NCBI GenBank assembly: GCA_030693825.1 | Contig: JAUXZV010000023.1 | Coordinates: forward strand, 38,984-102,983 | DNA length: 64,000 bases | Direction: 5' to 3' | Origin: Myxococcales bacterium | Lineage (GTDB): Bacteria; Myxococcota; Myxococcia; Myxococcales; Myxococcaceae | Part shown: piece by piece, positions 1 through 64,000 of the stretch | How the letters are laid out: each line of letters starts with the position of its first letter | How positions within the stretch are numbered: position 1 is the stretch's first letter | Program-made: the position numbers and the translations under genes | The notes under the pieces: generated by a model | What the model was told of the DNA's origin: nothing | Databases searched by the model: none | Seen by the model: the letters and a program-made list of their open reading frames with translations, nothing else

Positions 1-41
1 GCAGCTGGTCTGAACTTCCCCTTCAACGAAAGGCACACATC

Positions 42-1223
42 ATGGGTCGCAAGGTCAATGTCATCGGCGTGGGGATGGTGAAGTTCCAGAAGCCCGGCGC
101 TTCCGACGGCTACGAGGTGATGGCGAGCGGAGCCATCAAAGAGGCGATGAAGGACGCCGGCGTCGACTTCAAGGAGTTCGAGCAGGCGTACGCGGGCTAC
201 GTCTTCGGTGACAGCACGTGCGGTCAGCGCGCCGTCTACGCCGTCGGCCAGACCGGCATTCCCGTCATCAACGTGAACAACAACTGCTCCACCGGCAGCT
301 CGGCGCTCTACCTCGCGCGGCAGGCCATCGAAGGCGGGCTCGCCGAGTGCGTGCTGGCCGTCGGCTTCGAGCAGATGGAGAAGGGCGCGCTCGCCGCCAA
401 GTGGAGCGACCGCACCAACCCGCTCGACAAACACGTCGACGTGATGAACGCGCAGCAGGGCGTGAACGAGGCGCCGTTCGCCGCGCAGATGTTCGGTGGC
501 GCGGGCCGTGAGTACCGGTGGAAGTACGACACCAGGCGGGAGACGTTCGCGAAGATCGCCGCGAAGGCGCGCACCCACGCCGCGAAGAACCCCTACGCGC
601 TCTTCCGTGAGGTGTTGTCGGTCGAGGAGATCCTCGCGTCCGCCGACGTGTTCGATCCGCTCACCCGGTACCAGTGCTGCCCGCCGACGTGTGGCGCCGC
701 GGCCGTCATCCTCTGCAGCGACGAGTTCGCGAAGAAGAAGGGCGTCTCGAACCCGGTCTTCATCGCCGCGCAGACCATGACGACCGACTTCCCCACCAGC
801 TTCGAGGGGCAGTCGATGATCAAGATGATCGGCTACGACATGGCGAAGTCGGCCGCGAGCCAGCTCTACGAGAAGGCGGGCCTGGGCCCGAAGGACGTTC
901 AGGTTGTCGAGCTGCACGACTGCTTCACCACCAACGAGCTGCTCACCTACGAGGCGATTGGCCTGTGCCCCGAGGGCGAAGCCGAGAAGTTCATCTGGGA
1001 CGGCGACAACACCTTCGGCGGCAAGTTCGTCGTCAACCCGTCGGGCGGGCTCCTCTCCAAGGGCCACCCACTCGGCGCGACCGGCCTCGCCCAGTGCACC
1101 GAGCTCGTCTGGCACCTGCGTGGAACGGCCGGGGAGCGCCAGGTTCCGAACGCGAAGGTCGCGCTGCAGCACAACCTCGGCCTCGGCGGCGCGTGCGTGA
1201 TGACGATGTACCGGCGTAACTGA
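42..1223 (+). CDS. SCP2/SCPx-type thiolase (propanoyl-CoA C-acyltransferase-like, thiolase superfamily)
   Basis: 393-aa ORF with very high GC3. The N-terminus MGRKVNVIGVGMVKF and the C-terminal region GGKFVVNPSGGLLSKGHPLGATGLAQ are typical of the SCP-x thiolase domain. Confidence 0.88.
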   Translation: MGRKVNVIGVGMVKFQKPGASDGYEVMASGAIKEAMKDAGVDFKEFEQAYAGYVFGDSTCGQRAVYAVGQTGIPVINVNNNCSTGSSALYLARQAIEGGLAECVLAVGFEQMEKGALAAKWSDRTNPLDKHVDVMNAQQGVNEAPFAAQMFGGAGREYRWKYDTRRETFAKIAAKARTHAAKNPYALFREVLSVEEILASADVFDPLTRYQCCPPTCGAAAVILCSDEFAKKKGVSNPVFIAAQTMTTDFPTSFEGQSMIKMIGYDMAKSAASQLYEKAGLGPKDVQVVELHDCFTTNELLTYEAIGLCPEGEAEKFIWDGDNTFGGKFVVNPSGGLLSKGHPLGATGLAQCTELVWHLRGTAGERQVPNAKVALQHNLGLGGACVMTMYRRN

Positions 1224-1272
1224 CCGGGTCGGCATCGGAAGGCGCGGGGTCGCAGACGCCGGGCGCATCGAA

Positions 1273-1294
1273 GTTGACGCGATTTCACGTCAAC
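1273..1294. terminator. Perfect 7-bp inverted repeat GTTGACG-N8-CGTCAAC between convergent genes; candidate bidirectional terminator or regulator-binding site
   Basis: gttgacgcgatttcacgtcaac was read directly. It lies in the 160-bp gap between the thiolase (+) and the anti-sigma gene (-). No clear U-tract follows. Confidence 0.3.
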
Positions 1295-1383
1295 CACGAC
1301 CTCCCTGGCGTCGCGCAGGGGGTCGGCCACCTCGCTCAGGCAACGCGGGCTCGAGTGTGGACGCGTGCTGCGGCCTCTTCGAG

Positions 1384-2028
1384 CTACGGCGCGTACGAGC
1401 GCGGCGTCAGCTTCGCCGAGATGACGGTGACCACCAGCGCGACTGCCGCCCACGCCGAGAGATGAAACAGCGCGACGTGGCCAGCCGACTGCCCACAGCC
1501 GAACTCTCCGACGATGGCGCCCGTCGTGCCCGCGGCGAGGCCCGCCAGCACGCTGCGCAGCCGGTTCGGCGCCATGCCACGGAGCAACATGATGACGACC
1601 GCAGCCGGCGCGATGCCGACGGCGAGATGGCTCACGGTGCAGACCCACTCTGGCTGAGGTGACGGTGCGCCCGCGCCGCGAACCAGCACGATGAACGCCG
1701 CCGACAGAACGACCAGGCCCAGTGAGACGAGCCGCGCCACGTGGCCCTGCGGCCGGAGCGACGCCCACATCGTGACGATGCCCACGGTCAACAGCCCCGC
1801 CAGCGTGACGGCGCGTGACGAGAACATGTCGAGGGTGCAGGCGCCGACCGCGAGCAACACGCCCGCGACCGCCGCCGCCAGGCCGAGCACGGTTCCAGAC
1901 GCCTTGAGGACGCCCGCCTTCCACCCGGCGCGCTTTGGCAACGTCGCCTCGGCCATCATCGCCGCGCGCGCCTTGGCGAGGGCGTCACTCGTCGGAGGGT
2001 TCGGCGCTGGAAACGTCACGTCACTCAT
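1384..2028 (-). CDS. Anti-sigma factor, NrsF/DUF1109-like polytopic membrane protein
   Basis: 214 aa with about six hydrophobic segments. It lies immediately downstream of the ECF sigma gene on the same strand, with a 6-bp gap. Confidence 0.6.
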   Translation of the reverse strand: MSDVTFPAPNPPTSDALAKARAAMMAEATLPKRAGWKAGVLKASGTVLGLAAAVAGVLLAVGACTLDMFSSRAVTLAGLLTVGIVTMWASLRPQGHVARLVSLGLVVLSAAFIVLVRGAGAPSPQPEWVCTVSHLAVGIAPAAVVIMLLRGMAPNRLRSVLAGLAAGTTGAIVGEFGCGQSAGHVALFHLSAWAAVALVVTVISAKLTPRSYAP

Positions 2029-2034
2029 TGCGCC

Positions 2035-2577
2035 TCAATTGGGTTCGTCCAGAAGCTCGCGCAGCTTTTCGTAGCCGCGGTGCGCCCGGATTCGCGCCGC
2101 CGTCTCGCTGATCTCCAGCATCTGGGCGATCTGCTCGAACGAGAGGCCCTCGAGCTTGTGCAGCACCACACACTCCCGCTGCTGCTCTGGCAGCTTCGCG
2201 AACGCGGCCTCGATGCGCCGGCGCTGCCCGGGGTCCGACATGGCGGGCTCGACCGACGGCTCGAGCGCCGGGCCGTCGTCGTCGTCGTGGAGCACTTCGA
2301 CCTGCAGCTTCTTGCGTCGAAGGGTGTCGCGCGCGGCGTTGCCGGCGATGGTGAGCAGCCATGGCACGAGCTTGAGGCCCGGCTGAAACCGATCAGCCGA
2401 GCGCACCACTGACAGGAACGTCGTCTGGAGCAGATCGTCCGCGAGCGCGCGGTCGTTCACCATGCGGCCGAGGAACGCGTGAACGCCCGAGGCATGACGC
2501 TCGAAGAGCGCTTCCATCGCGCGTGCGTCTCCCTGTTGGTAGCGCTCCATGAGCTCCTCATCGCTCGGACTCTGCAT
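2035..2577 (-). CDS. ECF (sigma-70 family) RNA polymerase sigma factor
   Basis: 180 aa. The region-2 motif DLLQTTFLSVVRSADRF and the region-4 HTH VVLHKLEGLSFEQIAQMLEISETAARIRAHRG are both present. Confidence 0.9.
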   Translation of the reverse strand: MQSPSDEELMERYQQGDARAMEALFERHASGVHAFLGRMVNDRALADDLLQTTFLSVVRSADRFQPGLKLVPWLLTIAGNAARDTLRRKKLQVEVLHDDDDGPALEPSVEPAMSDPGQRRRIEAAFAKLPEQQRECVVLHKLEGLSFEQIAQMLEISETAARIRAHRGYEKLRELLDEPN

Positions 2578-2739
2578 GCCGGCTCAGTTCTCCCTACGGT
2601 GGAGGGCTCCGGGTGTTTCATGGGGGTTGTTGGCCCCGATTTCAAGCAGGTCCGCGAAACGACTGCCTTTTCGGGTGCAGGGTCAGGTGTCTGGGGGCGC
2701 GTCGTCTGCCCGGCCATGCACTCCGACAAAGAGAGGGAC

Positions 2740-3474
2740 ATGGCGCGGTCGCTGTTGCCCTCGAGGTGGCGGGGGGCTGCGACGGCCAAGGCCCACGCCA
2801 AACGCTCGACGCGCCGTGAGGTGTCACGCGTGATGGCCACGTTGTCCGTCGACCCCGACGCGTGGGACGACGCCGACGGCGTGTTCGACGACAGCTCCAT
2901 CGAGGTGCGCGCCGTGGTGTGGCGTCGTCGCTCCTCCGACAAGGTGAACCCGTTCATCCGCTGGGCGACGCAGACCACGAAGCACCTGCCGAAGCCGTCC
3001 CGCCTGCCTCACCTGCGCGGCGTCTTGCCGAAGGGGCTGATTGGCGACCATGCGTTGAGCCACCTCGAGCGGCATGCGCCGTTCGACCTGCGCCCCCGGA
3101 TCCCGTGGAAGCGGCGTCGACGCCTCCTCGATCGTGGGCACGTCGCGAACGTCTTGCGCGAGGTGCTCGAGGTGCGAGGGGGCCACGCGCTGGTGAACGA
3201 CGTGTTGAGCCGCCAGGCCATCGTCGACGAGCGAAGCCAGCAGCCGATCCGTCGCGGCGCGGTGCGGCGACTGCTCGGGGTGCATGACGTGCTGCCGTTC
3301 CTCGAGGAACTGGAGCTGCCCCAGCACCGCGCGCTCCGGTACGTCCTCGATGCGCTCTGCCGCACGCTCTGGCGCTGTCACTTCGACCTCGAGCGCACCC
3401 AGCTCGAGCTGCCGTCGCCGGTGGGCGTGCCGGCGTGGAGCGGCTTTGCGTCGAGCGCCTTCTCCTCGTCGTGA
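2740..3474 (+). CDS. Hypothetical protein (Arg-rich)
   Basis: High GC3 in the + frame. The ATG at 2740 is preceded by a purine-rich SD-like AGAGAGGGAC. The longer upstream start at 2479 would overlap the divergent sigma gene, so I did not use it. Confidence 0.45.
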   Translation: MARSLLPSRWRGAATAKAHAKRSTRREVSRVMATLSVDPDAWDDADGVFDDSSIEVRAVVWRRRSSDKVNPFIRWATQTTKHLPKPSRLPHLRGVLPKGLIGDHALSHLERHAPFDLRPRIPWKRRRRLLDRGHVANVLREVLEVRGGHALVNDVLSRQAIVDERSQQPIRRGAVRRLLGVHDVLPFLEELELPQHRALRYVLDALCRTLWRCHFDLERTQLELPSPVGVPAWSGFASSAFSSS

Positions 3475-3611
3475 CCCGCGCTGAGCGGCCTCTCACGACC
3501 GCCCACGCCACCGAGACCTCAGCGCGGCTCGCAGGTTGACTGCTCCTCGCGTTCGTCGCCTGTTGTTTCGCCGAGCCACCGCATGGGACGACGTGCCTCG
3601 AGTGCGACGCG

Positions 3612-3794
3612 GAGGTCATGGGGATTCGAGGGTCTGCCGCGTGACGCGCGAGCTGCAAGCGGTCTGAGCCGCGAGCCAGCGCCTTCACGACAGCGCAGGG
3701 TCGTCACCCTGATCTCGGTCCTCCGCAAGCGAGAGGTCGTGAGGATTCGAGGGTCTGCCGCGTGACGCGCGAACTGCAGATCTGAGCCGCGAGC
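3612..3794. repeat. Two copies of a ~62-bp imperfect direct repeat (period ~121 bp) in a convergent intergenic region
   Basis: Copy 1 at 3612-3677 is gaggtcatggggattcgagggtctgccgcgtgacgcgcgagctgcaagcggtctgagccgcgagc. Copy 2 at 3733-3794 is gaggtcgtgaggattcgagggtctgccgcgtgacgcgcgaactgcagatctgagccgcgagc. Confidence 0.8.
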
Positions 3795-3856
3795 AGTCCG
3801 GGCGACGCGATTCGGCGCGACGAGTTGGCACTGCCGCGCTCACTCGCCTTCGATCG

Positions 3857-5209
3857 CTACGGAAGACACGCCGCAGCACACAAGCCCTGCTCACACCGCC
3901 CCGACGCGCAGTCAGCGCCCGTGCGACACGCCTGGCCCGGGCCCTGCGGCTCGATGCACACCGCGCCGCCGTCAGCGCCGTCGAGGCACGCGCCCCACAG
4001 ACACGGCCTGGTCGTCGAGCACGGCTCGCCCAGCGCAGGGAGCCCCACACAGTTGCCCGCGACGCAGGCGCTCAACGCCAGACAGTCGCGCGAGGTGCTG
4101 CAGACCGACGCGTTCTTCAGCAGCGGCGCGCAGCTTCGACCGCCGTCGGCCTCGACACAGGTGAGGTGGCCCTGACAGTCACTGGCGACGCGGCAGGGCT
4201 CCGTCGCGGGCTTGAGCACGGAGCACACGCCGCGCTGCTGACCGGTCTCGATGAGGCACGTCGCACCCTGAGGGCATTGTTGACGCGGGGAGCACTCGGC
4301 GCCGATGGGGGCCGACGACGCGACGCACGACTGGGTGATGGCGTCGCACACCAGGCTCGGGCCGCACTGAGAGTCGTCGTTGCAGCCGAGGCCTGCGTCG
4401 CGGCGTGACTCGCACACGCCGCCGTCCGCCGACGCGACGCAGAACGCCGAGTCGTCGCAGCGGCCGACGACACAGGGCTGCTCGGCGACGGGCAGGCGAC
4501 GACACGCTCCGGCGCTGCAGACGAGGCCCGGGGCGCACAGCTGGGTCGGGCCACACGGCGCAGACTCGGCCCCGAACTGGCTGCACTGGCTCGAGCCCGA
4601 CGCGCCCAGGGGCGGCCGGCAGTAGAGGTTCGCCTGGCAGTCGGCGGTGGTGAGGCAGACCTCTGCGATGGCGCCACGGGCCAGGCACTTGCGCGGGCAG
4701 CCGCCGCCGCGACACACGCCGTCGGAGCACTCCTGGTAGCCGTCGTAGCAGCGGCCACCGAGCGAGACGGCCGGGAGCAGGAAGCTCTTGCACGAGGCCG
4801 GCTCCATCGCCCAGTCGCTGCACGAGCGGGTGGCCCAGTCGGTCGCGCACGTCTGCGCACGAATCGCGTCGTAGCGCAGCGTGCCCACCTCGACGCGTGA
4901 GGGCCATTGGGTGGGGCCGCACCAGGTCGCCGTGAGCCACGCCACGCACGCGCGGTAGGCGTCGGTCGTGTCGTCGATGACGCCGCAGGTGCGCAACGTC
5001 TCGCAGCGCCGGGCGTTCAAGGTGGCACAGGCGCTCCTCAGCGGAAGCCCTCCGTCAGCCGAGCCACCGCCCGTGCCCGATGAGCCGCCGCCCACGCCGC
5101 CGGCGCCGATGCCGCCGTCGGGGAGGACCAGGAGCGGTGGAGGCACGGGGCTGCACGCCACGATGACGCCCGCGATGAGTCCGATGACGAAGGCGTGTGA
5201 GGTCGTCAC
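3857..5209 (-). CDS. Cysteine-rich repeat secreted lipoprotein
   Basis: 450 aa. Signal peptide plus lipobox (IVACS), a Gly-rich linker, then more than ten Cys-rich modules (C-x-C-x(n)-G-x-C pattern). It lies 12 bp downstream of its paralog. Confidence 0.7.
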   Translation of the reverse strand: MTTSHAFVIGLIAGVIVACSPVPPPLLVLPDGGIGAGGVGGGSSGTGGGSADGGLPLRSACATLNARRCETLRTCGVIDDTTDAYRACVAWLTATWCGPTQWPSRVEVGTLRYDAIRAQTCATDWATRSCSDWAMEPASCKSFLLPAVSLGGRCYDGYQECSDGVCRGGGCPRKCLARGAIAEVCLTTADCQANLYCRPPLGASGSSQCSQFGAESAPCGPTQLCAPGLVCSAGACRRLPVAEQPCVVGRCDDSAFCVASADGGVCESRRDAGLGCNDDSQCGPSLVCDAITQSCVASSAPIGAECSPRQQCPQGATCLIETGQQRGVCSVLKPATEPCRVASDCQGHLTCVEADGGRSCAPLLKNASVCSTSRDCLALSACVAGNCVGLPALGEPCSTTRPCLWGACLDGADGGAVCIEPQGPGQACRTGADCASGRCEQGLCAAACLP

Positions 5210-5221
5210 TGCAAACGCTTC

Positions 5222-6487
5222 CTACAGCCCGGCGTCGGCCTTCAGCGAGCAGGCGATTCCGCACGTCCCGCCAAAACCACCGTCGGGGCGACGGCCGAAC
5301 TCGCATTCATTCGACAGGCACATGCCATCATAGTCGCAGTCGTCACCCGGCGCACGCCGGCGTGTGCAGCGACGGTCGTCCGAGCCGCTGAACTGGCAGA
5401 AGTAACCCGTCAGACATCGCCCGCTGCTGCCCACCGTGTAGCCGCAGTCCCCACCATCGCCGGGGAAAGGCTCGCAGCGCTGGTTCACGTTGGAGCAGAA
5501 CAGCCCATCTTCGCAGTCGTTGTAGACGGAGCACGTCTCGCCACGTCGAGCGCGGGCGAGGCAGGTGCCGGTGGTGATGACGGTGGAGCAGCGCAGCGAC
5601 GGCAGGCACGTTCCGCTCCCGGCGCAGGTGCCGTTGAGGCCCGTTCGCCGCTGGCAGGTTCCAGGCGGGGGCGGCTCACCTTCCATCGCGGGCGGGCCCT
5701 GACGGCAGAAGTACTCGTCGGCGCAGAACGGGTACCCGCTCGTCGCGCCGCACACCTCGCCGGCATCGGCCCGGCGCGCGACGCACCGCTGGTTGATGCA
5801 CGCGCCCTCGGCGCCGCACTCGTCGAAGTCGACGCACGCGTCGCCGGCGCGCTTGAGCGGGTTGCACGTCTCGACGCCACTGTCGGCGCGGTAACACCCG
5901 AGCGTCGGCTCGCAGCGGCGGAAGAAGTCGCAGGTCTCGCCCGCAGCGCGGAAGGCGCGGCAGGGGTAGGGGCAGGTGCCCGTGTAGATGTCGCAGTAGC
6001 TGCCGGCGCTGCAGTCGTCGGCGATGACGCAGCCGCCATCGGCGGGAACGCGGCCGGAGAAGAGGCCTGCGCACGAAGCAGGCTCCCGGGTGCAACTGCC
6101 GGTGGCGTAGGCGTTGAGGCAGGTGACGGCGCGCGTCGAGTCGAACACCAGCCGGCCTGCGTCGACGCCGGTGTCGAAGGCCAGCTGGTCGCAGCCGTCG
6201 GCCGTGCGCACCACGCAGTCGGTGAGCGAGGACTCCGAGAGGCTCAGGCAGCGCACCTGTCGCAGGCAGGTCGCCAGCGCCTTCGTGCGGCACCACGTCG
6301 CCGCCGTCGCCAGGGTGAAGCCGGCGTCGACCGTGCCGCCGTCGAAGCGCATGCGGCCCGCGTCGATTTCAGGCTCGACGTCTCCCGCATCGACCACTGG
6401 CGTGATGGACGCGTCAGGCGTCACCATCATCATCGGCGGAGGGCAGGCGGTGAGGGCAACGACGCTGATGGCGAGAAGGCGACGCAC
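5222..6487 (-). CDS. Cysteine-rich repeat secreted lipoprotein (paralog of the gene at 3857-5209)
   Basis: Same Cys-rich module architecture. I chose the GTG start at 6487, which gives the signal peptide VRRLLAISVVALTAC and begins right after the XdhC stop at 6499. The ORF-track start at 6730 would overlap XdhC. Confidence 0.65.
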   Translation of the reverse strand: MRRLLAISVVALTACPPPMMMVTPDASITPVVDAGDVEPEIDAGRMRFDGGTVDAGFTLATAATWCRTKALATCLRQVRCLSLSESSLTDCVVRTADGCDQLAFDTGVDAGRLVFDSTRAVTCLNAYATGSCTREPASCAGLFSGRVPADGGCVIADDCSAGSYCDIYTGTCPYPCRAFRAAGETCDFFRRCEPTLGCYRADSGVETCNPLKRAGDACVDFDECGAEGACINQRCVARRADAGEVCGATSGYPFCADEYFCRQGPPAMEGEPPPPGTCQRRTGLNGTCAGSGTCLPSLRCSTVITTGTCLARARRGETCSVYNDCEDGLFCSNVNQRCEPFPGDGGDCGYTVGSSGRCLTGYFCQFSGSDDRRCTRRRAPGDDCDYDGMCLSNECEFGRRPDGGFGGTCGIACSLKADAGL

Positions 6488-6498
6488 GAGCGCGCACC

Positions 6499-7296
6499 CT
6501 ACACCGACGCGAGGTGACGCGCCTTGGCTTTGACCCGCTCGGCCCGGCGAACCGCCACCAGGCGCGCGGCGATCGACAGCCCAATCTCGACCGGCGTCAA
6601 CGCTCCGATGTCGAGGCCCATGGGGCACTCGAGCGCCTCGACGCGGTCCTTCGAGAAGCCCCCCGCGAGGAGCCGCTGACGAAACCGCTCGGCCTTGCGG
6701 CGGCTCCCGATGACGCCGAGGTAGCTCCACGGCTTGTCGAGGAGCGCTTCGACGCAGCGTTGGTCGAGCGGGTGGTCGTGCGTGGCGACGGCGAAATACG
6801 TGTCGGGTCCTCCGGCGTGTTCGCGCGCGACGTCATCGGCCGGGCGCACCAGCACCCGCGCGCCGGGGAACCGTGCGTCGGTCGCCCATTCGGTGCGCTC
6901 GTCGGCGACGGTGACGTCGAAGCCTGCGGCGACGGCGAGGGCCGAGAGCTCCTTCGCGACGTGGCCCGCGCCGAAGAGGACGAGGGCCGGCGCGGCGGCG
7001 TGCTTCTCGAGGAACACCGTCATGCGCCCGCCGCAGCACATGCCGAGCTCGTGCGTGAGGTGCGTGTCGAGGGTCGAGGTGGTGGTGGACGACTGCAGGA
7101 GCGCCAGGGCCGCGTCGACGATCTGCTTCTCGATGGCGCCGCCGCCCACGGTGCCGACGAGCGAGCCATCGGCCTTCACCACCAGCTTGCTGCCAGGCTT
7201 CTGCGGGGTCGAGCCATGCGACGCGATGACGGTGCAGAGGACGAAGGGGTGCCCCTCGTCGATCAACTGCTGCAGGTCGCGGAAGAAACCATTCAC
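6499..7296 (-). CDS. xdhC: XdhC/CoxI family protein (xanthine dehydrogenase accessory factor-like)
   Basis: 265 aa. The N-terminal XdhC_CoxI domain (LCTVIASHGSTPQKPGSKLVV) and a C-terminal Rossmann-like domain (ALVLFGAGHVAKELSALA) are present. No xdhAB genes are in the window. Confidence 0.85.
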   Translation of the reverse strand: MNGFFRDLQQLIDEGHPFVLCTVIASHGSTPQKPGSKLVVKADGSLVGTVGGGAIEKQIVDAALALLQSSTTTSTLDTHLTHELGMCCGGRMTVFLEKHAAAPALVLFGAGHVAKELSALAVAAGFDVTVADERTEWATDARFPGARVLVRPADDVAREHAGGPDTYFAVATHDHPLDQRCVEALLDKPWSYLGVIGSRRKAERFRQRLLAGGFSKDRVEALECPMGLDIGALTPVEIGLSIAARLVAVRRAERVKAKARHLASV

Positions 7297-7309
7297 GGGT
7301 CTGGCGAGC

Positions 7310-8332
7310 CTACTCCACCTCGTCGCTCTTCACCGAGGCGCACAAGGTCGTCGGGACGACGTTCGCCGACCCGTTCAGCGTGGGGCTCTTCGCGCGCTCG
7401 AGTGCAGCGGGCAGCTCGGCCTCGATGCTCCGCAGCTCGCCACACAAGGCCACCCGGCTGCGCGCGAGCTTCGGCGTGGGCTTGCGCTTGTACGAGGCCG
7501 CCACGGTCTCGAGCTGCTTCTGGTTCGCGGCGTGTCGCGCCACCAACAGCTTCACGTGCGCGGCGTGACGCCGGCGCATCGCCTCGGTCTGCGCCTTCAC
7601 CACGTCGGCCGCCGCGTCCGGGCTCTCCTGCGTGGCGTCACCGTTGAGCAGCGGCAGGTCGACGGTGAGCTCGAGCGCGGTGCGGGGCTGGGCCTGCAGC
7701 GCGGCTTCGAGGCAGCGCTCCACGGCGTCGGCGAGCGGGTCCGATGAGGTGACGACGTCGATGGGGGCGTCGGGCAGGTGCGTGAGGACGAGCTGCGGAG
7801 GCGCGTTCACGCCGAGCGCCACGAAGCACGAACAGGCGCTCGTCACCGCGGCGCGGAGGGCGTTCACCTCGGGCAACAGCTCGAGCGATGGGTCCGGAGC
7901 ACCCACCGGAGGCGCGACGACCAGCACGTTCACCAGGGGCGTCGAGGCGGCGCCGGTCAGCGTGAGGTCCTTCACGCGGGCCTCGAGGCAGGCCACACCC
8001 TCTGCGGTCACGTTGCGTGGCGTCACGCGCGCGCTCGCCGTCGCCGAGACGGTCACCTCGAGGTCGGCGCTGGCGTCTGGGCGCTCCCGGCTGGTCGGCG
8101 GCGCCAGACACGCCTCGAAGCGCGGGCGCTCGAGCTCGAGGAACGCCGCGAGCGTCTCGTTCGTCAGGCCGCTCGGCGGCGCCGGCTTCGCACACGCGCT
8201 CACATCGAAGGCCAGGGCTCGAACCCGCACGGCGTTCGCGCGCGGCGCGGGCACCAGCGGCTCGACGGGCTCGGGAATCGGCTTCGCCGTCACGCACGAC
8301 GTCAGAACGAGCAGCCCCACCAGCGCACGCAT
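7310..8332 (-). CDS. Hypothetical lipoprotein
   Basis: 340 aa with signal peptide and lipobox LVLTSC. It sits 14 bp downstream of xdhC on the same strand. Confidence 0.55.
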   Translation of the reverse strand: MRALVGLLVLTSCVTAKPIPEPVEPLVPAPRANAVRVRALAFDVSACAKPAPPSGLTNETLAAFLELERPRFEACLAPPTSRERPDASADLEVTVSATASARVTPRNVTAEGVACLEARVKDLTLTGAASTPLVNVLVVAPPVGAPDPSLELLPEVNALRAAVTSACSCFVALGVNAPPQLVLTHLPDAPIDVVTSSDPLADAVERCLEAALQAQPRTALELTVDLPLLNGDATQESPDAAADVVKAQTEAMRRRHAAHVKLLVARHAANQKQLETVAASYKRKPTPKLARSRVALCGELRSIEAELPAALERAKSPTLNGSANVVPTTLCASVKSDEVE

Positions 8333-8447
8333 ATCGAACGTCTACTCCGGCCCCGGTGGAAGGGAACTTCTGCACACACCACCAGAGTACCGCCTCGGGA
8401 ACCCGACCTGGACGTTGGTGTCGAGAGGTCCACGGAAGGCGGTACCC

Positions 8448-9740
8448 ATGTCGACGACGGCGTTGGCCATTTCGGTGCGGTGGGGAGATCGGCTGATCAG
8501 CTCGCACGTGCTGCGCGCGCACGACAAGCGGGTCTTCTCGCTGGGCGGCGCTCCCGGCAGTGACGTGCCCGTGCCTCGTGCAGGGCAGGCCTCGTTCTCG
8601 TTCGGCGGTGATGGGCCGGTGGTGCACTTCACCGATGGCGTGCGCGGCCAGGTGTTCCGCAACGGTGAGACCGAGCTGCCGATGTCGGACGTGATTCACC
8701 GCGGGCTCGCGCATGAAGAGAAGGAAGGGTGGACGTTGCCCCTCGGCCGCCGCGATGGCGTGGTGCTCGAGTTCGGGAACGTCGCGGTCGAGGCGTGGCC
8801 GATGAAAGCGCCGCTGCGCGTCGGGGTGATGAACGCCGTGTGGGACTACCGCTGGCTCAACGTGTTGATGGCGACGGTGATGGTCGCGTTGCTCCTCGTG
8901 CTGCGCTTCGAGCTGTTCGCGATGGAAGGTGACGACGTCGATGATGACGGCGTGTCGGCGTCGGCGGTGACGCTGCGGCGCGTGCTGGTGACGGCCGAGA
9001 AGCCGCCGAAGCTGCAGCGCGCAGTCGTCGAGCAGGCGCCCGAACGCCTCAAGCAGCAGAAGCAGGCTGCTGCCCAGGGCAGCCCGAAGCTGAAGCCCAC
9101 GCCGGTGACGCACGGTGAAGGCGGGCCGCGCGCCGTCGGTCCCGACATTCGCAAGCTCTTCGCAGGACTGGGCGGGCAGGGCGTGATGGGCAACGGCGGG
9201 CTCGCGAAGGAGCTCACCAACGCGCTCGGCAACGTCGTCGGAAACTCCGATGGGCTCGGTGGCATCAGGCTGCGCGGCACCGGCGGTGGTGGCGAGCTCG
9301 GCGGTCCGCTCCGCATCGGCGGCATCGGCCTCAAGGTGGGGCCTCCGGGTGGTGGGCCGGACTACACGTTGAAGAAGTCGGAAGGTCTGGGGCCCGAGCT
9401 CGACATCACCCCGCCGGACATCTCCTGCGCTGCGGTGGGCTGCCTCGACAAGGAGCTCATTCGCCGCATCGTGCGCGAGCACCTCGGCCAGGTGCGCTAC
9501 TGCTACGAGCAGCTGTTGCCGCGCATGCCGAACCTGAACGGCCGCGTCGTCGTGAAGTGGCACGTGACGGGTGGCGGCATCGTCGATGCGTCAGAGGTCG
9601 TCTCATCGACGGCGCAGAGCGCAGAGCTCGGCGCCTGTCTCGCGGGCCGCGTGCGCACCTGGCGCTTCCCTGCAGCGAAGCAGGCCGAGGCGGGCTTCAC
9701 GGTCTCGTACCCGTTCGTCTTCAAGCGCTCGGGCCAGTGA
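8448..9740 (+). CDS. AgmX/PglI-like gliding-motility protein (FHA-like N-domain, TM helix, Gly-rich linker, AgmX/PglI C-terminal domain)
   Basis: The ATG at 8448 gives a 430-aa protein. It has a hydrophobic TM segment (WLNVLMATVMVALLLVLRF) and a Gly-rich low-complexity linker. The C-terminal block LDKELIRRIVREHLGQVRYCYEQ...VKWHVTGGGIV matches the AgmX/PglI TonB-C-like domain. The annotated 7632 start is an antisense-overlap artefact. Confidence 0.6.
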   Translation: MSTTALAISVRWGDRLISSHVLRAHDKRVFSLGGAPGSDVPVPRAGQASFSFGGDGPVVHFTDGVRGQVFRNGETELPMSDVIHRGLAHEEKEGWTLPLGRRDGVVLEFGNVAVEAWPMKAPLRVGVMNAVWDYRWLNVLMATVMVALLLVLRFELFAMEGDDVDDDGVSASAVTLRRVLVTAEKPPKLQRAVVEQAPERLKQQKQAAAQGSPKLKPTPVTHGEGGPRAVGPDIRKLFAGLGGQGVMGNGGLAKELTNALGNVVGNSDGLGGIRLRGTGGGGELGGPLRIGGIGLKVGPPGGGPDYTLKKSEGLGPELDITPPDISCAAVGCLDKELIRRIVREHLGQVRYCYEQLLPRMPNLNGRVVVKWHVTGGGIVDASEVVSSTAQSAELGACLAGRVRTWRFPAAKQAEAGFTVSYPFVFKRSGQ

Positions 9741-9744
9741 CGCG

Positions 9745-10440
9745 TCAGAACGCGGGGCCGACCGTGAAGCGCAGCATCGGCTGCGGCCCCCACATGCCCA
9801 TGCCCGGCCGCTGAAACCCTGGCAGCAGCATCACGCTGGTCTGCGGCTGAATGCCGAGCACGCGCACGCTCGTGTCGGGCGTCGGCTGGTTCCATACCTG
9901 CAGCCCTGCGCCGATGGACAACGTGAGCGCTCCTTTCGGGCGAAACACGTAGCCGAACATCGCGCCGGGCCCGACGAGGAGCGTCGACGCTGGAGAGAAC
10001 CAGAACACCGAGCCCTGCACCGCCAGAAACGGGCCCTCGAGCAGATGGTCGCCGACGTAGACGCGCAGGCCGAGGTCGAAGCCCACCTGCGGAATGAGGC
10101 TCGCGCCGAGCGCACCGAACACCGTCACCGTCTTCGAGACGGCCTTCTCGAGCTCGAACGAGAGGTGCGTCGCGAACAGGCTCAGCGGAGAGAAGTGGAG
10201 AATCGCCGTGCGCTCGGGCTCGCTCGGCGTCTCTTTCGGTGGAGGCGCGGCGACGGGCACGTCGACGGGAACGTCGCTGGTGAAGACCGGTGGCGTGGAG
10301 AGTTCGCGAACGCCGGCGTCGACGGGATTCGCGATGACGGTGACTGGCGGTGGCGGCAGCGGCGTCGTCGGCGAGTCGGCGTTCACCAGCGGCGGTTGGG
10401 TCGCTTGAGTCAGCAGCACGGTGATGAGGAGCGCTCCCAC
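9745..10440 (-). CDS. Hypothetical secreted / outer-membrane protein with C-terminal Phe
   Basis: 231 aa. Pro-rich N-terminal region, then alternating hydrophobic beta-like segments ending in ...RFTVGPAF. It converges on the agmX-like gene. Confidence 0.45.
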   Translation of the reverse strand: MGALLITVLLTQATQPPLVNADSPTTPLPPPPVTVIANPVDAGVRELSTPPVFTSDVPVDVPVAAPPPKETPSEPERTAILHFSPLSLFATHLSFELEKAVSKTVTVFGALGASLIPQVGFDLGLRVYVGDHLLEGPFLAVQGSVFWFSPASTLLVGPGAMFGYVFRPKGALTLSIGAGLQVWNQPTPDTSVRVLGIQPQTSVMLLPGFQRPGMGMWGPQPMLRFTVGPAF

Positions 10441-10543
10441 GAGGCGTCAGTCTAGCGTCTGGCTCATCTGGGAGGCTGCTGGCGTGGCCGGGAGGCGCTG
10501 AAGGTCGAGGCCGCGCTGCAGGCACGTCGCGTGCGCTCCCGCA

Positions 10544-11962
10544 TCAGCTCGGAGCGACCTTCTCTTCACGCTGCGGGTGCACGCCGAGCTCGTTCATCAG
10601 CCGGTGCAGATACGTGCGCTGCAGGCCCAGCTCGCGCGCGGCCTGGCTGACGTTGCCGTTGGTGCGCTGGAGCGTCTCGGCGACCAGCTCGGTCTTGAAC
10701 TGCAGCACCTCGTCATGAAACCCGGCGCGCCGCCGCGTGCGGGCCGAGAGAATGGCGAGCTCCCTCGGCAGGTGCGCGAGCGAGAGCCCTCCAAGCGCGA
10801 GCGCGCGCCGGAGCACGGCCTCGAGCTCGGCGACGTTGCCCGGCCAGCCGTACCGCTCGAGCGCCGAGAGCACCGAGGGCGAGACGGTGAGAGACGTTCC
10901 CAGCTTCGAGATGAGCGAGTCGGCCAGCGCCGCGACGTCTTGCGGGCGTGCGCTCAACGGAGGCAGCGTCACCTGCACGACGCCCACCGCCGCGGCGACG
11001 CTCGGCTCGAGTGGCCCTCGCGTGGTGCTGACCCAGAACACGTCGGGCCTGGTGCGCATCAGCTCCACCAGCTCGTCGACGGTGGAGGCGGACGCGCGCT
11101 CGAGGTGCTCGAGCACCAGCGTGCCGGTGAAGCCCTTGCGCAAGAGCCCCTTCACGGTCGTCACGCCGTCGCGTGCCTCGAGGCTGACGAAGGGCGTGCG
11201 CAGAAAACCTCCAGCGCGGTGCAGGTGCCGAGACAGGTGCGTCGCGCCCGCGCCTTGCGGGCCGCTGATGAGCGTCGGGAGGCGCTTGGAGGCAGAGCGC
11301 TCCACCACGGCGGCGACCGCCCGCATCGCCTCGGAGTCTCCGATGAGCGGCGACTCGGGACACGACACCTCGAGCGCCTGCCACGCGCGCTGCAAGGCCT
11401 CGGCGTCGGCTTCGCTCGAGCGCGAGAAGTGAATGAGCTGCTCGACGAGCAGCTGCATCAGGTCGGCGGCGATGCGCACCTCGCGCACGTTGAGTGACGG
11501 CGTCTGACGAAGCTGCGAGAGCGCCTCGTCGAAGCCCGGCGCCCAGCCCTGTCGTGCCGCGCGATGGGCGACGGCCTGTTCTTCTTCGAAGACGTGCTCG
11601 GCGCGCATGAAGCCGCAGGTGGCGATGACGCCGAGGAACTGGCCGTCGACGACGATGGGCGCTCCGAGGGTCTGCAGGCCGATGTGACAGGGCTTCTGCG
11701 TGAAGTCGCCCGACGACAGCCGCTTCGCCGCGAACAGCGCGGTGCCCGCCGACAGGCACGCCTTCATGCCCTTCTTCCGGTCGGTGCAGATGCGCGTACA
11801 CAGCGCGTTGTTCGTCGGCATGTACTGCCCCGACGGAATGCCCTCGACCCGCGCCTTCGGAGAGACGAACAGGAACGTCAGGCCCAGGCTGTCCTTCACC
11901 TTCTCGGTCAGCTTCCGAACCACCGGGTGCCGGGACAGCGCGTCGAGGTCGAGCTCCGCCAT
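10544..11962 (-). CDS. Sigma-54 activator (bEBP)-like transcriptional regulator with PocR-like sensor domain; ATPase motifs degenerate
   Basis: ATG at 11962 (MAELDLD), 472 aa. The N-domain carries a C-x-x-I-C...C pattern (ALCTRICTDRKKGMKACL). The central AAA+ domain has YGWPGNVAELE and a C-terminal Fis-type HTH (NGNVSQAARELGLQRTYLHRLM). Walker A reads GPQGAGAT with no Lys, Walker B reads LVLEHL, and GAFTGA is absent. The ORF-track extension to 13165 is low-complexity and I rejected it. Confidence 0.75.
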   Translation of the reverse strand: MAELDLDALSRHPVVRKLTEKVKDSLGLTFLFVSPKARVEGIPSGQYMPTNNALCTRICTDRKKGMKACLSAGTALFAAKRLSSGDFTQKPCHIGLQTLGAPIVVDGQFLGVIATCGFMRAEHVFEEEQAVAHRAARQGWAPGFDEALSQLRQTPSLNVREVRIAADLMQLLVEQLIHFSRSSEADAEALQRAWQALEVSCPESPLIGDSEAMRAVAAVVERSASKRLPTLISGPQGAGATHLSRHLHRAGGFLRTPFVSLEARDGVTTVKGLLRKGFTGTLVLEHLERASASTVDELVELMRTRPDVFWVSTTRGPLEPSVAAAVGVVQVTLPPLSARPQDVAALADSLISKLGTSLTVSPSVLSALERYGWPGNVAELEAVLRRALALGGLSLAHLPRELAILSARTRRRAGFHDEVLQFKTELVAETLQRTNGNVSQAARELGLQRTYLHRLMNELGVHPQREEKVAPS

Positions 11963-12152
11963 GGGCGTGGTGTATCTCAGGGATGACAGTGTGCGGAAGG
12001 GCCTCGAGGGTGTGGAGTCTGTCCTCAGCCAGAGGACGACTGCGTGCGCCTCGACGTGCCAGGCGCCAGGCTGCGCGCAGGTCGGGAGCGCCCAACAGCC
12101 TGAATCACTTGATGAAAGTGCCTGGCCGCCGGCTTGCTTTACGTCACGTCCG

Positions 12153-13376
12153 ATGCGAGCACTCCTGTTCTCATTCGTCGTGTTCGCGGCCTGCGCGCCG
12201 GGGCAGATCATCATGCCGCCGCCCGCGCCGGTCGAGCCGCCCGCGCTGACGCGGGTGACCGTCACGCCTGTCGACACCACGCGTCCGATGTCGTCGACGG
12301 TGATGTCGTCGGTCTCTGCGGTGGGGCTGTCGCTGGTCTCGGGCCAGGTCGCGGTCGTCGCCATCGACGGCGTGGCCGTTCGCACCGGCACCACGATGAC
12401 GCCGGTTCCCGTCGGTCCGATGGGCGCTGACTCCCTCGGCACGGTGCGCCTCATCGGCCGTCGCGGCGCGGCGTCGCTCTGGCTGACGTCGACGGGCGTG
12501 TTCCTCGAGCGCGCGGGCCGGCTGCTCCGCTCGCCCATCTCTGACTCGTTGCCGCTGCCACAGGTGAAGGCCATCGACGTGGTGGGCGAGGGTGACGCCG
12601 AGACGTGGTGGGTGCGCACCGACGCTGCGCTGTTGCGGGTGTCGGGCGGCACCCTCGACTCCATCGTGCTCGAGGACCCGAACGGCAGCGGCCTGGTGAA
12701 GGCCGTCGTCGGACGTGACGCGTCGACCGCGGTGGTCGTGCGAGGCGAGCGCCTGTACCTCGTCGAGGTCGCCGCCCCGAAGGTGACCGTGCTCGCGAAG
12801 GGCCTCGGGGCCGTGACGCAGAGCGCGCGCCTGGGTGATGGCCACATCGTCTTCGCCACCACCGACGGCCTGGTGCGGGTGGCGCCGTCGAACGACGTCT
12901 CGCTGATGGTCTTCGGAGCCGCCGCTGCCGTGAGCGACGTCGCCGTCGATGGTGACGGCGCGCTGGTGCAGTCGAACGGCCAGCTGTTCTCGATGCTGGT
13001 CGACGAGGTGAAGGTGCTCGGCGACGTCGCGGCGCCAGTGGTGAGCGGCGTGGTGCGAGATTCCGCTGGCGCCATCTTCACCCTCGACGGGCAGACGCTC
13101 GAGCGCCTCGCGACGACGGCCGAGGAGCAGCCGGTCGTCTTCGCCGACGTGAAGCCCTTCTTCACGGCGCACTGTGTGAGCTGCCACCGCTCGGGCGCGA
13201 ACTACGCACCCATCATCGACTTCGCCACCTACGCCAAAGCGAAGCAGTGGGCCGTGCAGTCGTTGGCCCGCGCCGAGAACGGCGACACGCCGATGCCTCC
13301 TGCGAGCTCGGGCCTGCTGCGTCCCAGCCAGTACGCCGTGCTCGCGCGGTGGGTGCAGGGAGGGATGTTGCCATGA
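12153..13376 (+). CDS. Lipoprotein with C-terminal PSCyt1-type cytochrome-c-like domain (CxxCH)
   Basis: Signal peptide plus lipobox (VVFAAC). The C-terminus FADVKPFFTAHCVSCHRSGANYAP carries a CxxCH heme motif in the PSCyt1 context. Its stop overlaps the next gene's start (ATGA). Confidence 0.65.
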   Translation: MRALLFSFVVFAACAPGQIIMPPPAPVEPPALTRVTVTPVDTTRPMSSTVMSSVSAVGLSLVSGQVAVVAIDGVAVRTGTTMTPVPVGPMGADSLGTVRLIGRRGAASLWLTSTGVFLERAGRLLRSPISDSLPLPQVKAIDVVGEGDAETWWVRTDAALLRVSGGTLDSIVLEDPNGSGLVKAVVGRDASTAVVVRGERLYLVEVAAPKVTVLAKGLGAVTQSARLGDGHIVFATTDGLVRVAPSNDVSLMVFGAAAAVSDVAVDGDGALVQSNGQLFSMLVDEVKVLGDVAAPVVSGVVRDSAGAIFTLDGQTLERLATTAEEQPVVFADVKPFFTAHCVSCHRSGANYAPIIDFATYAKAKQWAVQSLARAENGDTPMPPASSGLLRPSQYAVLARWVQGGMLP

Positions 13377-15037
13377 GCACGACTGTTTCGATTCCCGGAG
13401 GGACCATGCGACGAGCCGTCTTCACTCTCGTGCTGGCGCTGACGGCCACCGCGTTCGCCCAGACGGCGGCCGAGTGCCAGCAGCCCCGCGCCATCGACAA
13501 GTACCAGGAGCTGCGCCGCCTCTCGCTCGACCTGCGCGGCCGCATTCCCGACGTCACCGAGTACGAGGCCCTCGAGACCGAGACCGCAGTGCCGGCGTCG
13601 GTGATTCGCGCGTACCTCGGGAGCGACGACTTCCGCCTGGTGATGCGCCGGTACCACGAAGAGCTGTTCTGGCCGAACATCAGCAACCTCGCGCTCAACA
13701 ACGTCAACTCGCAGCTCACCACGGCGGGCAACCCCCCCGAGGTGAACTCGTTGAGCTCGACGGGCCGTCGCCGCACCTTCCGCGGCGTCAGCGACGCCAA
13801 CACCACGCACGGCCTGCAGTGCGGTGACTTTCAGCAGACGATGTTCCTGCCCGGTGGCGGCTTCCGCCCCGACCCGGCCGGCATTCGCACCACGGTGGTG
13901 GGCACCGTCACGGTCCGGCAAGAGGGCTGGCGCATGGTGACGCCGTACTGGTCGACCACGCCCATCAAGGTCTGCGCCTACGACGCGCAAGAGACCGAGA
14001 CCGTCACCATCGGCACGGGCACCGCCGCGCGCACGCTGTCGTGCGGCCACTACGAGACCAACGGCAACATCGCCTGCGGGTGTGGCGCCGGCCTCAAGTT
14101 CTGCTTCGGGCCGACGGCTGCGGTGCGCAGCGTCATCGCGAGCTCGGCCCGCGAGCAGCTCAACCTGCTCGTCGACCGCGTCTCGACCGGCGGCCAGCCG
14201 TACACCGACCTGGTGCTGACGCGCTCCGTGCCCGTCAACGGCCCGCTCGCGCACTGGAAGCGCGACCTCGCCGCGAACCTGTCGGTCAACCGCATCTGGT
14301 CGATCCCCGACCCGACGGAGCCCGCAGTGGCCAAGCCGTTCTCGGACACGACGTGGACCACCGTCGACCGCGGCTCGGACCTGCACGCCGGTGCGTTGAC
14401 CTCGATGGCCTACCTGCTGCGCTTTCAGACGAACCGTGCGCGTGGCAACCGCTACCGCGTCGACTTCGAGTGTGAGTCGTACGTGCCGCCGTCTCGCCTC
14501 GAAGAGCCGGCCGCCGACAACTGCTCGGCCGACTCCGACGACTTGACGAGGCGCTGCACGTGCCGTGGCTGCCACCGGGGCCTCGAGCCGCTGTCGAGTC
14601 ACTGGGGCCAGTTCGCCGAGGCCGGCACCTCGCTGCTGACCGACCTCACCGCGTGGCCCCGCATGCGGACCAACTGCGTGGGCAGCTCCAACGCCATCTG
14701 CAACCGCTTCTACGTGACGAGCAACGACGCCGACAACAAGGGCGCGCTGCTGCCGTACCAGTTCGCCGATGCGCAGCACCCCGACATCACCAGCGCGCTC
14801 GCCGGCGGCCCTCGCAAGCGCGTCAACGAGTCGCTCGCCAACGGCACCTTCGCCCGCTGCACCGTGAAGCGCGCGTGGACGAGCCTCATGAAGCGCGACA
14901 TGCGCATCTCGGGAGCCGCGACCGACGAGCTCGCGACGCTCGAGTCGCTCTCTGCCGGCTTCAAGACGAACAACTACAGCCTGCCGTGGCTCGTCGAGCA
15001 GATCGTCACGCAGCCGCAGTACCGGAGGGTCCGATGA
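13373..15037 (+). CDS. DUF1549 (PSCyt2) plus DUF1553 (PSD1) domain protein
   Basis: 554 aa with signal peptide. The DUF1549 hallmark RRLSLDLRGRIPDVTEYEAL is present, along with multiple Cys pairs. It is translationally coupled (ATGA) to both neighbours. Confidence 0.7.
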   Translation: MSTTVSIPGGTMRRAVFTLVLALTATAFAQTAAECQQPRAIDKYQELRRLSLDLRGRIPDVTEYEALETETAVPASVIRAYLGSDDFRLVMRRYHEELFWPNISNLALNNVNSQLTTAGNPPEVNSLSSTGRRRTFRGVSDANTTHGLQCGDFQQTMFLPGGGFRPDPAGIRTTVVGTVTVRQEGWRMVTPYWSTTPIKVCAYDAQETETVTIGTGTAARTLSCGHYETNGNIACGCGAGLKFCFGPTAAVRSVIASSAREQLNLLVDRVSTGGQPYTDLVLTRSVPVNGPLAHWKRDLAANLSVNRIWSIPDPTEPAVAKPFSDTTWTTVDRGSDLHAGALTSMAYLLRFQTNRARGNRYRVDFECESYVPPSRLEEPAADNCSADSDDLTRRCTCRGCHRGLEPLSSHWGQFAEAGTSLLTDLTAWPRMRTNCVGSSNAICNRFYVTSNDADNKGALLPYQFADAQHPDITSALAGGPRKRVNESLANGTFARCTVKRAWTSLMKRDMRISGAATDELATLESLSAGFKTNNYSLPWLVEQIVTQPQYRRVR

Positions 15038-15792
15038 AGCGCTTGAGCGCTGGGTGTCTGGTGGTGGTGTTGGGCGCGTGCACCCAGGCGCCCGTGGAGC
15101 CGCCGCCGGTGGTGAAGGACCCGTCGATCGTCATCACGCCTGACGGCCCGGCGTTGCCGTTCGACCACCCTGCGATTCTCGGGGGCGGCGCGGGTGGTGG
15201 AGCGTCGGGTGGCGGCGCTGCCGGTGGTGGCTCGGCTGGTGGCGGCATGGTGATGACGGGCCCGGCGTCTGCCGGCTCGCAGCGCCTGTCGGTTCGGCAG
15301 CTCGCGAACTCGATGACCATCGCGCTCGGCGGCTCGACGTGGATGGTGGGGAGCACGAACGGCTTCACCAGCCGCAGCCGCACGCTGGGCGAGCCCGACT
15401 ACATCTCGGTCGTCGACGAGAACCTCGAGCCGTCGTCGCTCTTCCTGAAGTTCATGGACGACGCCGCCAAGGACGCGTGCACCCGCACCGTCACGGCCGA
15501 CCAGACGAAGGCCCCCAACCTGCGTGTGCTCTACAAGACGGTCTCGTTGACCGACACGCTGGCGACCAACCGCACGGCCATCGACCAGAACCTGATGCAC
15601 CTCAAGCTGCGCTTCCACGGCATGAAGGTCGCGGCGGGTGACGACGCGACGCTGGCGCCGCTGCGCAAGCTGTTCGACGACGCCGTGAAGGGGGCTGCCG
15701 GCACTGCGACGCCGACCGCCGCGCACGTGAGGGAAGGGTGGCGCACCGTGTGCGTCGCGCTCCTGATGGCTCCTGAGTACCACCTCTACTGA
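15034..15792 (+). CDS. Hypothetical lipoprotein (Gly-rich linker)
   Basis: MKRLSAGCLVVVLGAC signal and lipobox. The start codon overlaps the upstream stop (ATGA). 252 aa. Confidence 0.55.
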   Translation: MKRLSAGCLVVVLGACTQAPVEPPPVVKDPSIVITPDGPALPFDHPAILGGGAGGGASGGGAAGGGSAGGGMVMTGPASAGSQRLSVRQLANSMTIALGGSTWMVGSTNGFTSRSRTLGEPDYISVVDENLEPSSLFLKFMDDAAKDACTRTVTADQTKAPNLRVLYKTVSLTDTLATNRTAIDQNLMHLKLRFHGMKVAAGDDATLAPLRKLFDDAVKGAAGTATPTAAHVREGWRTVCVALLMAPEYHLY

Positions 15793-15811
15793 TTCACACG
15801 AGACGACCGCC

Positions 15812-17233
15812 ATGAAGCCTTCCCTCTCGCGTCGCAACTTCCTCGAGATCCTCAGCGTGGCCGGTGGAGGCCTCGTCCTTCAGCAGTCGCCGCTCGGCAG
15901 CCAGGCCTTCGCGCAGGCGGGCGGCGACCCGAAGTACCTGCTCGTCGTCTACTTCGCGGGCGGGTGGGACCAGCTGCTCGCGCTCGACCCCCGGCCGCAG
16001 AACGACCCGCAGTTCCAGGTCATCGCCGGCCGCGCACCGGCGACGCGTATTCAGCCTGCGTACGATCTCGCCGGCGCCGACGACACGGGCGTGGCCCAGG
16101 TGCTGACCGCGACGGGCGGCTCGGGCGTTCAGACGAGCGGCAACCTCTCCTTCGGTCCCGCGGTGCCGCAGTCGCTCCTCCAGCACGCGCCCGACCTCGC
16201 CATCATTCGCGGCATGCAGATGGACACGCTCACTCACGAGGTGGGCCGCCGTTACCTCATCACCGGCAAGTTCCCCCGCGGCCTCGTCGCGTCGGGCTCG
16301 AGCCTCAACACCGCGTTCGCCGCGCAGATGGGCGCGCAGACCGACGTGCCGAACCTGGCGATGAACGTCGAGACGTACAACGAAGGTCTGCCTCCGAGCG
16401 CGAGCGCGGTCAGCGTCGCCAGCTTCCGCGACCTGCTCACCGTCATGCAGCCGCAGGCCGGCGCCACGTTGCCCGCCGCCTCGAACACCGCGCTCACCTC
16501 GTACGAGATGACGACGCCCGACTCGTGCACGGCGCACGGCTTCAACGCCAACGGGCTGACCGACGCGTTCAAAGACGCGCGCGCGCTCGGCCGCAACCTG
16601 ATGAACCCCACGAAGGCCTCGCTGTTCAACTTCGTGCTGCCGCCGCCGGCGCCGCTGACCGACCTCTTCAGCGCATTCGGCCTCACCACCGCATCCGACC
16701 TCACCGGGCCTCGTGGCCGTGCGGCCGTCGCGGCGCAGGCGCTCGCGAGCGGCGTCTCACAGGTCGTCTCCGTCACCCTCGGCGAAGACCTCGACGACCA
16801 CTTCGACTGGTCGACGCAGCAGCCGGCGTCGCTGCGCACCGGCTTCGACGCGCTCGGCCGCCTCATCGCGTACCTCAAGACGAAGCAGGCGCCGGGCACG
16901 GCGAAGAACATGTGGCAGTGCACCAACCTGATGGTGTTCAGCGAGTTCTCGCGCACGCCGATGATCAACACGCGTGAAGGCCGCGACCACCACCTCGTCT
17001 CGAGCTGCCTCGTGGCGGGCCCTGGCATCAGGGGCAACACCGTCTTCGGCGCGTCGACCAACACCGGCATGGGTGTGACGAAGTGGAACTTCGCGAACGG
17101 CGCCCTCAACGCGGCGAGCGGCAACGTGATTCGCCCGCCTGACGTTCACGCGACGTTGCTCAAATCGATGGGCCTGTCGTTCGGGCACATCTCGAACCAG
17201 TCGCCCGTGCCCATCGACGCGCTCATCAGGTAG
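15812..17233 (+). CDS. DUF1501 family protein (Tat-signal, sulfatase-like fold)
   Basis: 473 aa. The twin-arginine signal SRRNFLEILSVAGGG is present, and the motif LLVVYFAGGWDQL is typical of DUF1501. It is the canonical partner of DUF1549/DUF1553 proteins. Confidence 0.8.
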   Translation: MKPSLSRRNFLEILSVAGGGLVLQQSPLGSQAFAQAGGDPKYLLVVYFAGGWDQLLALDPRPQNDPQFQVIAGRAPATRIQPAYDLAGADDTGVAQVLTATGGSGVQTSGNLSFGPAVPQSLLQHAPDLAIIRGMQMDTLTHEVGRRYLITGKFPRGLVASGSSLNTAFAAQMGAQTDVPNLAMNVETYNEGLPPSASAVSVASFRDLLTVMQPQAGATLPAASNTALTSYEMTTPDSCTAHGFNANGLTDAFKDARALGRNLMNPTKASLFNFVLPPPAPLTDLFSAFGLTTASDLTGPRGRAAVAAQALASGVSQVVSVTLGEDLDDHFDWSTQQPASLRTGFDALGRLIAYLKTKQAPGTAKNMWQCTNLMVFSEFSRTPMINTREGRDHHLVSSCLVAGPGIRGNTVFGASTNTGMGVTKWNFANGALNAASGNVIRPPDVHATLLKSMGLSFGHISNQSPVPIDALIR

Positions 17234-17236
17234 CGC

Positions 17237-17695
17237 TCACGACGCCCAGGTGATCTCCCACTCGGCGAGCTCGCCCTTCACCATCACCTCGACGACGTCG
17301 CCCACCTTGCGGCCGACGAGGGCCTTGCCGAGCGGCGAGCCGGGCGTCACCACGTGCAGAAAGCCGTCTCCATCAGGCCCGGTGAGCTCTTCACCTGCGC
17401 CCGCCGGAGCGACGAAGAGCGTCTTGCCCGCGTCACCGTCTTCGACCTCGACGAGCGCACCCAGGCCGATGAGCGAGCCCTTCTTCAGCGGCACGGGCTT
17501 GAAGTCGGCGGCGGCGGCCCACGACGCCTCGGCGGCCTGCAGGCGCGTCTTCGCGGCCGAGGCGATGTTCACCGCACGTGGAGCGCCCGACTGGGCATCG
17601 ACGCGCGCGTCTTCGGCGTAGCGCAACGCCGTCTCGTACGCCGCGCGGAGCTTCGTCTGCAGCTGCATGGCGAGGAAGTGCTTGTCCATGCGCAC
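17237..17695 (-). CDS. GreA/GreB-family (Rnk-like) transcription elongation factor homolog
   Basis: 152 aa. The C-terminal FKBP-like domain LIGLGALVEVEDGDAGKTLFVAPAGAGEE...GSPLGKALVGRKVGDVVEV is present. Confidence 0.7.
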   Translation of the reverse strand: MRMDKHFLAMQLQTKLRAAYETALRYAEDARVDAQSGAPRAVNIASAAKTRLQAAEASWAAAADFKPVPLKKGSLIGLGALVEVEDGDAGKTLFVAPAGAGEELTGPDGDGFLHVVTPGSPLGKALVGRKVGDVVEVMVKGELAEWEITWAS

Positions 17696-17768
17696 AGGGT
17701 AGCGACGCTGTGGCCGCGCTCAAGAAAGCGGCTTGCTCCGGCGCAGGGGCTGAGGTGGAACGCCGCCA

Positions 17769-18782
17769 ATGCCCGCCACTGATTGGAAAGAAGTCGTCGC
17801 CCCCAACGAGCGAGCGCTGTTCGACGGCCTCGCTGCCGTGCTGCGTGAGGTGCAGCGCGCCAAAGAGAAGGCGCACGGGAGCGTCAGCCGCGCGCTCCAC
17901 GCGAAGCAGCACGTCGGGCTCAAGGCCGAGGTGACGGTGCGTGACGGGCTACCCGAGTGGGTGCGCGTCGGGCCGTTCGCGGCGCCTGCGACGTTCAAGG
18001 CGTGGCTGCGGCTCTCGAATGGCGGTCCGGTGCACGCGAGCGACAAGGCGCCCGACGTGCGCGGGCTCGCGCTGAAGATGACCGGCGTCGGTGGCACCAA
18101 GCTCATCCCCGGCATGGAGGCCGCCCCCACGATGGACTTCCTGGGCATCCTCACGCAGTCGATGCCGTTCAAGACGCCGGGAGACTTCGTCGGCGTGGTG
18201 CGCGCCGCGAACGGGCCGAAGCTGCTCGCCTTGCCCCGCATTCTGGGAACGCTCGGGCTCGATGCGTTTCGGGTGCTGGGCCTGCTGCAGAAGGGCATGG
18301 CCGAGCGCGTCGACTCGATGGTCGAGCAGCCGTTCTACTCCGTGCTCCCGATTCGCTGGGGCGACGCGGCGGTGAAGTACGGCTTCGTGCCGGTGAATCC
18401 TCCGAAGCCTGCGACGCCGGTGACGAACGAGCACACGCGCTTCGCCGATGACGTGCGCGCGCGCGTGACGGCCGCCCCGCTGAAGTGGGCGCTGCGCATT
18501 CAGCCGTTCGAGAGCGAAGCGCAGACGCCCATCGAAGACCCGACGAAGGTGTGGGAATCGCCGTGGACCGACATCGCCGACGTCTCCGTGCCGGTGCAGG
18601 ACCCGGGGAGCGAGCAGGGCAGGGCGCTGTCGGCGCTCGTCGAGTCTTTCTCGTTCGACCCGTGGCACGCGCCCGTCGAGTTCCGGCCCCTCGGCGCGAT
18701 GATGCGCGCTCGCAGCGCGGCGTACCGCGACAGCACGATCGAGCGAAAAGCCGCGAAGGAGCCGACGCCCGAGCAGTGGTGA
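17769..18782 (+). CDS. Catalase-family (catalase-related domain) protein
   Basis: 337 aa. RALHAKQHVGLKAEVTV resembles the catalase distal-His region. This is a short catalase-like core only. Confidence 0.7.
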   Translation: MPATDWKEVVAPNERALFDGLAAVLREVQRAKEKAHGSVSRALHAKQHVGLKAEVTVRDGLPEWVRVGPFAAPATFKAWLRLSNGGPVHASDKAPDVRGLALKMTGVGGTKLIPGMEAAPTMDFLGILTQSMPFKTPGDFVGVVRAANGPKLLALPRILGTLGLDAFRVLGLLQKGMAERVDSMVEQPFYSVLPIRWGDAAVKYGFVPVNPPKPATPVTNEHTRFADDVRARVTAAPLKWALRIQPFESEAQTPIEDPTKVWESPWTDIADVSVPVQDPGSEQGRALSALVESFSFDPWHAPVEFRPLGAMMRARSAAYRDSTIERKAAKEPTPEQW

Positions 18783-18811
18783 CGCGCTGACGGGGTGCCA
18801 TACTGCCCACC

Positions 18812-19672
18812 GTGACTGACGCATTGAGGCTGACCGACGTACGGCGACGGTTTGGAAAAGCCATCGCCCTCGACGGACTCTCGCTCGCGGTACGGCAGGG
18901 CGAAATCTACGGCTTCCTGGGCCGCAACGGCGCGGGCAAGACGACGACGCTGCGCATCCTCACCGGGGTGCTGCACGCCGACGCGGGAACGGTCGAGCTG
19001 CTCGGCCAGCAGCTGAAGAAGGTGCCCGTCGAGCTGAAGCGCCGCATCGGCTCGGTCTCGCAGGAGCAGCACTTCTACCCGTGGATGACGGGCCGAGAGC
19101 TCGGCCGCTTCGTGAAGGGCTTCTACCCGACGTGGGACCAGCCCGAGTTCGAGCGGCTCGCGAAGCTGCTCGACGTCTCGCTCGACAAACGCGCGCAGGA
19201 GCTCTCCGGAGGCACGCGCACCAAGCTGGGCCTCGCGCTCGCGCTGGCGCCACGGCCTGACCTGCTGCTGCTCGACGAGCCCACCACCGGCCTCGACCCC
19301 GTCGCGCGCCGCGAGTTCAACGACCTCGTCTCCACCATCGTGAAGGAGCGCGGCTGCACCGCCTTCCTGTCCTCGCACCTCGTCGACGAGGTGCAGCAGG
19401 TGGCCCACCGCGTCGGCATCATCCAGTCGGGGAAGATGCGCATCGAGGGTGAGGTGCCGTGGCTGCTCGAGTCGGTGAAGCGGGTGAAGCCGCCTCAGCT
19501 GCTGCCCGAGCTCCTCCCCGGCTTCGAGGTGGTGCGTGGAGACGTCTGGCGCGCGACGCCGGAAGTCTGGAGCGCCACGCCGTTTCCCGAGGGCACCGTC
19601 ATCGAGCCGCTCAGCCTCGAAGACGTCTTCCTCGCCTTCGCACGCACCGACGCGCTCGCCACTGCGGCATGA
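18812..19672 (+). CDS. ABC transporter ATP-binding protein
   Basis: GTG start, 286 aa. Walker A GRNGAGKTTT, signature LSGGTRTKL and Walker B LLLLDEPT are all present. Confidence 0.9.
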   Translation: MTDALRLTDVRRRFGKAIALDGLSLAVRQGEIYGFLGRNGAGKTTTLRILTGVLHADAGTVELLGQQLKKVPVELKRRIGSVSQEQHFYPWMTGRELGRFVKGFYPTWDQPEFERLAKLLDVSLDKRAQELSGGTRTKLGLALALAPRPDLLLLDEPTTGLDPVARREFNDLVSTIVKERGCTAFLSSHLVDEVQQVAHRVGIIQSGKMRIEGEVPWLLESVKRVKPPQLLPELLPGFEVVRGDVWRATPEVWSATPFPEGTVIEPLSLEDVFLAFARTDALATAA

Positions 19673-21483
19673 GACGCATCGTCCTCAAGGAGTTGCGTGA
19701 GCACGGCTGGGTCCTCTCCGTGCTCTTCGTCCTCTTCGGCTTGGGCCTCGCCGTGTCGCTCAACCGCGGTGACGAAGAGGGCGGCCGCTTCTCGGCGCTG
19801 AAGGACTTCCTCCTCACCTACGGCCTCGTCGCGGCGCTCGTCGCCGGCAACCGCCTCGTGGTGCGCGAGTACACCGGCAAGACGCAGCTGTTCCTCGAGG
19901 TGCTGCCCATCAGCCGGCTACGCGTCGCGCTGGCGAAGTGGCTCTTCGGGTGGGGCTGGGTGTCGCTCGCGGCCGCGTCTGCCTGGGGCGCGACGTGGTG
20001 GTGGCAGGCGCGCACGCTGCCAGTGCCGTTCGAAGACGCGCTCCACGCGCTGGTGCCTGCGCTGCTGTGGCTCACCACGTTCTGGTCGACGTGCTTCGTC
20101 GCGGGCCTGCTCGGGCGTTACCGGCTGCTCTTCTGGGTCGTCTTCGGGTTGCTGCTCTACGCGCTCGACGAGGTCGGTCAGGTACAGGTGATGGAGACGC
20201 CGCCGTTCCACATCGTCTCCGAAGCCCTCGCCGTCGCGAACGCGTGGCCCGCCACCATCGACGTCGTCGCCTGTCTCGTCATCACGGCGCTGGGCCTGGG
20301 GCTGGGGCTGCTGCTCGCGACGGCCGGCGAGGGCAGCATCGCCGCGACGCTCTCGGGCCGCATGACGTCACGCGAGCGAATCCTCTCGTTCAGCGTGGTG
20401 CTCGTCGGCTTCATGCTCTTCAGCGTGCTGACGCGGCATCGAGACCGGCCCGCGTTCGCGCTCGAGTCGGTGACGCCGAAGGACTCTCCCGTGGGGCCCA
20501 TCGGCGTGTTGCCCGGAGACGGCGTGAGCGACGAGGTGGCGGAGGCGCTGGTCGAGTCGATGGCCGTCGACGTCGTCACCTTCGTGCAGGCGATGCAGTA
20601 CCCGAAGCTGGCCGGCGTCTACGTGGTGTCGCAGCGAGGGCTCGACCCCGACGTGATGCTCCGCGTGCCGCTGGGAGAGAAGGACGGCATCGTCTACCGC
20701 GCGAACCTCGCCGACCCGCGCTTCGACGCCATCAACCTGCGCTACCGCATCCTCCACTCCATCGTCGGTGACGTGACGGCGTCGCGGGCGCTGGAGGAGG
20801 ACCGGCACTGGCTGCTCGACGGCTTCGCCTCGTACTGGACGGTGCGCGGAGATGCCGACGCCCGTGCGCTGCTGAGGAAGCGCGCGGCGGCCTCGCCCAT
20901 CGGGCTGACGGTCGAGTCGGTGCAGCGATGGAACGAGACGTTCGAAGCGGCGGGCGACTGCTTCGGCATGGGCATCAGCTTCACCCTGGTCGACGCGCTC
21001 ATCGACGAGCTCGGCGAGGCGCAGGTCATCGAGCTGGCCCGGAGCACCTTCGTGAAGCCGCACCGCGACCTGCGAGACATGCTCTTCGAGAAGAAGCTCG
21101 TCGCGATGCTCGCTGAGAAGAAGGTGCCCTTCGAAGCGCTGGTGGCGCGCGCTGATGCGGCTCGCCGCAACGCGGGTGGTTCGCTCGGGTACGAGGGCGG
21201 AGTCGAGCTGGTGCCGCAAGGTGGCGGGCAGACCCGGCTGAGGTTCTCCCTGACGAAGCACGGTGAGCCGGTGTCTCGGTGGCGCGGGCTCACGGCGTCG
21301 ACCGGCCCCTGGCAGCAGGGCATCGGTGACAGCGAAGCGGCCCGCGTCGACGCGCGCGGCGGCGAGGCGATGGCGGCGTCGACGTTCTCGTCTGGCGAGC
21401 GGCTCTTCGTGGCCATCGAGGTCGACGACCCCGAGCTGAAGTGCAGCGCGCGCGTGCTGCAGTCGTGGCGGGTGCTCCCGTGA
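19669..21483 (+). CDS. ABC-2 type permease fused to a large extracytoplasmic domain (degenerate peptidase-like)
   Basis: Start overlaps the ATPase stop (ATGA). 604 aa with about seven N-terminal TM helices, then a ~300-aa soluble domain. It is a paralog of the next gene but lacks a clean HExxH motif. Confidence 0.7.
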   Translation: MRRIVLKELREHGWVLSVLFVLFGLGLAVSLNRGDEEGGRFSALKDFLLTYGLVAALVAGNRLVVREYTGKTQLFLEVLPISRLRVALAKWLFGWGWVSLAAASAWGATWWWQARTLPVPFEDALHALVPALLWLTTFWSTCFVAGLLGRYRLLFWVVFGLLLYALDEVGQVQVMETPPFHIVSEALAVANAWPATIDVVACLVITALGLGLGLLLATAGEGSIAATLSGRMTSRERILSFSVVLVGFMLFSVLTRHRDRPAFALESVTPKDSPVGPIGVLPGDGVSDEVAEALVESMAVDVVTFVQAMQYPKLAGVYVVSQRGLDPDVMLRVPLGEKDGIVYRANLADPRFDAINLRYRILHSIVGDVTASRALEEDRHWLLDGFASYWTVRGDADARALLRKRAAASPIGLTVESVQRWNETFEAAGDCFGMGISFTLVDALIDELGEAQVIELARSTFVKPHRDLRDMLFEKKLVAMLAEKKVPFEALVARADAARRNAGGSLGYEGGVELVPQGGGQTRLRFSLTKHGEPVSRWRGLTASTGPWQQGIGDSEAARVDARGGEAMAASTFSSGERLFVAIEVDDPELKCSARVLQSWRVLP

Positions 21484-23453
21484 CGAAGACGCTGCTCCTC
21501 AAGGAGCTCCGAGCGCTGCGGCCGTACCTCGTCTTCGCCGTCGTCCTGATGGGCGCGACGGTGTTCGACGTCGTGGTGACCGAGTCTGCGTTCCGCTCGC
21601 TGGCGGAGACGTTCTCCTCTGTCGCGTCGATGCCGCTGCCGCTCATCTTCGGCATCGTGGCGCTGGCGCTCGGCACTGGCGTCTCGGTGAAGGAGCGCGA
21701 TGAAGGCACGCTCGCGTTCCTCGATGCGTTGCCGGTGACGCGCAGCCGCGTCTTCTTCGTGAAGCTGCTGGCCGCGATGCTGGTGCTGTCGGCGTTTCCG
21801 TTCTTTCAGCTCGGCTGGGCCGTCTTCGAGCACGCCTTCGCGCGAGGCAGCCTCGATGCGCCGTTTCACTGGAACATCCTGCTGGGTGCGTTCCTCATGC
21901 AGCTGCAGTTGATGGCCACGTTCCTGGCGGCTGGCACGCTGCTGGGCTTCGCGCGGAGCCTCACGTGGATGCTGGTCGGCGTCGTCGCGGCGGGCCTGCA
22001 GCGGCTCATTCACTTCGTGCCGCGGCTGGCCATGCTCGACCCGCTGCGGCTGGTGGAGTCGGGCGTCGAGGGCGTCAGGTGGAACTACGAGCTCGAGGTC
22101 ATCGGCGCCCAGGCGGCGATCGCGACGGCGTGCACGCTCGTCTCGTGGGGCCTGTTCGTTCGCGCGGGCCGCAGCCGCTCCATCACCGTGAACCGGCCCG
22201 TCGTCGGAGCCCTCGTCACCTTGCTGACCCTCGGCGCCATCGTCTGGGCGCTCGCGCTCTGGTGGAAGACGGACTCGGGCGGCAGCGCGACGTCGAACGA
22301 GCCCGACCTCGAGAACGTCCCCGAGTCGGCCCCGGCAAGCACCACCACCGCGCACTACGAGTTCAGCTACCCGAGCATCGAGTCGAAGGCCGCGCTCGAG
22401 CTCGCCGAGAAGGCTGACGCGACGTTCGTGCAGGTGAGCGAGCTGCTCGGCGCCGACGGTGGCACGCCCATTCTCGTCGACCTCTCGGGCTCGATGCGGA
22501 ACACCGTGGGCACCGCCTTCATGGACCGCATCCGCATGCGCGCCGATGACGAAGCCGTCGCGACGTTGGCGCACGAGACCAGCCACGTCGTCGCCCGCCG
22601 GCTCATCGGAGAAGAGGGCTTCAGGCGCTGGTCGAACGCGCGGGTGCTCGACGAGGGCCTGGCGTCGTGGGTCGAAGGCCACTTCCTCACGCACCCCGAC
22701 GAGGAGCAGCTGGTGCTCGCGGCGCTCCTCGACCGAAACGAGCTGCACCTCACCGACATCATCGACTTCGAGACCTTCACTCGGAACGGGGACGACGACC
22801 TCAAGTACGTCATCGGCCGCGGGCTCATCGACGCGATGGTGAAGCGGTACGGGCCCACGTCGATTCACAAGCTGCTCCGCGCGTTCGGGGACGAGCAGCT
22901 GCCGCCGAAGCTGGGCGGTGCGGCGTTGTGGCAGGCGACGTTCCAGCTGGCGGGCATGGACCTGTCGCTCGTCGCCGACGACTTCTTCGCGGCGGTCGAG
23001 AAGACGCTCGAGGCACGACGCGCGCTGGTCGATGCGCTCCCGCGGCCGCAGACGAAGCTGGTGACGCAAGACGAGTGGTACGGCATCGAGGTGTCAGCCG
23101 AGCCAGCAGAGGAGTACCCGAGGCTCGTGCTCCGCTATCGGCCGGGGCCCGAGAGCTCGCTCGACGAGTACGACCGCACGTGGGTTCGCAACGGTGACGT
23201 CTCGTGGCGAGAGAACGAGCTCATTCAACGGCGGCGGTTGTGTTTCCAGGCGGGGCTGCAGCTGAGCCGCAAGGCGACGCTCTTCGAGCCGTGGACGTGT
23301 CTGCCGTTGAGCGCTGCCGCGCCCCATGTGCCGCGCGAAGAGCCCGTCGAGCCGGACGTGGAGACGTTCGACTTCGATGGCGGCGCAGTCATCGAAGCCG
23401 AGAGTGGTGACGGTGGTGCGCCCGACGAACTCGTGCTGCCCGACGCGGGTTGA
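21480..23453 (+). CDS. ABC-2 type permease fused to a gluzincin-like (HExxH, M1-like) extracytoplasmic domain
   Basis: GTGA overlap with the upstream gene. 657 aa with N-terminal TM helices. The C-domain carries TLAHETSHVVARR...DEGLASW (HExxH plus a downstream Glu). Confidence 0.7.
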   Translation: MTKTLLLKELRALRPYLVFAVVLMGATVFDVVVTESAFRSLAETFSSVASMPLPLIFGIVALALGTGVSVKERDEGTLAFLDALPVTRSRVFFVKLLAAMLVLSAFPFFQLGWAVFEHAFARGSLDAPFHWNILLGAFLMQLQLMATFLAAGTLLGFARSLTWMLVGVVAAGLQRLIHFVPRLAMLDPLRLVESGVEGVRWNYELEVIGAQAAIATACTLVSWGLFVRAGRSRSITVNRPVVGALVTLLTLGAIVWALALWWKTDSGGSATSNEPDLENVPESAPASTTTAHYEFSYPSIESKAALELAEKADATFVQVSELLGADGGTPILVDLSGSMRNTVGTAFMDRIRMRADDEAVATLAHETSHVVARRLIGEEGFRRWSNARVLDEGLASWVEGHFLTHPDEEQLVLAALLDRNELHLTDIIDFETFTRNGDDDLKYVIGRGLIDAMVKRYGPTSIHKLLRAFGDEQLPPKLGGAALWQATFQLAGMDLSLVADDFFAAVEKTLEARRALVDALPRPQTKLVTQDEWYGIEVSAEPAEEYPRLVLRYRPGPESSLDEYDRTWVRNGDVSWRENELIQRRRLCFQAGLQLSRKATLFEPWTCLPLSAAAPHVPREEPVEPDVETFDFDGGAVIEAESGDGGAPDELVLPDAG

Positions 23454-23701
23454 GGTGTCGTCAGCCTTCGATGACTTGGACGTCACGCTGACCATGCCTC
23501 CGCTCGTCGTCAGCTCGCAGCGCAGCCTGGTGCTGCTCGAAGCTCTGGTCCGGGCGCGCTGAAGTTCCGCGCACTCGGGTGACCGACGACCGTCCTTCAC
23601 CTCGAGTCCACGCGCCTGCGCGCCCGTCGACCGACCTCTCCGCGTTCAGCAGACTTTCCACCATCACGCGCGGCCCCCAGGCCGACGCGAACGAGATCCC
23701 T

Positions 23702-25684
23702 ATGTCCTCCACCCTGAAGAGAACCCGCTTGTTCGGCGTGCTCGCGCACGTCGACGCAGGCAAGACCACCGTGAGCGAGCGCATGTTGTTCGCGAGCGGC
23801 CGCATTCACCGCATCGGTGAGGTGCACCACGGCACCACCACCCTCGACCACGGCGCCGAAGAGAAGAAGCACGGCATCACCATCTCTTCGGCGGCGTCTT
23901 CTTTCACCTGGCAGCCCGCCGGGCTGGACGAACATCACCTCACGCTCATCGACACCCCGGGGCACGTCGACTTCGCCATCGAGGTCGAGCGGGCGCTGCG
24001 GGTGCTCGACGGCGCCGTGGTGGTGCTCGACGCAGGCCGAGGCGTGGAGCCGCAGACCGAGAGCGTGTGGCGCCAGGCCGATCGGCACGGTGTTCCGCGC
24101 GTCGTCTTCATCAACAAGCTCGACGCTCCAGGCGCGTCGGTGGAGCGCTGCCTCACCGACCTCGAAGAGCGTCTCGGCGCGCATCCCCTGTTGCTTCAGT
24201 GGGTGCGGGCCGACGGCACCATCGTCGACGTCATCGAGCGCCAGGCCCTGCACTTCGGGCCTGATGGCACGGTGTCGCGCTCGCCAGCCGATGAGGCCGA
24301 GCGACGGGAGCTTCTCGTTCAACGGCTCGCCGAGCTCGACGTCGAGGTGATGGACGCGTGGGCGCGCGATGAAGACGTCTCGTCATCGACGCTCCACGAG
24401 GCGGTTCGCCGGCTCACCTGCGCAGGGCAGCTCGTCCCAGTGCTCTGTGGCGCGGCGCTCAAGAACCGGGGCGTTCCTCCGGTGCTCGACGCCGTCGTTC
24501 GCTACCTGCCGTCACCTGAAGACCGGGTGCTTCCGAGCGGTCTTCGCGCGGTGGAAGACGCAGCGCCGTGTGGCTTCGTCTTCAAGACCGACGTCGACGC
24601 GCACGTGGGCAGCCTGGCCTGGGTCCGCATGTTCCAGGGCACGGTGCGGCCAGGTGACTCGCTCGTGGTGCGACCGTCGCAGCGGCGGGAGCGCGTCGCG
24701 CGGGTGCTCGGTCTTCATGGTGGCCACTTCGAGCCGATGACGGCGCTCGGGCCCGGCGGCATCGCTGCGCTCGTGGGGCTGAAGTCTGCGCGCACGGGTG
24801 ACACCGTGACGTCGGAGTCGCTCGACGTCGTCTTCGAGAAGCTCTCGACGGTCGAGCCGGTCGTTCAGCTCGCGTTGTCGGCGAAGTCGACCGAGGAGCA
24901 GACGAAGCTCGGTGAAGCGTTGCGGCGCGCGTGCCTCGAGGATCCATCGCTCCAGGTGCGCGTCGACGGCGAGACGGGGCAGACGGTGCTGTGCGGCGTG
25001 GGAGAGCTGCACCTCGCCATCTGGCTCGAGAAGCTGTCGCGGCGTGAGGGGCTCGAGGTGAGGGCCTCGGCGCCGGCGGTCTCGTATCGCGACACCATCA
25101 CCGGCGAGGCACAGGTGACGTACCGGCACGTTCGACAGAACAGCGGCCCGGGCCAGTTCGCGGTGGTGACGGTGAAGGTCGCGCCGTCACCCGCTGGTGC
25201 TGGGGTTTCGTTCGTCGATGACGTCGAGCGCGGCGTCATTCCTGCCGAGTTCATTCCCGCGGTGGAGCGGGGCGCACGCGCGGCGCTGGAGCGTGGCGTG
25301 CGTGAGGGCGTGCCGGTCGTCGACGTCGAGGTGACGTTGCTCGACGGGCTCACGCACTCGGTGGACTCGAGCCCGATGGCGTTCGAGGTGGCAGCGTCGC
25401 TGGCCGTGCAGCAGGCGGTAGAGCGCGCGGGCCTGTGCCGGCTCGAGCCCGTCGCGCGTGCACAGGTGACGGTGCCGGAGTCGTTCCTGGGCCCGGCGCT
25501 CGGCGAGGTGTCGTCGCGTCGTGGCACCGTGCAGGGCGTGTCGACGGTGGGGCCCGTGTGCGTCATCGAGGCGCGGGTGCCCATCGCGCGCACGTTCGGC
25601 TTCGTGACGAGTCTGCGAAGTCGAACCGAAGGGCGCGGCTCGGTGTCGCTGAGTCACGCCGGCTTCGAGCCGGTGAAGCCGTAG
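23702..25684 (+). CDS. Elongation factor G-like translational GTPase (EF-G paralog)
   Basis: 660 aa. G1 AHVDAGKTT, G3 DTPGHVDF and G4 NKLD motifs are present, followed by EF-G domains II-V. Confidence 0.85.
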   Translation: MSSTLKRTRLFGVLAHVDAGKTTVSERMLFASGRIHRIGEVHHGTTTLDHGAEEKKHGITISSAASSFTWQPAGLDEHHLTLIDTPGHVDFAIEVERALRVLDGAVVVLDAGRGVEPQTESVWRQADRHGVPRVVFINKLDAPGASVERCLTDLEERLGAHPLLLQWVRADGTIVDVIERQALHFGPDGTVSRSPADEAERRELLVQRLAELDVEVMDAWARDEDVSSSTLHEAVRRLTCAGQLVPVLCGAALKNRGVPPVLDAVVRYLPSPEDRVLPSGLRAVEDAAPCGFVFKTDVDAHVGSLAWVRMFQGTVRPGDSLVVRPSQRRERVARVLGLHGGHFEPMTALGPGGIAALVGLKSARTGDTVTSESLDVVFEKLSTVEPVVQLALSAKSTEEQTKLGEALRRACLEDPSLQVRVDGETGQTVLCGVGELHLAIWLEKLSRREGLEVRASAPAVSYRDTITGEAQVTYRHVRQNSGPGQFAVVTVKVAPSPAGAGVSFVDDVERGVIPAEFIPAVERGARAALERGVREGVPVVDVEVTLLDGLTHSVDSSPMAFEVAASLAVQQAVERAGLCRLEPVARAQVTVPESFLGPALGEVSSRRGTVQGVSTVGPVCVIEARVPIARTFGFVTSLRSRTEGRGSVSLSHAGFEPVKP

Positions 25685-25709
25685 TCAATCAGTCAGTCGT
25701 CAGTCAGGT

Positions 25710-25740
25710 GGCCGCCAGAGGAATCGCATCTCTGGCGGCC
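25710..25740. terminator. Perfect 11-bp stem / 9-nt loop hairpin between convergent genes; candidate bidirectional terminator
   Basis: ggccgccagag-gaatcgcat-ctctggcggcc was read directly. It is preceded by a TCAG-rich run (tcaatcagtcagtcgtcagtcagg) and followed by tgtctttc. Confidence 0.5.
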
Positions 25741-25749
25741 GCGTGTCTT

Positions 25750-27273
25750 TCAGCGCTGCACCGCGACGCCTTGCGCCTGGTCCGTCGGCTCGCTCCCGAA
25801 GTCGATGACGACGCCTTGATTCGCCGCCGTGCCGTTCATCGCGTCGAGCTGCACGCGGAACAGCTCGGTGACGCCGGTGATGAAGACCGAGCCCTTCTGC
25901 GGGCCGCGTTCGATGAGGTCGCTCGTCGAGCCCAGCGGAAGGCCGGTGACCGCAGTGCCGAGCGCGATGCCGGCCGGGGTGATGACCACCGGCGTCGCGC
26001 GATTGCGGAACGGTTGCGAGACGAGCGCCACCGAGCGCGTACCGTCGGAGTCCGGGTGGAAGACGATGTCCGCGGGCTCCGCGATGATGGTGTTGCGCGT
26101 CACCAGCGCCGAGCTGTTCGCGCCAAGGGTGATGAGGCCCAGGCCGGGCATGAAGGCTTCATCAGAGACGAGCACGAAGCCTGCCTTCGGGGCGACGGCG
26201 AACCCCGCGGGTGTGCCGGTGACGACGGGCGTGATGTGCGTGCGCGCGGCGTCGTACGGGTCGATGACCATCACGCGCTCGGGCCTGTTCTGCAGGCCCG
26301 GTGACACCGGCAACACCACGCGCCCGGTCTCGCGGTCGACGTCGAGCTGGAGCGCCGGCCCGGGAATCTCGGCGACCTGTATCGCGGTGCCGAGGGTGGC
26401 GAGATCCTCCGAAGGCGTGAAGCGCCACAGCGTGTAGTCCGACGACCCTGACGGCGCCGAGCCCACCACCCAGAGGTGCCGGCCGTCGTGGCTGAAGCGC
26501 GCGTCGATGACCTCACCGCGAGGCGGACGAATGCCCGTGTGCAGCACGCGCGCGTTCACCGGGTTCGCGTCGAGCGGTGTCTCGATGATGGAGAAGGCGC
26601 CACCCGTGTCGGCGACGACGACGGTCGCTCGGCCGTGCGGCGCGGCGCGGTGCAGCTTCGGCCCGGGGCCTGCCTGCAGGCGACGCACGCCGGTGAGGTC
26701 GACGCCATTCCACTGGCCCACGCTGAGCTCGGTGTGCCGAGCCGTGACGCCGCCGCCGTCGAGACCGACGAGCGGGTGCCCGATGGTGATGAGCCGGGCC
26801 GTGGCCGGGTCGTTCCTCACGTTCGCCGTCGCGCGCCCGAGCACCATGCCGCCGCTCACCACCTCGAGCTGCACGGGCCCATCGGCGTCGACGTCGTCGA
26901 ACGACTGCCACGTCAGCTCGCCGCTCCCGCCGTCGCGGGTACTGCCGCGCAGGAGCGTCGCCGTCTTCGTCCCGCCGTCGCTGCGCACCCGGAGCTCCCA
27001 CGTGTCGACAGGCGCCGTGACGCTCACGGCGATGGGCCCGCGGCGCGGCGCTGCGGACACGGTGACGCTGGCGGTGTCGATTTCTCCGCCGCCAGCCTGA
27101 CCTCCTGCCATCGCGCCGCCACCGGTGCCTGACGTCCCGCCGCCGCTCGAGCCGCCAGCGACGGAGCCTCCACCAGCGCCGCCCTGGCCGCTGTCCGGCC
27201 GCGTGGTGCCAACGAGGATGGGCGTGCCGCAGCCGGCGGTGACGACGAAGACGCTGACGAGAAACGTGCGCAT
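25750..27273 (-). CDS. Hypothetical secreted lipoprotein (Gly-rich linker, probable beta-rich domains)
   Basis: 507 aa with MRTFLVSVFVVTAGC lipobox. The antisense frames are Arg-rich artefacts. Confidence 0.55.
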   Translation of the reverse strand: MRTFLVSVFVVTAGCGTPILVGTTRPDSGQGGAGGGSVAGGSSGGGTSGTGGGAMAGGQAGGGEIDTASVTVSAAPRRGPIAVSVTAPVDTWELRVRSDGGTKTATLLRGSTRDGGSGELTWQSFDDVDADGPVQLEVVSGGMVLGRATANVRNDPATARLITIGHPLVGLDGGGVTARHTELSVGQWNGVDLTGVRRLQAGPGPKLHRAAPHGRATVVVADTGGAFSIIETPLDANPVNARVLHTGIRPPRGEVIDARFSHDGRHLWVVGSAPSGSSDYTLWRFTPSEDLATLGTAIQVAEIPGPALQLDVDRETGRVVLPVSPGLQNRPERVMVIDPYDAARTHITPVVTGTPAGFAVAPKAGFVLVSDEAFMPGLGLITLGANSSALVTRNTIIAEPADIVFHPDSDGTRSVALVSQPFRNRATPVVITPAGIALGTAVTGLPLGSTSDLIERGPQKGSVFITGVTELFRVQLDAMNGTAANQGVVIDFGSEPTDQAQGVAVQR

Positions 27274-27368
27274 GGCGGGAGCGTCTAGCGCACCGGTGAG
27301 CGTTGTCGGCGTCTCTGAAACGGCACACTGCGGAACACTCGGCCGGGGAGTGATGTTCTGATGACTGC

Positions 27369-28367
27369 GTGTGGGTCACCTTCGTCATCGCGTCGATGCT
27401 CACCGCTGACGGCGACAGGGAGTGGCGCGCGCGCGTCGAGGCGGTCCTCGAGGCCCATCGGCTGAAGTACGCAGGGTGGAGGAAGCGCGCCCCGCCGCCA
27501 CGGGCCTCGCTGGTCGAGCTCGACCTCCCCGAGGCTGTGCTGTCGAGCTGTCTGGGCGGGCGAGACGGCGGGTCCTGTCCGGGCTCCGAGTGGCTGTACC
27601 TCGAGGCGCTCGCCGCGAAGGCGACCCCGACGTCGGCAGAAGTCGTCTTCAGCTGGGCCAGCCAGCAGCGGTATCCCGGCTCGGCGTACTGGTTGCTCGC
27701 GACGCGTGGCCCTCTTCGCTCCGTCGTCGAGCTGCAGCGGCGCGACCCGGCGTCGGCGACGCAGAGCCTCGCGTACGCGTTGGCGCGCGCTCGCGCAGGC
27801 GACCTCGAGCCGGTGGAGCGCTCCCGGCTGTACGAGCTGCTCCGAAGACACGTCGAACGCCCAGCGAACGGCGAACCGACGGAGCTCTGGCAAGCACTGC
27901 ACGCGCTCGACCCTGCTCGGGCACGAGACGAGCTCGCGGCGATGCTCGACACGCGCGGCGACATCTACGTCCTCTTCGGCCTGCAATGGGAGCCCCGGCC
28001 GATGAGCGACACCGTGCGCGCGGCGCTGCTGGCCCGGACGACAGACTGGGAGCGCTCGAGCCGCGACCTGTTCAACGACGTGCTCCTCGAGAACCTCGGC
28101 GACGAGGCGGTGCCGGCATTGAAGGCGTGGCTGTCGCGCGAGGCCACGCGTCGTGACGCTGCTGAAGCCGTGACGCGGTTGTTGCGGGTGGTGGCGCGTC
28201 AGCCGGGGTCCCCCGCCATCGACGCGTGGCTTCCCCAGCTCGTTCGCGACGAGCGTCTGCCTCAGTACGAGCGGTGGCTCGTGCTGCGCGCGGCCCGGGA
28301 GCGAAACCACCCGAAGGCGGCCGAGCTCTCGACGTGGTGGCGCTCGCTGAAGCGCTGCTGCGACTGA
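27369..28367 (+). CDS. Hypothetical protein (alpha-helical, HEAT/ARM-like)
   Basis: GTG start with high GC3. The 385-aa antisense ORF is Arg-rich noise. Confidence 0.5.
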   Translation: MWVTFVIASMLTADGDREWRARVEAVLEAHRLKYAGWRKRAPPPRASLVELDLPEAVLSSCLGGRDGGSCPGSEWLYLEALAAKATPTSAEVVFSWASQQRYPGSAYWLLATRGPLRSVVELQRRDPASATQSLAYALARARAGDLEPVERSRLYELLRRHVERPANGEPTELWQALHALDPARARDELAAMLDTRGDIYVLFGLQWEPRPMSDTVRAALLARTTDWERSSRDLFNDVLLENLGDEAVPALKAWLSREATRRDAAEAVTRLLRVVARQPGSPAIDAWLPQLVRDERLPQYERWLVLRAARERNHPKAAELSTWWRSLKRCCD

Positions 28368-28440
28368 TCCCTCATCGGGCGTTCGACCGACGGATGAGAG
28401 GTGGATGCCCGAGCGAGCCGCGCCAGGAGACGCTGGGCTC

Positions 28441-28929
28441 ATGACGGTCGATGAGCTCGAGCTGTTCGCGTTGGTCGTCCCCGCATCACGGTGTGGCGTG
28501 AAGTGGAGCGAGCTGAAGGGAGACGAGCAGGCGAGGACCTGCTCCCGGTGTTCGCAACGTCTTCACCGTGTCGAGTCGCTGTCGGCCGATGACGCCATCG
28601 CCCTGACTCGTGGCGACCAGGGCCGCGCGAAGCTGTTTCTGCGCCGCGATGGGACGGTGAAAGTGAGGGACTGCCCGAGCTCGAGAGCGGCGGAGTTCGT
28701 TCCACGCGCGAAGCTCCGCTGGCCAACCGTGCTGGTCTGCTTCGGCGTGTACCTGGTGTACCTCGCCCAGCTCATCACCCTCGCTGGCGACGAGATTCGT
28801 CACCATTTCGGAGCCTCAGCGAAGTGTGTGTGCGGGAGCATGGGCGAGCCACCACGCGGCCGAAAAGGAAGACCGGCAGTGGTGACGGTGCAGCCTCAGA
28901 CGCCCGCGTCGAACCTGTCGAGGAAGTAG
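28441..28929 (+). CDS. Hypothetical small protein with a CxxC pair and C-terminal TM helix
   Basis: MTVDELE start, about 162 aa. It has CSRCS and a hydrophobic WPTVLVCFGVYLVYLAQLITLAG segment. It makes a 34-bp tail overlap with the next gene. Confidence 0.35.
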   Translation: MTVDELELFALVVPASRCGVKWSELKGDEQARTCSRCSQRLHRVESLSADDAIALTRGDQGRAKLFLRRDGTVKVRDCPSSRAAEFVPRAKLRWPTVLVCFGVYLVYLAQLITLAGDEIRHHFGASAKCVCGSMGEPPRGRKGRPAVVTVQPQTPASNLSRK

Positions 28930-29699
28930 CTCGCGACGACGATGTCCGACTTGCGGCCCTGCGTGGTGAGGCGGCCGAAGTTGTCGAGCGAGAGCCGCTC
29001 CGTGGAGCGCGTCTTGCCGACGTCACGGCTCAGCTCGAGCGTGAACGCCGACTCCACGCCCGCACTCACCTTCCACGAGGTGTCCTTCTTCGTCGCCGCC
29101 TCGGGCAGCAGCCACTTCGCGTTCGAGAGCAGGCGCGTCGCGTCTTGTGGCGTCTTGCACTCGGCGCCCGCGAGCTTGCCCTGCGCGTTGAGCAGCACCG
29201 CGCGCTTCTGCGTCGGCGCCTCGGCGCCCTTCGGCGTCAGGCCCATTTCGAACAACGCGCCGTGTTCCGTCCGCACGGCCTTCTCGGGCACGGTGGGCGT
29301 CGCGTCCTTCACGTCGTCGAAGAGCGCAGGCAGCGAGTCGTTGAACGAGATGGTCTTCCAGGGGTTGCCGAGCACCTCGACGTCGTTGGAGCCGCCGAAG
29401 AGCGCCTGCGTCGACTTCTGCAGCTTGGCGAAGGTGGCGGCCTCGGCCGGCGTGGTCTTCGCGGCAATCGCCTCGGCCACGGCGTTCACCTGCTTCACGG
29501 CGAAGCCGTCGGGCACACCGGTGGGCGCGGTGAGGTGCTGAGCCACGGCCGGCACCTGGGGGTGCTGCATCGGAGCCTGCTGCACCTGCGAGGCCTCCTG
29601 CATGCGCTGCATCTCTTGAATCAACCGCACGCGGTCTGCGGGCGACTTCGGGGCCTCGGTACCGATGGGGGCGGTGGGCTTGCGCTCGTTCTGATTCAT
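28896..29699 (-). CDS. Hypothetical protein
   Basis: Start chosen at MNQNERKP (29699), 267 aa with no signal peptide. High GC3. Confidence 0.45.
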   Translation of the reverse strand: MNQNERKPTAPIGTEAPKSPADRVRLIQEMQRMQEASQVQQAPMQHPQVPAVAQHLTAPTGVPDGFAVKQVNAVAEAIAAKTTPAEAATFAKLQKSTQALFGGSNDVEVLGNPWKTISFNDSLPALFDDVKDATPTVPEKAVRTEHGALFEMGLTPKGAEAPTQKRAVLLNAQGKLAGAECKTPQDATRLLSNAKWLLPEAATKKDTSWKVSAGVESAFTLELSRDVGKTRSTERLSLDNFGRLTTQGRKSDIVVASYFLDRFDAGV

Positions 29700-29812
29700 G
29701 CCGGGCACTTTGTATGGAAACCGGAGCGGAGTGAAGTGGGGTGACACGCGCGCGCGACAGCCGAGCCCGCCGGCACCTCCCGCTGCGGCCGCGCCCGTGG
29801 CATGAGCGCGCC

Positions 29813-30835
29813 ATGTCACATCGGCTCTTCCGTCAGCTCGTCCTGGTCAGTGCGTTGTCCTCGTGTAGCGCGGTCATCCCCGTGGCTGGCACCGACGCCG
29901 GCTCCGTCGTCGATGCGATTGACGATGTGGACGCTGGTGCCGATGCCGGAGTCGTCGTCGACGCGGGCGTGGTGCCTGACGCTGGAGTCGATGCTGGCAC
30001 TTCAGGGCCCGACGCTGGCGCGGCCGACGCAGGCGTCGATCCGCTCGTCGCGATGCGGCCGTTCGACGTGACGGTGCCCGTGGGCTACCGGCCTGATCAA
30101 CCCGTGCCGCTGGTGGTGGTGCTCCACGGCTACACCGCGACGGCGCAGACGCAGGACCTGTACTTCGGCCTCTCCCGGCTGGCGCAGTCGCGCACCTTCC
30201 TCGTCGCGCTGCCGAACGGACTTCGCGACGACACCCTGCAGCAGTACTGGAACGCGACCGACGCGTGCTGCGCCTTCGGGAAGACGAACGATGACGTCGC
30301 CTATCTCACCGCCGTCATCCGTGACGTGCAGCGCCGGTTTGCAGTCGACCCGAGGCGCATCTTCCTCGTCGGGCACTCGAACGGCGGCTTCATGTCGCAC
30401 CGGCTCGCATGCGACCGCTCGAACCTCATCGCCGGCATCGTCGCGCTCGCGGGGAACACCTGGGCCGACGCCTCGAAGTGCAACCCGACCGACCCCGTCG
30501 CGGTGCTCCAGATTCACGGCACGCTCGACCCTGTCATTGCGTACAACGGCGGGGCGACGGTAGGGCAGCCGCCATATCCGTCTGCGCAAGACTCGGTGCG
30601 CTCGTGGGGCGCGAAGAACCGCTGCACCGGGGCCGGTCTGACCAGCATCGGTGGAGACCTCGACCTCGTCACCGCGCTCCTTGGCGACGAGACGAAGCGT
30701 GAAGGCTTCTCGGGCTGCCCGGCCAACGCCGCGGCCGAGCTGTGGACGATTCGCGGCGCGGGCCACCTGCCGCTCATCAGCGCCGCGTTCTCCGAGCGCC
30801 TCTACACGTGGCTGCTCGCGCACCCGAAGCCGTAG
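29813..30835 (+). CDS. PHB-depolymerase-family esterase (alpha/beta hydrolase) lipoprotein
   Basis: MSHRLFRQLVLVSALSSCS lipobox, then a DAG-repeat linker. The esterase core carries VVVLHGYTATAQ and the nucleophile elbow GHSNGG. Confidence 0.75.
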   Translation: MSHRLFRQLVLVSALSSCSAVIPVAGTDAGSVVDAIDDVDAGADAGVVVDAGVVPDAGVDAGTSGPDAGAADAGVDPLVAMRPFDVTVPVGYRPDQPVPLVVVLHGYTATAQTQDLYFGLSRLAQSRTFLVALPNGLRDDTLQQYWNATDACCAFGKTNDDVAYLTAVIRDVQRRFAVDPRRIFLVGHSNGGFMSHRLACDRSNLIAGIVALAGNTWADASKCNPTDPVAVLQIHGTLDPVIAYNGGATVGQPPYPSAQDSVRSWGAKNRCTGAGLTSIGGDLDLVTALLGDETKREGFSGCPANAAAELWTIRGAGHLPLISAAFSERLYTWLLAHPKP

Positions 30836-30836
30836 C

Positions 30837-32987
30837 TCACGCGCCTTTTCGTTTCAGCGTGGCGGCGGCGAGGTCGACACCGGTCGGTCCGGCTGGGAGC
30901 GCGGCGAGCAACCGAGACGCGACGTCGACCACGCTCTCTCCACCGAGGATCGCAAGCGGTCCCAGGTGCTGCGTGAGCGACGCGGCGAGCTGCTGATTCC
31001 CGAGCGACTTCAGCGTGGCGATGAGCTCGGGCTGCATCGACTCCATCTGCGACCGGAACGCGTTGACCTGCGCCGTCAGCGCGCGCTCGTCGACCTCGGC
31101 CGTCCGCGCCTTCGCCAGGGTCTGCGCCACGCTCGCCACCTCCAGCGCGTCAGCGTCGGTCTTCGCCTTGCCCAGCACCTCGATGCGCGTCGCCTCGACC
31201 TTGCCCTCTGCCTTCGCCGCCGCGAGCTGACGTCGCGCCGCTTCGAGCGCCAGCTCCGCCTCCTGCGTCTGGCGCTGCGCTTCGAACACGGCGCGGTCGA
31301 CCGTGTGCTTGGCCTGCTCCGTCAACAACCGCAGCCCTTCTTTGCGGCGCGCGACCTCTGACGTGATGGCGCTGCGCTGCGCGTCGGTGAGCAGCTCGTC
31401 GACGTCACCATCGAGGATCTGCACCTCGAGCACCTCGACGTCGTAGACGAGCATGCCGTTCTCTTCGAACTCGCGGCCTGTGCGCTTGTCGCCCTTCTTC
31501 TCGCCCAGCACCGCGCCCCGCAGAATCTCGGTGCTCGAGGCGTGAAAGCGGTCGATGGGCGTGGCCCGAACCGCGGCGCGCACGATGCTGCCCAGGTGGT
31601 CGCACAAGAGGGCGACGTAGTTGCTGACGTTGAACCACCGCGCGTCATCAGAGCCCGGGCTGCTCGAGAAGCTCACCCGGTACGACAGCCGCACCTCGAG
31701 CTGAACGTGATCGCTCGTGCGCACCTCGAGCCGGTCAGACACCTTGTTCCCGTCGACGAGGAGAAAGCAGGTCGGCAACAGCGCCGCGTCGGTCTTCGGC
31801 GTTCCCGTCGAGAGCGACAGCACGCCGAGCTCCTCGTCGAAGTCGAGGATGCGCACCTGCGGACCCTTCACGACTTCACGCCTCGTCTTCGCCGTCACCA
31901 GGACTGCGTAGCTGGGCGGAATGGTGATCGCCGGAGCCCGCGTGCCGTCGTAGCCTTTCAGGTTCCACCGCTTGATCGTCTCCGCATCCAGTGGCCGCTT
32001 CATCAGCTGCACGCGTGTCGGGTCAGGCAGATACGCGGCGGGGCCGGCGATGGTGCGAATCTGGCCTGTCGCGAGCTCACGCACCGAGATGGCTTCTTTC
32101 TCCGCGAGCGGAATCGACGACACCTCGCCCAGCACCTCGAGTGACTCGGTCGGGAAGAAGAGGTCTTCGCGGCCGGCGAGGAAGAGCTCCTGGCCTGCCT
32201 GGTATGTGCCCGGCGGCACCTGCTCTCCCGCCTTCGCCTCGAACGTCTTCACGACCCGTATGTGCAGGCCCTTGTCTTTGCGCATCGCGTACGCGGCGAA
32301 CACACGCGCGCCGGCGATGGTGTGAAACTCCTCCCACGCCTCGGGGAAGACGACGCCCGGCCCACGCACGAAGCGCCGCTGGCCGCGTGGCCCTCGCAGC
32401 ACGCAGTACTGACCGTCGACCAGAGTGACGGCGTTGCGAACGTAGGAACCGGTGCCGTCTGGCAGCACCTCGAGCCCGGTCTTCGGCAGGTAGAAGCTCA
32501 CCTCGCTGCCTTTGACGATGCGCTCACTGCCGATGGGCGCGGGATCTCCCTCGACCCGATCGGACACCCGCACGCGCAGGTACTGGTCTTCGTACAGCTC
32601 GTGCCCTGCGACGACGCGCGCCTTCTGACCGGGCCAGAGCGGAAACGACGCCGGCCCTGCCACGACGACGCGCCTTCCATTGAGCAGCTCGATCGCCGAA
32701 TTGTTGCCCTTCACCGGCTTCACCGCCGCGTCCTTCGCGGGGTTCTCGAGCACGACGTACTGGGTGCTCGATGCCGCGATGAAGGGACACACGCCCGACG
32801 CACCTTCTTCTCCTCGCACCGGCAGGAACCGCTCGTTCTTGAAGTCGACGAGGCGCTCGGTGTTCGAGAGCGAGATCTTCGTGGGCCCGACGTACAGCAC
32901 GATGTCGCCCTTGGTGAGGTCCTGCACGTAGGCGTACTCGTTCGAGGCGATGAGGATGTCGCGTTCGCGGACGTCACGTTCGGCCAT
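30837..32987 (-). CDS. Major vault protein (MVP) homolog
   Basis: 716 aa. The N-terminus YAYVQDLTKGDIVLYVGPTKISLSNTERLV parallels eukaryotic MVP [32 protein letters not shown]. Repeated MVP-repeat modules follow. The shoulder region ARWFNVSNYVALLCDHLGSIVRAAVRATPIDRFHASSTEILRGAVLG parallels MVP [46 protein letters not shown]. A long Ala/Glu/Lys-rich cap-helix segment is also present. Confidence 0.85.
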   Translation of the reverse strand: MAERDVRERDILIASNEYAYVQDLTKGDIVLYVGPTKISLSNTERLVDFKNERFLPVRGEEGASGVCPFIAASSTQYVVLENPAKDAAVKPVKGNNSAIELLNGRRVVVAGPASFPLWPGQKARVVAGHELYEDQYLRVRVSDRVEGDPAPIGSERIVKGSEVSFYLPKTGLEVLPDGTGSYVRNAVTLVDGQYCVLRGPRGQRRFVRGPGVVFPEAWEEFHTIAGARVFAAYAMRKDKGLHIRVVKTFEAKAGEQVPPGTYQAGQELFLAGREDLFFPTESLEVLGEVSSIPLAEKEAISVRELATGQIRTIAGPAAYLPDPTRVQLMKRPLDAETIKRWNLKGYDGTRAPAITIPPSYAVLVTAKTRREVVKGPQVRILDFDEELGVLSLSTGTPKTDAALLPTCFLLVDGNKVSDRLEVRTSDHVQLEVRLSYRVSFSSSPGSDDARWFNVSNYVALLCDHLGSIVRAAVRATPIDRFHASSTEILRGAVLGEKKGDKRTGREFEENGMLVYDVEVLEVQILDGDVDELLTDAQRSAITSEVARRKEGLRLLTEQAKHTVDRAVFEAQRQTQEAELALEAARRQLAAAKAEGKVEATRIEVLGKAKTDADALEVASVAQTLAKARTAEVDERALTAQVNAFRSQMESMQPELIATLKSLGNQQLAASLTQHLGPLAILGGESVVDVASRLLAALPAGPTGVDLAAATLKRKGA

Positions 32988-33129
32988 GGTGGTGCTCCCG
33001 TGCTGCGAGTGGTGCAGGGGAGCTGTGCGAGTCGGGTGCCAGCTGCGGAGCCACCGACTGCGCGGGGTTGTCAGCGCGCTGCGCCACGACGGCGCAAAGC
33101 CAGAGACCAGGCGCTCCAGACCGGAGCGC

Positions 33130-33627
33130 TCAGGGCGCGACGACGTCGATGGCCCGGTCGCTCATCGGCTCGAAGCCTCCGTCCGGCACGCGGCGCTCGA
33201 TGGCCATACACGTGAGCTGCACGCGTGTGCCGCCGTCGACCGGCTGCGCGCTCGCCGTGGTGACGTTCAGCTTCACGGTCGCCAGGCCTCCATCGGCGTC
33301 CAGAAACAGGGCGAGGTCCGTCAGGCTGCAGTCAGGGTCGTAGCGAGGGAGCACCCCAGGCCGAAGGCCCGTCGTGAACTGAAGCTCGAGGCGACCGCCT
33401 TCATGCGTGACGGAGACAAAGGTGCCACCGTCGACGACGCGCGCGACGTCTGGGGCGTTGGGGTTACCGCGCCCTCCAGTCACCGCTGCGAAGGACTCTC
33501 CGAGGCGAGCGCCAATGGCGCCCCCAATGGAGGTTCCGATGGCGTTGCCGAGGCACTCGCCGAAGCGGGGAGAGAGGCAGGCCGTGGCGAGGACCGGCAG
33601 GAAGATGAAGAAGGGTGCGAAGCGCAT
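33130..33627 (-). CDS. Small hypothetical lipoprotein
   Basis: MRFAPFFIFLPVLATAC lipobox, 165 aa with a Gly-rich segment. It lies 142 bp upstream of the MVP gene on the same strand. Confidence 0.5.
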   Translation of the reverse strand: MRFAPFFIFLPVLATACLSPRFGECLGNAIGTSIGGAIGARLGESFAAVTGGRGNPNAPDVARVVDGGTFVSVTHEGGRLELQFTTGLRPGVLPRYDPDCSLTDLALFLDADGGLATVKLNVTTASAQPVDGGTRVQLTCMAIERRVPDGGFEPMSDRAIDVVAP

Positions 33628-33768
33628 GAGCGGCCTTCGAGCAAACGGCGCGCCAGCACGAAGGCCGACAGAGGCGTCGTCGAAAACCCGATTGGTTGAC
33701 TCGAACCGCACGAGCCCAACGCCCGATTCTCTGACAGGTCTGTCACGGGTCGGCGCGGCATCGCGCCC

Positions 33769-34290
33769 GTGGAAGCGCTGCAGCAACCGAGCGCGTTGTC
33801 CGGCATGGTCCATCATTCTCGACTGGCGTGGAGGTCCATCGTGTCGCTGTGTCTGAGCTGTGGCCTCTGTTGTGACGGCACGCTGTTTCGTCGAGTCCCG
33901 CTCGAGCCCGGTGAAGGCGCCCGGCTCGGGGTCCGCGTTCGGCTCTCGGAAGAAGACGGCTCGCTCGTGCAGCCGTGTCGCGCGCTCTCGGAGCGGAAGT
34001 GCGGCGTCTACGAAGACCGCCCAGCGGTGTGCCGGAAGTTCCGCTGCCTCGCGCTCGAGCAGCTCGAGGCGGGCGAGCTCACCGAGGATGAAGCGCAGGA
34101 GCTGGTGAATGAAGCGCTCGCGCGTCGCCGCCGGCTCGCCGAGGTGATGGGCTTCGAGGACGAGGTGCATGCGCTCGCCCTCGCCCGCGCTCAGGCCGCC
34201 GCAGGCCTGCTGGGAGAAGAGGCCACCGCCGCCCTGGAGCGCTTGAGCCGCACGCTCTTCTTCCTGAACCTCACGGTTCAGCCGGGCTGA
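33769..34290 (+). CDS. YkgJ-family cysteine-cluster protein (UPF0153, CxxCxxCC)
   Basis: LCLSCGLCCDGTLF plus downstream Cys residues. 173 aa. Confidence 0.7.
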   Translation: MEALQQPSALSGMVHHSRLAWRSIVSLCLSCGLCCDGTLFRRVPLEPGEGARLGVRVRLSEEDGSLVQPCRALSERKCGVYEDRPAVCRKFRCLALEQLEAGELTEDEAQELVNEALARRRRLAEVMGFEDEVHALALARAQAAAGLLGEEATAALERLSRTLFFLNLTVQPG

Positions 34291-35366
34291 GCCGACCGCG
34301 CGACGGCTTCGGCGATGCACCGCTCTTCGTTCGTCGGCACCACCAGCACCTTCGCGCGCGACGACGGCGTCGAGCTGACGAGCGCGTTCGACGTGTTGGC
34401 CGCCGCGTCGACCGACAGGCCCAGCCACGCGAGGTGTCCGACGATGCGCGCCCGAATCACGGCCGAGCGCTCTCCGATGCCTGCGGTGAAGACGAGCGCG
34501 TCGAGGCCACCCAGCGCCGTCGCGAGTGACGCCACCTCGCGAGCGCAGCGCCTGACGAAGTACTCCACGGCGTCTGAGGCTTCTTGCGTGTCGGTCGCGA
34601 GCAGCGTGCGCATGTCGTTGGACACGCCAGAGAGTCCCTTCAACCCCGACTCCTTGTAGAGCAGCGCCTCGAGTGCTCCGAGGGTCATGCCCTTCTGATT
34701 GAGCAGGTAGAGCAGCACGCCGGGGTCGATGGTGCCCGTGCGGGTGCCCATCGGAAGGCCGTCGATGGTCGAGAAGCCCATCGTCGTCGCGACGCTGCGC
34801 CCGTTCGACATGGCGCACATCGACGCGCCGCTCCCGAGGTGCGCGACGACGACCTTCCCGGCGGCGACCTCTGGGGCGAGCTCGCGCAGCCGCGTCGCGA
34901 TGAACTGGTACGAGAGCCCGTGAAAGCCGAAGCGCCTGATGCCGTCGTCGTAGTACCGCCGGGGCAGCGCGTACGTCTCTTCGAGGAAGTCGTGGGTGCG
35001 GTGAAACGCAGTGTCGAAGCAGGCGAGCTGCCGCACGCCCTGAAACGCGGCGCGCGCGGCCTTGATGCCCGAGACGTTGTGCGGCTGATGGAGCGGCGCG
35101 AGCGGCACGAAACCCTCGAGCAGGCCCAGCGCCTCGTCATCGATGAGGACCGGCGCCGAGAAGCGCGTGCCGCCGTGCACGACGCGGTGACCGACCCCGA
35201 CGACCGTGACGCCTGCCGCCTTCGTCACCTCGAGCGCCTTCGCCATCGCCACTGCGCCCGTCTCTTCGATGGTGCCGCGGGTGAGCTCGGTGACCCCATC
35301 GCCAGAGAACAGCGCGTACTTCACCGTCGAGCTGCCCGCGTTGAGCGTGAGAATCGCGGGCGTCAT
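34278..35366 (-). CDS. ackA: Acetate/propionate kinase
   Basis: 362 aa. LNAGSSTVKYALF, HLGSGASMCA and TAGIGE motifs are present. The start overlaps the pta stop (ATGA). Confidence 0.9.
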   Translation of the reverse strand: MTPAILTLNAGSSTVKYALFSGDGVTELTRGTIEETGAVAMAKALEVTKAAGVTVVGVGHRVVHGGTRFSAPVLIDDEALGLLEGFVPLAPLHQPHNVSGIKAARAAFQGVRQLACFDTAFHRTHDFLEETYALPRRYYDDGIRRFGFHGLSYQFIATRLRELAPEVAAGKVVVAHLGSGASMCAMSNGRSVATTMGFSTIDGLPMGTRTGTIDPGVLLYLLNQKGMTLGALEALLYKESGLKGLSGVSNDMRTLLATDTQEASDAVEYFVRRCAREVASLATALGGLDALVFTAGIGERSAVIRARIVGHLAWLGLSVDAAANTSNALVSSTPSSRAKVLVVPTNEERCIAEAVARSAQPG

Positions 35367-36763
35367 GGCGTCGGAGGCACCGCCGACTTCCCGGTCCGGC
35401 GGAAGTGGGCCTCGAGCACGGCGACGGCGCAGCTCGCGAGGCGGGTGCTGTCGTCGTCGGCGCGGCTGGTGAGCATGATGGGCACCTTCGCGCCCACCAC
35501 CAGCCCGGGGCCTTCCGCGTGCGCCACGAAGGCGAGCTCCTTCGCCAGCATGTTGCCCGCCTCGATGTTCGGCACCATCAAGACGTTCGCGCGGCCTGCG
35601 ACGAGTGACGTGATGCCCTTGGTGCGCGCGGCTTTGAGCGACAACGCGTTGTCCATCGCGAGGGGGCCGTCGACGATGCCGCCGACGATCTGCCCGCGCT
35701 CCGCCATCTTCGACAGCACCGCCGCGTCGAGGGTCGACTGCATCGCGGGGTTGACGATCTCCACCGCCGACAGCACGCCCACTTTGGGCTGCGTGAAGCC
35801 CAGCGCCTGCGCGAGGAAGATGGCGTTCTGCACGATGTCGACCTTCTCTTCGAGCGTCGGCGCGATGTTGATGGCGGCGTCGGTGACGAGCAGCAGCTCG
35901 GGCAGGCCCGGCACGTCCATCACGAAGACGTGGCTGATGCGGCGCACCCCTCGCAGCCCGCCGTCTTTGCGCACCATGGGCTTGAGCAGCTCGTCGGTGT
36001 GGAGCTTGCCCTTCATCACCGCCTGCACCACGCCCTGGTTCGCGAGCGAGACGGCCTTCTCGGCGGCAGCGATCGGGCCCAGGGCCTCGATCAGCTCGAG
36101 CCCATCGAGCGAGGCGCCGAGGTTCTTCGCCACCGCGCGAATCTTCGCCACGTCACCAATCAGCACCGGCCGGATCAGCTCGTGCTTGAAGCTGAGCAGT
36201 GCCCCGCCGAGCGACGCGTCGTCTTCAGGGCACACCACCGCGGTCGCCAGCGGCTCGAGCGGCTCGCACGCCTTCATCAGCCGCTCGATGTGCTGGTGAC
36301 GCACGACGGTGATGGCGGGCAGCTCGTCATCGGAGACCTCGATGCGCGTCGAGGGCGCCGTCACTTCGGCCTCTCCCACCGCGACGACCCGTCCGTCGGC
36401 CGTGGTGACCTGGGTGTCGAAGGTGACGCGGCCATCACCGTGTTTCGCCTTCACCGTGACCTTCGCCGTGACGGTGTCGCCGACGCGCGCGCGGTCGGGG
36501 AAGCGGAAGTTCTGGGCGAGGTAGCGCGTCCCCGGGCCGGGGAGCCGATTGCCGAGCACTGCCGAGACCTGCGCGCCGGCCCACAAGGCGGGCGCCACGG
36601 CGTCACTCTTGCCGTCTCCATCGGAGTCGAAGGTCGGCAGCACCAGCGGGTTCGAGTTGCCGCTCGCGCTCGCGAAGACCCAGAGGTCATTCGCGGTCAC
36701 CTGTCGTTGAATCGACGCGGTCGCGCCGATGACGAGCTCGTCGTACGTCGTGTTTCGGGCCAT
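35363..36763 (-). CDS. pta: Phosphate acetyl/butyryltransferase with N-terminal MaoC-like hotdog domain
   Basis: 466 aa. The N-terminal ~150 aa form a MaoC dehydratase-like fold. The C-terminal PTA_PTB domain carries GGALLSFKHELIRPVLIGD ... VPNIEAGNMLAKEL. Confidence 0.85.
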   Translation of the reverse strand: MARNTTYDELVIGATASIQRQVTANDLWVFASASGNSNPLVLPTFDSDGDGKSDAVAPALWAGAQVSAVLGNRLPGPGTRYLAQNFRFPDRARVGDTVTAKVTVKAKHGDGRVTFDTQVTTADGRVVAVGEAEVTAPSTRIEVSDDELPAITVVRHQHIERLMKACEPLEPLATAVVCPEDDASLGGALLSFKHELIRPVLIGDVAKIRAVAKNLGASLDGLELIEALGPIAAAEKAVSLANQGVVQAVMKGKLHTDELLKPMVRKDGGLRGVRRISHVFVMDVPGLPELLLVTDAAINIAPTLEEKVDIVQNAIFLAQALGFTQPKVGVLSAVEIVNPAMQSTLDAAVLSKMAERGQIVGGIVDGPLAMDNALSLKAARTKGITSLVAGRANVLMVPNIEAGNMLAKELAFVAHAEGPGLVVGAKVPIMLTSRADDDSTRLASCAVAVLEAHFRRTGKSAVPPTP

Positions 36764-36819
36764 GCAGCGACGCTACGTCGAGCCGCCGGCTCGCCTCAGT
36801 GACTTTTTCGGAACGGCCT

Positions 36820-37968
36820 TCAGAAGTCCCACGACAGCGCGCCGCCAGCGCCCGTCGGGAGCAGCCACGCCGTCGCCTTCGGCCCGCGGTACGACTGGTA
36901 CTTGTTCGGGTCCTCGCCGATGAGGAAGAGCACGGTCGCGGTGATGGCGCCTGCGAGCCCGAGCCCACCAGCGACGTACGAGATGGCGAGCTGGCTGTTG
37001 ATCGTGTTCCGCAGGTCCTCGGCCTTCTTGCGCACCTCGGCGTTCTCACCATCTGCAACCAGAGACTCGCGGAGCTTCAGGAACGTCTCCGTGGAGTCGC
37101 TGCGGCCGGTGCCGTACGACGCCTGCGCCTGCCCCTGCATGATGCCGAACGTGGCGATGCCGGCGACCGCGACGCCTACCGCGATGAAGGCGCCGATGCG
37201 CAGGCCCCACTGCTTCTTCTCGTAGCCCTCGATGAAGTCGGGGCTGGGCATCAAGCGCACGGCCTCTTCCGTCACCTGATCTGGCGCGACCCGCACCTGC
37301 TTCTGCACCGAGGTGAAGCCCTCCTTCTCGATGCGCAAGACGTGGGGCCCGCCGGGCACCTGCAGGCGCTGCGTCATCGGCGTGGTGCCCAGCTGCGTGC
37401 CATCGATCTTCACCACCGAGCCGTCCTCCGACGCGATGACGACGATGAAGCCCTGACGGCCGGTGAGGAGCGGCGCGATGAGCGCGGCGACGTTCTCGGT
37501 GAGCTTGCTGACGAGGTCGGCCTCGGAGGTGCCCTTCACCTCACGCGAGCTGACCCGCTTGCCCGTCTTCGTGTCGATGATGGCGAGGTCGAGCGTCAGG
37601 CCGGTGGTGGCCTTCGTCGCGTCGGTGAGGCGCGTCAGGCGGCCGTTCACCATGAAGTCGACGCCGAGCTGCTCCGCGATGTTGCTGTTGCAGGAGTCGT
37701 CGTTGCAGCCCAGCAGCTGGCGCTGGCGGTCCAGCGACAGCAGCGCGCGCACCTGGTCCGAGGTGGTGACGACGAAGAGGCCGGTGCGGTCGATCTCGGT
37801 CGCCACCGAGCCTGCCATCATCGCCGCGAGTGATTCGTTGCCGGCTGACGTCTGGAAGTCAGGCACCGCCATCTTCGGGTTGGTGTTCCCATCAGCGGCG
37901 CGAGCGACGTCGGCCATCGCGGGTGCGGCCTGGCTGAGCAGCGTGGCGAGTGTAGCGGCGAGCAGCAT
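36820..37968 (-). CDS. PEGA-domain envelope protein with C-terminal TM helix
   Basis: Signal peptide present. The PEGA-like segment is VVKIDGTQLGTTPMTQRLQVPGGPHVLRIEKEGF, and a TM helix lies near the C-terminus. Confidence 0.65.
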   Translation of the reverse strand: MLLAATLATLLSQAAPAMADVARAADGNTNPKMAVPDFQTSAGNESLAAMMAGSVATEIDRTGLFVVTTSDQVRALLSLDRQRQLLGCNDDSCNSNIAEQLGVDFMVNGRLTRLTDATKATTGLTLDLAIIDTKTGKRVSSREVKGTSEADLVSKLTENVAALIAPLLTGRQGFIVVIASEDGSVVKIDGTQLGTTPMTQRLQVPGGPHVLRIEKEGFTSVQKQVRVAPDQVTEEAVRLMPSPDFIEGYEKKQWGLRIGAFIAVGVAVAGIATFGIMQGQAQASYGTGRSDSTETFLKLRESLVADGENAEVRKKAEDLRNTINSQLAISYVAGGLGLAGAITATVLFLIGEDPNKYQSYRGPKATAWLLPTGAGGALSWDF

Positions 37969-38227
37969 CGGTCAACCCCCAGTGATGAAGCGCGGAAGCC
38001 TAGTCGAATGCAGCCCCAAGGCACTTCAGATCAGTGCGCACAGAACAGGGGCCCCGGCCTTCCTGAACGCAACCCTTGCGCAGATCCGCTGAGTCGATGC
38101 AGCGCGCAGCGGTCGGCGCGTGGCGTGCAATGCCCTCGAGCGTGCGCTCCATCGCCGACATTCTCGACGCGCACCGGGGGGATGCCACGCGGTCGCAGCG
38201 TGTCGGCGCGATGAGAAGGGACGGTCC

Positions 38228-38680
38228 ATGAAGTCACGCATGCTCGTCTTTGGCTGGGGCAACCCTTCACGTGGTGATGATGGCCTGGGCCCCGCGTTCG
38301 TGGGCGAGGCCACCAGGAAGCCTGGCGTCGAGCTGCTCGTCGACTACCAGCTGCAGCCGGAGCACGCGCTGGACCTCGTGGGCCGCGAAGAGGTGCTCTT
38401 CGTCGACGCCAGCACGTCGACGCCAGAGCCCTTCGAGGTGTTCGACGTCACGCCCGGGCCGAAGGTGACGTTCACCACGCATCACCTGTCGCCGGGGGCG
38501 CTCCTGGCCGTCTTCGAGCGCATCACCGGCAAGGCTGCACCTCACGCGAGGGTCCTGGCGATTCGAGGGTGGGCGTTCGGCCTGGGAGAAGTGCTGAGCG
38601 AGCGGGGGCGCATCAACCTCGAGGCCGCCCTGGCCTGGTGGGACGCCGAGCACCGGGACTTTGCGGCGCAGTTGCGGTGA
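38228..38680 (+). CDS. Hydrogenase maturation protease family (HyaD/HybD-like) protein; no hydrogenase gene in window
   Basis: 150 aa. MLVFGWGNPSRGDDGLG parallels the HybD N-terminus ILVLGVGNxLxxDExIG. The conserved Asp in LFVDAS and the His in TTHHLSPG are present. Confidence 0.7.
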   Translation: MKSRMLVFGWGNPSRGDDGLGPAFVGEATRKPGVELLVDYQLQPEHALDLVGREEVLFVDASTSTPEPFEVFDVTPGPKVTFTTHHLSPGALLAVFERITGKAAPHARVLAIRGWAFGLGEVLSERGRINLEAALAWWDAEHRDFAAQLR

Positions 38681-38685
38681 CGGCG

Positions 38686-39507
38686 CTACCGGCGACGCGC
38701 GCGCGCGAACGGCAGCGTCACCACGAAACACAGCGCGAGCAGCAGCACGATGGCGGCGCCCGATGGCGCGTTGAGGCGCGTCGAGACCAGCACGCCGCCG
38801 ACGCCGCTCACCGTCGCGACGACGACGCTGGCCCACGTCAGGCCGGCCACGCTGCGCGCCACGTTTCGTCCGGCTGCCGCGGGCACGAGCAACATCGCCT
38901 CGACCATCAACGCGCCCAGCACCTTCACCGACGCGACGATGACGAGGGTGAGCAGGGCGACGAGGCCGTACTCCAGCGCCGCGGAAGGGAGGCGTCGCGC
39001 GGCAGCCGTTCGGGCGTCGAGCGCGTCGATGAGCAGCGCGTTGTGCCATCTCGCCAGCACCGCCAGCACCACCGCGAGCGTGACGCCGAGGACGATGAGG
39101 TCGACCCGGTTCACCGTCAGCACCGAGCCGAACATCACCGCTTCGAGTTGGTGCACGTTGAAGCGCTTCGTCACCACGACGAGCAGCAGCACGCCGAGCC
39201 CGAGCGTGAAGGCGAGCAGGACGCCGACCAGCGTGTCGGAGGGGAGTGACGAACGCCGCCGGACGAAGACGAGCCCGACGCCACACAGCAGCGAGAAGCC
39301 GAGCACGCTGGCCCACGGCGCGTCGACCGGCTCGCCGAGCAGCACTCCCAGCGAGACGCCAGTCAGCACGGCCTGCCCGAGCGCGGCGGAGAAGAAGGCG
39401 AGTCGCCTCGTCAAGACCAGCGGGGACAACAGCCCGAGCATCGGCGCGGCCAGCACCACCGCCAGGAGCGCGCGCTGCACGAAGTCGAGCGAGAGCGCCT
39501 GCGTCAT
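38686..39507 (-). CDS. Metal (Zn/Mn) ABC transporter permease (ABC-3 family)
   Basis: 273 aa polytopic membrane protein of the ZnuB/MntB type. It is co-operonic with the ATPase and SBP genes. Confidence 0.85.
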   Translation of the reverse strand: MTQALSLDFVQRALLAVVLAAPMLGLLSPLVLTRRLAFFSAALGQAVLTGVSLGVLLGEPVDAPWASVLGFSLLCGVGLVFVRRRSSLPSDTLVGVLLAFTLGLGVLLLVVVTKRFNVHQLEAVMFGSVLTVNRVDLIVLGVTLAVVLAVLARWHNALLIDALDARTAAARRLPSAALEYGLVALLTLVIVASVKVLGALMVEAMLLVPAAAGRNVARSVAGLTWASVVVATVSGVGGVLVSTRLNAPSGAAIVLLLALCFVVTLPFARARRR

Positions 39508-40118
39508 TCAGGGCTCCCGGTGACCGTGGTGGTGTGGGTGGCGAGCGCGCCCACGGCGTCGAGGTCGTGCGAGATGAACAGCGTCGCGAGCCCGGTGTCC
39601 CGAGCGTCCTTCAGCGCGGTGAGCAGCCGCGCGCGTGAGGCTGTGTCGAGGCCAGCTTCCGGTTCGTCGAGCAACAGCAGCGTGGGCTTCGTCGAGAGCG
39701 CGTCGGCCAGCAGCACGCGTCGCAGCTCCCCTCCCGACAGCTCCGACAGCAACGCGCCGAGCAGCGCGGAGCAGCCCGTCAGCTCCAGCGCCTGCTCGAC
39801 GGCCCGCCGCGTCTCTCGAGGCACGCCGAGCCAGGAAGGCCGTGACGTGCGCGAGGCCGCGAGGAACTCGAGCACCGTGACGGGTGTCGCCGCGAGGCCC
39901 TCGAAGCGTTGCGGCACGATGGCGAGCGTCTCGTTCGCAGCGAGCTCCAGCGTGCCTGAGAAGGGCACCAGGCCCAGCACACAGTCGAGGAAGGTCGACT
40001 TCCCGCAACCGTTGGGGCCGACCAGCGCGTGCACCTCGCCGCGCGCCAGCTCGAGGGAGAGTGGGCGCAACCGGCCCGGCACCGCGACGTCCTTCGCGAC
40101 GAGCACCCGCTCACTCAT
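39504..40118 (-). CDS. Metal ABC transporter ATP-binding protein
   Basis: 204 aa from MSERVL. Walker A GPNGCGKST, LSGGELRR and LLLLDEPEAGLD are present. It has 4-bp overlaps with both neighbours. Confidence 0.85.
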   Translation of the reverse strand: MSERVLVAKDVAVPGRLRPLSLELARGEVHALVGPNGCGKSTFLDCVLGLVPFSGTLELAANETLAIVPQRFEGLAATPVTVLEFLAASRTSRPSWLGVPRETRRAVEQALELTGCSALLGALLSELSGGELRRVLLADALSTKPTLLLLDEPEAGLDTASRARLLTALKDARDTGLATLFISHDLDAVGALATHTTTVTGSPE

Positions 40119-40948
40119 CGCGTCATCACCTGCACGATGGCGTCGAGGTTTCGTTGCAGCTCGACTTCGAAGCGCTCGGGCGTGAAGGCTCCCGTCGCGA
40201 TGTGGCTCACCACCACCACCCGCGCGCCGGCCTCTTCGAGCACCTTCGCCATCGCCGAAGGAAACGTCTCTTCCGAGAACACGACGCTGACCTGCCGTGC
40301 CTTCAGCAGCTGCACCACGTCGCCGAGCTCCGAGGCCGAGGGGAGCAACCCATGGGCGGGCTCGACGACGCCAGCCACCTCGAGGCCCAGCTCCTGGAGC
40401 AGGTACGCGTACCCATCGTGCACGGTGATGACACGGCGTTGCTTCACGCCCGAGAGCGCTGACACCGTGTTCGCCCGCATCGCGCGCAGGCGCTTCGCGA
40501 AGGCCGCGGCGTTGCGCTCGAGCGCCGGCCGCCACTCGGGCCTCAGCTGTGCGAGCGCGCGGGCCAGCGTGTACGCCTGCAGCGCCGCGTTCCCCATCGA
40601 GAGGAACGTGTGCGAGTTCGGCGCTGCGCCTGGGTGACTCTTCAAGAGCGGCGTGCCCTCATTCAGCTTGATCCGCGTGAGCGTCTCGTTGCCGGCGGCG
40701 CGCACCATCTCGTCGAGGAAGGCGTCGTGGCCCAGGCCGTTCTCCACCAACACGTCGAGCGTCGTCAGGGTCGCGACGTCCTGCGGCCGCGGCTGGTAGC
40801 TCCCGATGTCGACGTCACCGGGCACCACGGGCACGAGCTCGACCGGCAGCCCCTCGGTCACGCGCGCCGTCCACGAGTAGTACGGGTGGAGCGTCACGCC
40901 GATCTTCATGGGCGCGGCGGCCACGATGAAGCACAGGAGCGCGCTCAT
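40115..40948 (-). CDS. Metal ABC transporter substrate-binding protein (TroA/ZnuA family)
   Basis: 277 aa from MSALLCF. The TroA-like periplasmic SBP fold motifs HPYYSW and HDGYAYLLQELGL are present. Confidence 0.8.
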   Translation of the reverse strand: MSALLCFIVAAAPMKIGVTLHPYYSWTARVTEGLPVELVPVVPGDVDIGSYQPRPQDVATLTTLDVLVENGLGHDAFLDEMVRAAGNETLTRIKLNEGTPLLKSHPGAAPNSHTFLSMGNAALQAYTLARALAQLRPEWRPALERNAAAFAKRLRAMRANTVSALSGVKQRRVITVHDGYAYLLQELGLEVAGVVEPAHGLLPSASELGDVVQLLKARQVSVVFSEETFPSAMAKVLEEAGARVVVVSHIATGAFTPERFEVELQRNLDAIVQVMTR

Positions 40949-41856
40949 GGGGTCGAGGTGCACGCGGGCAGTTGCTCGAGCGCTGCTGCGTCGTGGGCGG
41001 GAATGACGAGCACGTCGGGCCGCGCCTTCGAGATGGCGTGCAGCAGGCCGAGGCCGTCTCCGGTCTGGTCGACGTCGCTGTCGAGACGCACCAGCGGGTT
41101 CTTGTGCACCGGCGCCTCGACGCCGCGGCTCGTCCACGAGGTGTCGCCCGAGAACAACGCGGTGCGGCCGTCGGGGAGCGTCACGAGGAACGCGGTGCTC
41201 CCCGGCGTGTGCCCCGGGAGCGGGACCGCGACGATCGAGCCATCTCCAAACACGTCGAAGGAGGAAGCGAAGCCGTCTCTCGCCGGGCCGTTGAACTCGA
41301 AGGCGTACAGGCGCTCCTTCACGCGCGCGAGGTGGTGCGGCATCACGCCTTCGTCGAGGGAGCGGCTCAGCCCGCGCGCCCACTCGAGCTCGGCGCGGGC
41401 CAGCACGACGCGCGCGTTGGGGAGGTCGCCGAGCGCGCCGATGTGGTCCCAGTGCGTGTGCGTCGCCAGCGCGAGCGTGATGTCGTTCGGGTCGATCCCC
41501 GCGGTCTTCATCACCTCGACGAGCGGCTGTTTGGTGCGGGCGGGGCCCATCGCGATCGCGAACAGCTTTGGCCCGCGCGCGAGGTCGAGCGCCACGTCAC
41601 GGCCGAACGCCGGGTCGATCATCACCAGCCCCGCCGGGTGCTTCACCATCACCGACGCGATGCCGTACTGCCACGGCTCGAAGCTCCACTCGGCGACGCC
41701 TTCGACGCGCGAGCGCACCAGCCGCTCCTGCATCAGCACGCAGACCTCGACGCCTCGGCCGGTACCCGTCGACGCAGCGACGACGCTCGCCTCGGGAACA
41801 CGAATGGGCGCGGCGCACGCGAGCAGGACACACGAGAGAGCCGCGAGGTGGCGCAT
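40945..41856 (-). CDS. MBL-fold metallo-hydrolase (secreted)
   Basis: Start at MRHLAALSCVLLAC (41856). The HxHxDH motif THTHWDHIGA is present. It is the first gene of the metal-uptake operon. Confidence 0.8.
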   Translation of the reverse strand: MRHLAALSCVLLACAAPIRVPEASVVAASTGTGRGVEVCVLMQERLVRSRVEGVAEWSFEPWQYGIASVMVKHPAGLVMIDPAFGRDVALDLARGPKLFAIAMGPARTKQPLVEVMKTAGIDPNDITLALATHTHWDHIGALGDLPNARVVLARAELEWARGLSRSLDEGVMPHHLARVKERLYAFEFNGPARDGFASSFDVFGDGSIVAVPLPGHTPGSTAFLVTLPDGRTALFSGDTSWTSRGVEAPVHKNPLVRLDSDVDQTGDGLGLLHAISKARPDVLVIPAHDAAALEQLPACTSTP

Positions 41857-41969
41857 GGAGGTCGGCGTTATGCCGCAACCGCCCTGCGATGCCACCTCAG
41901 TGAAAGCGTGTGGCCCGTCGAGCGACACGGCCTCCCTGATCATCCCACCGAAGCAGACGTGAGGCGGCC

Positions 41970-43601
41970 TTGGGGTACACTGACGGGCCTGTGACTGTCC
42001 TCGAGCCCGGCACCACGTTTGCCGGCAAGTACCTGATCGACGGCGTGCTCGGCAAAGGCGGCATGGGCGCGGTGTATTCAGCGACCAACCAGTCCATCGG
42101 CCGGCGCGTCGCCATCAAGGTGCTCGTCGCAGACCTCGCCGATCGTGACGACATCAAGGCGCGCTTCTCGCTCGAGGCGCGCGCGGCGGCCGTCATCAAC
42201 CACCCCGGCATCGTCGACGTGCTCGACATGGGCGAGACGGAAGATGGAGAGCCCTTCATCGTCATGGAGCACCTCGAAGGTGCGACGCTGAAGGCCGTCT
42301 TCAAGAAGCACGGCATCTTCGCGCCGGCGCAGGCGGTGGGCGTCATTCTGCCGCTGCTCGACGCGCTGGCTGCCGCGCACCAGGCGAACGTCATTCACCG
42401 CGACATCAAGCCTGCGAACATCTTCCTGTGCACGAAGCCGCAGCGCCTCGTGAAGCTCCTCGACTTCGGCATCTCGCGTTTCGGGCAGAGCACGGGGTTG
42501 ACCCACTCGGGCACCGCGGTCGGCACGCCCAAGTACATGGCGCCAGAGCAGCTGCTCGGAGAGAAGACCCTCGGCCCCTCGGCCGACATCTACTCGGTGG
42601 GCGCGGTGCTCTACGAGCTGCTCGGTGGACGCGCGCCGTACGACGCCGACAGCGACATCGCGACGCTCGCGAAGCTCCTGAAAGAGGAGCACCAGCCGCT
42701 CATCGAGGTCCGGCCCGAGCTCCCCACGCGGCTGTGTGGCTTCGTCGACGCGCTGCTCGTGAAGGAGCCCGAGCGCCGCGCGAAGGACGCCGCGAAGGTG
42801 AAGGAGTCACTCATCGCCCTCGTGAAGGCTGGAGACCTCTCCAGCCTCTTCGACCTCGCGCAGGAGGCGGCGGTGCGAACCCAGTCGGGTGGCACGCCTC
42901 GGCCTCCATCGGGCCCCGCGCGCCTGCCCGCCACGTCTCCCGGCCGAAGGAACTCGGTCACCCGCATGCCCGCCGCGCAGGTGACGGTCGATGATGACGC
43001 GTCGCCGCGCCCGCCTCCGAAGCGGCCAGCCGCGAAGACGCCAAGGACACCGCCTCCGACCGCCCCCTCGCTCGACCCCGTCACGGAGCGGCCGCCACGT
43101 CGCTCGGGCCTCGCCGCGGCCGTCGTCATCGCGATGGTGGGCCTCATCGTCGGCGCAGGCCTCTTCCTCGTGCTCGGCATGTCAGCCGACGCTCCAGCCG
43201 CGCCCGTGGTCGTCACGCCGCCGACGAAGGCTCAGACGGTGGCGCCTCCAGAAGAGCCGGTGAACGCCATTCCGACGCCTGTCGTAGTGACGCTGACGGC
43301 CGAACCTAAGAGCGCCCGCTTCGAGGTCGACGGCGAGAAGCTCGAGGGCAACCCCGTCACGCTCACGCGGGAGAAGGGCAGCGGCGCGTCGGTGGTGACG
43401 ACCGCTCAGGGGTTCGAGCCGCGCTCGATGCAGCTCGCCTTCACCGAGCCCCGCGACGTGCGCGTGACGTTGACCCGCCTCGTCGCCGCCGTCGCGCCGA
43501 CGACCCAGGAGCCGCGGTACCCGAAGACGAGGCCACCCCCTCCGCCTGGAGGGAAGAAGGGCGGCAAGCTGACCGTCGACGAGACGAACCCGTACGAGTG
43601 A
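41970..43601 (+). CDS. Ser/Thr protein kinase with TM segment and C-terminal PEGA-like domain
   Basis: GKGGMGAVY, VAIK, HRDIKPANIFL, DFG and APE motifs are present. A Pro-rich linker leads to a TM segment and a C-terminal beta domain. Confidence 0.9.
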   Translation: MGYTDGPVTVLEPGTTFAGKYLIDGVLGKGGMGAVYSATNQSIGRRVAIKVLVADLADRDDIKARFSLEARAAAVINHPGIVDVLDMGETEDGEPFIVMEHLEGATLKAVFKKHGIFAPAQAVGVILPLLDALAAAHQANVIHRDIKPANIFLCTKPQRLVKLLDFGISRFGQSTGLTHSGTAVGTPKYMAPEQLLGEKTLGPSADIYSVGAVLYELLGGRAPYDADSDIATLAKLLKEEHQPLIEVRPELPTRLCGFVDALLVKEPERRAKDAAKVKESLIALVKAGDLSSLFDLAQEAAVRTQSGGTPRPPSGPARLPATSPGRRNSVTRMPAAQVTVDDDASPRPPPKRPAAKTPRTPPPTAPSLDPVTERPPRRSGLAAAVVIAMVGLIVGAGLFLVLGMSADAPAAPVVVTPPTKAQTVAPPEEPVNAIPTPVVVTLTAEPKSARFEVDGEKLEGNPVTLTREKGSGASVVTTAQGFEPRSMQLAFTEPRDVRVTLTRLVAAVAPTTQEPRYPKTRPPPPPGGKKGGKLTVDETNPYE

Positions 43602-43629
43602 GCGATGACTTCGGGGTAGGCTCTCGCTC

Positions 43630-44796
43630 GTGCTCCTCACCCGCTGGCTGCTCGCGCTGACGCTGCTCTCGTCGCCGCTTGCGTTCGCCCAGGGCGCCGC
43701 CGCGAAGAAAGAGGCGGCCGCGAAGAAGGCTGAGGCCGCCGACCACTACAAGAAGGGCGTCGCGCTCTTCAAAGAAGGCGACTTCGCGTCGGCCCTCGCC
43801 GAGTTCCGCGCTGCGTACCAGGCCGTGCCCGGCTTCGAGGTGCTCTACAACCTCGGCCTCACCGAGCGCCGGCTCTTCAAGTACGGCCAGGCCGTGAAGA
43901 CCCTCAACCGATACCTCGAGGAGGGCGGCAAGAAGGTGCCCGCCGATCGCCGCGAGAGCGTCGAGACCGAGCTGTCGCAGATTCGCGCGCTGACCTCGAA
44001 GATCAACGTGAAGGTCGAAGGTGCTCCCGCGAAGGTGTTCGTCGATGGTGAAGAGGTGGGCAGCTCGCCGCTCGCCGACCCGATTCTGCTGGGCCCCGGC
44101 AAGCACACCATTCGCGCCACGCGTGACGGTGAGCCCGAAGCCGAAGAGACGTTCGAGCTCGCGTCAGGCTCGACGAAGGACGTGAACCTCGTACTCAAGC
44201 CGAAGGCGGCGTCGGGGCCGGTGGAGATCACCATCGAGACCGACCCCCGCGACGCCGTGCTGATGCTCGATGGCAAGCTGGCCGGGCTCTCGCCAACGAA
44301 GGTCGAGCTGACGCCGGGCTCCCACGAGCTCATCGCCGAGCTCGATGGCTTTCAGTCGACCCGCACCGACGTGATGGTCGAGCCTGGCAAGCCGCGCACC
44401 GTGAAGCTCAAGCTCGTCGCAGGCGGCGCTGCAGCCGGTGGTGGTGGGCCGCGCGGCCGTTTCCCCGTGGTCGGGGTCGTGCTCTTCGGCGCTGGCGTCG
44501 TGGCGGGCGGCCTCGCCGTGCTCTTCGCGGTGCAGTCCACCAATGCGTCCCGGCAGGTCTCCGAGTTCTTTCGCATCGGCGGCCCGTGGGACCCGATGCG
44601 CATCGCCGTGGAGCAGGGCGGCCGTCGCGACCAGACCCTCGCGGGCGTCTTCATCGGCCTCTCCGGCGCGGCCATCGTGGGCGGTGTCATCGCCACCATC
44701 GTCAGCCTCGCGGGCCCGAGCGAAGAGTCCGAGGCGCACTTCTTCATCACCCCTTCCGTGAACGGAGCGCTGGCGACATGGTCAACCCGCTTCTGA
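43630..44796 (+). CDS. TPR plus tandem PEGA-domain protein with C-terminal TM helix
   Basis: Signal peptide, a TPR-like N-terminal region, two PEGA-like segments (VKVEGAPAKVFVDGEEVGSSP and ITIETDPRDAVLMLDGKLAGLSP), and a Gly/Ala-rich TM region. Confidence 0.7.
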   Translation: MLLTRWLLALTLLSSPLAFAQGAAAKKEAAAKKAEAADHYKKGVALFKEGDFASALAEFRAAYQAVPGFEVLYNLGLTERRLFKYGQAVKTLNRYLEEGGKKVPADRRESVETELSQIRALTSKINVKVEGAPAKVFVDGEEVGSSPLADPILLGPGKHTIRATRDGEPEAEETFELASGSTKDVNLVLKPKAASGPVEITIETDPRDAVLMLDGKLAGLSPTKVELTPGSHELIAELDGFQSTRTDVMVEPGKPRTVKLKLVAGGAAAGGGGPRGRFPVVGVVLFGAGVVAGGLAVLFAVQSTNASRQVSEFFRIGGPWDPMRIAVEQGGRRDQTLAGVFIGLSGAAIVGGVIATIVSLAGPSEESEAHFFITPSVNGALATWSTRF

Positions 44797-44830
44797 GACG
44801 GGCTCCCGGGCTCCCGGGCTGGCGTTCGGC

Positions 44831-46366
44831 GTGGCGCTGGCGTTCGGCACGGCGGCGGGCTGCTCGTTCTATTCCCCCACCATCGTCGACTGCGCCATCA
44901 CGTGTGGCGAGAGCGGCCCCTGCCCCGGAGGCACGACGTGCCGCAACGGGTTCTGCCGCCTCGAGTCGTCGATGGGCGACTGCGCGTGCAAGCTGGGCGA
45001 CACGCGCGAGTGTGGTGGTGGACGCGGCGAGTGCAAGAAGGGCACGGAGGTCTGCACCTCGGAGCGTGTGTGGAGCGGCGTCTGCGTCAACGAGGGCCGC
45101 CCCTCGGTCGAGGTCTGCAACAACAAGGACGACGACTGCGATGGGCTGGTCGACGATGAGGTGACGGACACCCAGGCGTGCACGCTCACGCTGGGCGTCT
45201 GCGCCGGCAGGAAGAACCGCTGTGAGTCCGGTGAGCAGTTGGTGTGCGACGCCTCCGACTACGGGTCTGCGTACCAGGTCGCCGAGGCGCGCTGCGATTC
45301 GCTCGACAACGACTGTGACGGCTTCACCGACGTCCGCGCGCTCTCGGTGTTGACCAACGAAGCCTCGACGACGGCGCCGTTCCAGCTGCTCGCGATGCCG
45401 CAGGGCTTCTCGCTGGTCTTCGAGCGCCGACCCACGGCGGGCACGCCCGAGCTCATCGTCGCCCGGTACGACGAGGCCTTCGTCTTTCAACGCAGCCACG
45501 TCGTCGCGCGGCCTCCGCCGGCGCAGTTCCAGGCGCGCTCGCTCGGTGAGTCCGTCTTCGTCGCGACGACGACCGATGGTGGCGTCGGCCTCACGCGGGT
45601 GAACACGCTGCTGGCTGGTGACGCGGGCCTCGAGGGCTTCGAGACGCTGGTCGACGCGGGCTTCTGGGGCGGTCTGCGCCTCGGCGTGGGCGAGCAGGCC
45701 GTCAGCACCTTCCTCGCGGACACGAACGGCAACCGGGCGCGCCTGCTGATCTGGGAGTTCGATGGTGGGCTCTCGCAGATTCGCGACGTGAACGTGGGGC
45801 CCGGCGTTCCGCCGAACGTCACGCTCAACTCGGTCAACCTGAGCGACCGTGGCCACTTCATCATCTACAGCGCCGACGACGCGGACGGCGACACGGTGAG
45901 GCAGCTCATTCGGCTCGGTGACGGCGGCGTGTGGAGCCCGCCGTACTACGGAGGCCTCGACGCCGAGCTCCACGAGTGGGACGCGGGCGTGTCGGCGACC
46001 TACGCGTACTCCGACACCAACTCGTCGCTCTCAGGGGTGTACTTTCTTCCCGACCTGACGCGCGGGCTTCCCGAGGTGGCGGCGGCCGCGTCGTTCCTCG
46101 CCCAGCAGTGGGGCGCCGCGTCGGCGTTCCGCACGCAGTCGGGCGACCTGAACGTCGCGATGCAGGAGCGCGTGCCCGGCGGTGGGCAGCAGATCGTCGT
46201 GGGCACGTCGGTGCCAGTCGGTGACACCTTCAGCTTCCGGCTGAGAAATCTCGACGGCGGCGCAGGCGTGCCGGCGGTGGTGGCCTCGTCGGTGGAGCCC
46301 GGGTGGCTGTTCGTCGGCTGGCGCGACATGGCCTCGATTCGGGTGCGGAAGGTCTGCGCGCCCTGA
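44831..46366 (+). CDS. Cysteine-rich (putative metal-binding motif) secreted protein
   Basis: GTG start, 511 aa. The N-terminal ~160 aa contain CxxC and DxDxDGxxD-type repeats (CNNKDDDCDGLVDDE, CDSLDNDCDGFTD). The rest is non-repetitive. Confidence 0.55.
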   Translation: MALAFGTAAGCSFYSPTIVDCAITCGESGPCPGGTTCRNGFCRLESSMGDCACKLGDTRECGGGRGECKKGTEVCTSERVWSGVCVNEGRPSVEVCNNKDDDCDGLVDDEVTDTQACTLTLGVCAGRKNRCESGEQLVCDASDYGSAYQVAEARCDSLDNDCDGFTDVRALSVLTNEASTTAPFQLLAMPQGFSLVFERRPTAGTPELIVARYDEAFVFQRSHVVARPPPAQFQARSLGESVFVATTTDGGVGLTRVNTLLAGDAGLEGFETLVDAGFWGGLRLGVGEQAVSTFLADTNGNRARLLIWEFDGGLSQIRDVNVGPGVPPNVTLNSVNLSDRGHFIIYSADDADGDTVRQLIRLGDGGVWSPPYYGGLDAELHEWDAGVSATYAYSDTNSSLSGVYFLPDLTRGLPEVAAAASFLAQQWGAASAFRTQSGDLNVAMQERVPGGGQQIVVGTSVPVGDTFSFRLRNLDGGAGVPAVVASSVEPGWLFVGWRDMASIRVRKVCAP

Positions 46367-46444
46367 AGCGGTGGTGGGACGGACGCGGAGTGCGCTCCGA
46401 CGAGTCACCGCGCTCGATGCGCGGGTCGGGCTCCAACGAGCCGC

Positions 46445-46492
46445 AACGAGTGTCATGACTCGGGCGGTTTTCGGCGCGCGCTGTCACGACAG
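46445..46492 (+). repeat. Copy A of a ~48-bp conserved non-coding element (AACGaGTGTCAcGA-T-GGGCGGTTTcCGc...GTGaCG)
   Basis: aacgagtgtcatgactcgggcggttttcggcgcgcgctgtcacgacag. It aligns without gaps to copies B, C and D. Confidence 0.8.
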
Positions 46493-46654
46493 CGAGGCCC
46501 AGACGCGCCTCCGGCCCTGACGAAGGAGAAGCCCGGTTCTGCTGTGGAGAGGCGTCGTGCGCGAGCGGACGCCATCGTCGCGGGAGAACGCCTCGGGGTG
46601 TGGCACCAGGCGCCCCGGAGCGAACAGCCGGCGAGGAACACCGTCGTGGAGCCG

Positions 46655-46702
46655 GAACGAGTGTCACGATTGGGGCGGATTCCGCACGGGCCGTGACGGA
46701 CG
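46655..46702 (+). repeat. Copy B of the ~48-bp conserved element
   Basis: aacgagtgtcacgattggggcggattccgcacgggccgtgacggacgg. It lies 210 bp from copy A in a 484-bp convergent intergenic region. Confidence 0.8.
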
Positions 46703-46850
46703 GCGAGCGCGCTTCGACGAGCCACTCACTCGCCCACCGAGGACATCCGCTGAGAGGTTCTGCGCTCCTGTCGTGTCCGGCGCGGTTTCAACCCCCGTGA
46801 CGGATTGCGTGCCTCTTCGGCTCGCGAACGGAACGCATGTCGCGACGGCG

Positions 46851-47642
46851 CTACGGCTCGTCGATGAACTCCGCCACCTCGGCCGTGAGCCGGGCGCGGT
46901 CGACGTCATGAGTCAGAATGTGAAAGCCGCGCTGGAGCACCAGGAAGCGCGACCCGGGCATGTCGGCGTGCAGCGCCTCGATGCTCTCGAGTTGCACGAC
47001 GTGGTCCTGCACGGCCGCCGCGATGAGCGTCGGTGCCTTCACCCGCGGAGCCGCGCGCCGCGCCAGCCGCTGCAGCTCGAACAGGTCGAGCAGCCGGCCG
47101 AGCGGGTACCTGGGCAGTACGGGAGACTGGGCGCGCGCCGCGTCGTCTTCGAGGTCGGTCGTCGTCTTCTCGAGCCACTTCGCGGCAAAGCCCTGCAGCG
47201 CGCCCGGCCCCAGCCGCTCGAGCAGCCGGCCAGCGCGCCGCTGCACCCGCATCACCGGCGCCATCAACACCAGCTTCGACACCCGCGCGCCGTGCCGTTC
47301 GGCCAGCAACAGCCCCAGCAGCCCGCCCATCGACAGCCCCGCGATGCACACCCTTGGGAACCGCGTGAGGGAGTCGAACGAGGCCTCGGCGGCAGCGAGC
47401 CACTCCCGCCACGTCACCCACAGCATGTCCTCGGGCGTGGTGCCGTGGCCGGGGAGCCTGGGCGCGCGAACGAAAAAGCCGCGGGCCGCGAGCGACTCGG
47501 CCAGCGGCCGCACCTCCCACGGGCTCCCCGTGAAGCCATGGAGCAGCAGCACCGCGGTGCTCGCGTCAGGCGGGCCGAGGTCGAACGACGACGTGCGGGC
47601 GGGGTCGAGAGGGAAGGACACGACGAGCGCGCCGATGGTGAC
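46851..47642 (-). CDS. Alpha/beta hydrolase (monoacylglycerol lipase / carboxylesterase family)
   Basis: AVLLLHGFTGSP and the nucleophile elbow GLSMGG are present. The start is ambiguous: GTG at 47642, or ATG at 47720/47723. The latter would overlap the divergent DUF3467 start codon. Confidence 0.75.
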   Translation of the reverse strand, partial: VTIGALVVSFPLDPARTSSFDLGPPDASTAVLLLHGFTGSPWEVRPLAESLAARGFFVRAPRLPGHGTTPEDMLWVTWREWLAAAEASFDSLTRFPRVCIAGLSMGGLLGLLLAERHGARVSKLVLMAPVMRVQRRAGRLLERLGPGALQGFAAKWLEKTTTDLEDDAARAQSPVLPRYPLGRLLDLFELQRLARRAAPRVKAPTLIAAAVQDHVVQLESIEALHADMPGSRFLVLQRGFHILTHDVDRARLTAEVAEFIDEP

Positions 47643-47721
47643 AGGCCCGCGTGCCAGCGCAACACGTTTGCACTTCCGAGGGTTCACCTCGTGCGGTCCC
47701 CGGGGTACACCGTCGAGCATC

Positions 47722-48012
47722 ATGAGTGAAACGCCCAAGCCGCCCGAGATTCAGCTCCAGATTCAGCTCGACGACGACGTGGCCAACGGCCGCTACGCGA
47801 ACATGGCGCTCGTCAACCACACCGAGACCGAGTTCACGCTCGACTTCATCTACGTGCAGCCGCAGCAGCCTCGCGCGAAGGTGCTCTCGCGCATCATCAC
47901 CAACCCCAAGCACATGAAGCGCCTGTTGATGGCGATTCAAGAGAACCTCGCCAAGTACGAGTCGAAGTTCGGGCCGGTGGAGCTCATCGACCCCGGCACT
48001 CCAGTGCACTGA
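47722..48012 (+). CDS. DUF3467 family protein
   Basis: 96 aa. ANGRYANMALVNHTETEFTLDFIYVQPQQPRAKVLSRIITNPKHMKRLL matches the DUF3467 pattern. Confidence 0.8.
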   Translation: MSETPKPPEIQLQIQLDDDVANGRYANMALVNHTETEFTLDFIYVQPQQPRAKVLSRIITNPKHMKRLLMAIQENLAKYESKFGPVELIDPGTPVH

Positions 48013-48061
48013 GGGCGTGAATGTGGTGAGCGCCGGAGCGTCGCAGCGGTCGATGCCGTCG

Positions 48062-48853
48062 ATGAGGTCCACGTGGCTGTGGTGTGCGCTCGCCCTGGTG
48101 GCGGCGGCTGCGCCTCGCGCCCACGCCGCCTGCGAAGACGGCATTCGGTTGTTTCCTTCGCCCGGCGCGACGGTGCCGACCAACGTGCACTTCGTGCTCG
48201 AAGGGGTGCTGAACGAGCAGGAGCGCGTGTCGAAGCTCGTCGGCTCGTCCGAGCTGGCGCTCCTCGGCGGCGGAGACCCGGTCGGCGTGACGGTCGAGAA
48301 GGGTTGGTCGTCGACGATGAACCGCGTCGCGGTGAAGCTGAAGCCGACGCGGCCGCTCCAGCCGAACACCGAGTACACGCTCACCATCGGCCGCGCGCTG
48401 CCCATGGTGAAGCTGCTCAACGACACCTGGGGCGACAACACCGCGCGGTGGAAGACGGGCCCCTCGGCCGACACCGTCGCGCCGAAGTTCCTCACCAAGC
48501 CCGCCGTGTCAGAGGGGTTCTACCAGCGCACGCGCGACGGGTTGACCCGCACGCTGAAGCTGCGCACGCAGGTCAACGACATCGGCGCCTCCTACCTGCT
48601 GGTGACGATGCAGCGCGCGCGCGGAGTGGCCGCCAAGCAGCAGTACCCCGTGCCGCTCGACAGTGACGCGGTGGTGTTCGGCCATGACGTCTGCTCCGGG
48701 AGCTTTGGCTTCGATGATGGGCGCGCGTACCGGCTGGTGGTCGAGCTGTACGACGCCGCCGGCAACGGCGCGGCGAAGCCGTTCAACCTCGAGCTCTCGG
48801 CGCCGCGTCCGACAGGCCCTGAGCCCGAGCCCGAGAAGCAAGACAGTCGCTGA
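48062..48853 (+). CDS. Hypothetical secreted protein
   Basis: Start at MRSTWLWCALALVAAAAPRAHA (signal peptide). About 263 aa. Confidence 0.5.
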   Translation: MRSTWLWCALALVAAAAPRAHAACEDGIRLFPSPGATVPTNVHFVLEGVLNEQERVSKLVGSSELALLGGGDPVGVTVEKGWSSTMNRVAVKLKPTRPLQPNTEYTLTIGRALPMVKLLNDTWGDNTARWKTGPSADTVAPKFLTKPAVSEGFYQRTRDGLTRTLKLRTQVNDIGASYLLVTMQRARGVAAKQQYPVPLDSDAVVFGHDVCSGSFGFDDGRAYRLVVELYDAAGNGAAKPFNLELSAPRPTGPEPEPEKQDSR

Positions 48854-48859
48854 GCCAGC

Positions 48860-49411
48860 TCACCGCGCTCCAGCATCGGGAATGGTGGGCCAGGCGAAGA
48901 GGCTGGCGTCGAGCGCCGTCGGTCGGAGCTCCTTCACGCGCGAGCTGACCTTTCTGGTCGGGCCGTTCCAGAACTTCTGGGAGCACTCCAGCGGAATTCC
49001 AGGCAGCTCGCCGGCGAAGCTCGGGTTGCAGGCCGGTCCACGTCGTCGTCATCAGCACCAGCAGCGGGAACCACGCCATCGTCTTCGTCGAAGGAAAGAG
49101 GCGCCCGAAGGACACCGCGTCGAGGCCGGCCGCGCTCCACGGCGTGTAGCAGCCACTGAAGCTGAGCTCCGGCGAGCTTGCCGCTGCCAGGTGCTCGATG
49201 CATTCGCGCCGCAGCAGGCGCCGCTTCGAAGGTTGGCGCTCGAAGCGATAGACGAGTCGATCGCCTGACGGCGCAACCGCCGGGTCAGGGTATCGACGAT
49301 GCGCCGAACGCTGTTCTCGACGGGCTCCGAGATGACGGTGACGCCCGAGGCCGTGTCGCGAAGGAAGAGGACGGTGGGCGTCTTCCCCGTCTCGACCAGG
49401 ACCCGCAGCAT
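48860..49411 (-). pseudogene. Decayed gene remnant whose coding signal (GC3) moves through three reading frames
   Basis: Frame A (49411 to ~49280) reads MLRVLVETGKTPTVLFLRDTASGVTVISEPVENSVRRIVDTLTRRL. Frame B (~49280 to ~49050) reads RLVYRFERQPSKRRLLRRECIEHLAAASSPELSFSGCYTPWSAAGLDAVSFGRLFPSTKTMAWFPLLVLMTTTWTGL. Frame C (~49060 to 48860) reads NPSFAGELPGIPLECSQKFWNGPTRKVSSRVKELRPTALDASLFAWPTIPDAGAR*. GC3 is high only in the active frame of each segment, and local GC is lower than the surroundings. Confidence 0.35.
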
Positions 49412-49734
49412 CGTGCCGCGCAGAGAGACGGTGGTGAGTTGCTGTCTCCCATCGACGTTTGCTTCGGAGACGAGCGTAAAGTGAGGAGCAGTGCGGTGCG
49501 CATCGCGTGCAGGCGCGAAGAGGCCGCGACGGTGAGCTCGTGTGCAGTCGATGCAACAGGTGCCCGGACCAGTGCACGGAGGTGTTGGTGCTCCGACCGT
49601 CCAGAAACGCCAAGGGACCTGACATGGGCACCCGCGGTCCGGGTCTGAAACGTCTGAAACACCTGATGTTTTCGGCGCTCTCTCAAAAGTTGGCAAGGCG
49701 CTCGCAATGGAGTCCCGGCGAAGGGGAATCCACC

Positions 49735-50148
49735 GTGCGCGTTCTGCTCCTCACCATCGTCGTCCTGCTCTCCGCTGCGTGCGCAGGGGAGTACTCCGCG
49801 ACGCCTGAGGAGCTCGCCCGCTACGAGTTCTTCGCCGAGGTGCAGGTGAACCCGACGGCGCCGGTGGCGGGTCGCATGGTGAACCTGAACCTCGAGCTGT
49901 CGAGCCGTTCCAATCAGCTGGTGGTGGTCGACGTGATTCTCCGCGCGGTGCGTGCCGACGGCAGCGTGATGAACGAGCAGGTGTGGCCGCGGGTGACGTT
50001 TCACCCTGAAGAGGTGTGGAACCTCACGCAGGGCTTCCTGTCGCGCACCGACGAGCGTGGCGCCTTCGACGTCGTCATCGAGACCCGCGAGTCTGCGTCG
50101 GGCAAGGTGCTCTGGACCGGCCCCGGCCTGAAGTACACGTTCCGTTAA
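49735..50148 (+). CDS. Small hypothetical lipoprotein
   Basis: GTG start, VRVLLLTIVVLLSAAC lipobox, 137 aa. Its 3' end is partially duplicated immediately downstream. Confidence 0.45.
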   Translation: MRVLLLTIVVLLSAACAGEYSATPEELARYEFFAEVQVNPTAPVAGRMVNLNLELSSRSNQLVVVDVILRAVRADGSVMNEQVWPRVTFHPEEVWNLTQGFLSRTDERGAFDVVIETRESASGKVLWTGPGLKYTFR

Positions 50149-50149
50149 G

Positions 50150-50260
50150 GCTGACGTTTCAGGACCTGCGCCTTCGACGTCGTCATCGAGACCCGCGCTC
50201 ACGTCCGCGTTCGTTGCACGATGCGCTGGACTGGTCCGGGCTCCACGGACGAGCCCTGTC
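50150..50260. repeat. Duplication scar: decayed second copy of the last ~100 bp of the upstream gene plus a 17-bp segment matching the downstream gene
   Basis: The 30-mer gcgccttcgacgtcgtcatcgagacccgcg occurs at 50059-50088 and again at 50168-50197. ctgacgtttcaggacct at 50150-50166 pairs with ctgacgcttcaggacct at 50295-50311, which lies inside the acyl-CoA synthetase gene. Confidence 0.7.
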
Positions 50261-51881
50261 AAGGCAACGCGAAGTCCTTGAACCGATCGCGCAGCTGACG
50301 CTTCAGGACCTTTCCCGTCGGGCCCAGCGGCAGCGCGTCGACGAACTCGATGGCATCGGGTAGCCACCACTTCACCAGCTTCGTCTCGAGAAACGCCTGG
50401 AGCTCGGCCTTCGAGACGTCCTGGTCTTTGTGCTTCACGACGACGAGCAGGGGGCGCTCGACCCAGCGCGGGTGAGGAATGCCGACGGCCGCGGCCTGCG
50501 CGACGGCCGGGTGCAGGGTGGCCGCGTGCTCGACGTCGATGGAGCTGATCCACTCTCCGCCCGACTTGATGACGTCTTTGCTGCGGTCGGTGATCTGCAT
50601 GTAGCCCTCGCCGTCGATGGTGGCGATGTCACCGGTGGCGAACCAGTCTCCGTCGTGATGCGAGCGGTCGTCGGAGTGGAAGTACGCGCTCGCCACCCAG
50701 CCGCCCTTCGCCTGCAGGTGGCCTGACGTCTTACCGTCGTGAGGCACGACCTTGCCGTCGTCATCGACGAGGCGCAGGTCGACGCCGAAGATGGGCCGGC
50801 CCTGCTTGAGCTGAATGGCGAGGCGCTGCTCCTTCGAGAGGGCGTGGTGGTTGGGCAGGAGCACGCACGCGGTCCCCAGCGGCGACAGCTCCGTCATGCC
50901 CCAGGCGTGCAGCACCCGCGCGCCGTGCTCTTCCTGGAACGCGGTGATCATCGAAGGCGGGCAGGCCGAGCCGCCGATGGTGACCTTGGTGAGCGTCGAC
51001 ATGGTGACCTGCTTCGTCTTCGCCGCCGCCAGCAGGCCGAGCCACACGGTCGGCACGCCGAGCGCGCTGGTGACCCCTTCGGCCTGAATGAGGTCGAGCA
51101 GGCTCACGCCGTCGAGCGCGGGACCCGGCATCACCAGCTTCGAGCCCACCATCGCCGCGGCGTACGGCACACCCCACGCGTTGACGTGGAACATCGGCAC
51201 GACGGGGAGCGTGACGTCCTGCGCCGAGATGGCGAGCGCGTCGGCCATGCAGATGGCGTAGCTGTGCAGCACGGTGCTGCGGTGCGAGTAGAGGACGCCC
51301 TTCGGCATCCCCACGGTGCCCGACGTGTAGCAGAGCGAGCTGGCGGTGTTCTCGTCGAGGGCCGGCCACGAGAAGGTCGTCGGCTGGCCCGGGAGCAACG
51401 ACTCGTAGGCGCGAAGGCCCGCGATGCCAGTGTCCTTCGGCAGGTGCGCTTCGTCAGTGAGGGCGATGAACTGCGTGATGGGCCCGGGCACCGAGGCAAG
51501 GTGCTTCGCGAGCGGGGTGAAGGTGGTGTCGAAGCAGAGCATCACGTCCCCCGCGTCGTTGGCGATCCACGCGAGCTGGTCTGGAGGCAGGCGCGGGTTG
51601 ATGGTGTGGAGGACAGCGCCCATGCCCGAGACGGCGAAGTAGAGCTCGAGGTGACGCTGGGTGTTCCACGCGAGCGTCGCGACCACATCACCGGGCTTGA
51701 TGCCCGCGGCGGTCAACGCGTTCGCGAGCTGCCGCACGCGGTCGGCGAGGCCCGCCCACGTGGTGCGAACGATGGGCCCTTCGACGGTGCGGGTGACGAT
51801 CTCGACCGAGCGGTGAAAGCGGGCGGCGAACTCGAGCTGCGACGAGATGAGCAGCGGCTGCGTCATCATGAGGCCGTTCAT
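50259..51881 (-). CDS. AMP-dependent acyl-CoA synthetase/ligase (long-chain fatty-acid CoA ligase-like)
   Basis: Start at MNGLMMTQP (51881), 540 aa. The AMP-binding motif [33 protein letters not shown] and the C-terminal Lys are present. Confidence 0.9.
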
Positions 51882-51987
51882 CGGGGCTCCTGGGCGGGGG
51901 ACAACAGGACCCCACGATGTACTCCGGCGAATCGCGCGACGGGGGGCGTTTGAGCTGACGCGGCGCACCACCAACGGGGAGCGCCCG

Positions 51988-52035
51988 AACGCGTGTCACC
52001 TCTGGTGCGGTTTCCGCCCGGATGCTGACGGTGAA
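51988..52035 (+). repeat. Copy C of the ~48-bp conserved element (immediately 5' of nudC)
   Basis: aacgcgtgtcacctctggtgcggtttccgcccggatgctgacggtgaa. Confidence 0.75.
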
Positions 52036-52041
52036 CGCGCC

Positions 52042-52852
52042 GTGCCTGGGGTAGTCACCCCCTGGCCGTTCCTCCCGCAGGTCGTCATTCCGTCGCCGTT
52101 GCCTGCCTTGGCCCACTGGTTCGTGTGTGGGGAGAACGAGGTACTGCTTCGGCGGGAAGGCGTTGGCGTCGAACAGCTCCCCACGTTCGCCGAGCTTGGG
52201 GGGCTGGACCCTGCCGACGCTCCGATGGTCGGGCTCCTCGATGGGGTTCCGTGCCTGTCACTGCGCTGGCCGCGAGGGAGCGCAGCGCCACAGGCGTTCG
52301 AGTTCGTCGGGCTGCGCGGCCTGTGGGCTCGTCTCGACGAGACGCTCTTCGGCATCGCCGGGCGCGCGAACCAGCTCGCGCACTTCGCGTCGACGCACCG
52401 GTTCTGTGGGCGGTGTGGGGCTCCGACGACTCGCGATGCGGCCGATCGCTCCATTCGGTGCCCGGTGTGCGCGCAGGTGAACTACCCGCGCATCACGCCC
52501 GCCATCATCACCCTCGTGCGTCGCGGAGACGAGGCGCTGCTCGCGAACTCGGGCCGGTTCCCCGTCGCCTTCTTCAGCACCCTGGCCGGGTTCTCCGAGG
52601 TGGGCGAGTCGCTCGAAGAGACGCTGGTGCGCGAGGTGCACGAAGAGGTCGGCGTCCAGGTCGCCAACGTTCGATACTTCGGGAGCCAGCCCTGGCCGTT
52701 CCCGCACTCGCTGATGATCGGCTTCACGGCCGATTGGGTCTCGGGGGAGGTGGTGCCGGACGGCCTGCCACGAATTCCACCGCGCGAGCATCGCGAGACG
52801 GTTGATCGACGCCTGGGTGAAGGACGTCACCGGCCACGAGACCGGCACCTGA
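52042..52852 (+). pseudogene. nudC: NADH pyrophosphatase / NAD-capped RNA decapping Nudix hydrolase (NudC) with internal frameshift and a short deletion
   Basis: GTG at 52042. The NudC zinc ribbon CGRCGAPTT...CPVCAQVNYPRITP and the Nudix box GFSEVGESLEETLVREVHEEVGV are present, followed by SLMIGFTADWVSGEVVPDGLPRIPP. The conserved NudC C-terminus ASIARRLIDAWVKDVTGHETGT* is encoded only in the +1 frame from ~52775. About 10-14 residues, including the ARWF-like segment, are missing relative to typical NudC. Confidence 0.55.
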
Positions 52853-52865
52853 CTCGAGCCGCAGC

Positions 52866-52913
52866 GCTCGTCACGAATCGGGCGGTTTCCGCGCGCGCGG
52901 TGCCAGTCGATGT
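52866..52913 (+). repeat. Copy D of the ~48-bp conserved element (immediately 3' of nudC, 5' of the DUF559 gene)
   Basis: agcgctcgtcacgaatcgggcggtttccgcgcgcgcggtgccagtcga. Confidence 0.75.
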
Positions 52914-52960
52914 CAGCCCCCTCTGGTACTCCCAGTCGTCGGACGGGCGGGGAGGGTGGG

Positions 52961-53887
52961 ATGCGTGCAGCAGAGCAGGCAGTCGTGACGTTGGCGGCGG
53001 GTCAGCACGGCGTCTTCAGCGTCGAGCAGGCCGTCGAGCGCGGCATGTCGGTCGATCAAGTGAAGCGCCGCGTGCGCGCCGGGCGCTGGAGACGCGTGTT
53101 CCCTGGCGTCTGCGTCATCGCAGGGAGCCCGGAGACGTGGCGGCAACGTCTCAAAGCGAGCGCGCTGTGGTTCGGCCCACGGTGTGTCTTCTCGCATCGC
53201 ACCGCCGCGGCGCTCTGGGGACTCTCTGGTTTCTCCGATGACGCGGGGCCGATCGTCATCGCCTCGACCCGGCACGTGAGCGCCCCTTCCGGTGTCCGCG
53301 TGTTTCGAATGGGCGCGCTGCTGCCGCGAGAGCTGGCGACGGTCGGTGGCCTTCGAGTCACCTCGATCGAGCGAACGTTGCTCGACCTCGCCGCCGAAGA
53401 GCGTGAGGCCGACGTCTCGACTGCGCTCGACGAGGCGCTTCGGCGAAAGCTCACGACCCCGGAGCGACTGACGGCGTTCATCGACCGTGCAGGAGGGACG
53501 CCAGGCATTCGGGTGCTGCGCCGGCTCACCCAGCGGCGCGCCGGGCTCGGCGGGGTGCCTGAGAGCGAACTCGAGTCGCGAGTTCTGGAGCTGCTCGATG
53601 AGCACGGCATGCCGCGACCAGTGCTCCAGCAGAAGGTGACGGCGCGCAGCCGGCGCTACCGGCTCGACTTCAGGTTCCCCGGAACGGCGGTCGTCCTCGA
53701 GGCCGATGGGTATGCGTGGCACTCCTCTGTCGACGCGTTCGAGCGAGACCGGCAACGAATCAACGCGCTCACGGTGAGAGGCTACCGGGTGCTGCGGTGG
53801 ACGTGGGCGGCCCTTCATGACCGGCCCGACGAGCTCATCGACGAGCTTCGAAAGGTGCTGTCGGCCCCGCACTCGCGGGCTGCGTGA
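52961..53887 (+). CDS. DUF559 (Vsr/restriction-endonuclease-like fold) protein with N-terminal AbiEi_4-like HTH domain
   Basis: 308 aa. The N-terminal GVFSVEQAVERGMSVDQVKRRVRAGRW and the C-terminal YRLDFRFPGTAVVLEADGYAWHSS...RGYRVLRW are typical of DUF559. Confidence 0.65.
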   Translation: MRAAEQAVVTLAAGQHGVFSVEQAVERGMSVDQVKRRVRAGRWRRVFPGVCVIAGSPETWRQRLKASALWFGPRCVFSHRTAAALWGLSGFSDDAGPIVIASTRHVSAPSGVRVFRMGALLPRELATVGGLRVTSIERTLLDLAAEEREADVSTALDEALRRKLTTPERLTAFIDRAGGTPGIRVLRRLTQRRAGLGGVPESELESRVLELLDEHGMPRPVLQQKVTARSRRYRLDFRFPGTAVVLEADGYAWHSSVDAFERDRQRINALTVRGYRVLRWTWAALHDRPDELIDELRKVLSAPHSRAA

Positions 53888-53925
53888 CCATTCTCCGTCT
53901 CGTGGTGCGAGGACCGTCGGACGCG

Positions 53926-56868
53926 CTACGCGAACAACTCCAGCAGGTCGTCCTTCGTCAGCGCGCCGGCCGACTGACCATCTCCGAGCGCTGCTTCGAA
54001 CAGCGCACGCTTCTTGTCCTGCAACGTGAGGATGCGCTCCTCGACTGTTCCCTGCGAGACGAGGCGATAGACGAACACCGGCTTGTCCTGCCCGATGCGG
54101 TGCGCCCGGTCGGCGGCCTGGGCTTCGACGGCCGGGTTCCACCACGGGTCGACGAGGAAGACGTGATCCGCCGCCGTGAGTGTGAGGCCGGTGCCGCCCG
54201 CCTTCAGGGAGATGAGCATCACCGGCGGGCCCGCCTCCGTCTGGAACTCGGCCGTCACCTCGCCGCGATTCGGGGTCGAGCCGTCGAGCCTCGAGAAGCG
54301 CACGCCCGCCGCGGTCAGCTCGGGCTCGATGAGGTCGAGCAGCTTCGTCCACTGCGAGAACACGAGCGCCTTGTGCCCATCGGCCACGGCCGTCGCGAGC
54401 GCATCGACGAGCGTCTGCACCTTCGACGAGGTCTTCGCCAGCTGGCCTGGAATCAGCGCCGGGTGACACGCGGCCTGACGCAACCGCAGCAGCGCCTCGA
54501 GCGCCTTGAGCACGCTCCCGCCCTGGCCGAGCAGCTTCACCACCTCATCCTTCGTGGCAGCGAAGATGGCGTCGTACGTGGCGCGTTCGCGTTCATCGAG
54601 CGTCACCGTGCGCACCACCTCGGTGCGCGGCGGCAGGTCCTTCGCGACGTCTTTTTTCAACCGGCGCAGGACGAACGGCTTGAGCCGCTTCCTCAACTCG
54701 AGCCTCGCGGTGGCGTTCCCCTCGGCGATGGGGCGCGCGAGCGTCTCGTCGAACTGACGCCGGCCACCGAGCAGACCCTGGTTGCTGAAGTGCATCAGGC
54801 TCCAGAGTTCGTCGAGGCGGTTCTCGACGGGCGTTCCCGACAGCGCGAGCCGGAACGGAGCCTTCAGCGCGAACGATGCCTTCGCCGCCTGGCTCTCGGG
54901 GTTCTTGATGTTCTGCGCTTCGTCGAGCACCAGCGCGCTCCACTCCCGCGCCTGCAGCTGCACGAGGTCGAGCCGCAGAATCGCGTACGTCGTCACCGTC
55001 ACGTCGACGTCGTCGAGGGCGCGGTTGGGCCCATGGTACGCGTTGACGGTGAGCGAGGGCCTGAAGCGCTTGAGCTCGGCGAGCCACGTCGGCAACACGC
55101 TCGTCGGGCACACCACCAGCGACTTCTTCCCCAGCACGCACGCCGTCTGCAGCGTCTTGCCCAGGCCCATGTCGTCGGCCAGCACGCCACCCAGGCCCGC
55201 GCGCTGAAGGAACTGGAGCCACGCCACGCCCTGCACCTGGTACGGCCGCAGCGTCGCGGTGAGGTCGGCGGGGAGCGTGGGCTCAGGCAGCGACTCGAAC
55301 CCGTCGGCCAGCGGCTTGAGTCTGTCGAGGCCCAGCGGCGTCGGCTGCTCGAGCGAGTCGCAGAGCTCGGCGAGGCGGGGGAGCGCGTGGTTGGCGAGCG
55401 TTCCGTTCTCCTGCTTCGCGGCGAGCAGCGCAGCGATGCGGGCGCCCTGCGCTTCGAGGAACTCAGAGGGCAGCTGCGCCCAGCCACCACCTTCGATGGG
55501 CACCAGCCCGTAACCATCTTCCCAGGCCCGCAGCACCGCGGCGCCGTCGACCTGCGTCGGCATTCCGGCCGTGCCACCCACCAGCTCGAAGTCGAAGGAG
55601 AACGCGACCGACGGCACGCCCGCGCCGGTCCGGTCGTCGAGCTTCATGCGGGGAATGAGCTTCAGGTCGGGGCTCAGCTTGCGCGCCGCATCGCCCGTCA
55701 ACCCGCCGCGCCACTTTCGCAGCGAGTCGGCGAACCGAATGGCTTCGGGACCGTTCACCGTCATGCGCCGACCAGGCACGAGGTTCAGCGTGTCGCGCAG
55801 GTGATGAAGCAGCCGCTGCTCCTGCGCTTCGTCACGAACCGGCACCGGCCCCCGCAAGTACACCATGCGGCCTGCGTCGATGCGCACCGTCGGCGGCGCG
55901 CCGTAGACGAGCGTCGGGAGCACCGAGAGGCCCTGCTCCAGCTGATTGACCTCGAGCACGACGCGCGGCTCGAGGCGCGCGTCGACCCGTGGCAACCGCG
56001 AGCTCGTGACCTCGACGGAGAAGCGGCGCGCGAGCTCCGGCACCACGGTCGCGCTCACCTCACCGGCCTGCGCCGCCGAGAACGTCTTCACCACCGGCAG
56101 CTTCTCGAGCCACGCGCCGGTGAAGGACTGCTCCCCGAGGCGGAAGAGCGTGTCACCCGCGACGGCGACGCCGGCCCCGAGCACTTCGGTCACGCGTGAG
56201 TCCTTCGCGACCGTCACCACGATGCTGTCGGCGTCGTCCTTCACCGTCACGCGTGGGAGCAGCAGCTCCGAGGCGATGGCCACCGGCCGCCCATCGAGCA
56301 GCACGGTGCGGCTGGGCTGCAACACGCCGAGCACTGCGTCGACCCGCTCGGGCGGCAACGCGAGCCGTGTCTTCTTCTCGAGCAGCCGGTCGGCCTGAAG
56401 GTCGTGCTGCTCCACCTGCAGCCGTTTCGCGGTGGCCGGGTTCGCGAGCGCCGCGGCGAGTGAGTCGAGCGGCGTCTCGACGCCCTCGGGCGTCACCACG
56501 GCGCGCTGAACCTGCAGCCCGCTCTCGACGCGCACGATGCGGTAGACGACGCGCGAGTACCGGCTCTCGACGGACGCCAGCGTGGTGCCCGACTCGGCCG
56601 CTTCTTTGAGCGTGATGGCCGCAGCGACCGAGTGCTCGCAGGGGTCGACCGGCGCCGGGCAGTTGCACTCCCACGACGAGTCCTTCGGCGTGAGCACCAC
56701 CGTCCAGGGCACTGGCCGGCCGCCTGCCTTCACGCGCAGGACGATCTCGGTGCCATCGGTCGACTCCTGCACCACGGCGCCCGCGCGCGCGAGCTTCACG
56801 CCGTTCGACCAGACGCCTGGCTTGGCTTCTCCGCGCACCGCCTCGAGTAACGTCACCGCATCCGACAT
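53926..56868 (-). CDS. SNF2-family helicase with N-terminal SWIM zinc finger
   Basis: 980 aa. The SWIM C-x-C-x(n)-C-x-H motif ([14 protein letters not shown]) is present. The SNF2_N domain carries the DEAQ box [11 protein letters not shown] and the ATP-binding motif [11 protein letters not shown] helicase-C domain ([21 protein letters not shown]) follows. Confidence 0.9.
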
Positions 56869-56986
56869 GGGGTGGCTCTACCAGCGCCGGCGCGGTCAGG
56901 GCCCTGTGAAATCGGTTGGGGTCGTTCGCGTTGACCGCCAGAGGTGTGGTTGAAAGACAACCGATGGCCGAAGCGACGCCGAGCCC

Positions 56987-57970
56987 ATGAACCCGCGAAT
57001 CCTCATCCTCATCATCGTCACCTCGCTCGGCTGCGGGCGCACGGAGTTGCTCCAGGCGCCACCTGTGCCCGACACCGTCGAGTCCATGACCAACGTGACC
57101 GTCGCCCCCGACGGCTGCCAGGTGGTCGCGACCGACGCGTACACGTTGGAGCCGTTCAAGCGGCAGCCCATCGACGTGCTGTTCGTCATCGACGACTCCT
57201 GCAGCATGGAGAACGACCAGGCGGCGCTGGCGGCGAACTTCGACGCCTTCTTCGGCTCCTTCAAGACGAACCAGGTCGACTTCCGCGTCGCCGCCGTGAC
57301 GACCGACATGGACGACGACACGAGAGAGGGCCGCTTCGCAGGGCCGGTCATCACCGACAAGACGGCGAACGCTGAAGAGGCCTTCTCGAAGCTGGTGAAC
57401 GTCGGCAGTGAGGGCAGCGCTCAGGAGCGCGCGCTCGGCGCGGCCCGGGCTGCGTTGTCCGAGCCGCTGCTGTCGAGCACCAACAAGAACTTCCTGCGAG
57501 ACAACGCCGACCTCGCGTTGATCATCCTCGGTGACGAAGACGACCAGTCGCCCTTCCCGTTGTCGGAGTTCGAGATGTTCCTGCGTGGCCTCAAGACCGG
57601 CGACCAGCGGCTGTCGGTGACGTCCATCGTCGGCCTCGACGGCTGTCTCTTCCCCGGGCTGGTGCGCGGGTGGCGGTTGGCGACGCTCCCCACGTTGTTC
57701 AAGCAGGAGGGCACGCTCGCGTTGTGCACCACCGACTACGTCAACATTCTCCGCACGACGGCCGGGCGACTGGTCAACCAGCGCTGCATCATTGGCCTCA
57801 AGCGACCGCTCGACCGAAGCCGGCGCGTGCGCGTCACCGTCAACGGCGCGCCGTCGACCTTCCGCGCGACGCCGCCCGACACCACGTACCCGCAGGGCAG
57901 CATCGAATTGGACACCTGCCCAGCGACGGGCGGCACGGTCGAGCTCGGCTACGACGAGTGCTGGCGCTGA
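56987..57970 (+). CDS. von Willebrand factor A domain lipoprotein
   Basis: MNPRILILIIVTSLGC lipobox. The MIDAS motif DVLFVIDDSCSM (DxSxS) is present. 327 aa. Confidence 0.7.
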   Translation: MNPRILILIIVTSLGCGRTELLQAPPVPDTVESMTNVTVAPDGCQVVATDAYTLEPFKRQPIDVLFVIDDSCSMENDQAALAANFDAFFGSFKTNQVDFRVAAVTTDMDDDTREGRFAGPVITDKTANAEEAFSKLVNVGSEGSAQERALGAARAALSEPLLSSTNKNFLRDNADLALIILGDEDDQSPFPLSEFEMFLRGLKTGDQRLSVTSIVGLDGCLFPGLVRGWRLATLPTLFKQEGTLALCTTDYVNILRTTAGRLVNQRCIIGLKRPLDRSRRVRVTVNGAPSTFRATPPDTTYPQGSIELDTCPATGGTVELGYDECWR

Positions 57971-57974
57971 GGCG

Positions 57975-58409
57975 TCACTCCATCAGCTTCTGCATCGACG
58001 CCTCACTGCGCTGCAGGCCCACGGTGGCCAGCACTGCGCGCGCCGACGGGTTCTTCGCCAGGACTGCGTCGACCGCGGCGCGGGGAAACGACACCACCTC
58101 GAGCTCCGTCACCGCCGTGACGGTCGCCTGGCGCTTCGAGCCCGAGAGCATCGCCTGCTCCCCGAAGAAGTGGCCGGCAGAGAGGCGACCGACCTCCTTG
58201 TCCTCGCCAAGGTCATCGAGCGACACCCGCGCTTCACCCTTCGCGAGCACGTAGAGCACGTCGCCTGACTCGCCTTCGCGGCAGAGGACGTGGCCCGCGG
58301 GGAACTTCTGGCGGCCCGAGCGTGAGAGCAGCTCCTTGCGGGCTTCGGGGTCGAGCGCCTCGAAGAGCTTCGACGCTTTGGCCAGCTGGGTGAGATCGAG
58401 GTCGCTCAT
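57975..58409 (-). CDS. Cyclic-nucleotide-binding domain protein (single cNMP-binding domain)
   Basis: 144 aa. The conserved Gly-Glu and Arg-x-Ala in GEGESGDVLYVLAKGE ... FGEQAMLSGSKRQATVTA are present. Confidence 0.8.
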   Translation of the reverse strand: MSDLDLTQLAKASKLFEALDPEARKELLSRSGRQKFPAGHVLCREGESGDVLYVLAKGEARVSLDDLGEDKEVGRLSAGHFFGEQAMLSGSKRQATVTAVTELEVVSFPRAAVDAVLAKNPSARAVLATVGLQRSEASMQKLME

Positions 58410-58439
58410 GAGGAACAGAGTCTACTCCCGACTCCGTCG

Positions 58440-59852
58440 TCACTCCTGCTTCAGCTTCTTCTTGAGCGTGTTGAGCGCGATGCCGAGCGCCTCGGCGGCG
58501 TGGGTCTTGTTCCCACCATGTGCGGCGACTGCGGCGGCGACTTCGTCTCGGGTGAGATCGGCCGGCCGCTTGCGAATGGCGGCGAACTGCGAGGTGGGCG
58601 CGACCTCGGTGTTCGACTCGCCGAGCACCTGCTCCTGCTCCTCGAGGTGCTTCCGGAGCGCCTCGACGCCGATGGTGAGCCGCTCGGTGTCGAGCCCGTG
58701 CGCGCGCCGCTCGGCCGCGAGTCGCTGCGCGGTGACGTTGATGACTCGCTCGAGCTCACGAATCTGTCCCGGCCAGCCCCGGGTCTGCAGCAGCGCGAGG
58801 CCTTCGGGGGTCACCTCAGCGTCGATGTTCTGCTTGGTGCGCAGGTTGGCGAGGAACTGGGCGACGAGCGTCGCGATGTCTTCCCGGCGCTGGTCGAGCG
58901 ATGGGATGGTGAGCGGGTCGCCGAGCAGGCGCTCGACGAGGTCGGGCCGGAGCGTCGTCTGTCGCAGCGGCGTCTTCGAGGCCGAGATGAGCCGGAAGCG
59001 CGGGGCCTCGGGCCGGTCATCGGCCGCTGCGCCCAACGGCGCGAAGGCCCCCGTGCCCTCGAGCACGTCGATGAGAAAGTCCTGCGCTTCGCGCGGCAGC
59101 GACTCGACCTCGTCGAGGAACAGCGTGCCGTTCGACGCCGCGAAGAACTTGCCGGGGCGCTCTCCCGTTGCGCCGGTGTACGCGCCCTTCACGTGACCGA
59201 GCAGCTCGCTCTGCAGCGCGGCGACGTCACGTGGCAACCGGCCGCAGTTGACGAGGATGAAGGGCCCGGCACACCCCGACAGCTCGTGAATGCGCCGTGC
59301 GGTGAAGGTCTTCCCCGTGCCAGAGGCGCCGAAGAGCACGACGGGCAGTTGGTGATGCGCGACGATCTGCACGCGCGCCTCGAGCGCACGGGCGGCCTCC
59401 GACTGGAGCGCCGACGGCTGCACCGCGCGGCCTTCTCTGACTGGCGCCGTCTCGAGCAGCACGATGCGCGACCGCTCGGTGCCCAGCAGCAGCGCGTCGC
59501 CGACCGACAACCCCACGGGCGTCGAGCCGCGCAGCTCGAGCATCACGTCGGGCCGGCCCTTCGGCGTGCGGAAGCTGCCGTTGCTCGAGGAGAGATCGCG
59601 GTACACCCACCGAAGCTGCGCGTCACACCACAGCCGGCCGTGCTGACGAGACACCGCGTCGTCGCTGAACACCACGCTCGAGTCGCCGCTGCGGCCGAAG
59701 ACGTACTCGACGTCAGGGTACAGCGGCAGCACGAGGGCCGGGTGGCCGCGCCGCTCGATGCGCATCGCGCGAATCATCGGGGGCGACAGGTCGTCGTCGG
59801 TCAACACCCGCAGCTCTCGCGTAATCTCACGGCTCATTCGCGCCTCGGTCAT
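58440..59852 (-). CDS. Sigma-54-dependent transcriptional activator with N-terminal FHA domain
   Basis: 470 aa. The FHA domain (YVFGRSGDSSVVFSDDAVSRQHGRL) is followed by an intact Walker A GASGTGKT, GAYTGA (a GAFTGA variant), Walker B LFLDEV, and a C-terminal HTH. Confidence 0.9.
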   Translation of the reverse strand: MTEARMSREITRELRVLTDDDLSPPMIRAMRIERRGHPALVLPLYPDVEYVFGRSGDSSVVFSDDAVSRQHGRLWCDAQLRWVYRDLSSSNGSFRTPKGRPDVMLELRGSTPVGLSVGDALLLGTERSRIVLLETAPVREGRAVQPSALQSEAARALEARVQIVAHHQLPVVLFGASGTGKTFTARRIHELSGCAGPFILVNCGRLPRDVAALQSELLGHVKGAYTGATGERPGKFFAASNGTLFLDEVESLPREAQDFLIDVLEGTGAFAPLGAAADDRPEAPRFRLISASKTPLRQTTLRPDLVERLLGDPLTIPSLDQRREDIATLVAQFLANLRTKQNIDAEVTPEGLALLQTRGWPGQIRELERVINVTAQRLAAERRAHGLDTERLTIGVEALRKHLEEQEQVLGESNTEVAPTSQFAAIRKRPADLTRDEVAAAVAAHGGNKTHAAEALGIALNTLKKKLKQE

Positions 59853-60034
59853 GGGCTCTCCCGGTCAGCTTGTCAAAACTGACTGGCACGGTGTGAATGC
59901 CAGTCAGCGCCACGACCCAAGCCATCGGAAAGACAGTTGGGGTAGAGGTCGACGGAAGGACTCAGCAACCTTCAGGCCGGGCCTCTGACGAACACATGAC
60001 ACTCCCTCGGAGACCCGGCGCTACCTCCGCATCC

Positions 60035-60987
60035 ATGGCCTCCAGACGGCAGGTCCAATGGCTCGACATCGCGCTTCTGCTCGGAGCGCTGGCGGTCATC
60101 GGGGTGCTCATCAGCTGGTGGAACGTCTTCAGCCGCCGGCTCATCGGCGAGAACCTGCAGCTGCAGGAGCAGGTCGCCGTGATGCCGCCCGAGCAGGCGC
60201 TGGAGCGGGCGCAGCGGCTCGAGCTGATGATCGTCGGCGAGTCGGCGGTGCTGGCGTCGATGCTGGTCGCGCTCGTGATCGGGCTGTGGCTCGTCGCGCA
60301 GGAGCGTCAGCGGCGCACGCAGCAGATGGCGCGGCTGCTCCAGTTCACCGGCCACGAGTTCAAGACGCCGGTCGCGGGCCTCAAGGCGCTGCTCGAGGCG
60401 CTCAAAGCAGGCAAGGTGCCGGCCGACGCGCAGGCCCGGTTGCTCGACCACGGGCTCCAGGCGTGTGACTCGCTCGAGCACCTCACCGACTCGATGCTGG
60501 TGTTGCAGCGCAGCCGCGCCATCGACCCGCGCGCGCTCGGCCAGGAAGACGCGATGAGTCTGGTGTTGAACATCGTCGACCATCGGCGCACCGCGCACGT
60601 CGGTGAAGAGGTGCGCATCGGCGATCTCGAGAGCTGCCTGGTGCGCGCAGACCGCGACGCCGTGCGGGTGGTGCTCGAGAACCTCTTCGACAACGCGCGC
60701 AAATACGGCGGCGCGAAGACGACCGTCACCAGCGTCGCCGAAGGTGAACGGCTGCGCATCTCGATCGCCGACTCAGGTCGCGGCTTCGTGCCTGCAGACG
60801 CGGAGCGGTTGTTCGAGGTCGAGCGCGCGTCGTCAGGCGAAGGCGTCACGCACGGCAGCGGCCTGGGCCTGCACTTGTCGCGGCAGCTTGCGCGCGCGAT
60901 GGGTGGAGACCTGGTGGCCGAGAGCGAAGGGCCGGGGAAAGGCTCGGCGTTTCATCTGTGGCTGACCCGCGTTCCCGAGGTGCGCTC

Positions 60988-60991
<4 letters not shown>
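60035..60991 (+). CDS. Sensor histidine kinase (two TM helices, HisKA plus HATPase_c)
   Basis: Start at MASRRQVQWLD. The H-box is FTGHEFKTPV, with N and G boxes (NLFDNARKYG, GSGLGLHLSRQLA). The stop overlaps the downstream response regulator start (ATGA). Confidence 0.8.
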
Positions 60992-61686
<695 letters not shown>

Positions 61687-61740
61687 CCCTCGACAAACCG
61701 ATGACGTGCGCTCCGTCGGCCATCGTGTACGGAGGCGGGC

Positions 61741-64000
<2,260 letters not shown>

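Follow-up and report, generated by a model that had tools for sequence, protein, structure and literature searches.

Does the major vault protein (MVP) homolog encoded in a myxobacterial chromosome build a cytoplasmic shell, and does it do so alone or together with the product of a neighboring gene? Few open questions in cell biology are older than that of what vaults do, and the origin of vaults is debated, with eukaryote-to-bacterium transfer, a cyanobacterial source and an Asgard source under discussion. Bacterial homologs are a potentially simple, partner-free system in which to ask what an MVP shell does. We have analyzed one such homolog, a protein of 716 aa, in a 64-kb window, by which we mean the whole stretch of DNA that was studied and whose positions are used throughout. 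The existence of bacterial MVPs is already known, and particle formation by the 716-aa protein is something that we infer.

Identity and domain architecture of the 716-aa protein

The coding sequence (30837..32987, minus strand, ATG start) specifies a short, seven-repeat form of MVP, identified from the open reading frame (ORF) list together with Pfam, phmmer, a family profile, AlphaFold and Foldseek. In Pfam, MVP_shoulder (PF11978) matched aa 414-526 at E 3.7e-30, scoring 104.8 bits where the cut-off is 25 and covering positions 3-118 of the 118 in the profile. Vault_3 matched above its curated cut-off (3.7e-07), Vault_2 and Vault_4 scored under theirs, and NCBIfam holds no family for the protein. 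Solved MVP chains were recovered by phmmer at 9e-30, and a family profile matched the MVP of solved vault shells at 7e-53. The translation contains both peptide blocks quoted in the initial annotation: NEYAYVQD...VGPTKISLSNTERLV spans aa 16-47, and ARWFNVSNYVALLCDHLGSIVRAAVRATPIDRFHASSTEILRGAVLG spans aa 449-495 and can be aligned with human MVP residue by residue, in agreement with the near-colinear shoulder that had been claimed. The ORF is a real MVP family member, as first annotated, with similarity far beyond chance. A Shine-Dalgarno-like GGGAG (32995..32999, minus strand), read from the sequence, lies 7 nt before the ATG, and its GGAG is kept in the closest loci.

An AlphaFold model built from a shallow alignment (pLDDT 64, N-terminus unresolved) was replaced by a second model built from a 120-sequence alignment (pLDDT 85.7, pTM 0.60). 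Foldseek matched the second model to rabbit, human and rat vault shells (E~2e-36, TM 0.53-0.57, about 22% identity), and the murine MVP R1-R7 crystals aligned to the 413 N-terminal residues (E~1e-16, 412-423 columns). Weaker matches, at 1e-6 to 1e-4, were obtained for erlin, flotillin, HflK/C, QmcA and stomatin.

These N-terminal residues (aa 1-413; 31749..32987, minus strand) are predicted to form seven beta-sandwich MVP repeat modules, delimited by the strand pattern of the model, the R1-R7 crystals and the profile alignment. By the model strands the modules lie at about aa 10-72, 76-127, 135-189, 193-235, 239-290, 299-340 and 353-406. In the profile alignment, aa ~187-412 correspond to MVP ~274-519, and MVP ~110-240, the region of the two missing repeats, has no clear counterpart. 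The stretch at MVP ~274-519 is presumably R6-R9, using the repeat boundaries of Tanaka et al. 2009. Similarity between the seven repeat segments is weak (best hhalign probabilities of 66%, 32% and 27%), so the repeat count is drawn from structure and from the mapping to solved MVP.

The repeats are followed by an SPFH/band-7-type shoulder (aa 414-526; 31410..31748, minus strand), which is matched by PF11978 and colinear with MVP 520-646. Next comes a single long cap helix (aa 527-650; 31038..31409, minus strand), continuous over aa 527-650 in the second model and 527-659 in the first, with alignments that cover about MVP 647-811. This helix of ~124 residues, 20% Ala with many Glu, Arg and Lys, agrees with the long Ala/Glu-rich cap helix originally described. 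The remaining segment (aa 651-716 plus stop; 30837..31037, minus strand) may be cap-ring-like. Its residues 654-706 aligned to human MVP 805-858 in phmmer, and P677, L678, A679 and G682 are conserved across the family; the assignment is tentative because model confidence in this tail is low (pLDDT <50). The protein had been said to reproduce MVP architecture end to end, and that description stands for the repeats, shoulder and cap helix, but the repeats number seven rather than nine and the cap ring is only tentative. The profile and structure comparison proposed in the initial annotation, run here, found more than an SPFH shoulder, since MVP repeats are present beside it.

Shoulder and helix together are, by Foldseek, structurally the SPFH cage module, which brings in a second reading of the protein. 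It would be a membrane-docked single dome whose open rim rests on the inner membrane from the cytoplasmic side, fencing a membrane patch or protein as flotillin, HflK/C, stomatin and erlin cages do. The highly conserved N-terminal module could serve as the docking surface, and a subpopulation of eukaryotic vaults touches membranes in situ (PMC13100048). However, hydrophobic segments are absent (the highest Kyte-Doolittle mean over 19 residues is 1.35), the protein starts with the charged stretch MAERDVRERD, and it has no membrane anchor or hairpin, no transmembrane segment and no lipidation signal. Just as in soluble MVP, the seven repeats stand between the SPFH domain and the rim; genes for NfeD- or FtsH-type partners are absent nearby, and vault shells are the best structural matches, with E-values some 30 orders of magnitude lower. 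We consider a membrane dome improbable.

Relatives and host lineage

Searches returned 398 close relatives of the 716-aa protein and 530 cluster representatives at E<1e-30. Carriers found of the ~700-760-aa subfamily to which it belongs are metagenome-assembled genomes (MAGs) only, whereas most other prokaryotic relatives are 800-980 aa long, at 35-40% identity. Members of this compact, seven-repeat subfamily are spread widely through uncultured Myxococcota and also occur in Planctomycetota and Acidobacteriota. Many residues are invariant in the family, and the first 45 are the most conserved part (83-98% identity). The nearest relatives come from Myxococcaceae, Archangiaceae and Archangium MAGs; the sequences from Polyangia fall into a clade of their own. 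The host lineage is most likely Myxococcaceae/Archangiaceae within Myxococcota, and the earlier assignment to Polyangia is probably wrong.

The patchy spread across phyla, with all carriers found being MAGs, would suit a horizontally acquired relic with little or no expression and no assembly. Such a relic is very improbable in view of the intact full-length ORFs in at least 60 genomes, the coherent Myxococcia and Polyangia clades, the many invariant residues and the conserved promoter described below; the GC3 of the gene (0.87) is also typical of host genes.

Huge uncultured phages carry distant homologs (30-37% identity), and MVPs are also reported from gut phages (10.1101/2023.11.10.566534). 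Sequences from Planctomycetota and Acidobacteriota cluster with those of a few Myxococcota MAGs, and eukaryotic vault components have been tied to NAD+ and immunity (10.64898/2026.05.01.722283). These observations could point to an anti-phage or phage-related shell that sequesters invading particles or nucleotides and has been moved between phyla by phages. Against this, PADLOC gave no defense match for the protein or its neighbors, the flanks hold housekeeping genes (pta, ackA, an EF-G-like gene and an esterase) rather than a defense island, and IMG/VR viral contigs contained no members of this MVP subfamily. The basic NAD+ pocket in the shoulder of human MVP comprises R437, R511 and L517 (PMC12280208). 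In a pairwise alignment mapped by hand, with the invariant G395-x-P397-K398 as its anchor, R437 is part of an insertion that the 716-aa protein lacks, R511 becomes Leu403 and L517 becomes Leu409; by this mapping, the basic residues of the pocket are not conserved. We give the phage-related shell only a slim chance.

A lone gene and its predicted promoter

Sixty-five related loci, all from metagenome-assembled genomes, were compared around the MVP gene. All-against-all clustering of the flank ORFs found no conserved neighbor, cargo or activator in the 65 loci. Neighbors differ at nearly every locus. The only large flank cluster, from 22 loci, is made up of generic Ser/Thr kinases in variable positions, and the neighbors seen within sub-clades are unrelated secreted or housekeeping proteins; a CxxCxxCC gene lies directly upstream of, and divergent from, MVP in L001 (the closest relative), L004 and L058. 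The MVP gene stands alone, without a conserved neighbor, and a shell made of its product could therefore probably do without co-encoded partners. In the window, the ORF that converges on MVP and ends at 30835 encodes an alpha/beta hydrolase; it matches Esterase_PHB weakly (24.8 bits against a cut-off of 23) and contains a lipobox-like LSSC, consistent with its annotation as a PHB-depolymerase-type esterase lipoprotein.

The initial annotation also proposed a small lipoprotein as a possible co-transcribed partner of MVP. The ORF in question, of 165 aa (33130..33627, minus strand), does lie 142 bp upstream on the same strand, and its N-terminus, MRFAPFFIFLPVLATAC, is lipobox-like by inspection. 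A consensus scan of the interval between the two genes found no terminator and no sigma-70 promoter. A hairpin after the stop codon of the 165-aa ORF, considered as a terminator, was rejected as no stabler than shuffles (z = -0.54). Same strand, short gap and lack of a convincing terminator would favor a functional, co-transcribed pair, and read-through transcription may occur in this one strain. The ORF is nevertheless an orphan. It has no Pfam or PADLOC match, its only homolog in 5.8 billion proteins is a 99%-identical same-species copy, and tblastn found it absent from all 65 related loci; its GC3 is 0.83, against 0.87-0.94 in the neighboring genes. Nearly all of it is carried on a strain-specific 624-bp segment (33153..33776), delimited by alignment, that is missing from L001, whose MVP is 99% identical to the 716-aa protein. 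No other copy of the segment exists in the window or the related loci, and the arrangement that includes it was seen only in same-species contigs. The MVP gene is preceded by a predicted promoter and a Shine-Dalgarno sequence of its own, both conserved, and a predicted exported lipoprotein would occupy a different compartment from a cytoplasmic shell protein. We regard the 165-aa ORF as a neighbor rather than a conserved part of the MVP unit, and a functional pair as the least credible of the readings considered here.

A conserved sigma-54-type (-24/-12) promoter, TGGCACCCGACTCGCA (33026..33041, minus strand), is predicted to precede the MVP gene on the basis of a motif scan and conservation. 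The element lies 54 nt upstream of the ATG, with the C of its GC 40 nt from the ATG. Its GG (33040-33039) and GC (33028-33027) are exactly 10 nt apart, as in TGGCAC-N5-TTGCW, and its -12 element, TCGCA, shows one departure from the consensus TTGCA. The pattern TGGCACN5TYGCW has this single strict match on both strands of the 64 kb, against 0.18 expected. Upstream of the orthologs, 33 of 55 Myxococcota loci have the relaxed motif, for which 0.0135 occurrences per 120 nt are expected (P~2e-47), and 20 of the 55 have the strict motif, for which 0.0005 are expected. When the intergenic regions of the seven closest loci are aligned, the element is the sole invariant island, and its distance from the ATG falls into two classes, 36-41 nt or exactly 14 nt. 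No rpoN was found in the 64-kb window; two Sigma54_activat proteins are encoded there (10544-13165 and 58440-59807), about 20-25 kb off and not linked to the MVP gene. To our knowledge, a conserved sigma-54 promoter and a lack of conserved partners have not previously been reported for bacterial MVPs. The promoter offers a regulatory handle, as the activator and its signal would reveal the condition under which the shell is produced.

A proposed shell and its known counterparts

We favor, as the probable reading, a cytoplasmic MVP-family shell protein that assembles side by side and is expressed conditionally under sigma-54. Many MVP copies would pack side by side, like eukaryotic MVP and other SPFH proteins. 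The cap helices would form a helical barrel that closes one end, the repeats would be the wall of a hollow shell, and the strongly conserved N-terminal module would be its open rim, where two half-shells could pair. Sigma-54 control with an enhancer-binding activator is typical of myxobacterial stress, starvation and developmental genes, and expression of the shell would likewise be conditional on such an activator. The most economical guess at its role is conditional sequestration of bulk cytoplasmic components within a protein-only shell. Since monomer models cannot give stoichiometry, we infer oligomerization and cage assembly from homology only. A relation between helix length and subunit number (y = 0.1782x + 10.22; PMC12624060), a regression from other SPFH complexes that is extrapolated here, would give about 32-34 subunits per ring for helices of 124-133 aa. 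Our literature search found no experimental work on bacterial MVP and no assembly, localization or expression data for a prokaryotic MVP, in line with the earlier statement that no bacterial MVP had been shown to form particles or have a function.

A bolder version of the favored shell is a true prokaryotic vault, in which two ~32-34-mer half-barrels joined at the N-terminal rim are induced through sigma-54 in starvation, stress or development and engulf bulk cargo, ribosomes for example, in the way lately observed for Dictyostelium vaults. We think this rather unlikely; if true, it would allow the ancestral function of the vault to be tested in bacteria without the involvement of vault RNA, TEP1 and PARP4. 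Those components were sought in the window. Rfam 15 gave no vault RNA or Y RNA match at gathering thresholds in the 64 kb, and among the roughly 47 genes compared with Pfam, out of 53 predicted in the window, none was TEP1-like (TROVE/NACHT/WD40) or PARP4-like (PARP, VIT/vWA, MINT), which upholds the initial statement that the window holds no TEP1- or vPARP-like partner. The MINT-docking surface of human MVP lies on R3-R4 (Q164, R169, Q172 and D214; PMC12280208), within the MVP ~110-240 region that lacks a clear counterpart in the profile alignment.

Bacterial MVP homologs have been described in Corallococcus coralloides (H8MNI3), Plesiocystis pacifica, Microscilla, Saprospira, Flexibacter, Herpetosiphon and three cyanobacteria (Daly et al. 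2013; PMC3762200), and in Enhygromyxa salina and other bacteria (Sokolskyi 2019; 10.1101/872010). The 716-aa protein is therefore a further member of an already described group that includes myxobacterial homologs, and its novelty had been overstated. The published bacterial MVPs also have repeats, a shoulder and a coiled coil, and MVP-like folding and docking have been predicted for them in silico.

The SPFH/band-7 cages (HflK/C, QmcA, flotillin, stomatin, prohibitin and erlin) share the fold of shoulder and long helix, and presumably the same cage principle. They are membrane-anchored and lack an N-terminal repeat barrel, whereas the 716-aa protein has no anchor and no nearby NfeD/FtsH. Encapsulin and other bacterial nanocompartments offer a possible analogy as self-assembling, protein-only cytoplasmic shells, although their fold is unrelated. 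Encapsulin cargo genes normally adjoin the shell gene, unlike the bacterial MVP locus with its lack of a conserved neighbor.

Asgard archaeal MVP (PMC12962969, 2026) also has a cap helix, a shoulder and fewer repeats. It has five repeats and was modeled as decamers, with multimer modeling suggesting a closed cup (PMC12962969); the protein described here is bacterial, with seven repeats and a much longer helix, from which about 32-34 subunits are predicted. Eukaryotic MVP (rat, human and rabbit; PDB 4V60, 9BW5 and 9Z4W) has the same domain order, with the cap-ring-like tail tentative here, and is likewise soluble and without a membrane anchor. Mammalian MVP has nine repeats against seven here, and the gap of about two modules lies between those that correspond to R3 and R6; the mammalian cap helix is about 156 aa long against about 124 aa, and its R8 'keyhole' insertion has no equivalent in the 716-aa protein. 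The eukaryotic vault carries vault RNA, TEP1 and PARP4, none of which was found in the 64-kb window; the bacterial gene has a predicted sigma-54 promoter. Eukaryotic MVP forms a 39-fold half-shell and a 78-mer barrel, and the bacterial protein would, by homology and by extrapolation from helix length, assemble into a ring of about 32-34 subunits.

Identity and anatomy of the vault protein homologue

Sequence and structure comparisons agree that the initial annotation was correct in identifying an MVP (major vault protein) homologue. The open reading frame (ORF; 30837..32987, minus strand) begins with ATG and encodes 716 aa, and both peptide blocks quoted in that annotation are found in its translation. 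Its third-position G+C of 0.87 is typical of the genes around it, in a window of ~69% G+C. Pfam matches to MVP_shoulder (aa 414-526, E 3.7e-30) and Vault_3 (E 3.7e-07) lie above the curated cut-offs, those to Vault_2 and Vault_4 fall below threshold, and there is no NCBIfam model for the protein. In an unbiased phmmer search of all PDB chain sequences, only MVPs were significant (9e-30; query 198-706 against MVP 293-858), and the quoted shoulder block matched human MVP residue for residue. A family profile built from 25 relatives aligned positions 150-661 onto MVP 243-811 at 7e-53.

A first AlphaFold model, generated from a shallow alignment, was mediocre (pLDDT 64). A second, for which the input was 120 sequences with longer relatives among them, reached a pLDDT of 85.7 and a pTM of 0.60, with residues 10-530 nearly all above 90. 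The top Foldseek matches of this model were the rabbit, human and rat vault shells (~2e-36, TM 0.53-0.57), followed by crystals of the murine R1-R7 repeats (~1e-16), whose 412-423 aligned columns cover the entire pre-shoulder region. SPFH cage proteins (erlin, flotillin, HflK/C, QmcA, stomatin) appeared only at ~1e-6. The alternative raised in the initial annotation, a protein that has only an SPFH shoulder and lacks MVP repeats, is ruled out by the match of the repeat crystals to the region preceding the shoulder.

The strand pattern of the model delimits seven beta modules (aa ~10-72, 76-127, 135-189, 193-235, 239-290, 299-340 and 353-406), followed by the shoulder (aa 414-526 by Pfam, 414-524 in the model), one continuous helix (aa 527-650) and a C-terminal tail after aa 650, which is modelled at low confidence and was aligned by phmmer with the MVP cap-ring region 805-858. 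The modules resemble one another only weakly in sequence, as MVP repeats usually do. In the profile alignment, modules 4-7 correspond to MVP R6-R9, given the repeat boundaries attributed to Tanaka et al. 2009. Modules 1-3 align weakly and in colinear order with R1-R3 by phmmer, so that about two mammalian repeats are apparently without a counterpart.

With no hydrophobic segment (maximum 19-residue Kyte-Doolittle mean of 1.35) and a charged N-terminus, the window protein is predicted to be a soluble protein of the cytoplasm. Residues 1-45 are its most conserved part, exceeding the shoulder: in relatives as low as 55% identical, the 10-residue blocks of this stretch are 83-98% identical to those of the window protein. 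In eukaryotic vaults, the N-terminal end is the waist where the two halves meet, and by analogy the conserved N-terminus may serve as a waist here.

Genomic neighborhood and the 165-aa ORF

Genes in the window were called by third-position G+C and compared with 65 related loci from GTDB species representatives. Synteny is limited to the six closest loci, which have in common the esterase, a 270-aa protein of unknown function, a CxxCxxCC protein, ackA, a MaoC-fused pta and a PEGA lipoprotein. The esterase, an alpha/beta hydrolase, is convergent with the MVP gene and ends at 30835; its stop codon (30833-30835) and that of MVP (30837-30839) are a single base apart, which leaves no room for an intergenic terminator; a terminator scan found none at this junction (30835-30837). 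The ackA-pta pair (34278-36763, minus strand) has a 4-nt overlap between pta and ackA, and its phosphotransacetylase bears an N-terminal MaoC-like dehydratase domain.

The putative lipoprotein ORF of 165 aa does lie where it was initially described, on the same strand 142 bp upstream of the MVP gene (33130..33627, minus strand). Its proposed link to MVP is refuted as a conserved feature, and we rejected it as an MVP partner. It has no match in any of the 65 loci, and almost all of it is held in a 624-bp stretch (33153-33776) that is absent from the closest relative, L001, in which MVP is 99% identical and the flanking genes are 86-98% identical. A search of 5.8 billion proteins gave a single match, to a same-species copy that is 99% identical, and the arrangement is always the same in same-species copies. 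In L001 and two further loci (L004, L058) the CxxCxxCC gene lies directly upstream of the MVP gene and divergent from it, so the simplest reading of the 624-bp segment is that it was inserted in the window's lineage; locus L002 lacks both the 165-aa ORF and the CxxCxxCC gene. The segment is strain-specific, its G+C (0.68) is host-like, its ends carry no repeats, and the window and compared loci contain no second copy of it. The ORF bears a lipobox and matches nothing in Pfam or PADLOC. Because its last 23 nt and stop codon derive from ancestral intergenic sequence, it may be a young gene; it may also be a real orphan lipoprotein.

No family was found to travel with MVP by de novo clustering of all flank ORFs. 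The only large cluster comprises Ser/Thr kinases (22 loci, variable positions), and the genes immediately upstream and downstream of MVP differ in almost every locus, the upstream gene often being divergent. An Rfam search of the window returned no vault RNA or any other RNA family, and a Pfam sweep of ~47 of the 53 window genes no TROVE, NACHT, WD40, PARP or VIT/vWA proteins. Some 20 kb from the MVP gene (52985-56856), an AbiEi_4/DUF559 (REase_MTES_1575-like) gene adjoins one for a 976-aa SNF2-family helicase, which could be a small mobile or defense-related islet.

A predicted sigma-54-type promoter

When the upstream DNA of the closest loci was aligned, the otherwise diverged spacer held a single invariant island, CTGGCACC-N-GACTCGCAC (33026..33041, minus strand, in the window), which matches the -24/-12 consensus TGGCAC-N5-TTGCW with one change. 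On this basis, a sigma-54-type promoter is predicted for the MVP gene. It is the sole match to TGGCACN5TYGCW across both strands of the 64-kb window (0.18 expected), and no sigma-70-like promoter was found within 30600-34000. Of the 55 Myxococcota loci whose upstream sequence was long enough, 33 have GGYAY-N5-YYGC on the sense strand within 120 nt upstream (0.0135 expected) and 20 carry the strict form (0.0005 expected); several have a canonical element, such as GGCACGCGGGTTGCT. Planctomycetota loci have sigma-70-like TTGAC...TAGAnT elements in place of the sigma-54-type element.

Two spacing classes are evident. Loci of the clade to which the window belongs have 36-41 nt from the C of the -12 GC to the ATG, and a GGAG Shine-Dalgarno sequence lies in this interval. 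In eleven other loci, drawn from Myxococcia as well as Polyangia (L008, L012, L042, L047, L048, L050, L055, L057, L059, L060 and L063; directly upstream of the MVP start, at about locus position 8001 where the flank is complete), this distance is exactly 14 nt, which leaves no room for a Shine-Dalgarno sequence and puts the predicted transcription start within ~2 nt of the ATG. This spacing implies that the class is transcribed as predicted leaderless mRNA from sigma-54 promoters.

Sigma-54 promoters work only with the help of an ATP-dependent activator, and myxobacteria use them widely for developmental and stress genes. The window encodes a PocR-type sigma-54 activator with a degraded Sigma54_activat match (10544-13165, minus strand) and an FHA-type activator with FHA-Sigma54_activat-HTH_8 architecture (58440-59807); no link of either to the MVP gene was found within the window. 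The FHA-type activator gene is directly followed by one for a cNMP-binding protein, the two together spanning 57975-59807 on the minus strand.

Distribution and comparison with known vaults

An identical protein, annotated as hypothetical, occurs in a "Myxococcales bacterium" metagenome-assembled genome (MAG), and all 65 compared loci come from MAGs. The subfamily (~650-780 aa) is found in MAGs of Myxococcaceae, Archangium, Polyangiaceae, Labilithrix, Haliangium and Kofleriaceae, as well as in Planctomycetota, Acidobacteriota, one "Clostridia" MAG and one Methanosarcinales MAG. At E<1e-30, an exhaustive HMMER search gave 530 representatives of clusters formed at 50% identity; most are 800-980 aa long and 35-40% identical, and one is from Candidatus Falkowbacteria. 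In a neighbor-joining tree, which is indicative only as it carries no support values, the window protein falls in a Myxococcaceae/Archangiaceae clade and Polyangia form a separate clade, which argues against the initial assignment to Polyangia. The other phyla join a few Myxococcota MAGs in one group; the long forms lie outside. As to whether the gene is vertical or acquired, a question raised at the outset, this pattern suggests that it descended mainly vertically within Myxococcota and was sometimes transferred between phyla. The Methanosarcinales locus (L064, 8001-10280; 39% identity) and the "Clostridia" locus (L021, 8001-10223; 57% identity), the latter organized nearly identically to a Blastocatellia locus (L022), encode full-length relatives and reflect either inter-domain or inter-phylum transfer or else mis-binning. 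Huge uncultured phages (462-735 kb) also encode homologues with 30-37% identity over 75-83% of the query (LR756500.1, 21414-23363; LR756501.1; LR756503.1, 17320-19041), extending the earlier report of gut phage MVPs (Santos et al. 2023); none in IMG/VR belongs to the window protein's subfamily.

The novelty initially claimed was overstated. Daly et al. 2013 (PMC3762200) described ten MVP homologues from bacteria, among which Corallococcus coralloides is represented and Plesiocystis pacifica has two, and predicted that all would fold and dock like MVP; Sokolskyi 2019 (10.1101/872010) analyzed homologues from Myxococcales, Cytophagales and Oscillatoriales. An MVP homologue in a myxobacterium would not surprise a specialist. 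To our knowledge, earlier papers do not describe the seven-repeat organization of this clade, how broadly it occurs in uncultured Myxococcota, the lack of a conserved partner or the conserved predicted sigma-54 promoter with its leaderless class. No experimental study of any prokaryotic MVP was found in the literature searched. A partner-free, predicted sigma-54-controlled bacterial form offers a concrete route into the question of vault function.

Two known ligand sites of the eukaryotic shell appear not to be conserved. In the human vault, repeats R3-R4 dock the MINT domain of PARP4 via Q164, R169, Q172 and D214, and R437, R511 and L517 belong to an NAD+ pocket in the shoulder (PMC12280208). 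With positions transferred by hand from the phmmer pairwise alignment, R437 falls in an R8 insertion that the window protein lacks, R511 corresponds to Leu403, five residues past the invariant G-x-P-K anchor, and L517 to Leu409; relative to human MVP, two repeats are missing within the R3-R5 region. That neither site appears to be conserved fits the lack of a PARP partner in the window. Dictyostelium vaults in situ enclose ribosomes and touch membranes (PMC13100048), which suggests ideas on cargo rather than evidence for the window protein.

Solved SPFH-fold complexes form ring-shaped cages through lateral SPFH packing and a long-helix barrel, to which MVP adds a repeat wall, and their subunit number follows 0.1782 x helix length + 10.22 (PMC12624060). 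By homology, the window protein would build a cage from side-by-side SPFH domains, a helix barrel and a repeat wall, for which helices of 124-133 residues would give 32-34 copies by this regression. A rat cap helix that we take to be ~156 residues long yields ~38, against an observed 39. Seven repeats would give a shorter barrel wall than that of mammals, and at the conserved N-terminal rim two halves may pair as they do in eukaryotic vaults, or a single dome may dock elsewhere.

Follow-up and report, generated by a model that had tools for sequence, protein, structure and literature searches.

A dispersed, imperfectly palindromic intergenic repeat of uncultured Myxococcaceae and its putative link to an AbiEi-DUF559 nuclease gene

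The four similar non-coding stretches found in the 64-kb stretch of DNA analyzed here (hereafter, the window) are best explained, with a probability that we put at about 70%, as lineage-specific, imperfectly palindromic intergenic repeats of ~52 bp that resemble REP, MIRU or MITE elements, the last of the four (c4) belonging to a nuclease gene. The 52-bp unit recurs at many unrelated intergenic sites within a small group of uncultured Myxococcaceae, and it is neither a general shared promoter nor an RNA.

Copies in the window and anatomy of the unit

An earlier note on this DNA had pointed to four same-strand copies, and these are indeed present on the forward strand with nhmmer E-values of 6e-15 to 2e-9: c1 (46440..46491; E 2e-9, PWM score 42.8 bits), c2 (46651..46702; E 6e-15, 68.6 bits), which is the best-preserved copy in the window, c3 (51983..52034; E 2.4e-10) and c4 (52858..52909; E 2.8e-10). 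Only the left 36 nt of c1 fit the family profile (profile positions 1-36), its right half having diverged. In register, the copies start at 46445, 46656, 51988 and 52863, so that the strings originally reported stand but the second and fourth starts were off by 1 and 3 nt, respectively; in addition, the conserved block extends 5-7 nt upstream of the limit set at the time (GAGCCGnAACG...), for a length of ~52 nt. Pairwise identities are 68-78% over the first 40 nt. When the whole 64-kb window was scanned on both strands with leave-one-out position-weight matrices, each left-out copy ranked directly after the three training copies with 22-48 bits, far above a background in which the best unrelated site scored below 8 bits. 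A 29-nt degenerate pattern allowing up to 3 mismatches matches only the four sites in the window, and dinucleotide-preserving shuffles yield 0.09 matches versus the 4 real ones. Because this pattern was fitted to the same four copies, it shows only the absence of further copies in the window, and the independent tests are therefore the leave-one-out scan and the matches in other genomes.

The consensus of the family is ~52 bp long and has sharp ends (ccgAAACGAGTGTCACGAaTGGkGCGGTTTcCGcCC-n5-GTGACG). The short GTCACG/CGTGAC dyad noticed previously is real and lies within a longer imperfect palindrome, the center of which is the middle T of GCGG-TTT-CCGC. At least three subfamilies have the left ~34 nt in common and differ in the right half; the type B right half (TCGACCCTGCAGCGACGCACG) is found in L008, L014, L016, L020 and L025, and neighboring copies may be of different subtypes, as seen in L014a/b and in c1/c2 of the window. 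Such a palindrome is compatible with a structured RNA or a single-strand DNA hairpin acting as a stabilizer of mRNA 3' ends, a terminator or a small RNA, and 66% of the cells at the 21 positions of the consensus dyad do pair, as opposed to 30-46% with the partner slid, while type A copies fold to the expected hairpin with -12 to -13 kcal/mol (as DNA). There is nonetheless very little chance that this is the correct explanation. No base-pair covariation was detected across copies, covariation and percentage paired being no better than in column shuffles, the fold energies of most copies do not improve on those of shuffles and the hairpin fails to form in type B copies. Moreover, searching Rfam returned nothing for the element even at E<=1, the stem is not followed by a T-run and orientation with respect to transcription is random.

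Dispersal across related genomes

The repeat is not confined to the window, since searching related genomes located it at 12 or more further loci. An exact-pattern scan of 185,579 species genomes returned 14 matches on 10 contigs of MAG JAUXRI01, together with matches in Archangium sp. Bin_47_5 and Myxococcaceae EUL_206; nine scattered matches from the same scan were judged on inspection to be due to chance. Profile searches yielded a total of 31 significant copies in the related Myxococcota assemblies examined, with JAUXRI01, the sister genome, accounting for ~19; these copy numbers were measured in fragmentary assemblies only. All copies are intergenic and occur in either orientation, be it between convergent genes (c1/c2 of the window, L022, L015-7428), antisense between co-directional genes (L010/L017, L015, L016) or, in some cases, within an operon spacer, and the genes that adjoin them are functionally unrelated to each other. 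Some copies form head-to-tail arrays, and in L012 four copies with a 75-bp period lie between norQ-like and norD-like genes. Some arrays originated by local tandem duplication and others by the separate arrival of different subtypes in one gap. Most copies drift at a neutral rate after arrival. Over its left 34 nt, the element shows no difference (34/34) between L010 and L017, which are 87% identical overall and in which the flanks have diverged or been deleted; on sequence grounds, this is a constrained solo copy.

The spacing and context first given for c1 and c2 are correct: they lie 211 bp apart in a 484-bp gap between convergent genes (46367..46850), with c1 located 73 nt past the stop of a 511-aa gene. 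The gap is just 32-36 bp long in L001, L027 and the P0123-carrying contig, its place is taken by an RNA-ligase gene in L002 and its counterpart in L026 spans at least 259 bp. The latter harbors an ortholog of c2, the 88% identity of which equals the rate of the surrounding spacer, and a further copy that abuts the hydrolase stop codon; the counterpart of this extra copy in the window (46829-46850) is decayed and not significant by itself. To all appearances, c1 and c2 reached this variable gap independently of each other.

Among the possibilities raised initially, that of a REP/MITE-like mobile repeat is supported by dispersal, occurrence in both orientations, subfamilies, arrays and differences in presence and absence. 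Active mobility is only putative, given that no transposase (RAYT included) was found among the immediate neighbors of the copies (within ~250 kb of flanking DNA), nor any target-site duplication or recent identical copies. The notion of an operator shared by several promoters has fared differently, being unsupported as a general explanation but probably right for c4 alone, where the AbiEi-like upstream region is conserved. As a general scheme, a transcription-factor operator or an alternative-sigma promoter of a regulon would have arisen separately before each gene, and it would fit the strong conservation of the left 34 nt, the location of c3 and c4 in the same orientation just upstream of forward-strand genes and the conserved island ~65 nt upstream of the start codon in L010/L017. 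We nevertheless deem it highly improbable. The presence of copies between convergent genes, antisense to both neighbors and in arrays of 3-4 argues against it, as do the unrelated nature of the neighboring genes, the lack of a sigma-70-type promoter-like site in a simple scan and the change, by eye, of the sigma-54 -24 GG to GT in all copies. Furthermore, since subfamily-specific right halves are common to different loci, the copies point to copying and not to convergent origin.

The decayed nudC and the AbiEi-DUF559 gene

As noted before, c3 and c4 bracket nudC, their measured separation being 875 bp. Comparison with intact orthologs identifies nudC (NADH pyrophosphatase; 52042..52852, forward strand) as a pseudogene and bears out its degradation: with respect to the intact gene of the sister genome, the ATG has changed to TGG, a 39-nt in-frame deletion takes out KEIKEARFFRADA and a frameshift precedes the SIARRLIDAW tail. 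The gene is intact in L005 and L002, the product of the latter presenting NUDIX Pfam matches. A pseudogene bracketed by two direct copies might suggest a recombination scar, left while nudC decayed or itself the cause of that decay, but this idea, also put forward in the earlier note, now deserves almost no credence. L005, the sister genome (91-95% identical), has both copies, as does the more distant L028 (~83%), where gene calling still recovers a nudC with NUDIX domains, and because the copies flank an intact nudC in L005 they are not a footprint of its decay; the lesions themselves (start-codon change, internal 39-nt deletion and frameshift) are point-like and internal, with none at the repeats. 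Rather, c3 is an old solo copy that precedes nudC, placed between this gene and a divergent fadD-like gene, and only a few nt separate its end from the reading frame of nudC. L005 and L028 retain its ortholog, L001 has a decayed one and L002, where the intergenic region measures just 44 bp, has none. The bracketing of nudC by c3 and c4 is incidental.

Far from being a stray, the fourth copy forms part of the conserved DNA upstream of the AbiEi-DUF559 gene. It ends 52 nt upstream of this gene (52961..53887, forward strand), which encodes a 308-aa protein composed of an AbiEi-type DNA-binding region (~residues 1-180) and a DUF559/Vsr-like PD-(D/E)xK nuclease domain (~200-300), with Pfam matches to AbiEi_4 (5e-9) and DUF559 (26.7 bits, cutoff 20.6) and PADLOC matches to AbiEi (1.6e-32) and to a homing-endonuclease model (3e-4). 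Across 20 homologues of the protein, with identities as low as 39%, the D, ExDG, H and FExDRxR residues do not vary. From TCACGA through TACTCC, c4 differs from L028 at ~4/75 positions in a region that is 83% identical overall, and its conservation exceeds that of the adjoining coding DNA. The imperfect inverted repeat GATGTCAGCCCCCTCTGGTAC (52909..52929, forward strand; alignment A7) is probably an operator or promoter element. In the same alignment, GATGTCAGCCC and CTG-TA remain unchanged ahead of 7/7 AbiEi-DUF559 genes examined, and the exact word TGTCAGCCCC appears nowhere else in the DNA examined and after none of the solo copies. Homologues of the gene occupy three chromosomal places, that of the window included, and all of them are preceded by a copy of the element or by a diverged palindrome with the same center, and then by the invariant GATGTCAGCCC box. 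In L032, a copy (E 1.5e-10) lies 59 nt before the ATG of the homologue, and the pairing recurs among proteins that are only 57-67% identical; the palindromes of the more distant homologues (L033 and L034) have outer arms unlike the TGTCAC arm of the family. The c3 and c4 copies and the AbiEi-DUF559 gene are all missing from L002.

Binding to inverted repeats in the promoter of their own gene is known for AbiEi-family proteins (PMC7319586) and, by position and analogy, the element is probably the binding site of the AbiEi-DUF559 protein, the likely contacts of which would be the invariant TGTCAC arm and the GCGG-TTT-CCGC center. Alternatively, the role of operator may fall to the invariant box downstream, in which case the palindrome would serve another purpose, for instance as an insulating hairpin. 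If the element is bound by the protein, solo copies would be extra putative binding sites, born by copying of the gene's own site, and the adjacent nuclease is the only candidate copying agent in view; these extra sites may have no function, as most of them show no sign of selection. It is also conceivable, albeit rather unlikely, that the element is a selfish REP/MITE-like repeat unrelated to the AbiEi-like gene and mobilized in trans (by RAYT, IS200/IS605 or other), the copy before the nuclease gene being one more insertion or the gene having a tendency to land beside copies. The element does behave as a typical dispersed repeat, and CGTC-type REPs likewise lack a dedicated adjacent transposase (PMC3733652). 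In addition, only one of ~25 non-orthologous copies lies beside such a gene, the two are paired at a single locus type in the lineage of the window and solo copies lack the GATGTCAGCCC box. Recurrence of the pairing at three chromosomal places among such divergent proteins, the better preservation of c4 relative to neighboring coding DNA and the lack of a transposase in the flanks mentioned above favor instead a repeat linked to the nuclease gene.

Comparison with known systems

The most immediate terms of comparison are REPs and REPINs with their RAYT transposases, including the GTAG- and CGTC-tagged superfamilies (PMC3733652, PMC2817692, PMC3116915). Like them, the element is short, imperfectly palindromic, strictly extragenic and dispersed, it forms subfamilies and clusters, it persists vertically over long divergence and one of its copies is adjacent to a single nuclease-type gene. 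It differs from them in its length (52 bp versus 20-40 for REPs), in the lack of an unpaired GTAG/CGTC tag, in a stem that is not maintained by compensatory change and in its mostly head-to-tail arrays, as opposed to the head-to-head dimers of REPs. Its neighbor is an AbiEi-wHTH::Vsr-like PD-(D/E)xK protein and not an HUH tyrosine transposase, and the gene has a copy on one side only. The number of copies is in the tens, whereas hundreds are typical of REPs, and this weighs against our preferred reading.

Mycobacterial interspersed repetitive units (MIRU), which Supply et al. are said to have described in 1997, are reportedly oriented with their flanking genes and contain small overlapping reading frames. 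The element shares with them units of 40-100 bp in a GC-rich genome, tens of intergenic loci, some inside operons, and frequent short tandem arrays of variable copy number, but its orientation is random, its spacers differ within arrays and its unit is palindromic. Neisserial dRS3 repeats and NIME arrays, which have been classed as CGTC-1 REPs (PMC3733652), similarly consist of short inverted-repeat units in the same orientation, arranged with variable spacers in intergenic arrays; the sequence of the element is unrelated to theirs, its unit is longer and no connection with phage or IS110-type integration is known for it.

The inverted repeats upstream of Streptococcus agalactiae AbiEi and Mycobacterium tuberculosis Rv2827c are autoregulatory binding sites (PMC7319586, PMC3985639), and here too one or two sets of inverted repeats immediately precede the coding sequence of an AbiEi-type N-terminal DNA-binding region. 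Those systems differ from the present one, which has no AbiEii (DUF1814) toxin gene, carries a nuclease domain fused to the AbiEi region and, in this lineage, has its putative operator multiplied as solo copies across the genome. Finally, the homing endonuclease I-Bth0305I (PDB 3r3p), with a Vsr fold (EDxHD), has been grouped with DUF559 (PMC3424549). The sequence similarity of the 308-aa protein to 3r3p is marginal (E 0.17) and, unlike I-Bth0305I, its gene lies outside any intron or phage, a homing-type role being putative. The C-terminal domain of the protein nevertheless falls in the same VSR/DUF559 clade and, as with Vsr-fold homing endonucleases, the AbiEi-DUF559 gene is a tight single-gene insert between housekeeping genes, the place of which varies by genome.

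Extent, significance and distribution of the repeat

The four stretches placed by the earlier note are correctly located on the + strand and represent copies of a single repeat, here termed c1 (46440-46491), c2 (46651-46702), c3 (51983-52034) and c4 (52858-52909). The element is, however, slightly longer than the ~48 bp originally drawn, spanning ~52 nt with similarity starting a few bases further upstream, and the in-register starts of the second and fourth copies are 46656 and 52863, instead of 46655 and 52866. In a leave-one-out weight-matrix scan of both strands of the window, the left-out copies scored 22-48 bits each, against at most 8 bits for unrelated sites, and nhmmer E-values for the four copies ranged from 6e-15 to 2e-9. 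A degenerate 29-mer, fitted to the same four copies that it recovers, matches with up to 3 mismatches these four sites only, whereas dinucleotide shuffles lead to an expectation of 0.09. The window has a G+C content of 68-72% throughout, and by these three tests the similarity far exceeds what such a GC-rich background would yield. Exactly four significant copies are present across the 64-kb window, and two degenerate candidates (46769-46804 and 46829-46850) remained below significance even with the search confined to the gap harboring c1 and c2 (46367-46850). No longer similarity flanks the copies past about 52-60 nt; the resemblance seen downstream of c3 and c4 was discarded as an extension of the repeat, as it corresponds to nudC N-terminal coding sequence and pre-existing flank, both of which are also found in the related locus L002.

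The closest relatives of the window proteins belong to uncultured Myxococcota labelled 'Archangium sp.' or Myxococcaceae. Scanning the 29-mer against one genome per bacterial species identified 21 loci, 12 of them in three related MAGs and the remaining nine as scattered singles in unrelated phyla, which we took to be chance matches, given that similarity is absent outside the pattern. The family extends well beyond the window. Matches to the 29-mer number 14, on 10 contigs, in Myxococcales bacterium C12_maxbin.062_sub (JAUXRI01), two in Myxococcaceae bacterium EUL_206 and one in Archangium sp. Bin_47_5. JAUXRI01 is a sister of the genome analyzed here, its locus L005 being 91-95% identical to window positions 50.7-58.0 kb. 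Weight-matrix and profile searches of the fetched flanks add diverged members and bring the significant copies to 31. In JAUXRI01, a fragmentary MAG, the 14 exact pattern matches and ~19 profile matches constitute a lower bound, because many copies lie near contig ends. In seven loci on JAUXRI01 and JALHMW01 contigs (L005, L006, L008, L012, L013, L016 and L020) many copies lie within 200-1500 bp of the locus edge, which is consistent with assemblies breaking at repeats close to contig ends; with such breaks, copy numbers in MAGs become underestimates. A tighter pattern produced one match only in JGI metagenomes, scans of viral contigs, phage records and plasmid records returned zero matches, and a search of the literature on myxobacterial REP/RAYT or intergenic repeats found nothing relevant.

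Structure, context and history of the copies

Anchored alignment of the copies yields the consensus ccgAAACGAGTGTCACGAaTGGkGCGGTTTcCGcCC-n5-GTGACG-nn-CGG, the ends of which are sharp, with conservation absent outside them. The repeat forms an imperfect palindrome, centred on the middle T of GCGG-TTT-CCGC, in which position p lies opposite 60-p over 21 positions and 66% of cells pair, as opposed to 30-46% when the partner is slid. The conservation of the dyad across copies, a check proposed by the earlier note, holds for one arm only: the left arm (GTGTCACGA) is invariant, whereas the right arm varies without compensation (GTGAC, GCGAC, CTGCC, GTGCC, ATGAT and others). Across 27 copies, covariation and percentage paired are no better than in column shuffles and, on this alignment evidence, symmetry exists only at the level of the consensus; the strongest conservation corresponds to the asymmetric left ~34 nt. 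Most single-copy RNA and DNA folds are likewise no better than shuffles, subfamily B copies lack a predicted hairpin fold, and Rfam gives no matches for the whole window at the gathering threshold, nor for 46300-46900 at E<=1. On these grounds, a structured RNA or REP-hairpin was set aside.

The right half of the repeat defines at least three subfamilies: A, with CCGCCC-n5-GTGACG; B, with TCGACCCTGCAGCGACGCACG, found at L008, L014b, L016b, L020a/b and L025; and C, with CCGCACGTCGACTGCCGCACG, found at L015. This linked non-consensus sequence, common to unrelated loci, shows that the copies were made from masters and are not binding sites that arose independently.

With coding status judged by the third-position GC (GC3) of reading frames, all 31 copies are intergenic, lying between frames with coding-type GC3. 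A GC3-based frame filter picks no frame over 1.7 kb at window positions 3474-5222, the rest being densely coding. Copies are found between convergent genes (c1/c2, L022 and position 7428 of L015), in divergent promoter regions (c3, L008 and L016a) and between co-directional genes, to which they run either antisense (L010/L017, three in L015 and L016b) or in the same sense (L012 and L014). The adjoining genes are heterogeneous, encoding HEAT-repeat and DHHW/AlgX proteins, LysR, a response regulator, a histidine kinase, an AddB-like nuclease and cytochrome c; none of 20 immediate neighbor proteins contains a transposase domain. Flanking direct repeats are no commoner than in mismatched flank pairings, and hence provide no sign of target-site duplication, and scans of 46300-53000 for sigma-70 promoters and intrinsic terminators detected nothing coinciding with the copies. 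Such a distribution rules out a promoter or 5'-UTR element and speaks against the ordinary operator of a regulon; it is that of small dispersed repeats.

Many units are single, and others form arrays. In L012, four copies with a 73-76 bp period take up the spacer that separates a CbbQ/NorQ-type AAA gene from its VWA partner, and three units recur at 58-60 bp in L015; the clusters (c1/c2, four in L012, two in L014 and three in L015) are head-to-tail. The sole inverted pair is that of L020, within a 447-bp local palindrome. The features of this region (L020 357-808 and 960-1091) are the near-perfect palindrome, which has arms of ~105 nt, one repeat copy per outer end and, inside, a 30-nt inverted repeat centred on TTGACA...TCAAC, and a tandem repeat that follows it, for which five copies are listed at a 22-bp step. 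Spacers common to the L012 units and to two L015 units indicate that some arrays reflect local tandem duplication, while adjoining copies of different subtypes (L014a/b and c1/c2) point to separate arrivals in one gap.

The gap holding c1 and c2 varies in length, from 484 bp in the window to 32-36 bp in L001 (87% identity), L027 and the contig bearing P0123, and L026 (91% identity) presents c2 and a further copy abutting the hydrolase stop codon; this intergenic site is an insertion hotspot. At the same position, L002 carries a 339-aa RNA-ligase-family gene (6726-7745; PF09414, PF21189). Between c2 and its L026 ortholog, 6 of 52 positions differ, which is the rate of the adjacent spacer. In turn, c3 is kept in L005 and, with a left half close to the consensus, in L028, a more distant locus (about 83% identity); it has decayed in L001 and is absent from L002, the fadD-nudC spacer of which measures 44 bp. 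By these comparisons, most solo copies, understood as those without an AbiEi-DUF559 gene beside them, are old, vertically inherited and drifting. The copy common to L010 and L017 (87% identity overall) nonetheless looks constrained, for its left 34 nt are identical at 34 of 34 positions, whereas of its flanks one (40 nt) is little over half identical and the other is deleted.

The copies bracketing the nudC pseudogene (52042-52852) had been proposed as a possible recombination footprint of its decay, a reading that we reject. In the sister genome, L005 carries an undamaged nudC flanked by c3 and c4, and the lesions of the window gene (TGG in place of ATG, deletion of the 39 nt encoding KEIKEARFFRADA and a frameshift before the conserved SIARRLIDAW tail) all lie away from the repeats. 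The repeats are older than the decay and not its cause, and nudC loss can no longer be attributed to them. A second decayed gene occupies 48863-49503 (- strand), which brings the pseudogenes within 4 kb to two. Its ortholog in L026 (638-1309) is intact and encodes a 223-aa secreted protein; the window sequence is broken across two frames, and its middle third contains internal stops. Assembly indel errors may play a part here. In addition, a perfect 30-nt direct repeat, GCGCCTTCGACGTCGTCATCGAGACCCGCG, occurs at 50060-50089, in the 3' end of a 137-aa gene, and 108 bp downstream, at 50168-50197; L026 aligns to both stretches and the 3' end of the gene is apparently duplicated.

The AbiEi-DUF559 gene and its upstream palindrome

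The c4 copy ends 52 nt before the ATG of a gene (52961-53887, + strand), itself preceded by an RBS-like GGGGAGGG, that codes for a 308-aa protein. Residues 4-178 of this protein match AbiEi models (PADLOC, 1.6e-32; Pfam AbiEi_4), and residues ~200-300 form a DUF559/Vsr-like PD-(D/E)xK domain, with Pfam DUF559 above cutoff; a homing-endonuclease model and PDB 3r3p also match, though weakly. A clade of DUF559-type domains has been grouped with Vsr and an intron homing endonuclease (PMC3424549). The nuclease-motif residues RxD, ExDG, H and FExDRxR are invariant in 20 of 20 homologues, down to 39% identity, and NCBIfam offers no name for the protein. The gene stands alone, without an AbiEii (DUF1814 nucleotidyltransferase) partner in the same operon, the next gene downstream being a convergent SNF2 helicase 38 bp away. 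This SNF2-family helicase (53926-56868, - strand; 980 aa) is conserved in L005, and its helicase half matches PADLOC models for DpdE (1e-134) and ZorD (1e-99).

Homologues of the AbiEi-DUF559 gene follow nudC in the window, L005 and L028, lie between a SpoIID-like gene and queA in L032 (67% identity) and stand beside a cytochrome c gene in L030, L033 and L034 (57-67% identity). In L032, a clear family member (E 1.5e-10), the sole copy in 10.9 kb, is located 59 nt upstream of the ATG, and L030, L033 and L034 present diverged palindromes that keep the centre GGnGCGGnTTCCGC with different outer arms. Each of the seven sequences carries, after the palindrome, an invariant GATGTCAGCCC-n2-3-CTG-S-TA box that also forms an imperfect inverted repeat, so that seven genes at three loci harbor a palindrome and a second imperfect inverted repeat 30-105 nt upstream of their ATG; the box follows none of the solo copies. 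At the 3' end of the nuclease gene, a putative direct repeat of the TGTCAGCCCC box was dismissed, as it is not conserved at other loci. Over the stretch that runs from TCACGA in c4 through the whole box, the window and L028 differ at about 4 of 75 positions, against 83% identity for the region overall, and L002 lacks c3, c4 and the AbiEi-DUF559 gene together.

Proteins of the AbiEi family bind inverted repeats, present as one or two sets, within the promoters of their own genes (PMC7319586). By analogy, we infer that c4 and the box form the control region of the AbiEi-DUF559 gene and that its product is the likely, if putative, binder of the 52-bp element. The suggestion that the repeat is an operator shared by several promoters would apply at most to c4, conserved upstream of this gene, and not to the family as a whole, with its heterogeneous neighbors and varied orientation.

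Taken together, these observations show a precisely bounded 52-bp unit, derived from or common to the palindrome upstream of the AbiEi-DUF559 gene, that has spread by copying to tens of intergenic sites within a single clade, has multiplied locally and has then drifted. The AbiEi-DUF559 product would bind the solo copies, with its contacts at the invariant TGTCAC arm and the GC-rich centre, and its nuclease may take part in copying the unit, a role suggested by adjacency, domain kinship with homing endonucleases and the clustering of copies. In its full form, to which we assign roughly one chance in seven, the element and the AbiEi-wHTH::Vsr-like nuclease gene would make up a REP/RAYT-analogous partnership based on a PD-(D/E)xK nuclease: the protein would recognise the palindrome before its own gene and at solo copies, its nuclease domain would nick or cut there, and repair or homing-type events would copy the unit, and on occasion the gene itself, to further sites between genes. 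Such a partnership would explain the palindrome at gene copies of all three unrelated loci, the invariant left arm among solo copies and the tendency of new copies to land beside old ones.

Significance and comparison with known families

Bacterial genomes commonly contain small dispersed repeats, and one more family, in a clade of uncultured myxobacteria, is not remarkable as such; it matters mainly for assembly, with contigs breaking at copies, annotation and strain typing. Its recurrent pairing with a standalone AbiEi-DUF559 gene gives the family some weight and provides a concrete, testable lead. The AbiEi-DUF559 architecture is very numerous in Myxococcota and Actinobacteria and, to our knowledge, has not been assigned a function; similarly, we know of no protein that mobilises or binds CGTC-type REPs, or the repeats of many further families. 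With a defined 52-bp DNA partner, the function of such proteins can be put to a direct test and, if the binding proves true, the family would exemplify a regulator's operator multiplying through a genome.

The autoregulatory operators of AbiEi resemble c4 alone, in that inverted repeats lie directly upstream of an AbiEi-domain gene, but the AbiE type IV toxin-antitoxin system differs in its AbiEii partner, absent here, where the C-terminal domain is DUF559 instead. Several other motifs were discarded: integron attC by inspection of the consensus (left end CCGAAAC instead of RYYYAAC, right end without the GTT core of GTTRRRY) and, by eye, a sigma-54 site (GT replaces the -24 GG), an ECF-type promoter (no conserved -10 at the right spacing) and parS, matS, CIRCE and the MrpC box, none of which the motif fits.

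Like REPs and REPINs, the family is extragenic, but its unit measures ~52 bp, in contrast with a 20-40 bp hairpin with compensatory stem changes. In REPs, one end bears an unpaired GTAG or CGTC tag (PMC3733652), whereas the consensus starts with ccgAAACGAGTGTCAC, lacks such a tag and has its TGTC within the arm; nor does it fit the 8-9 bp stem and 4-5 nt loop of CGTC families. REPs usually exceed 100 copies per genome, compared with the ~19 profile matches, a lower bound, of the fragmentary JAUXRI01; clusters are head-to-tail, and not head-to-head doublets or alternating BIMEs; and RAYT is absent among the 20 immediate neighbor proteins examined. The family departs from MITEs in lacking target-site duplications and in that the whole unit is one palindrome, in place of terminal inverted repeats. 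With MIRU-like minisatellites it shares dispersed intergenic units of 40-100 bp and tandem arrays, although it occurs in both orientations relative to co-directional neighbors, whereas MIRUs, which also contain small overlapping reading frames, are oriented with their flanking genes. The REP/MITE-like reading of the earlier note is supported, as regards a dispersed repeat, by scattered intergenic copies in both orientations, arrays and subfamilies. Since the comparisons with REP proper, MITE and MIRU all fail, we file the family among small dispersed intergenic repeats, outside the named families, as one that works like REP, MIRU or NIME-type repeats.
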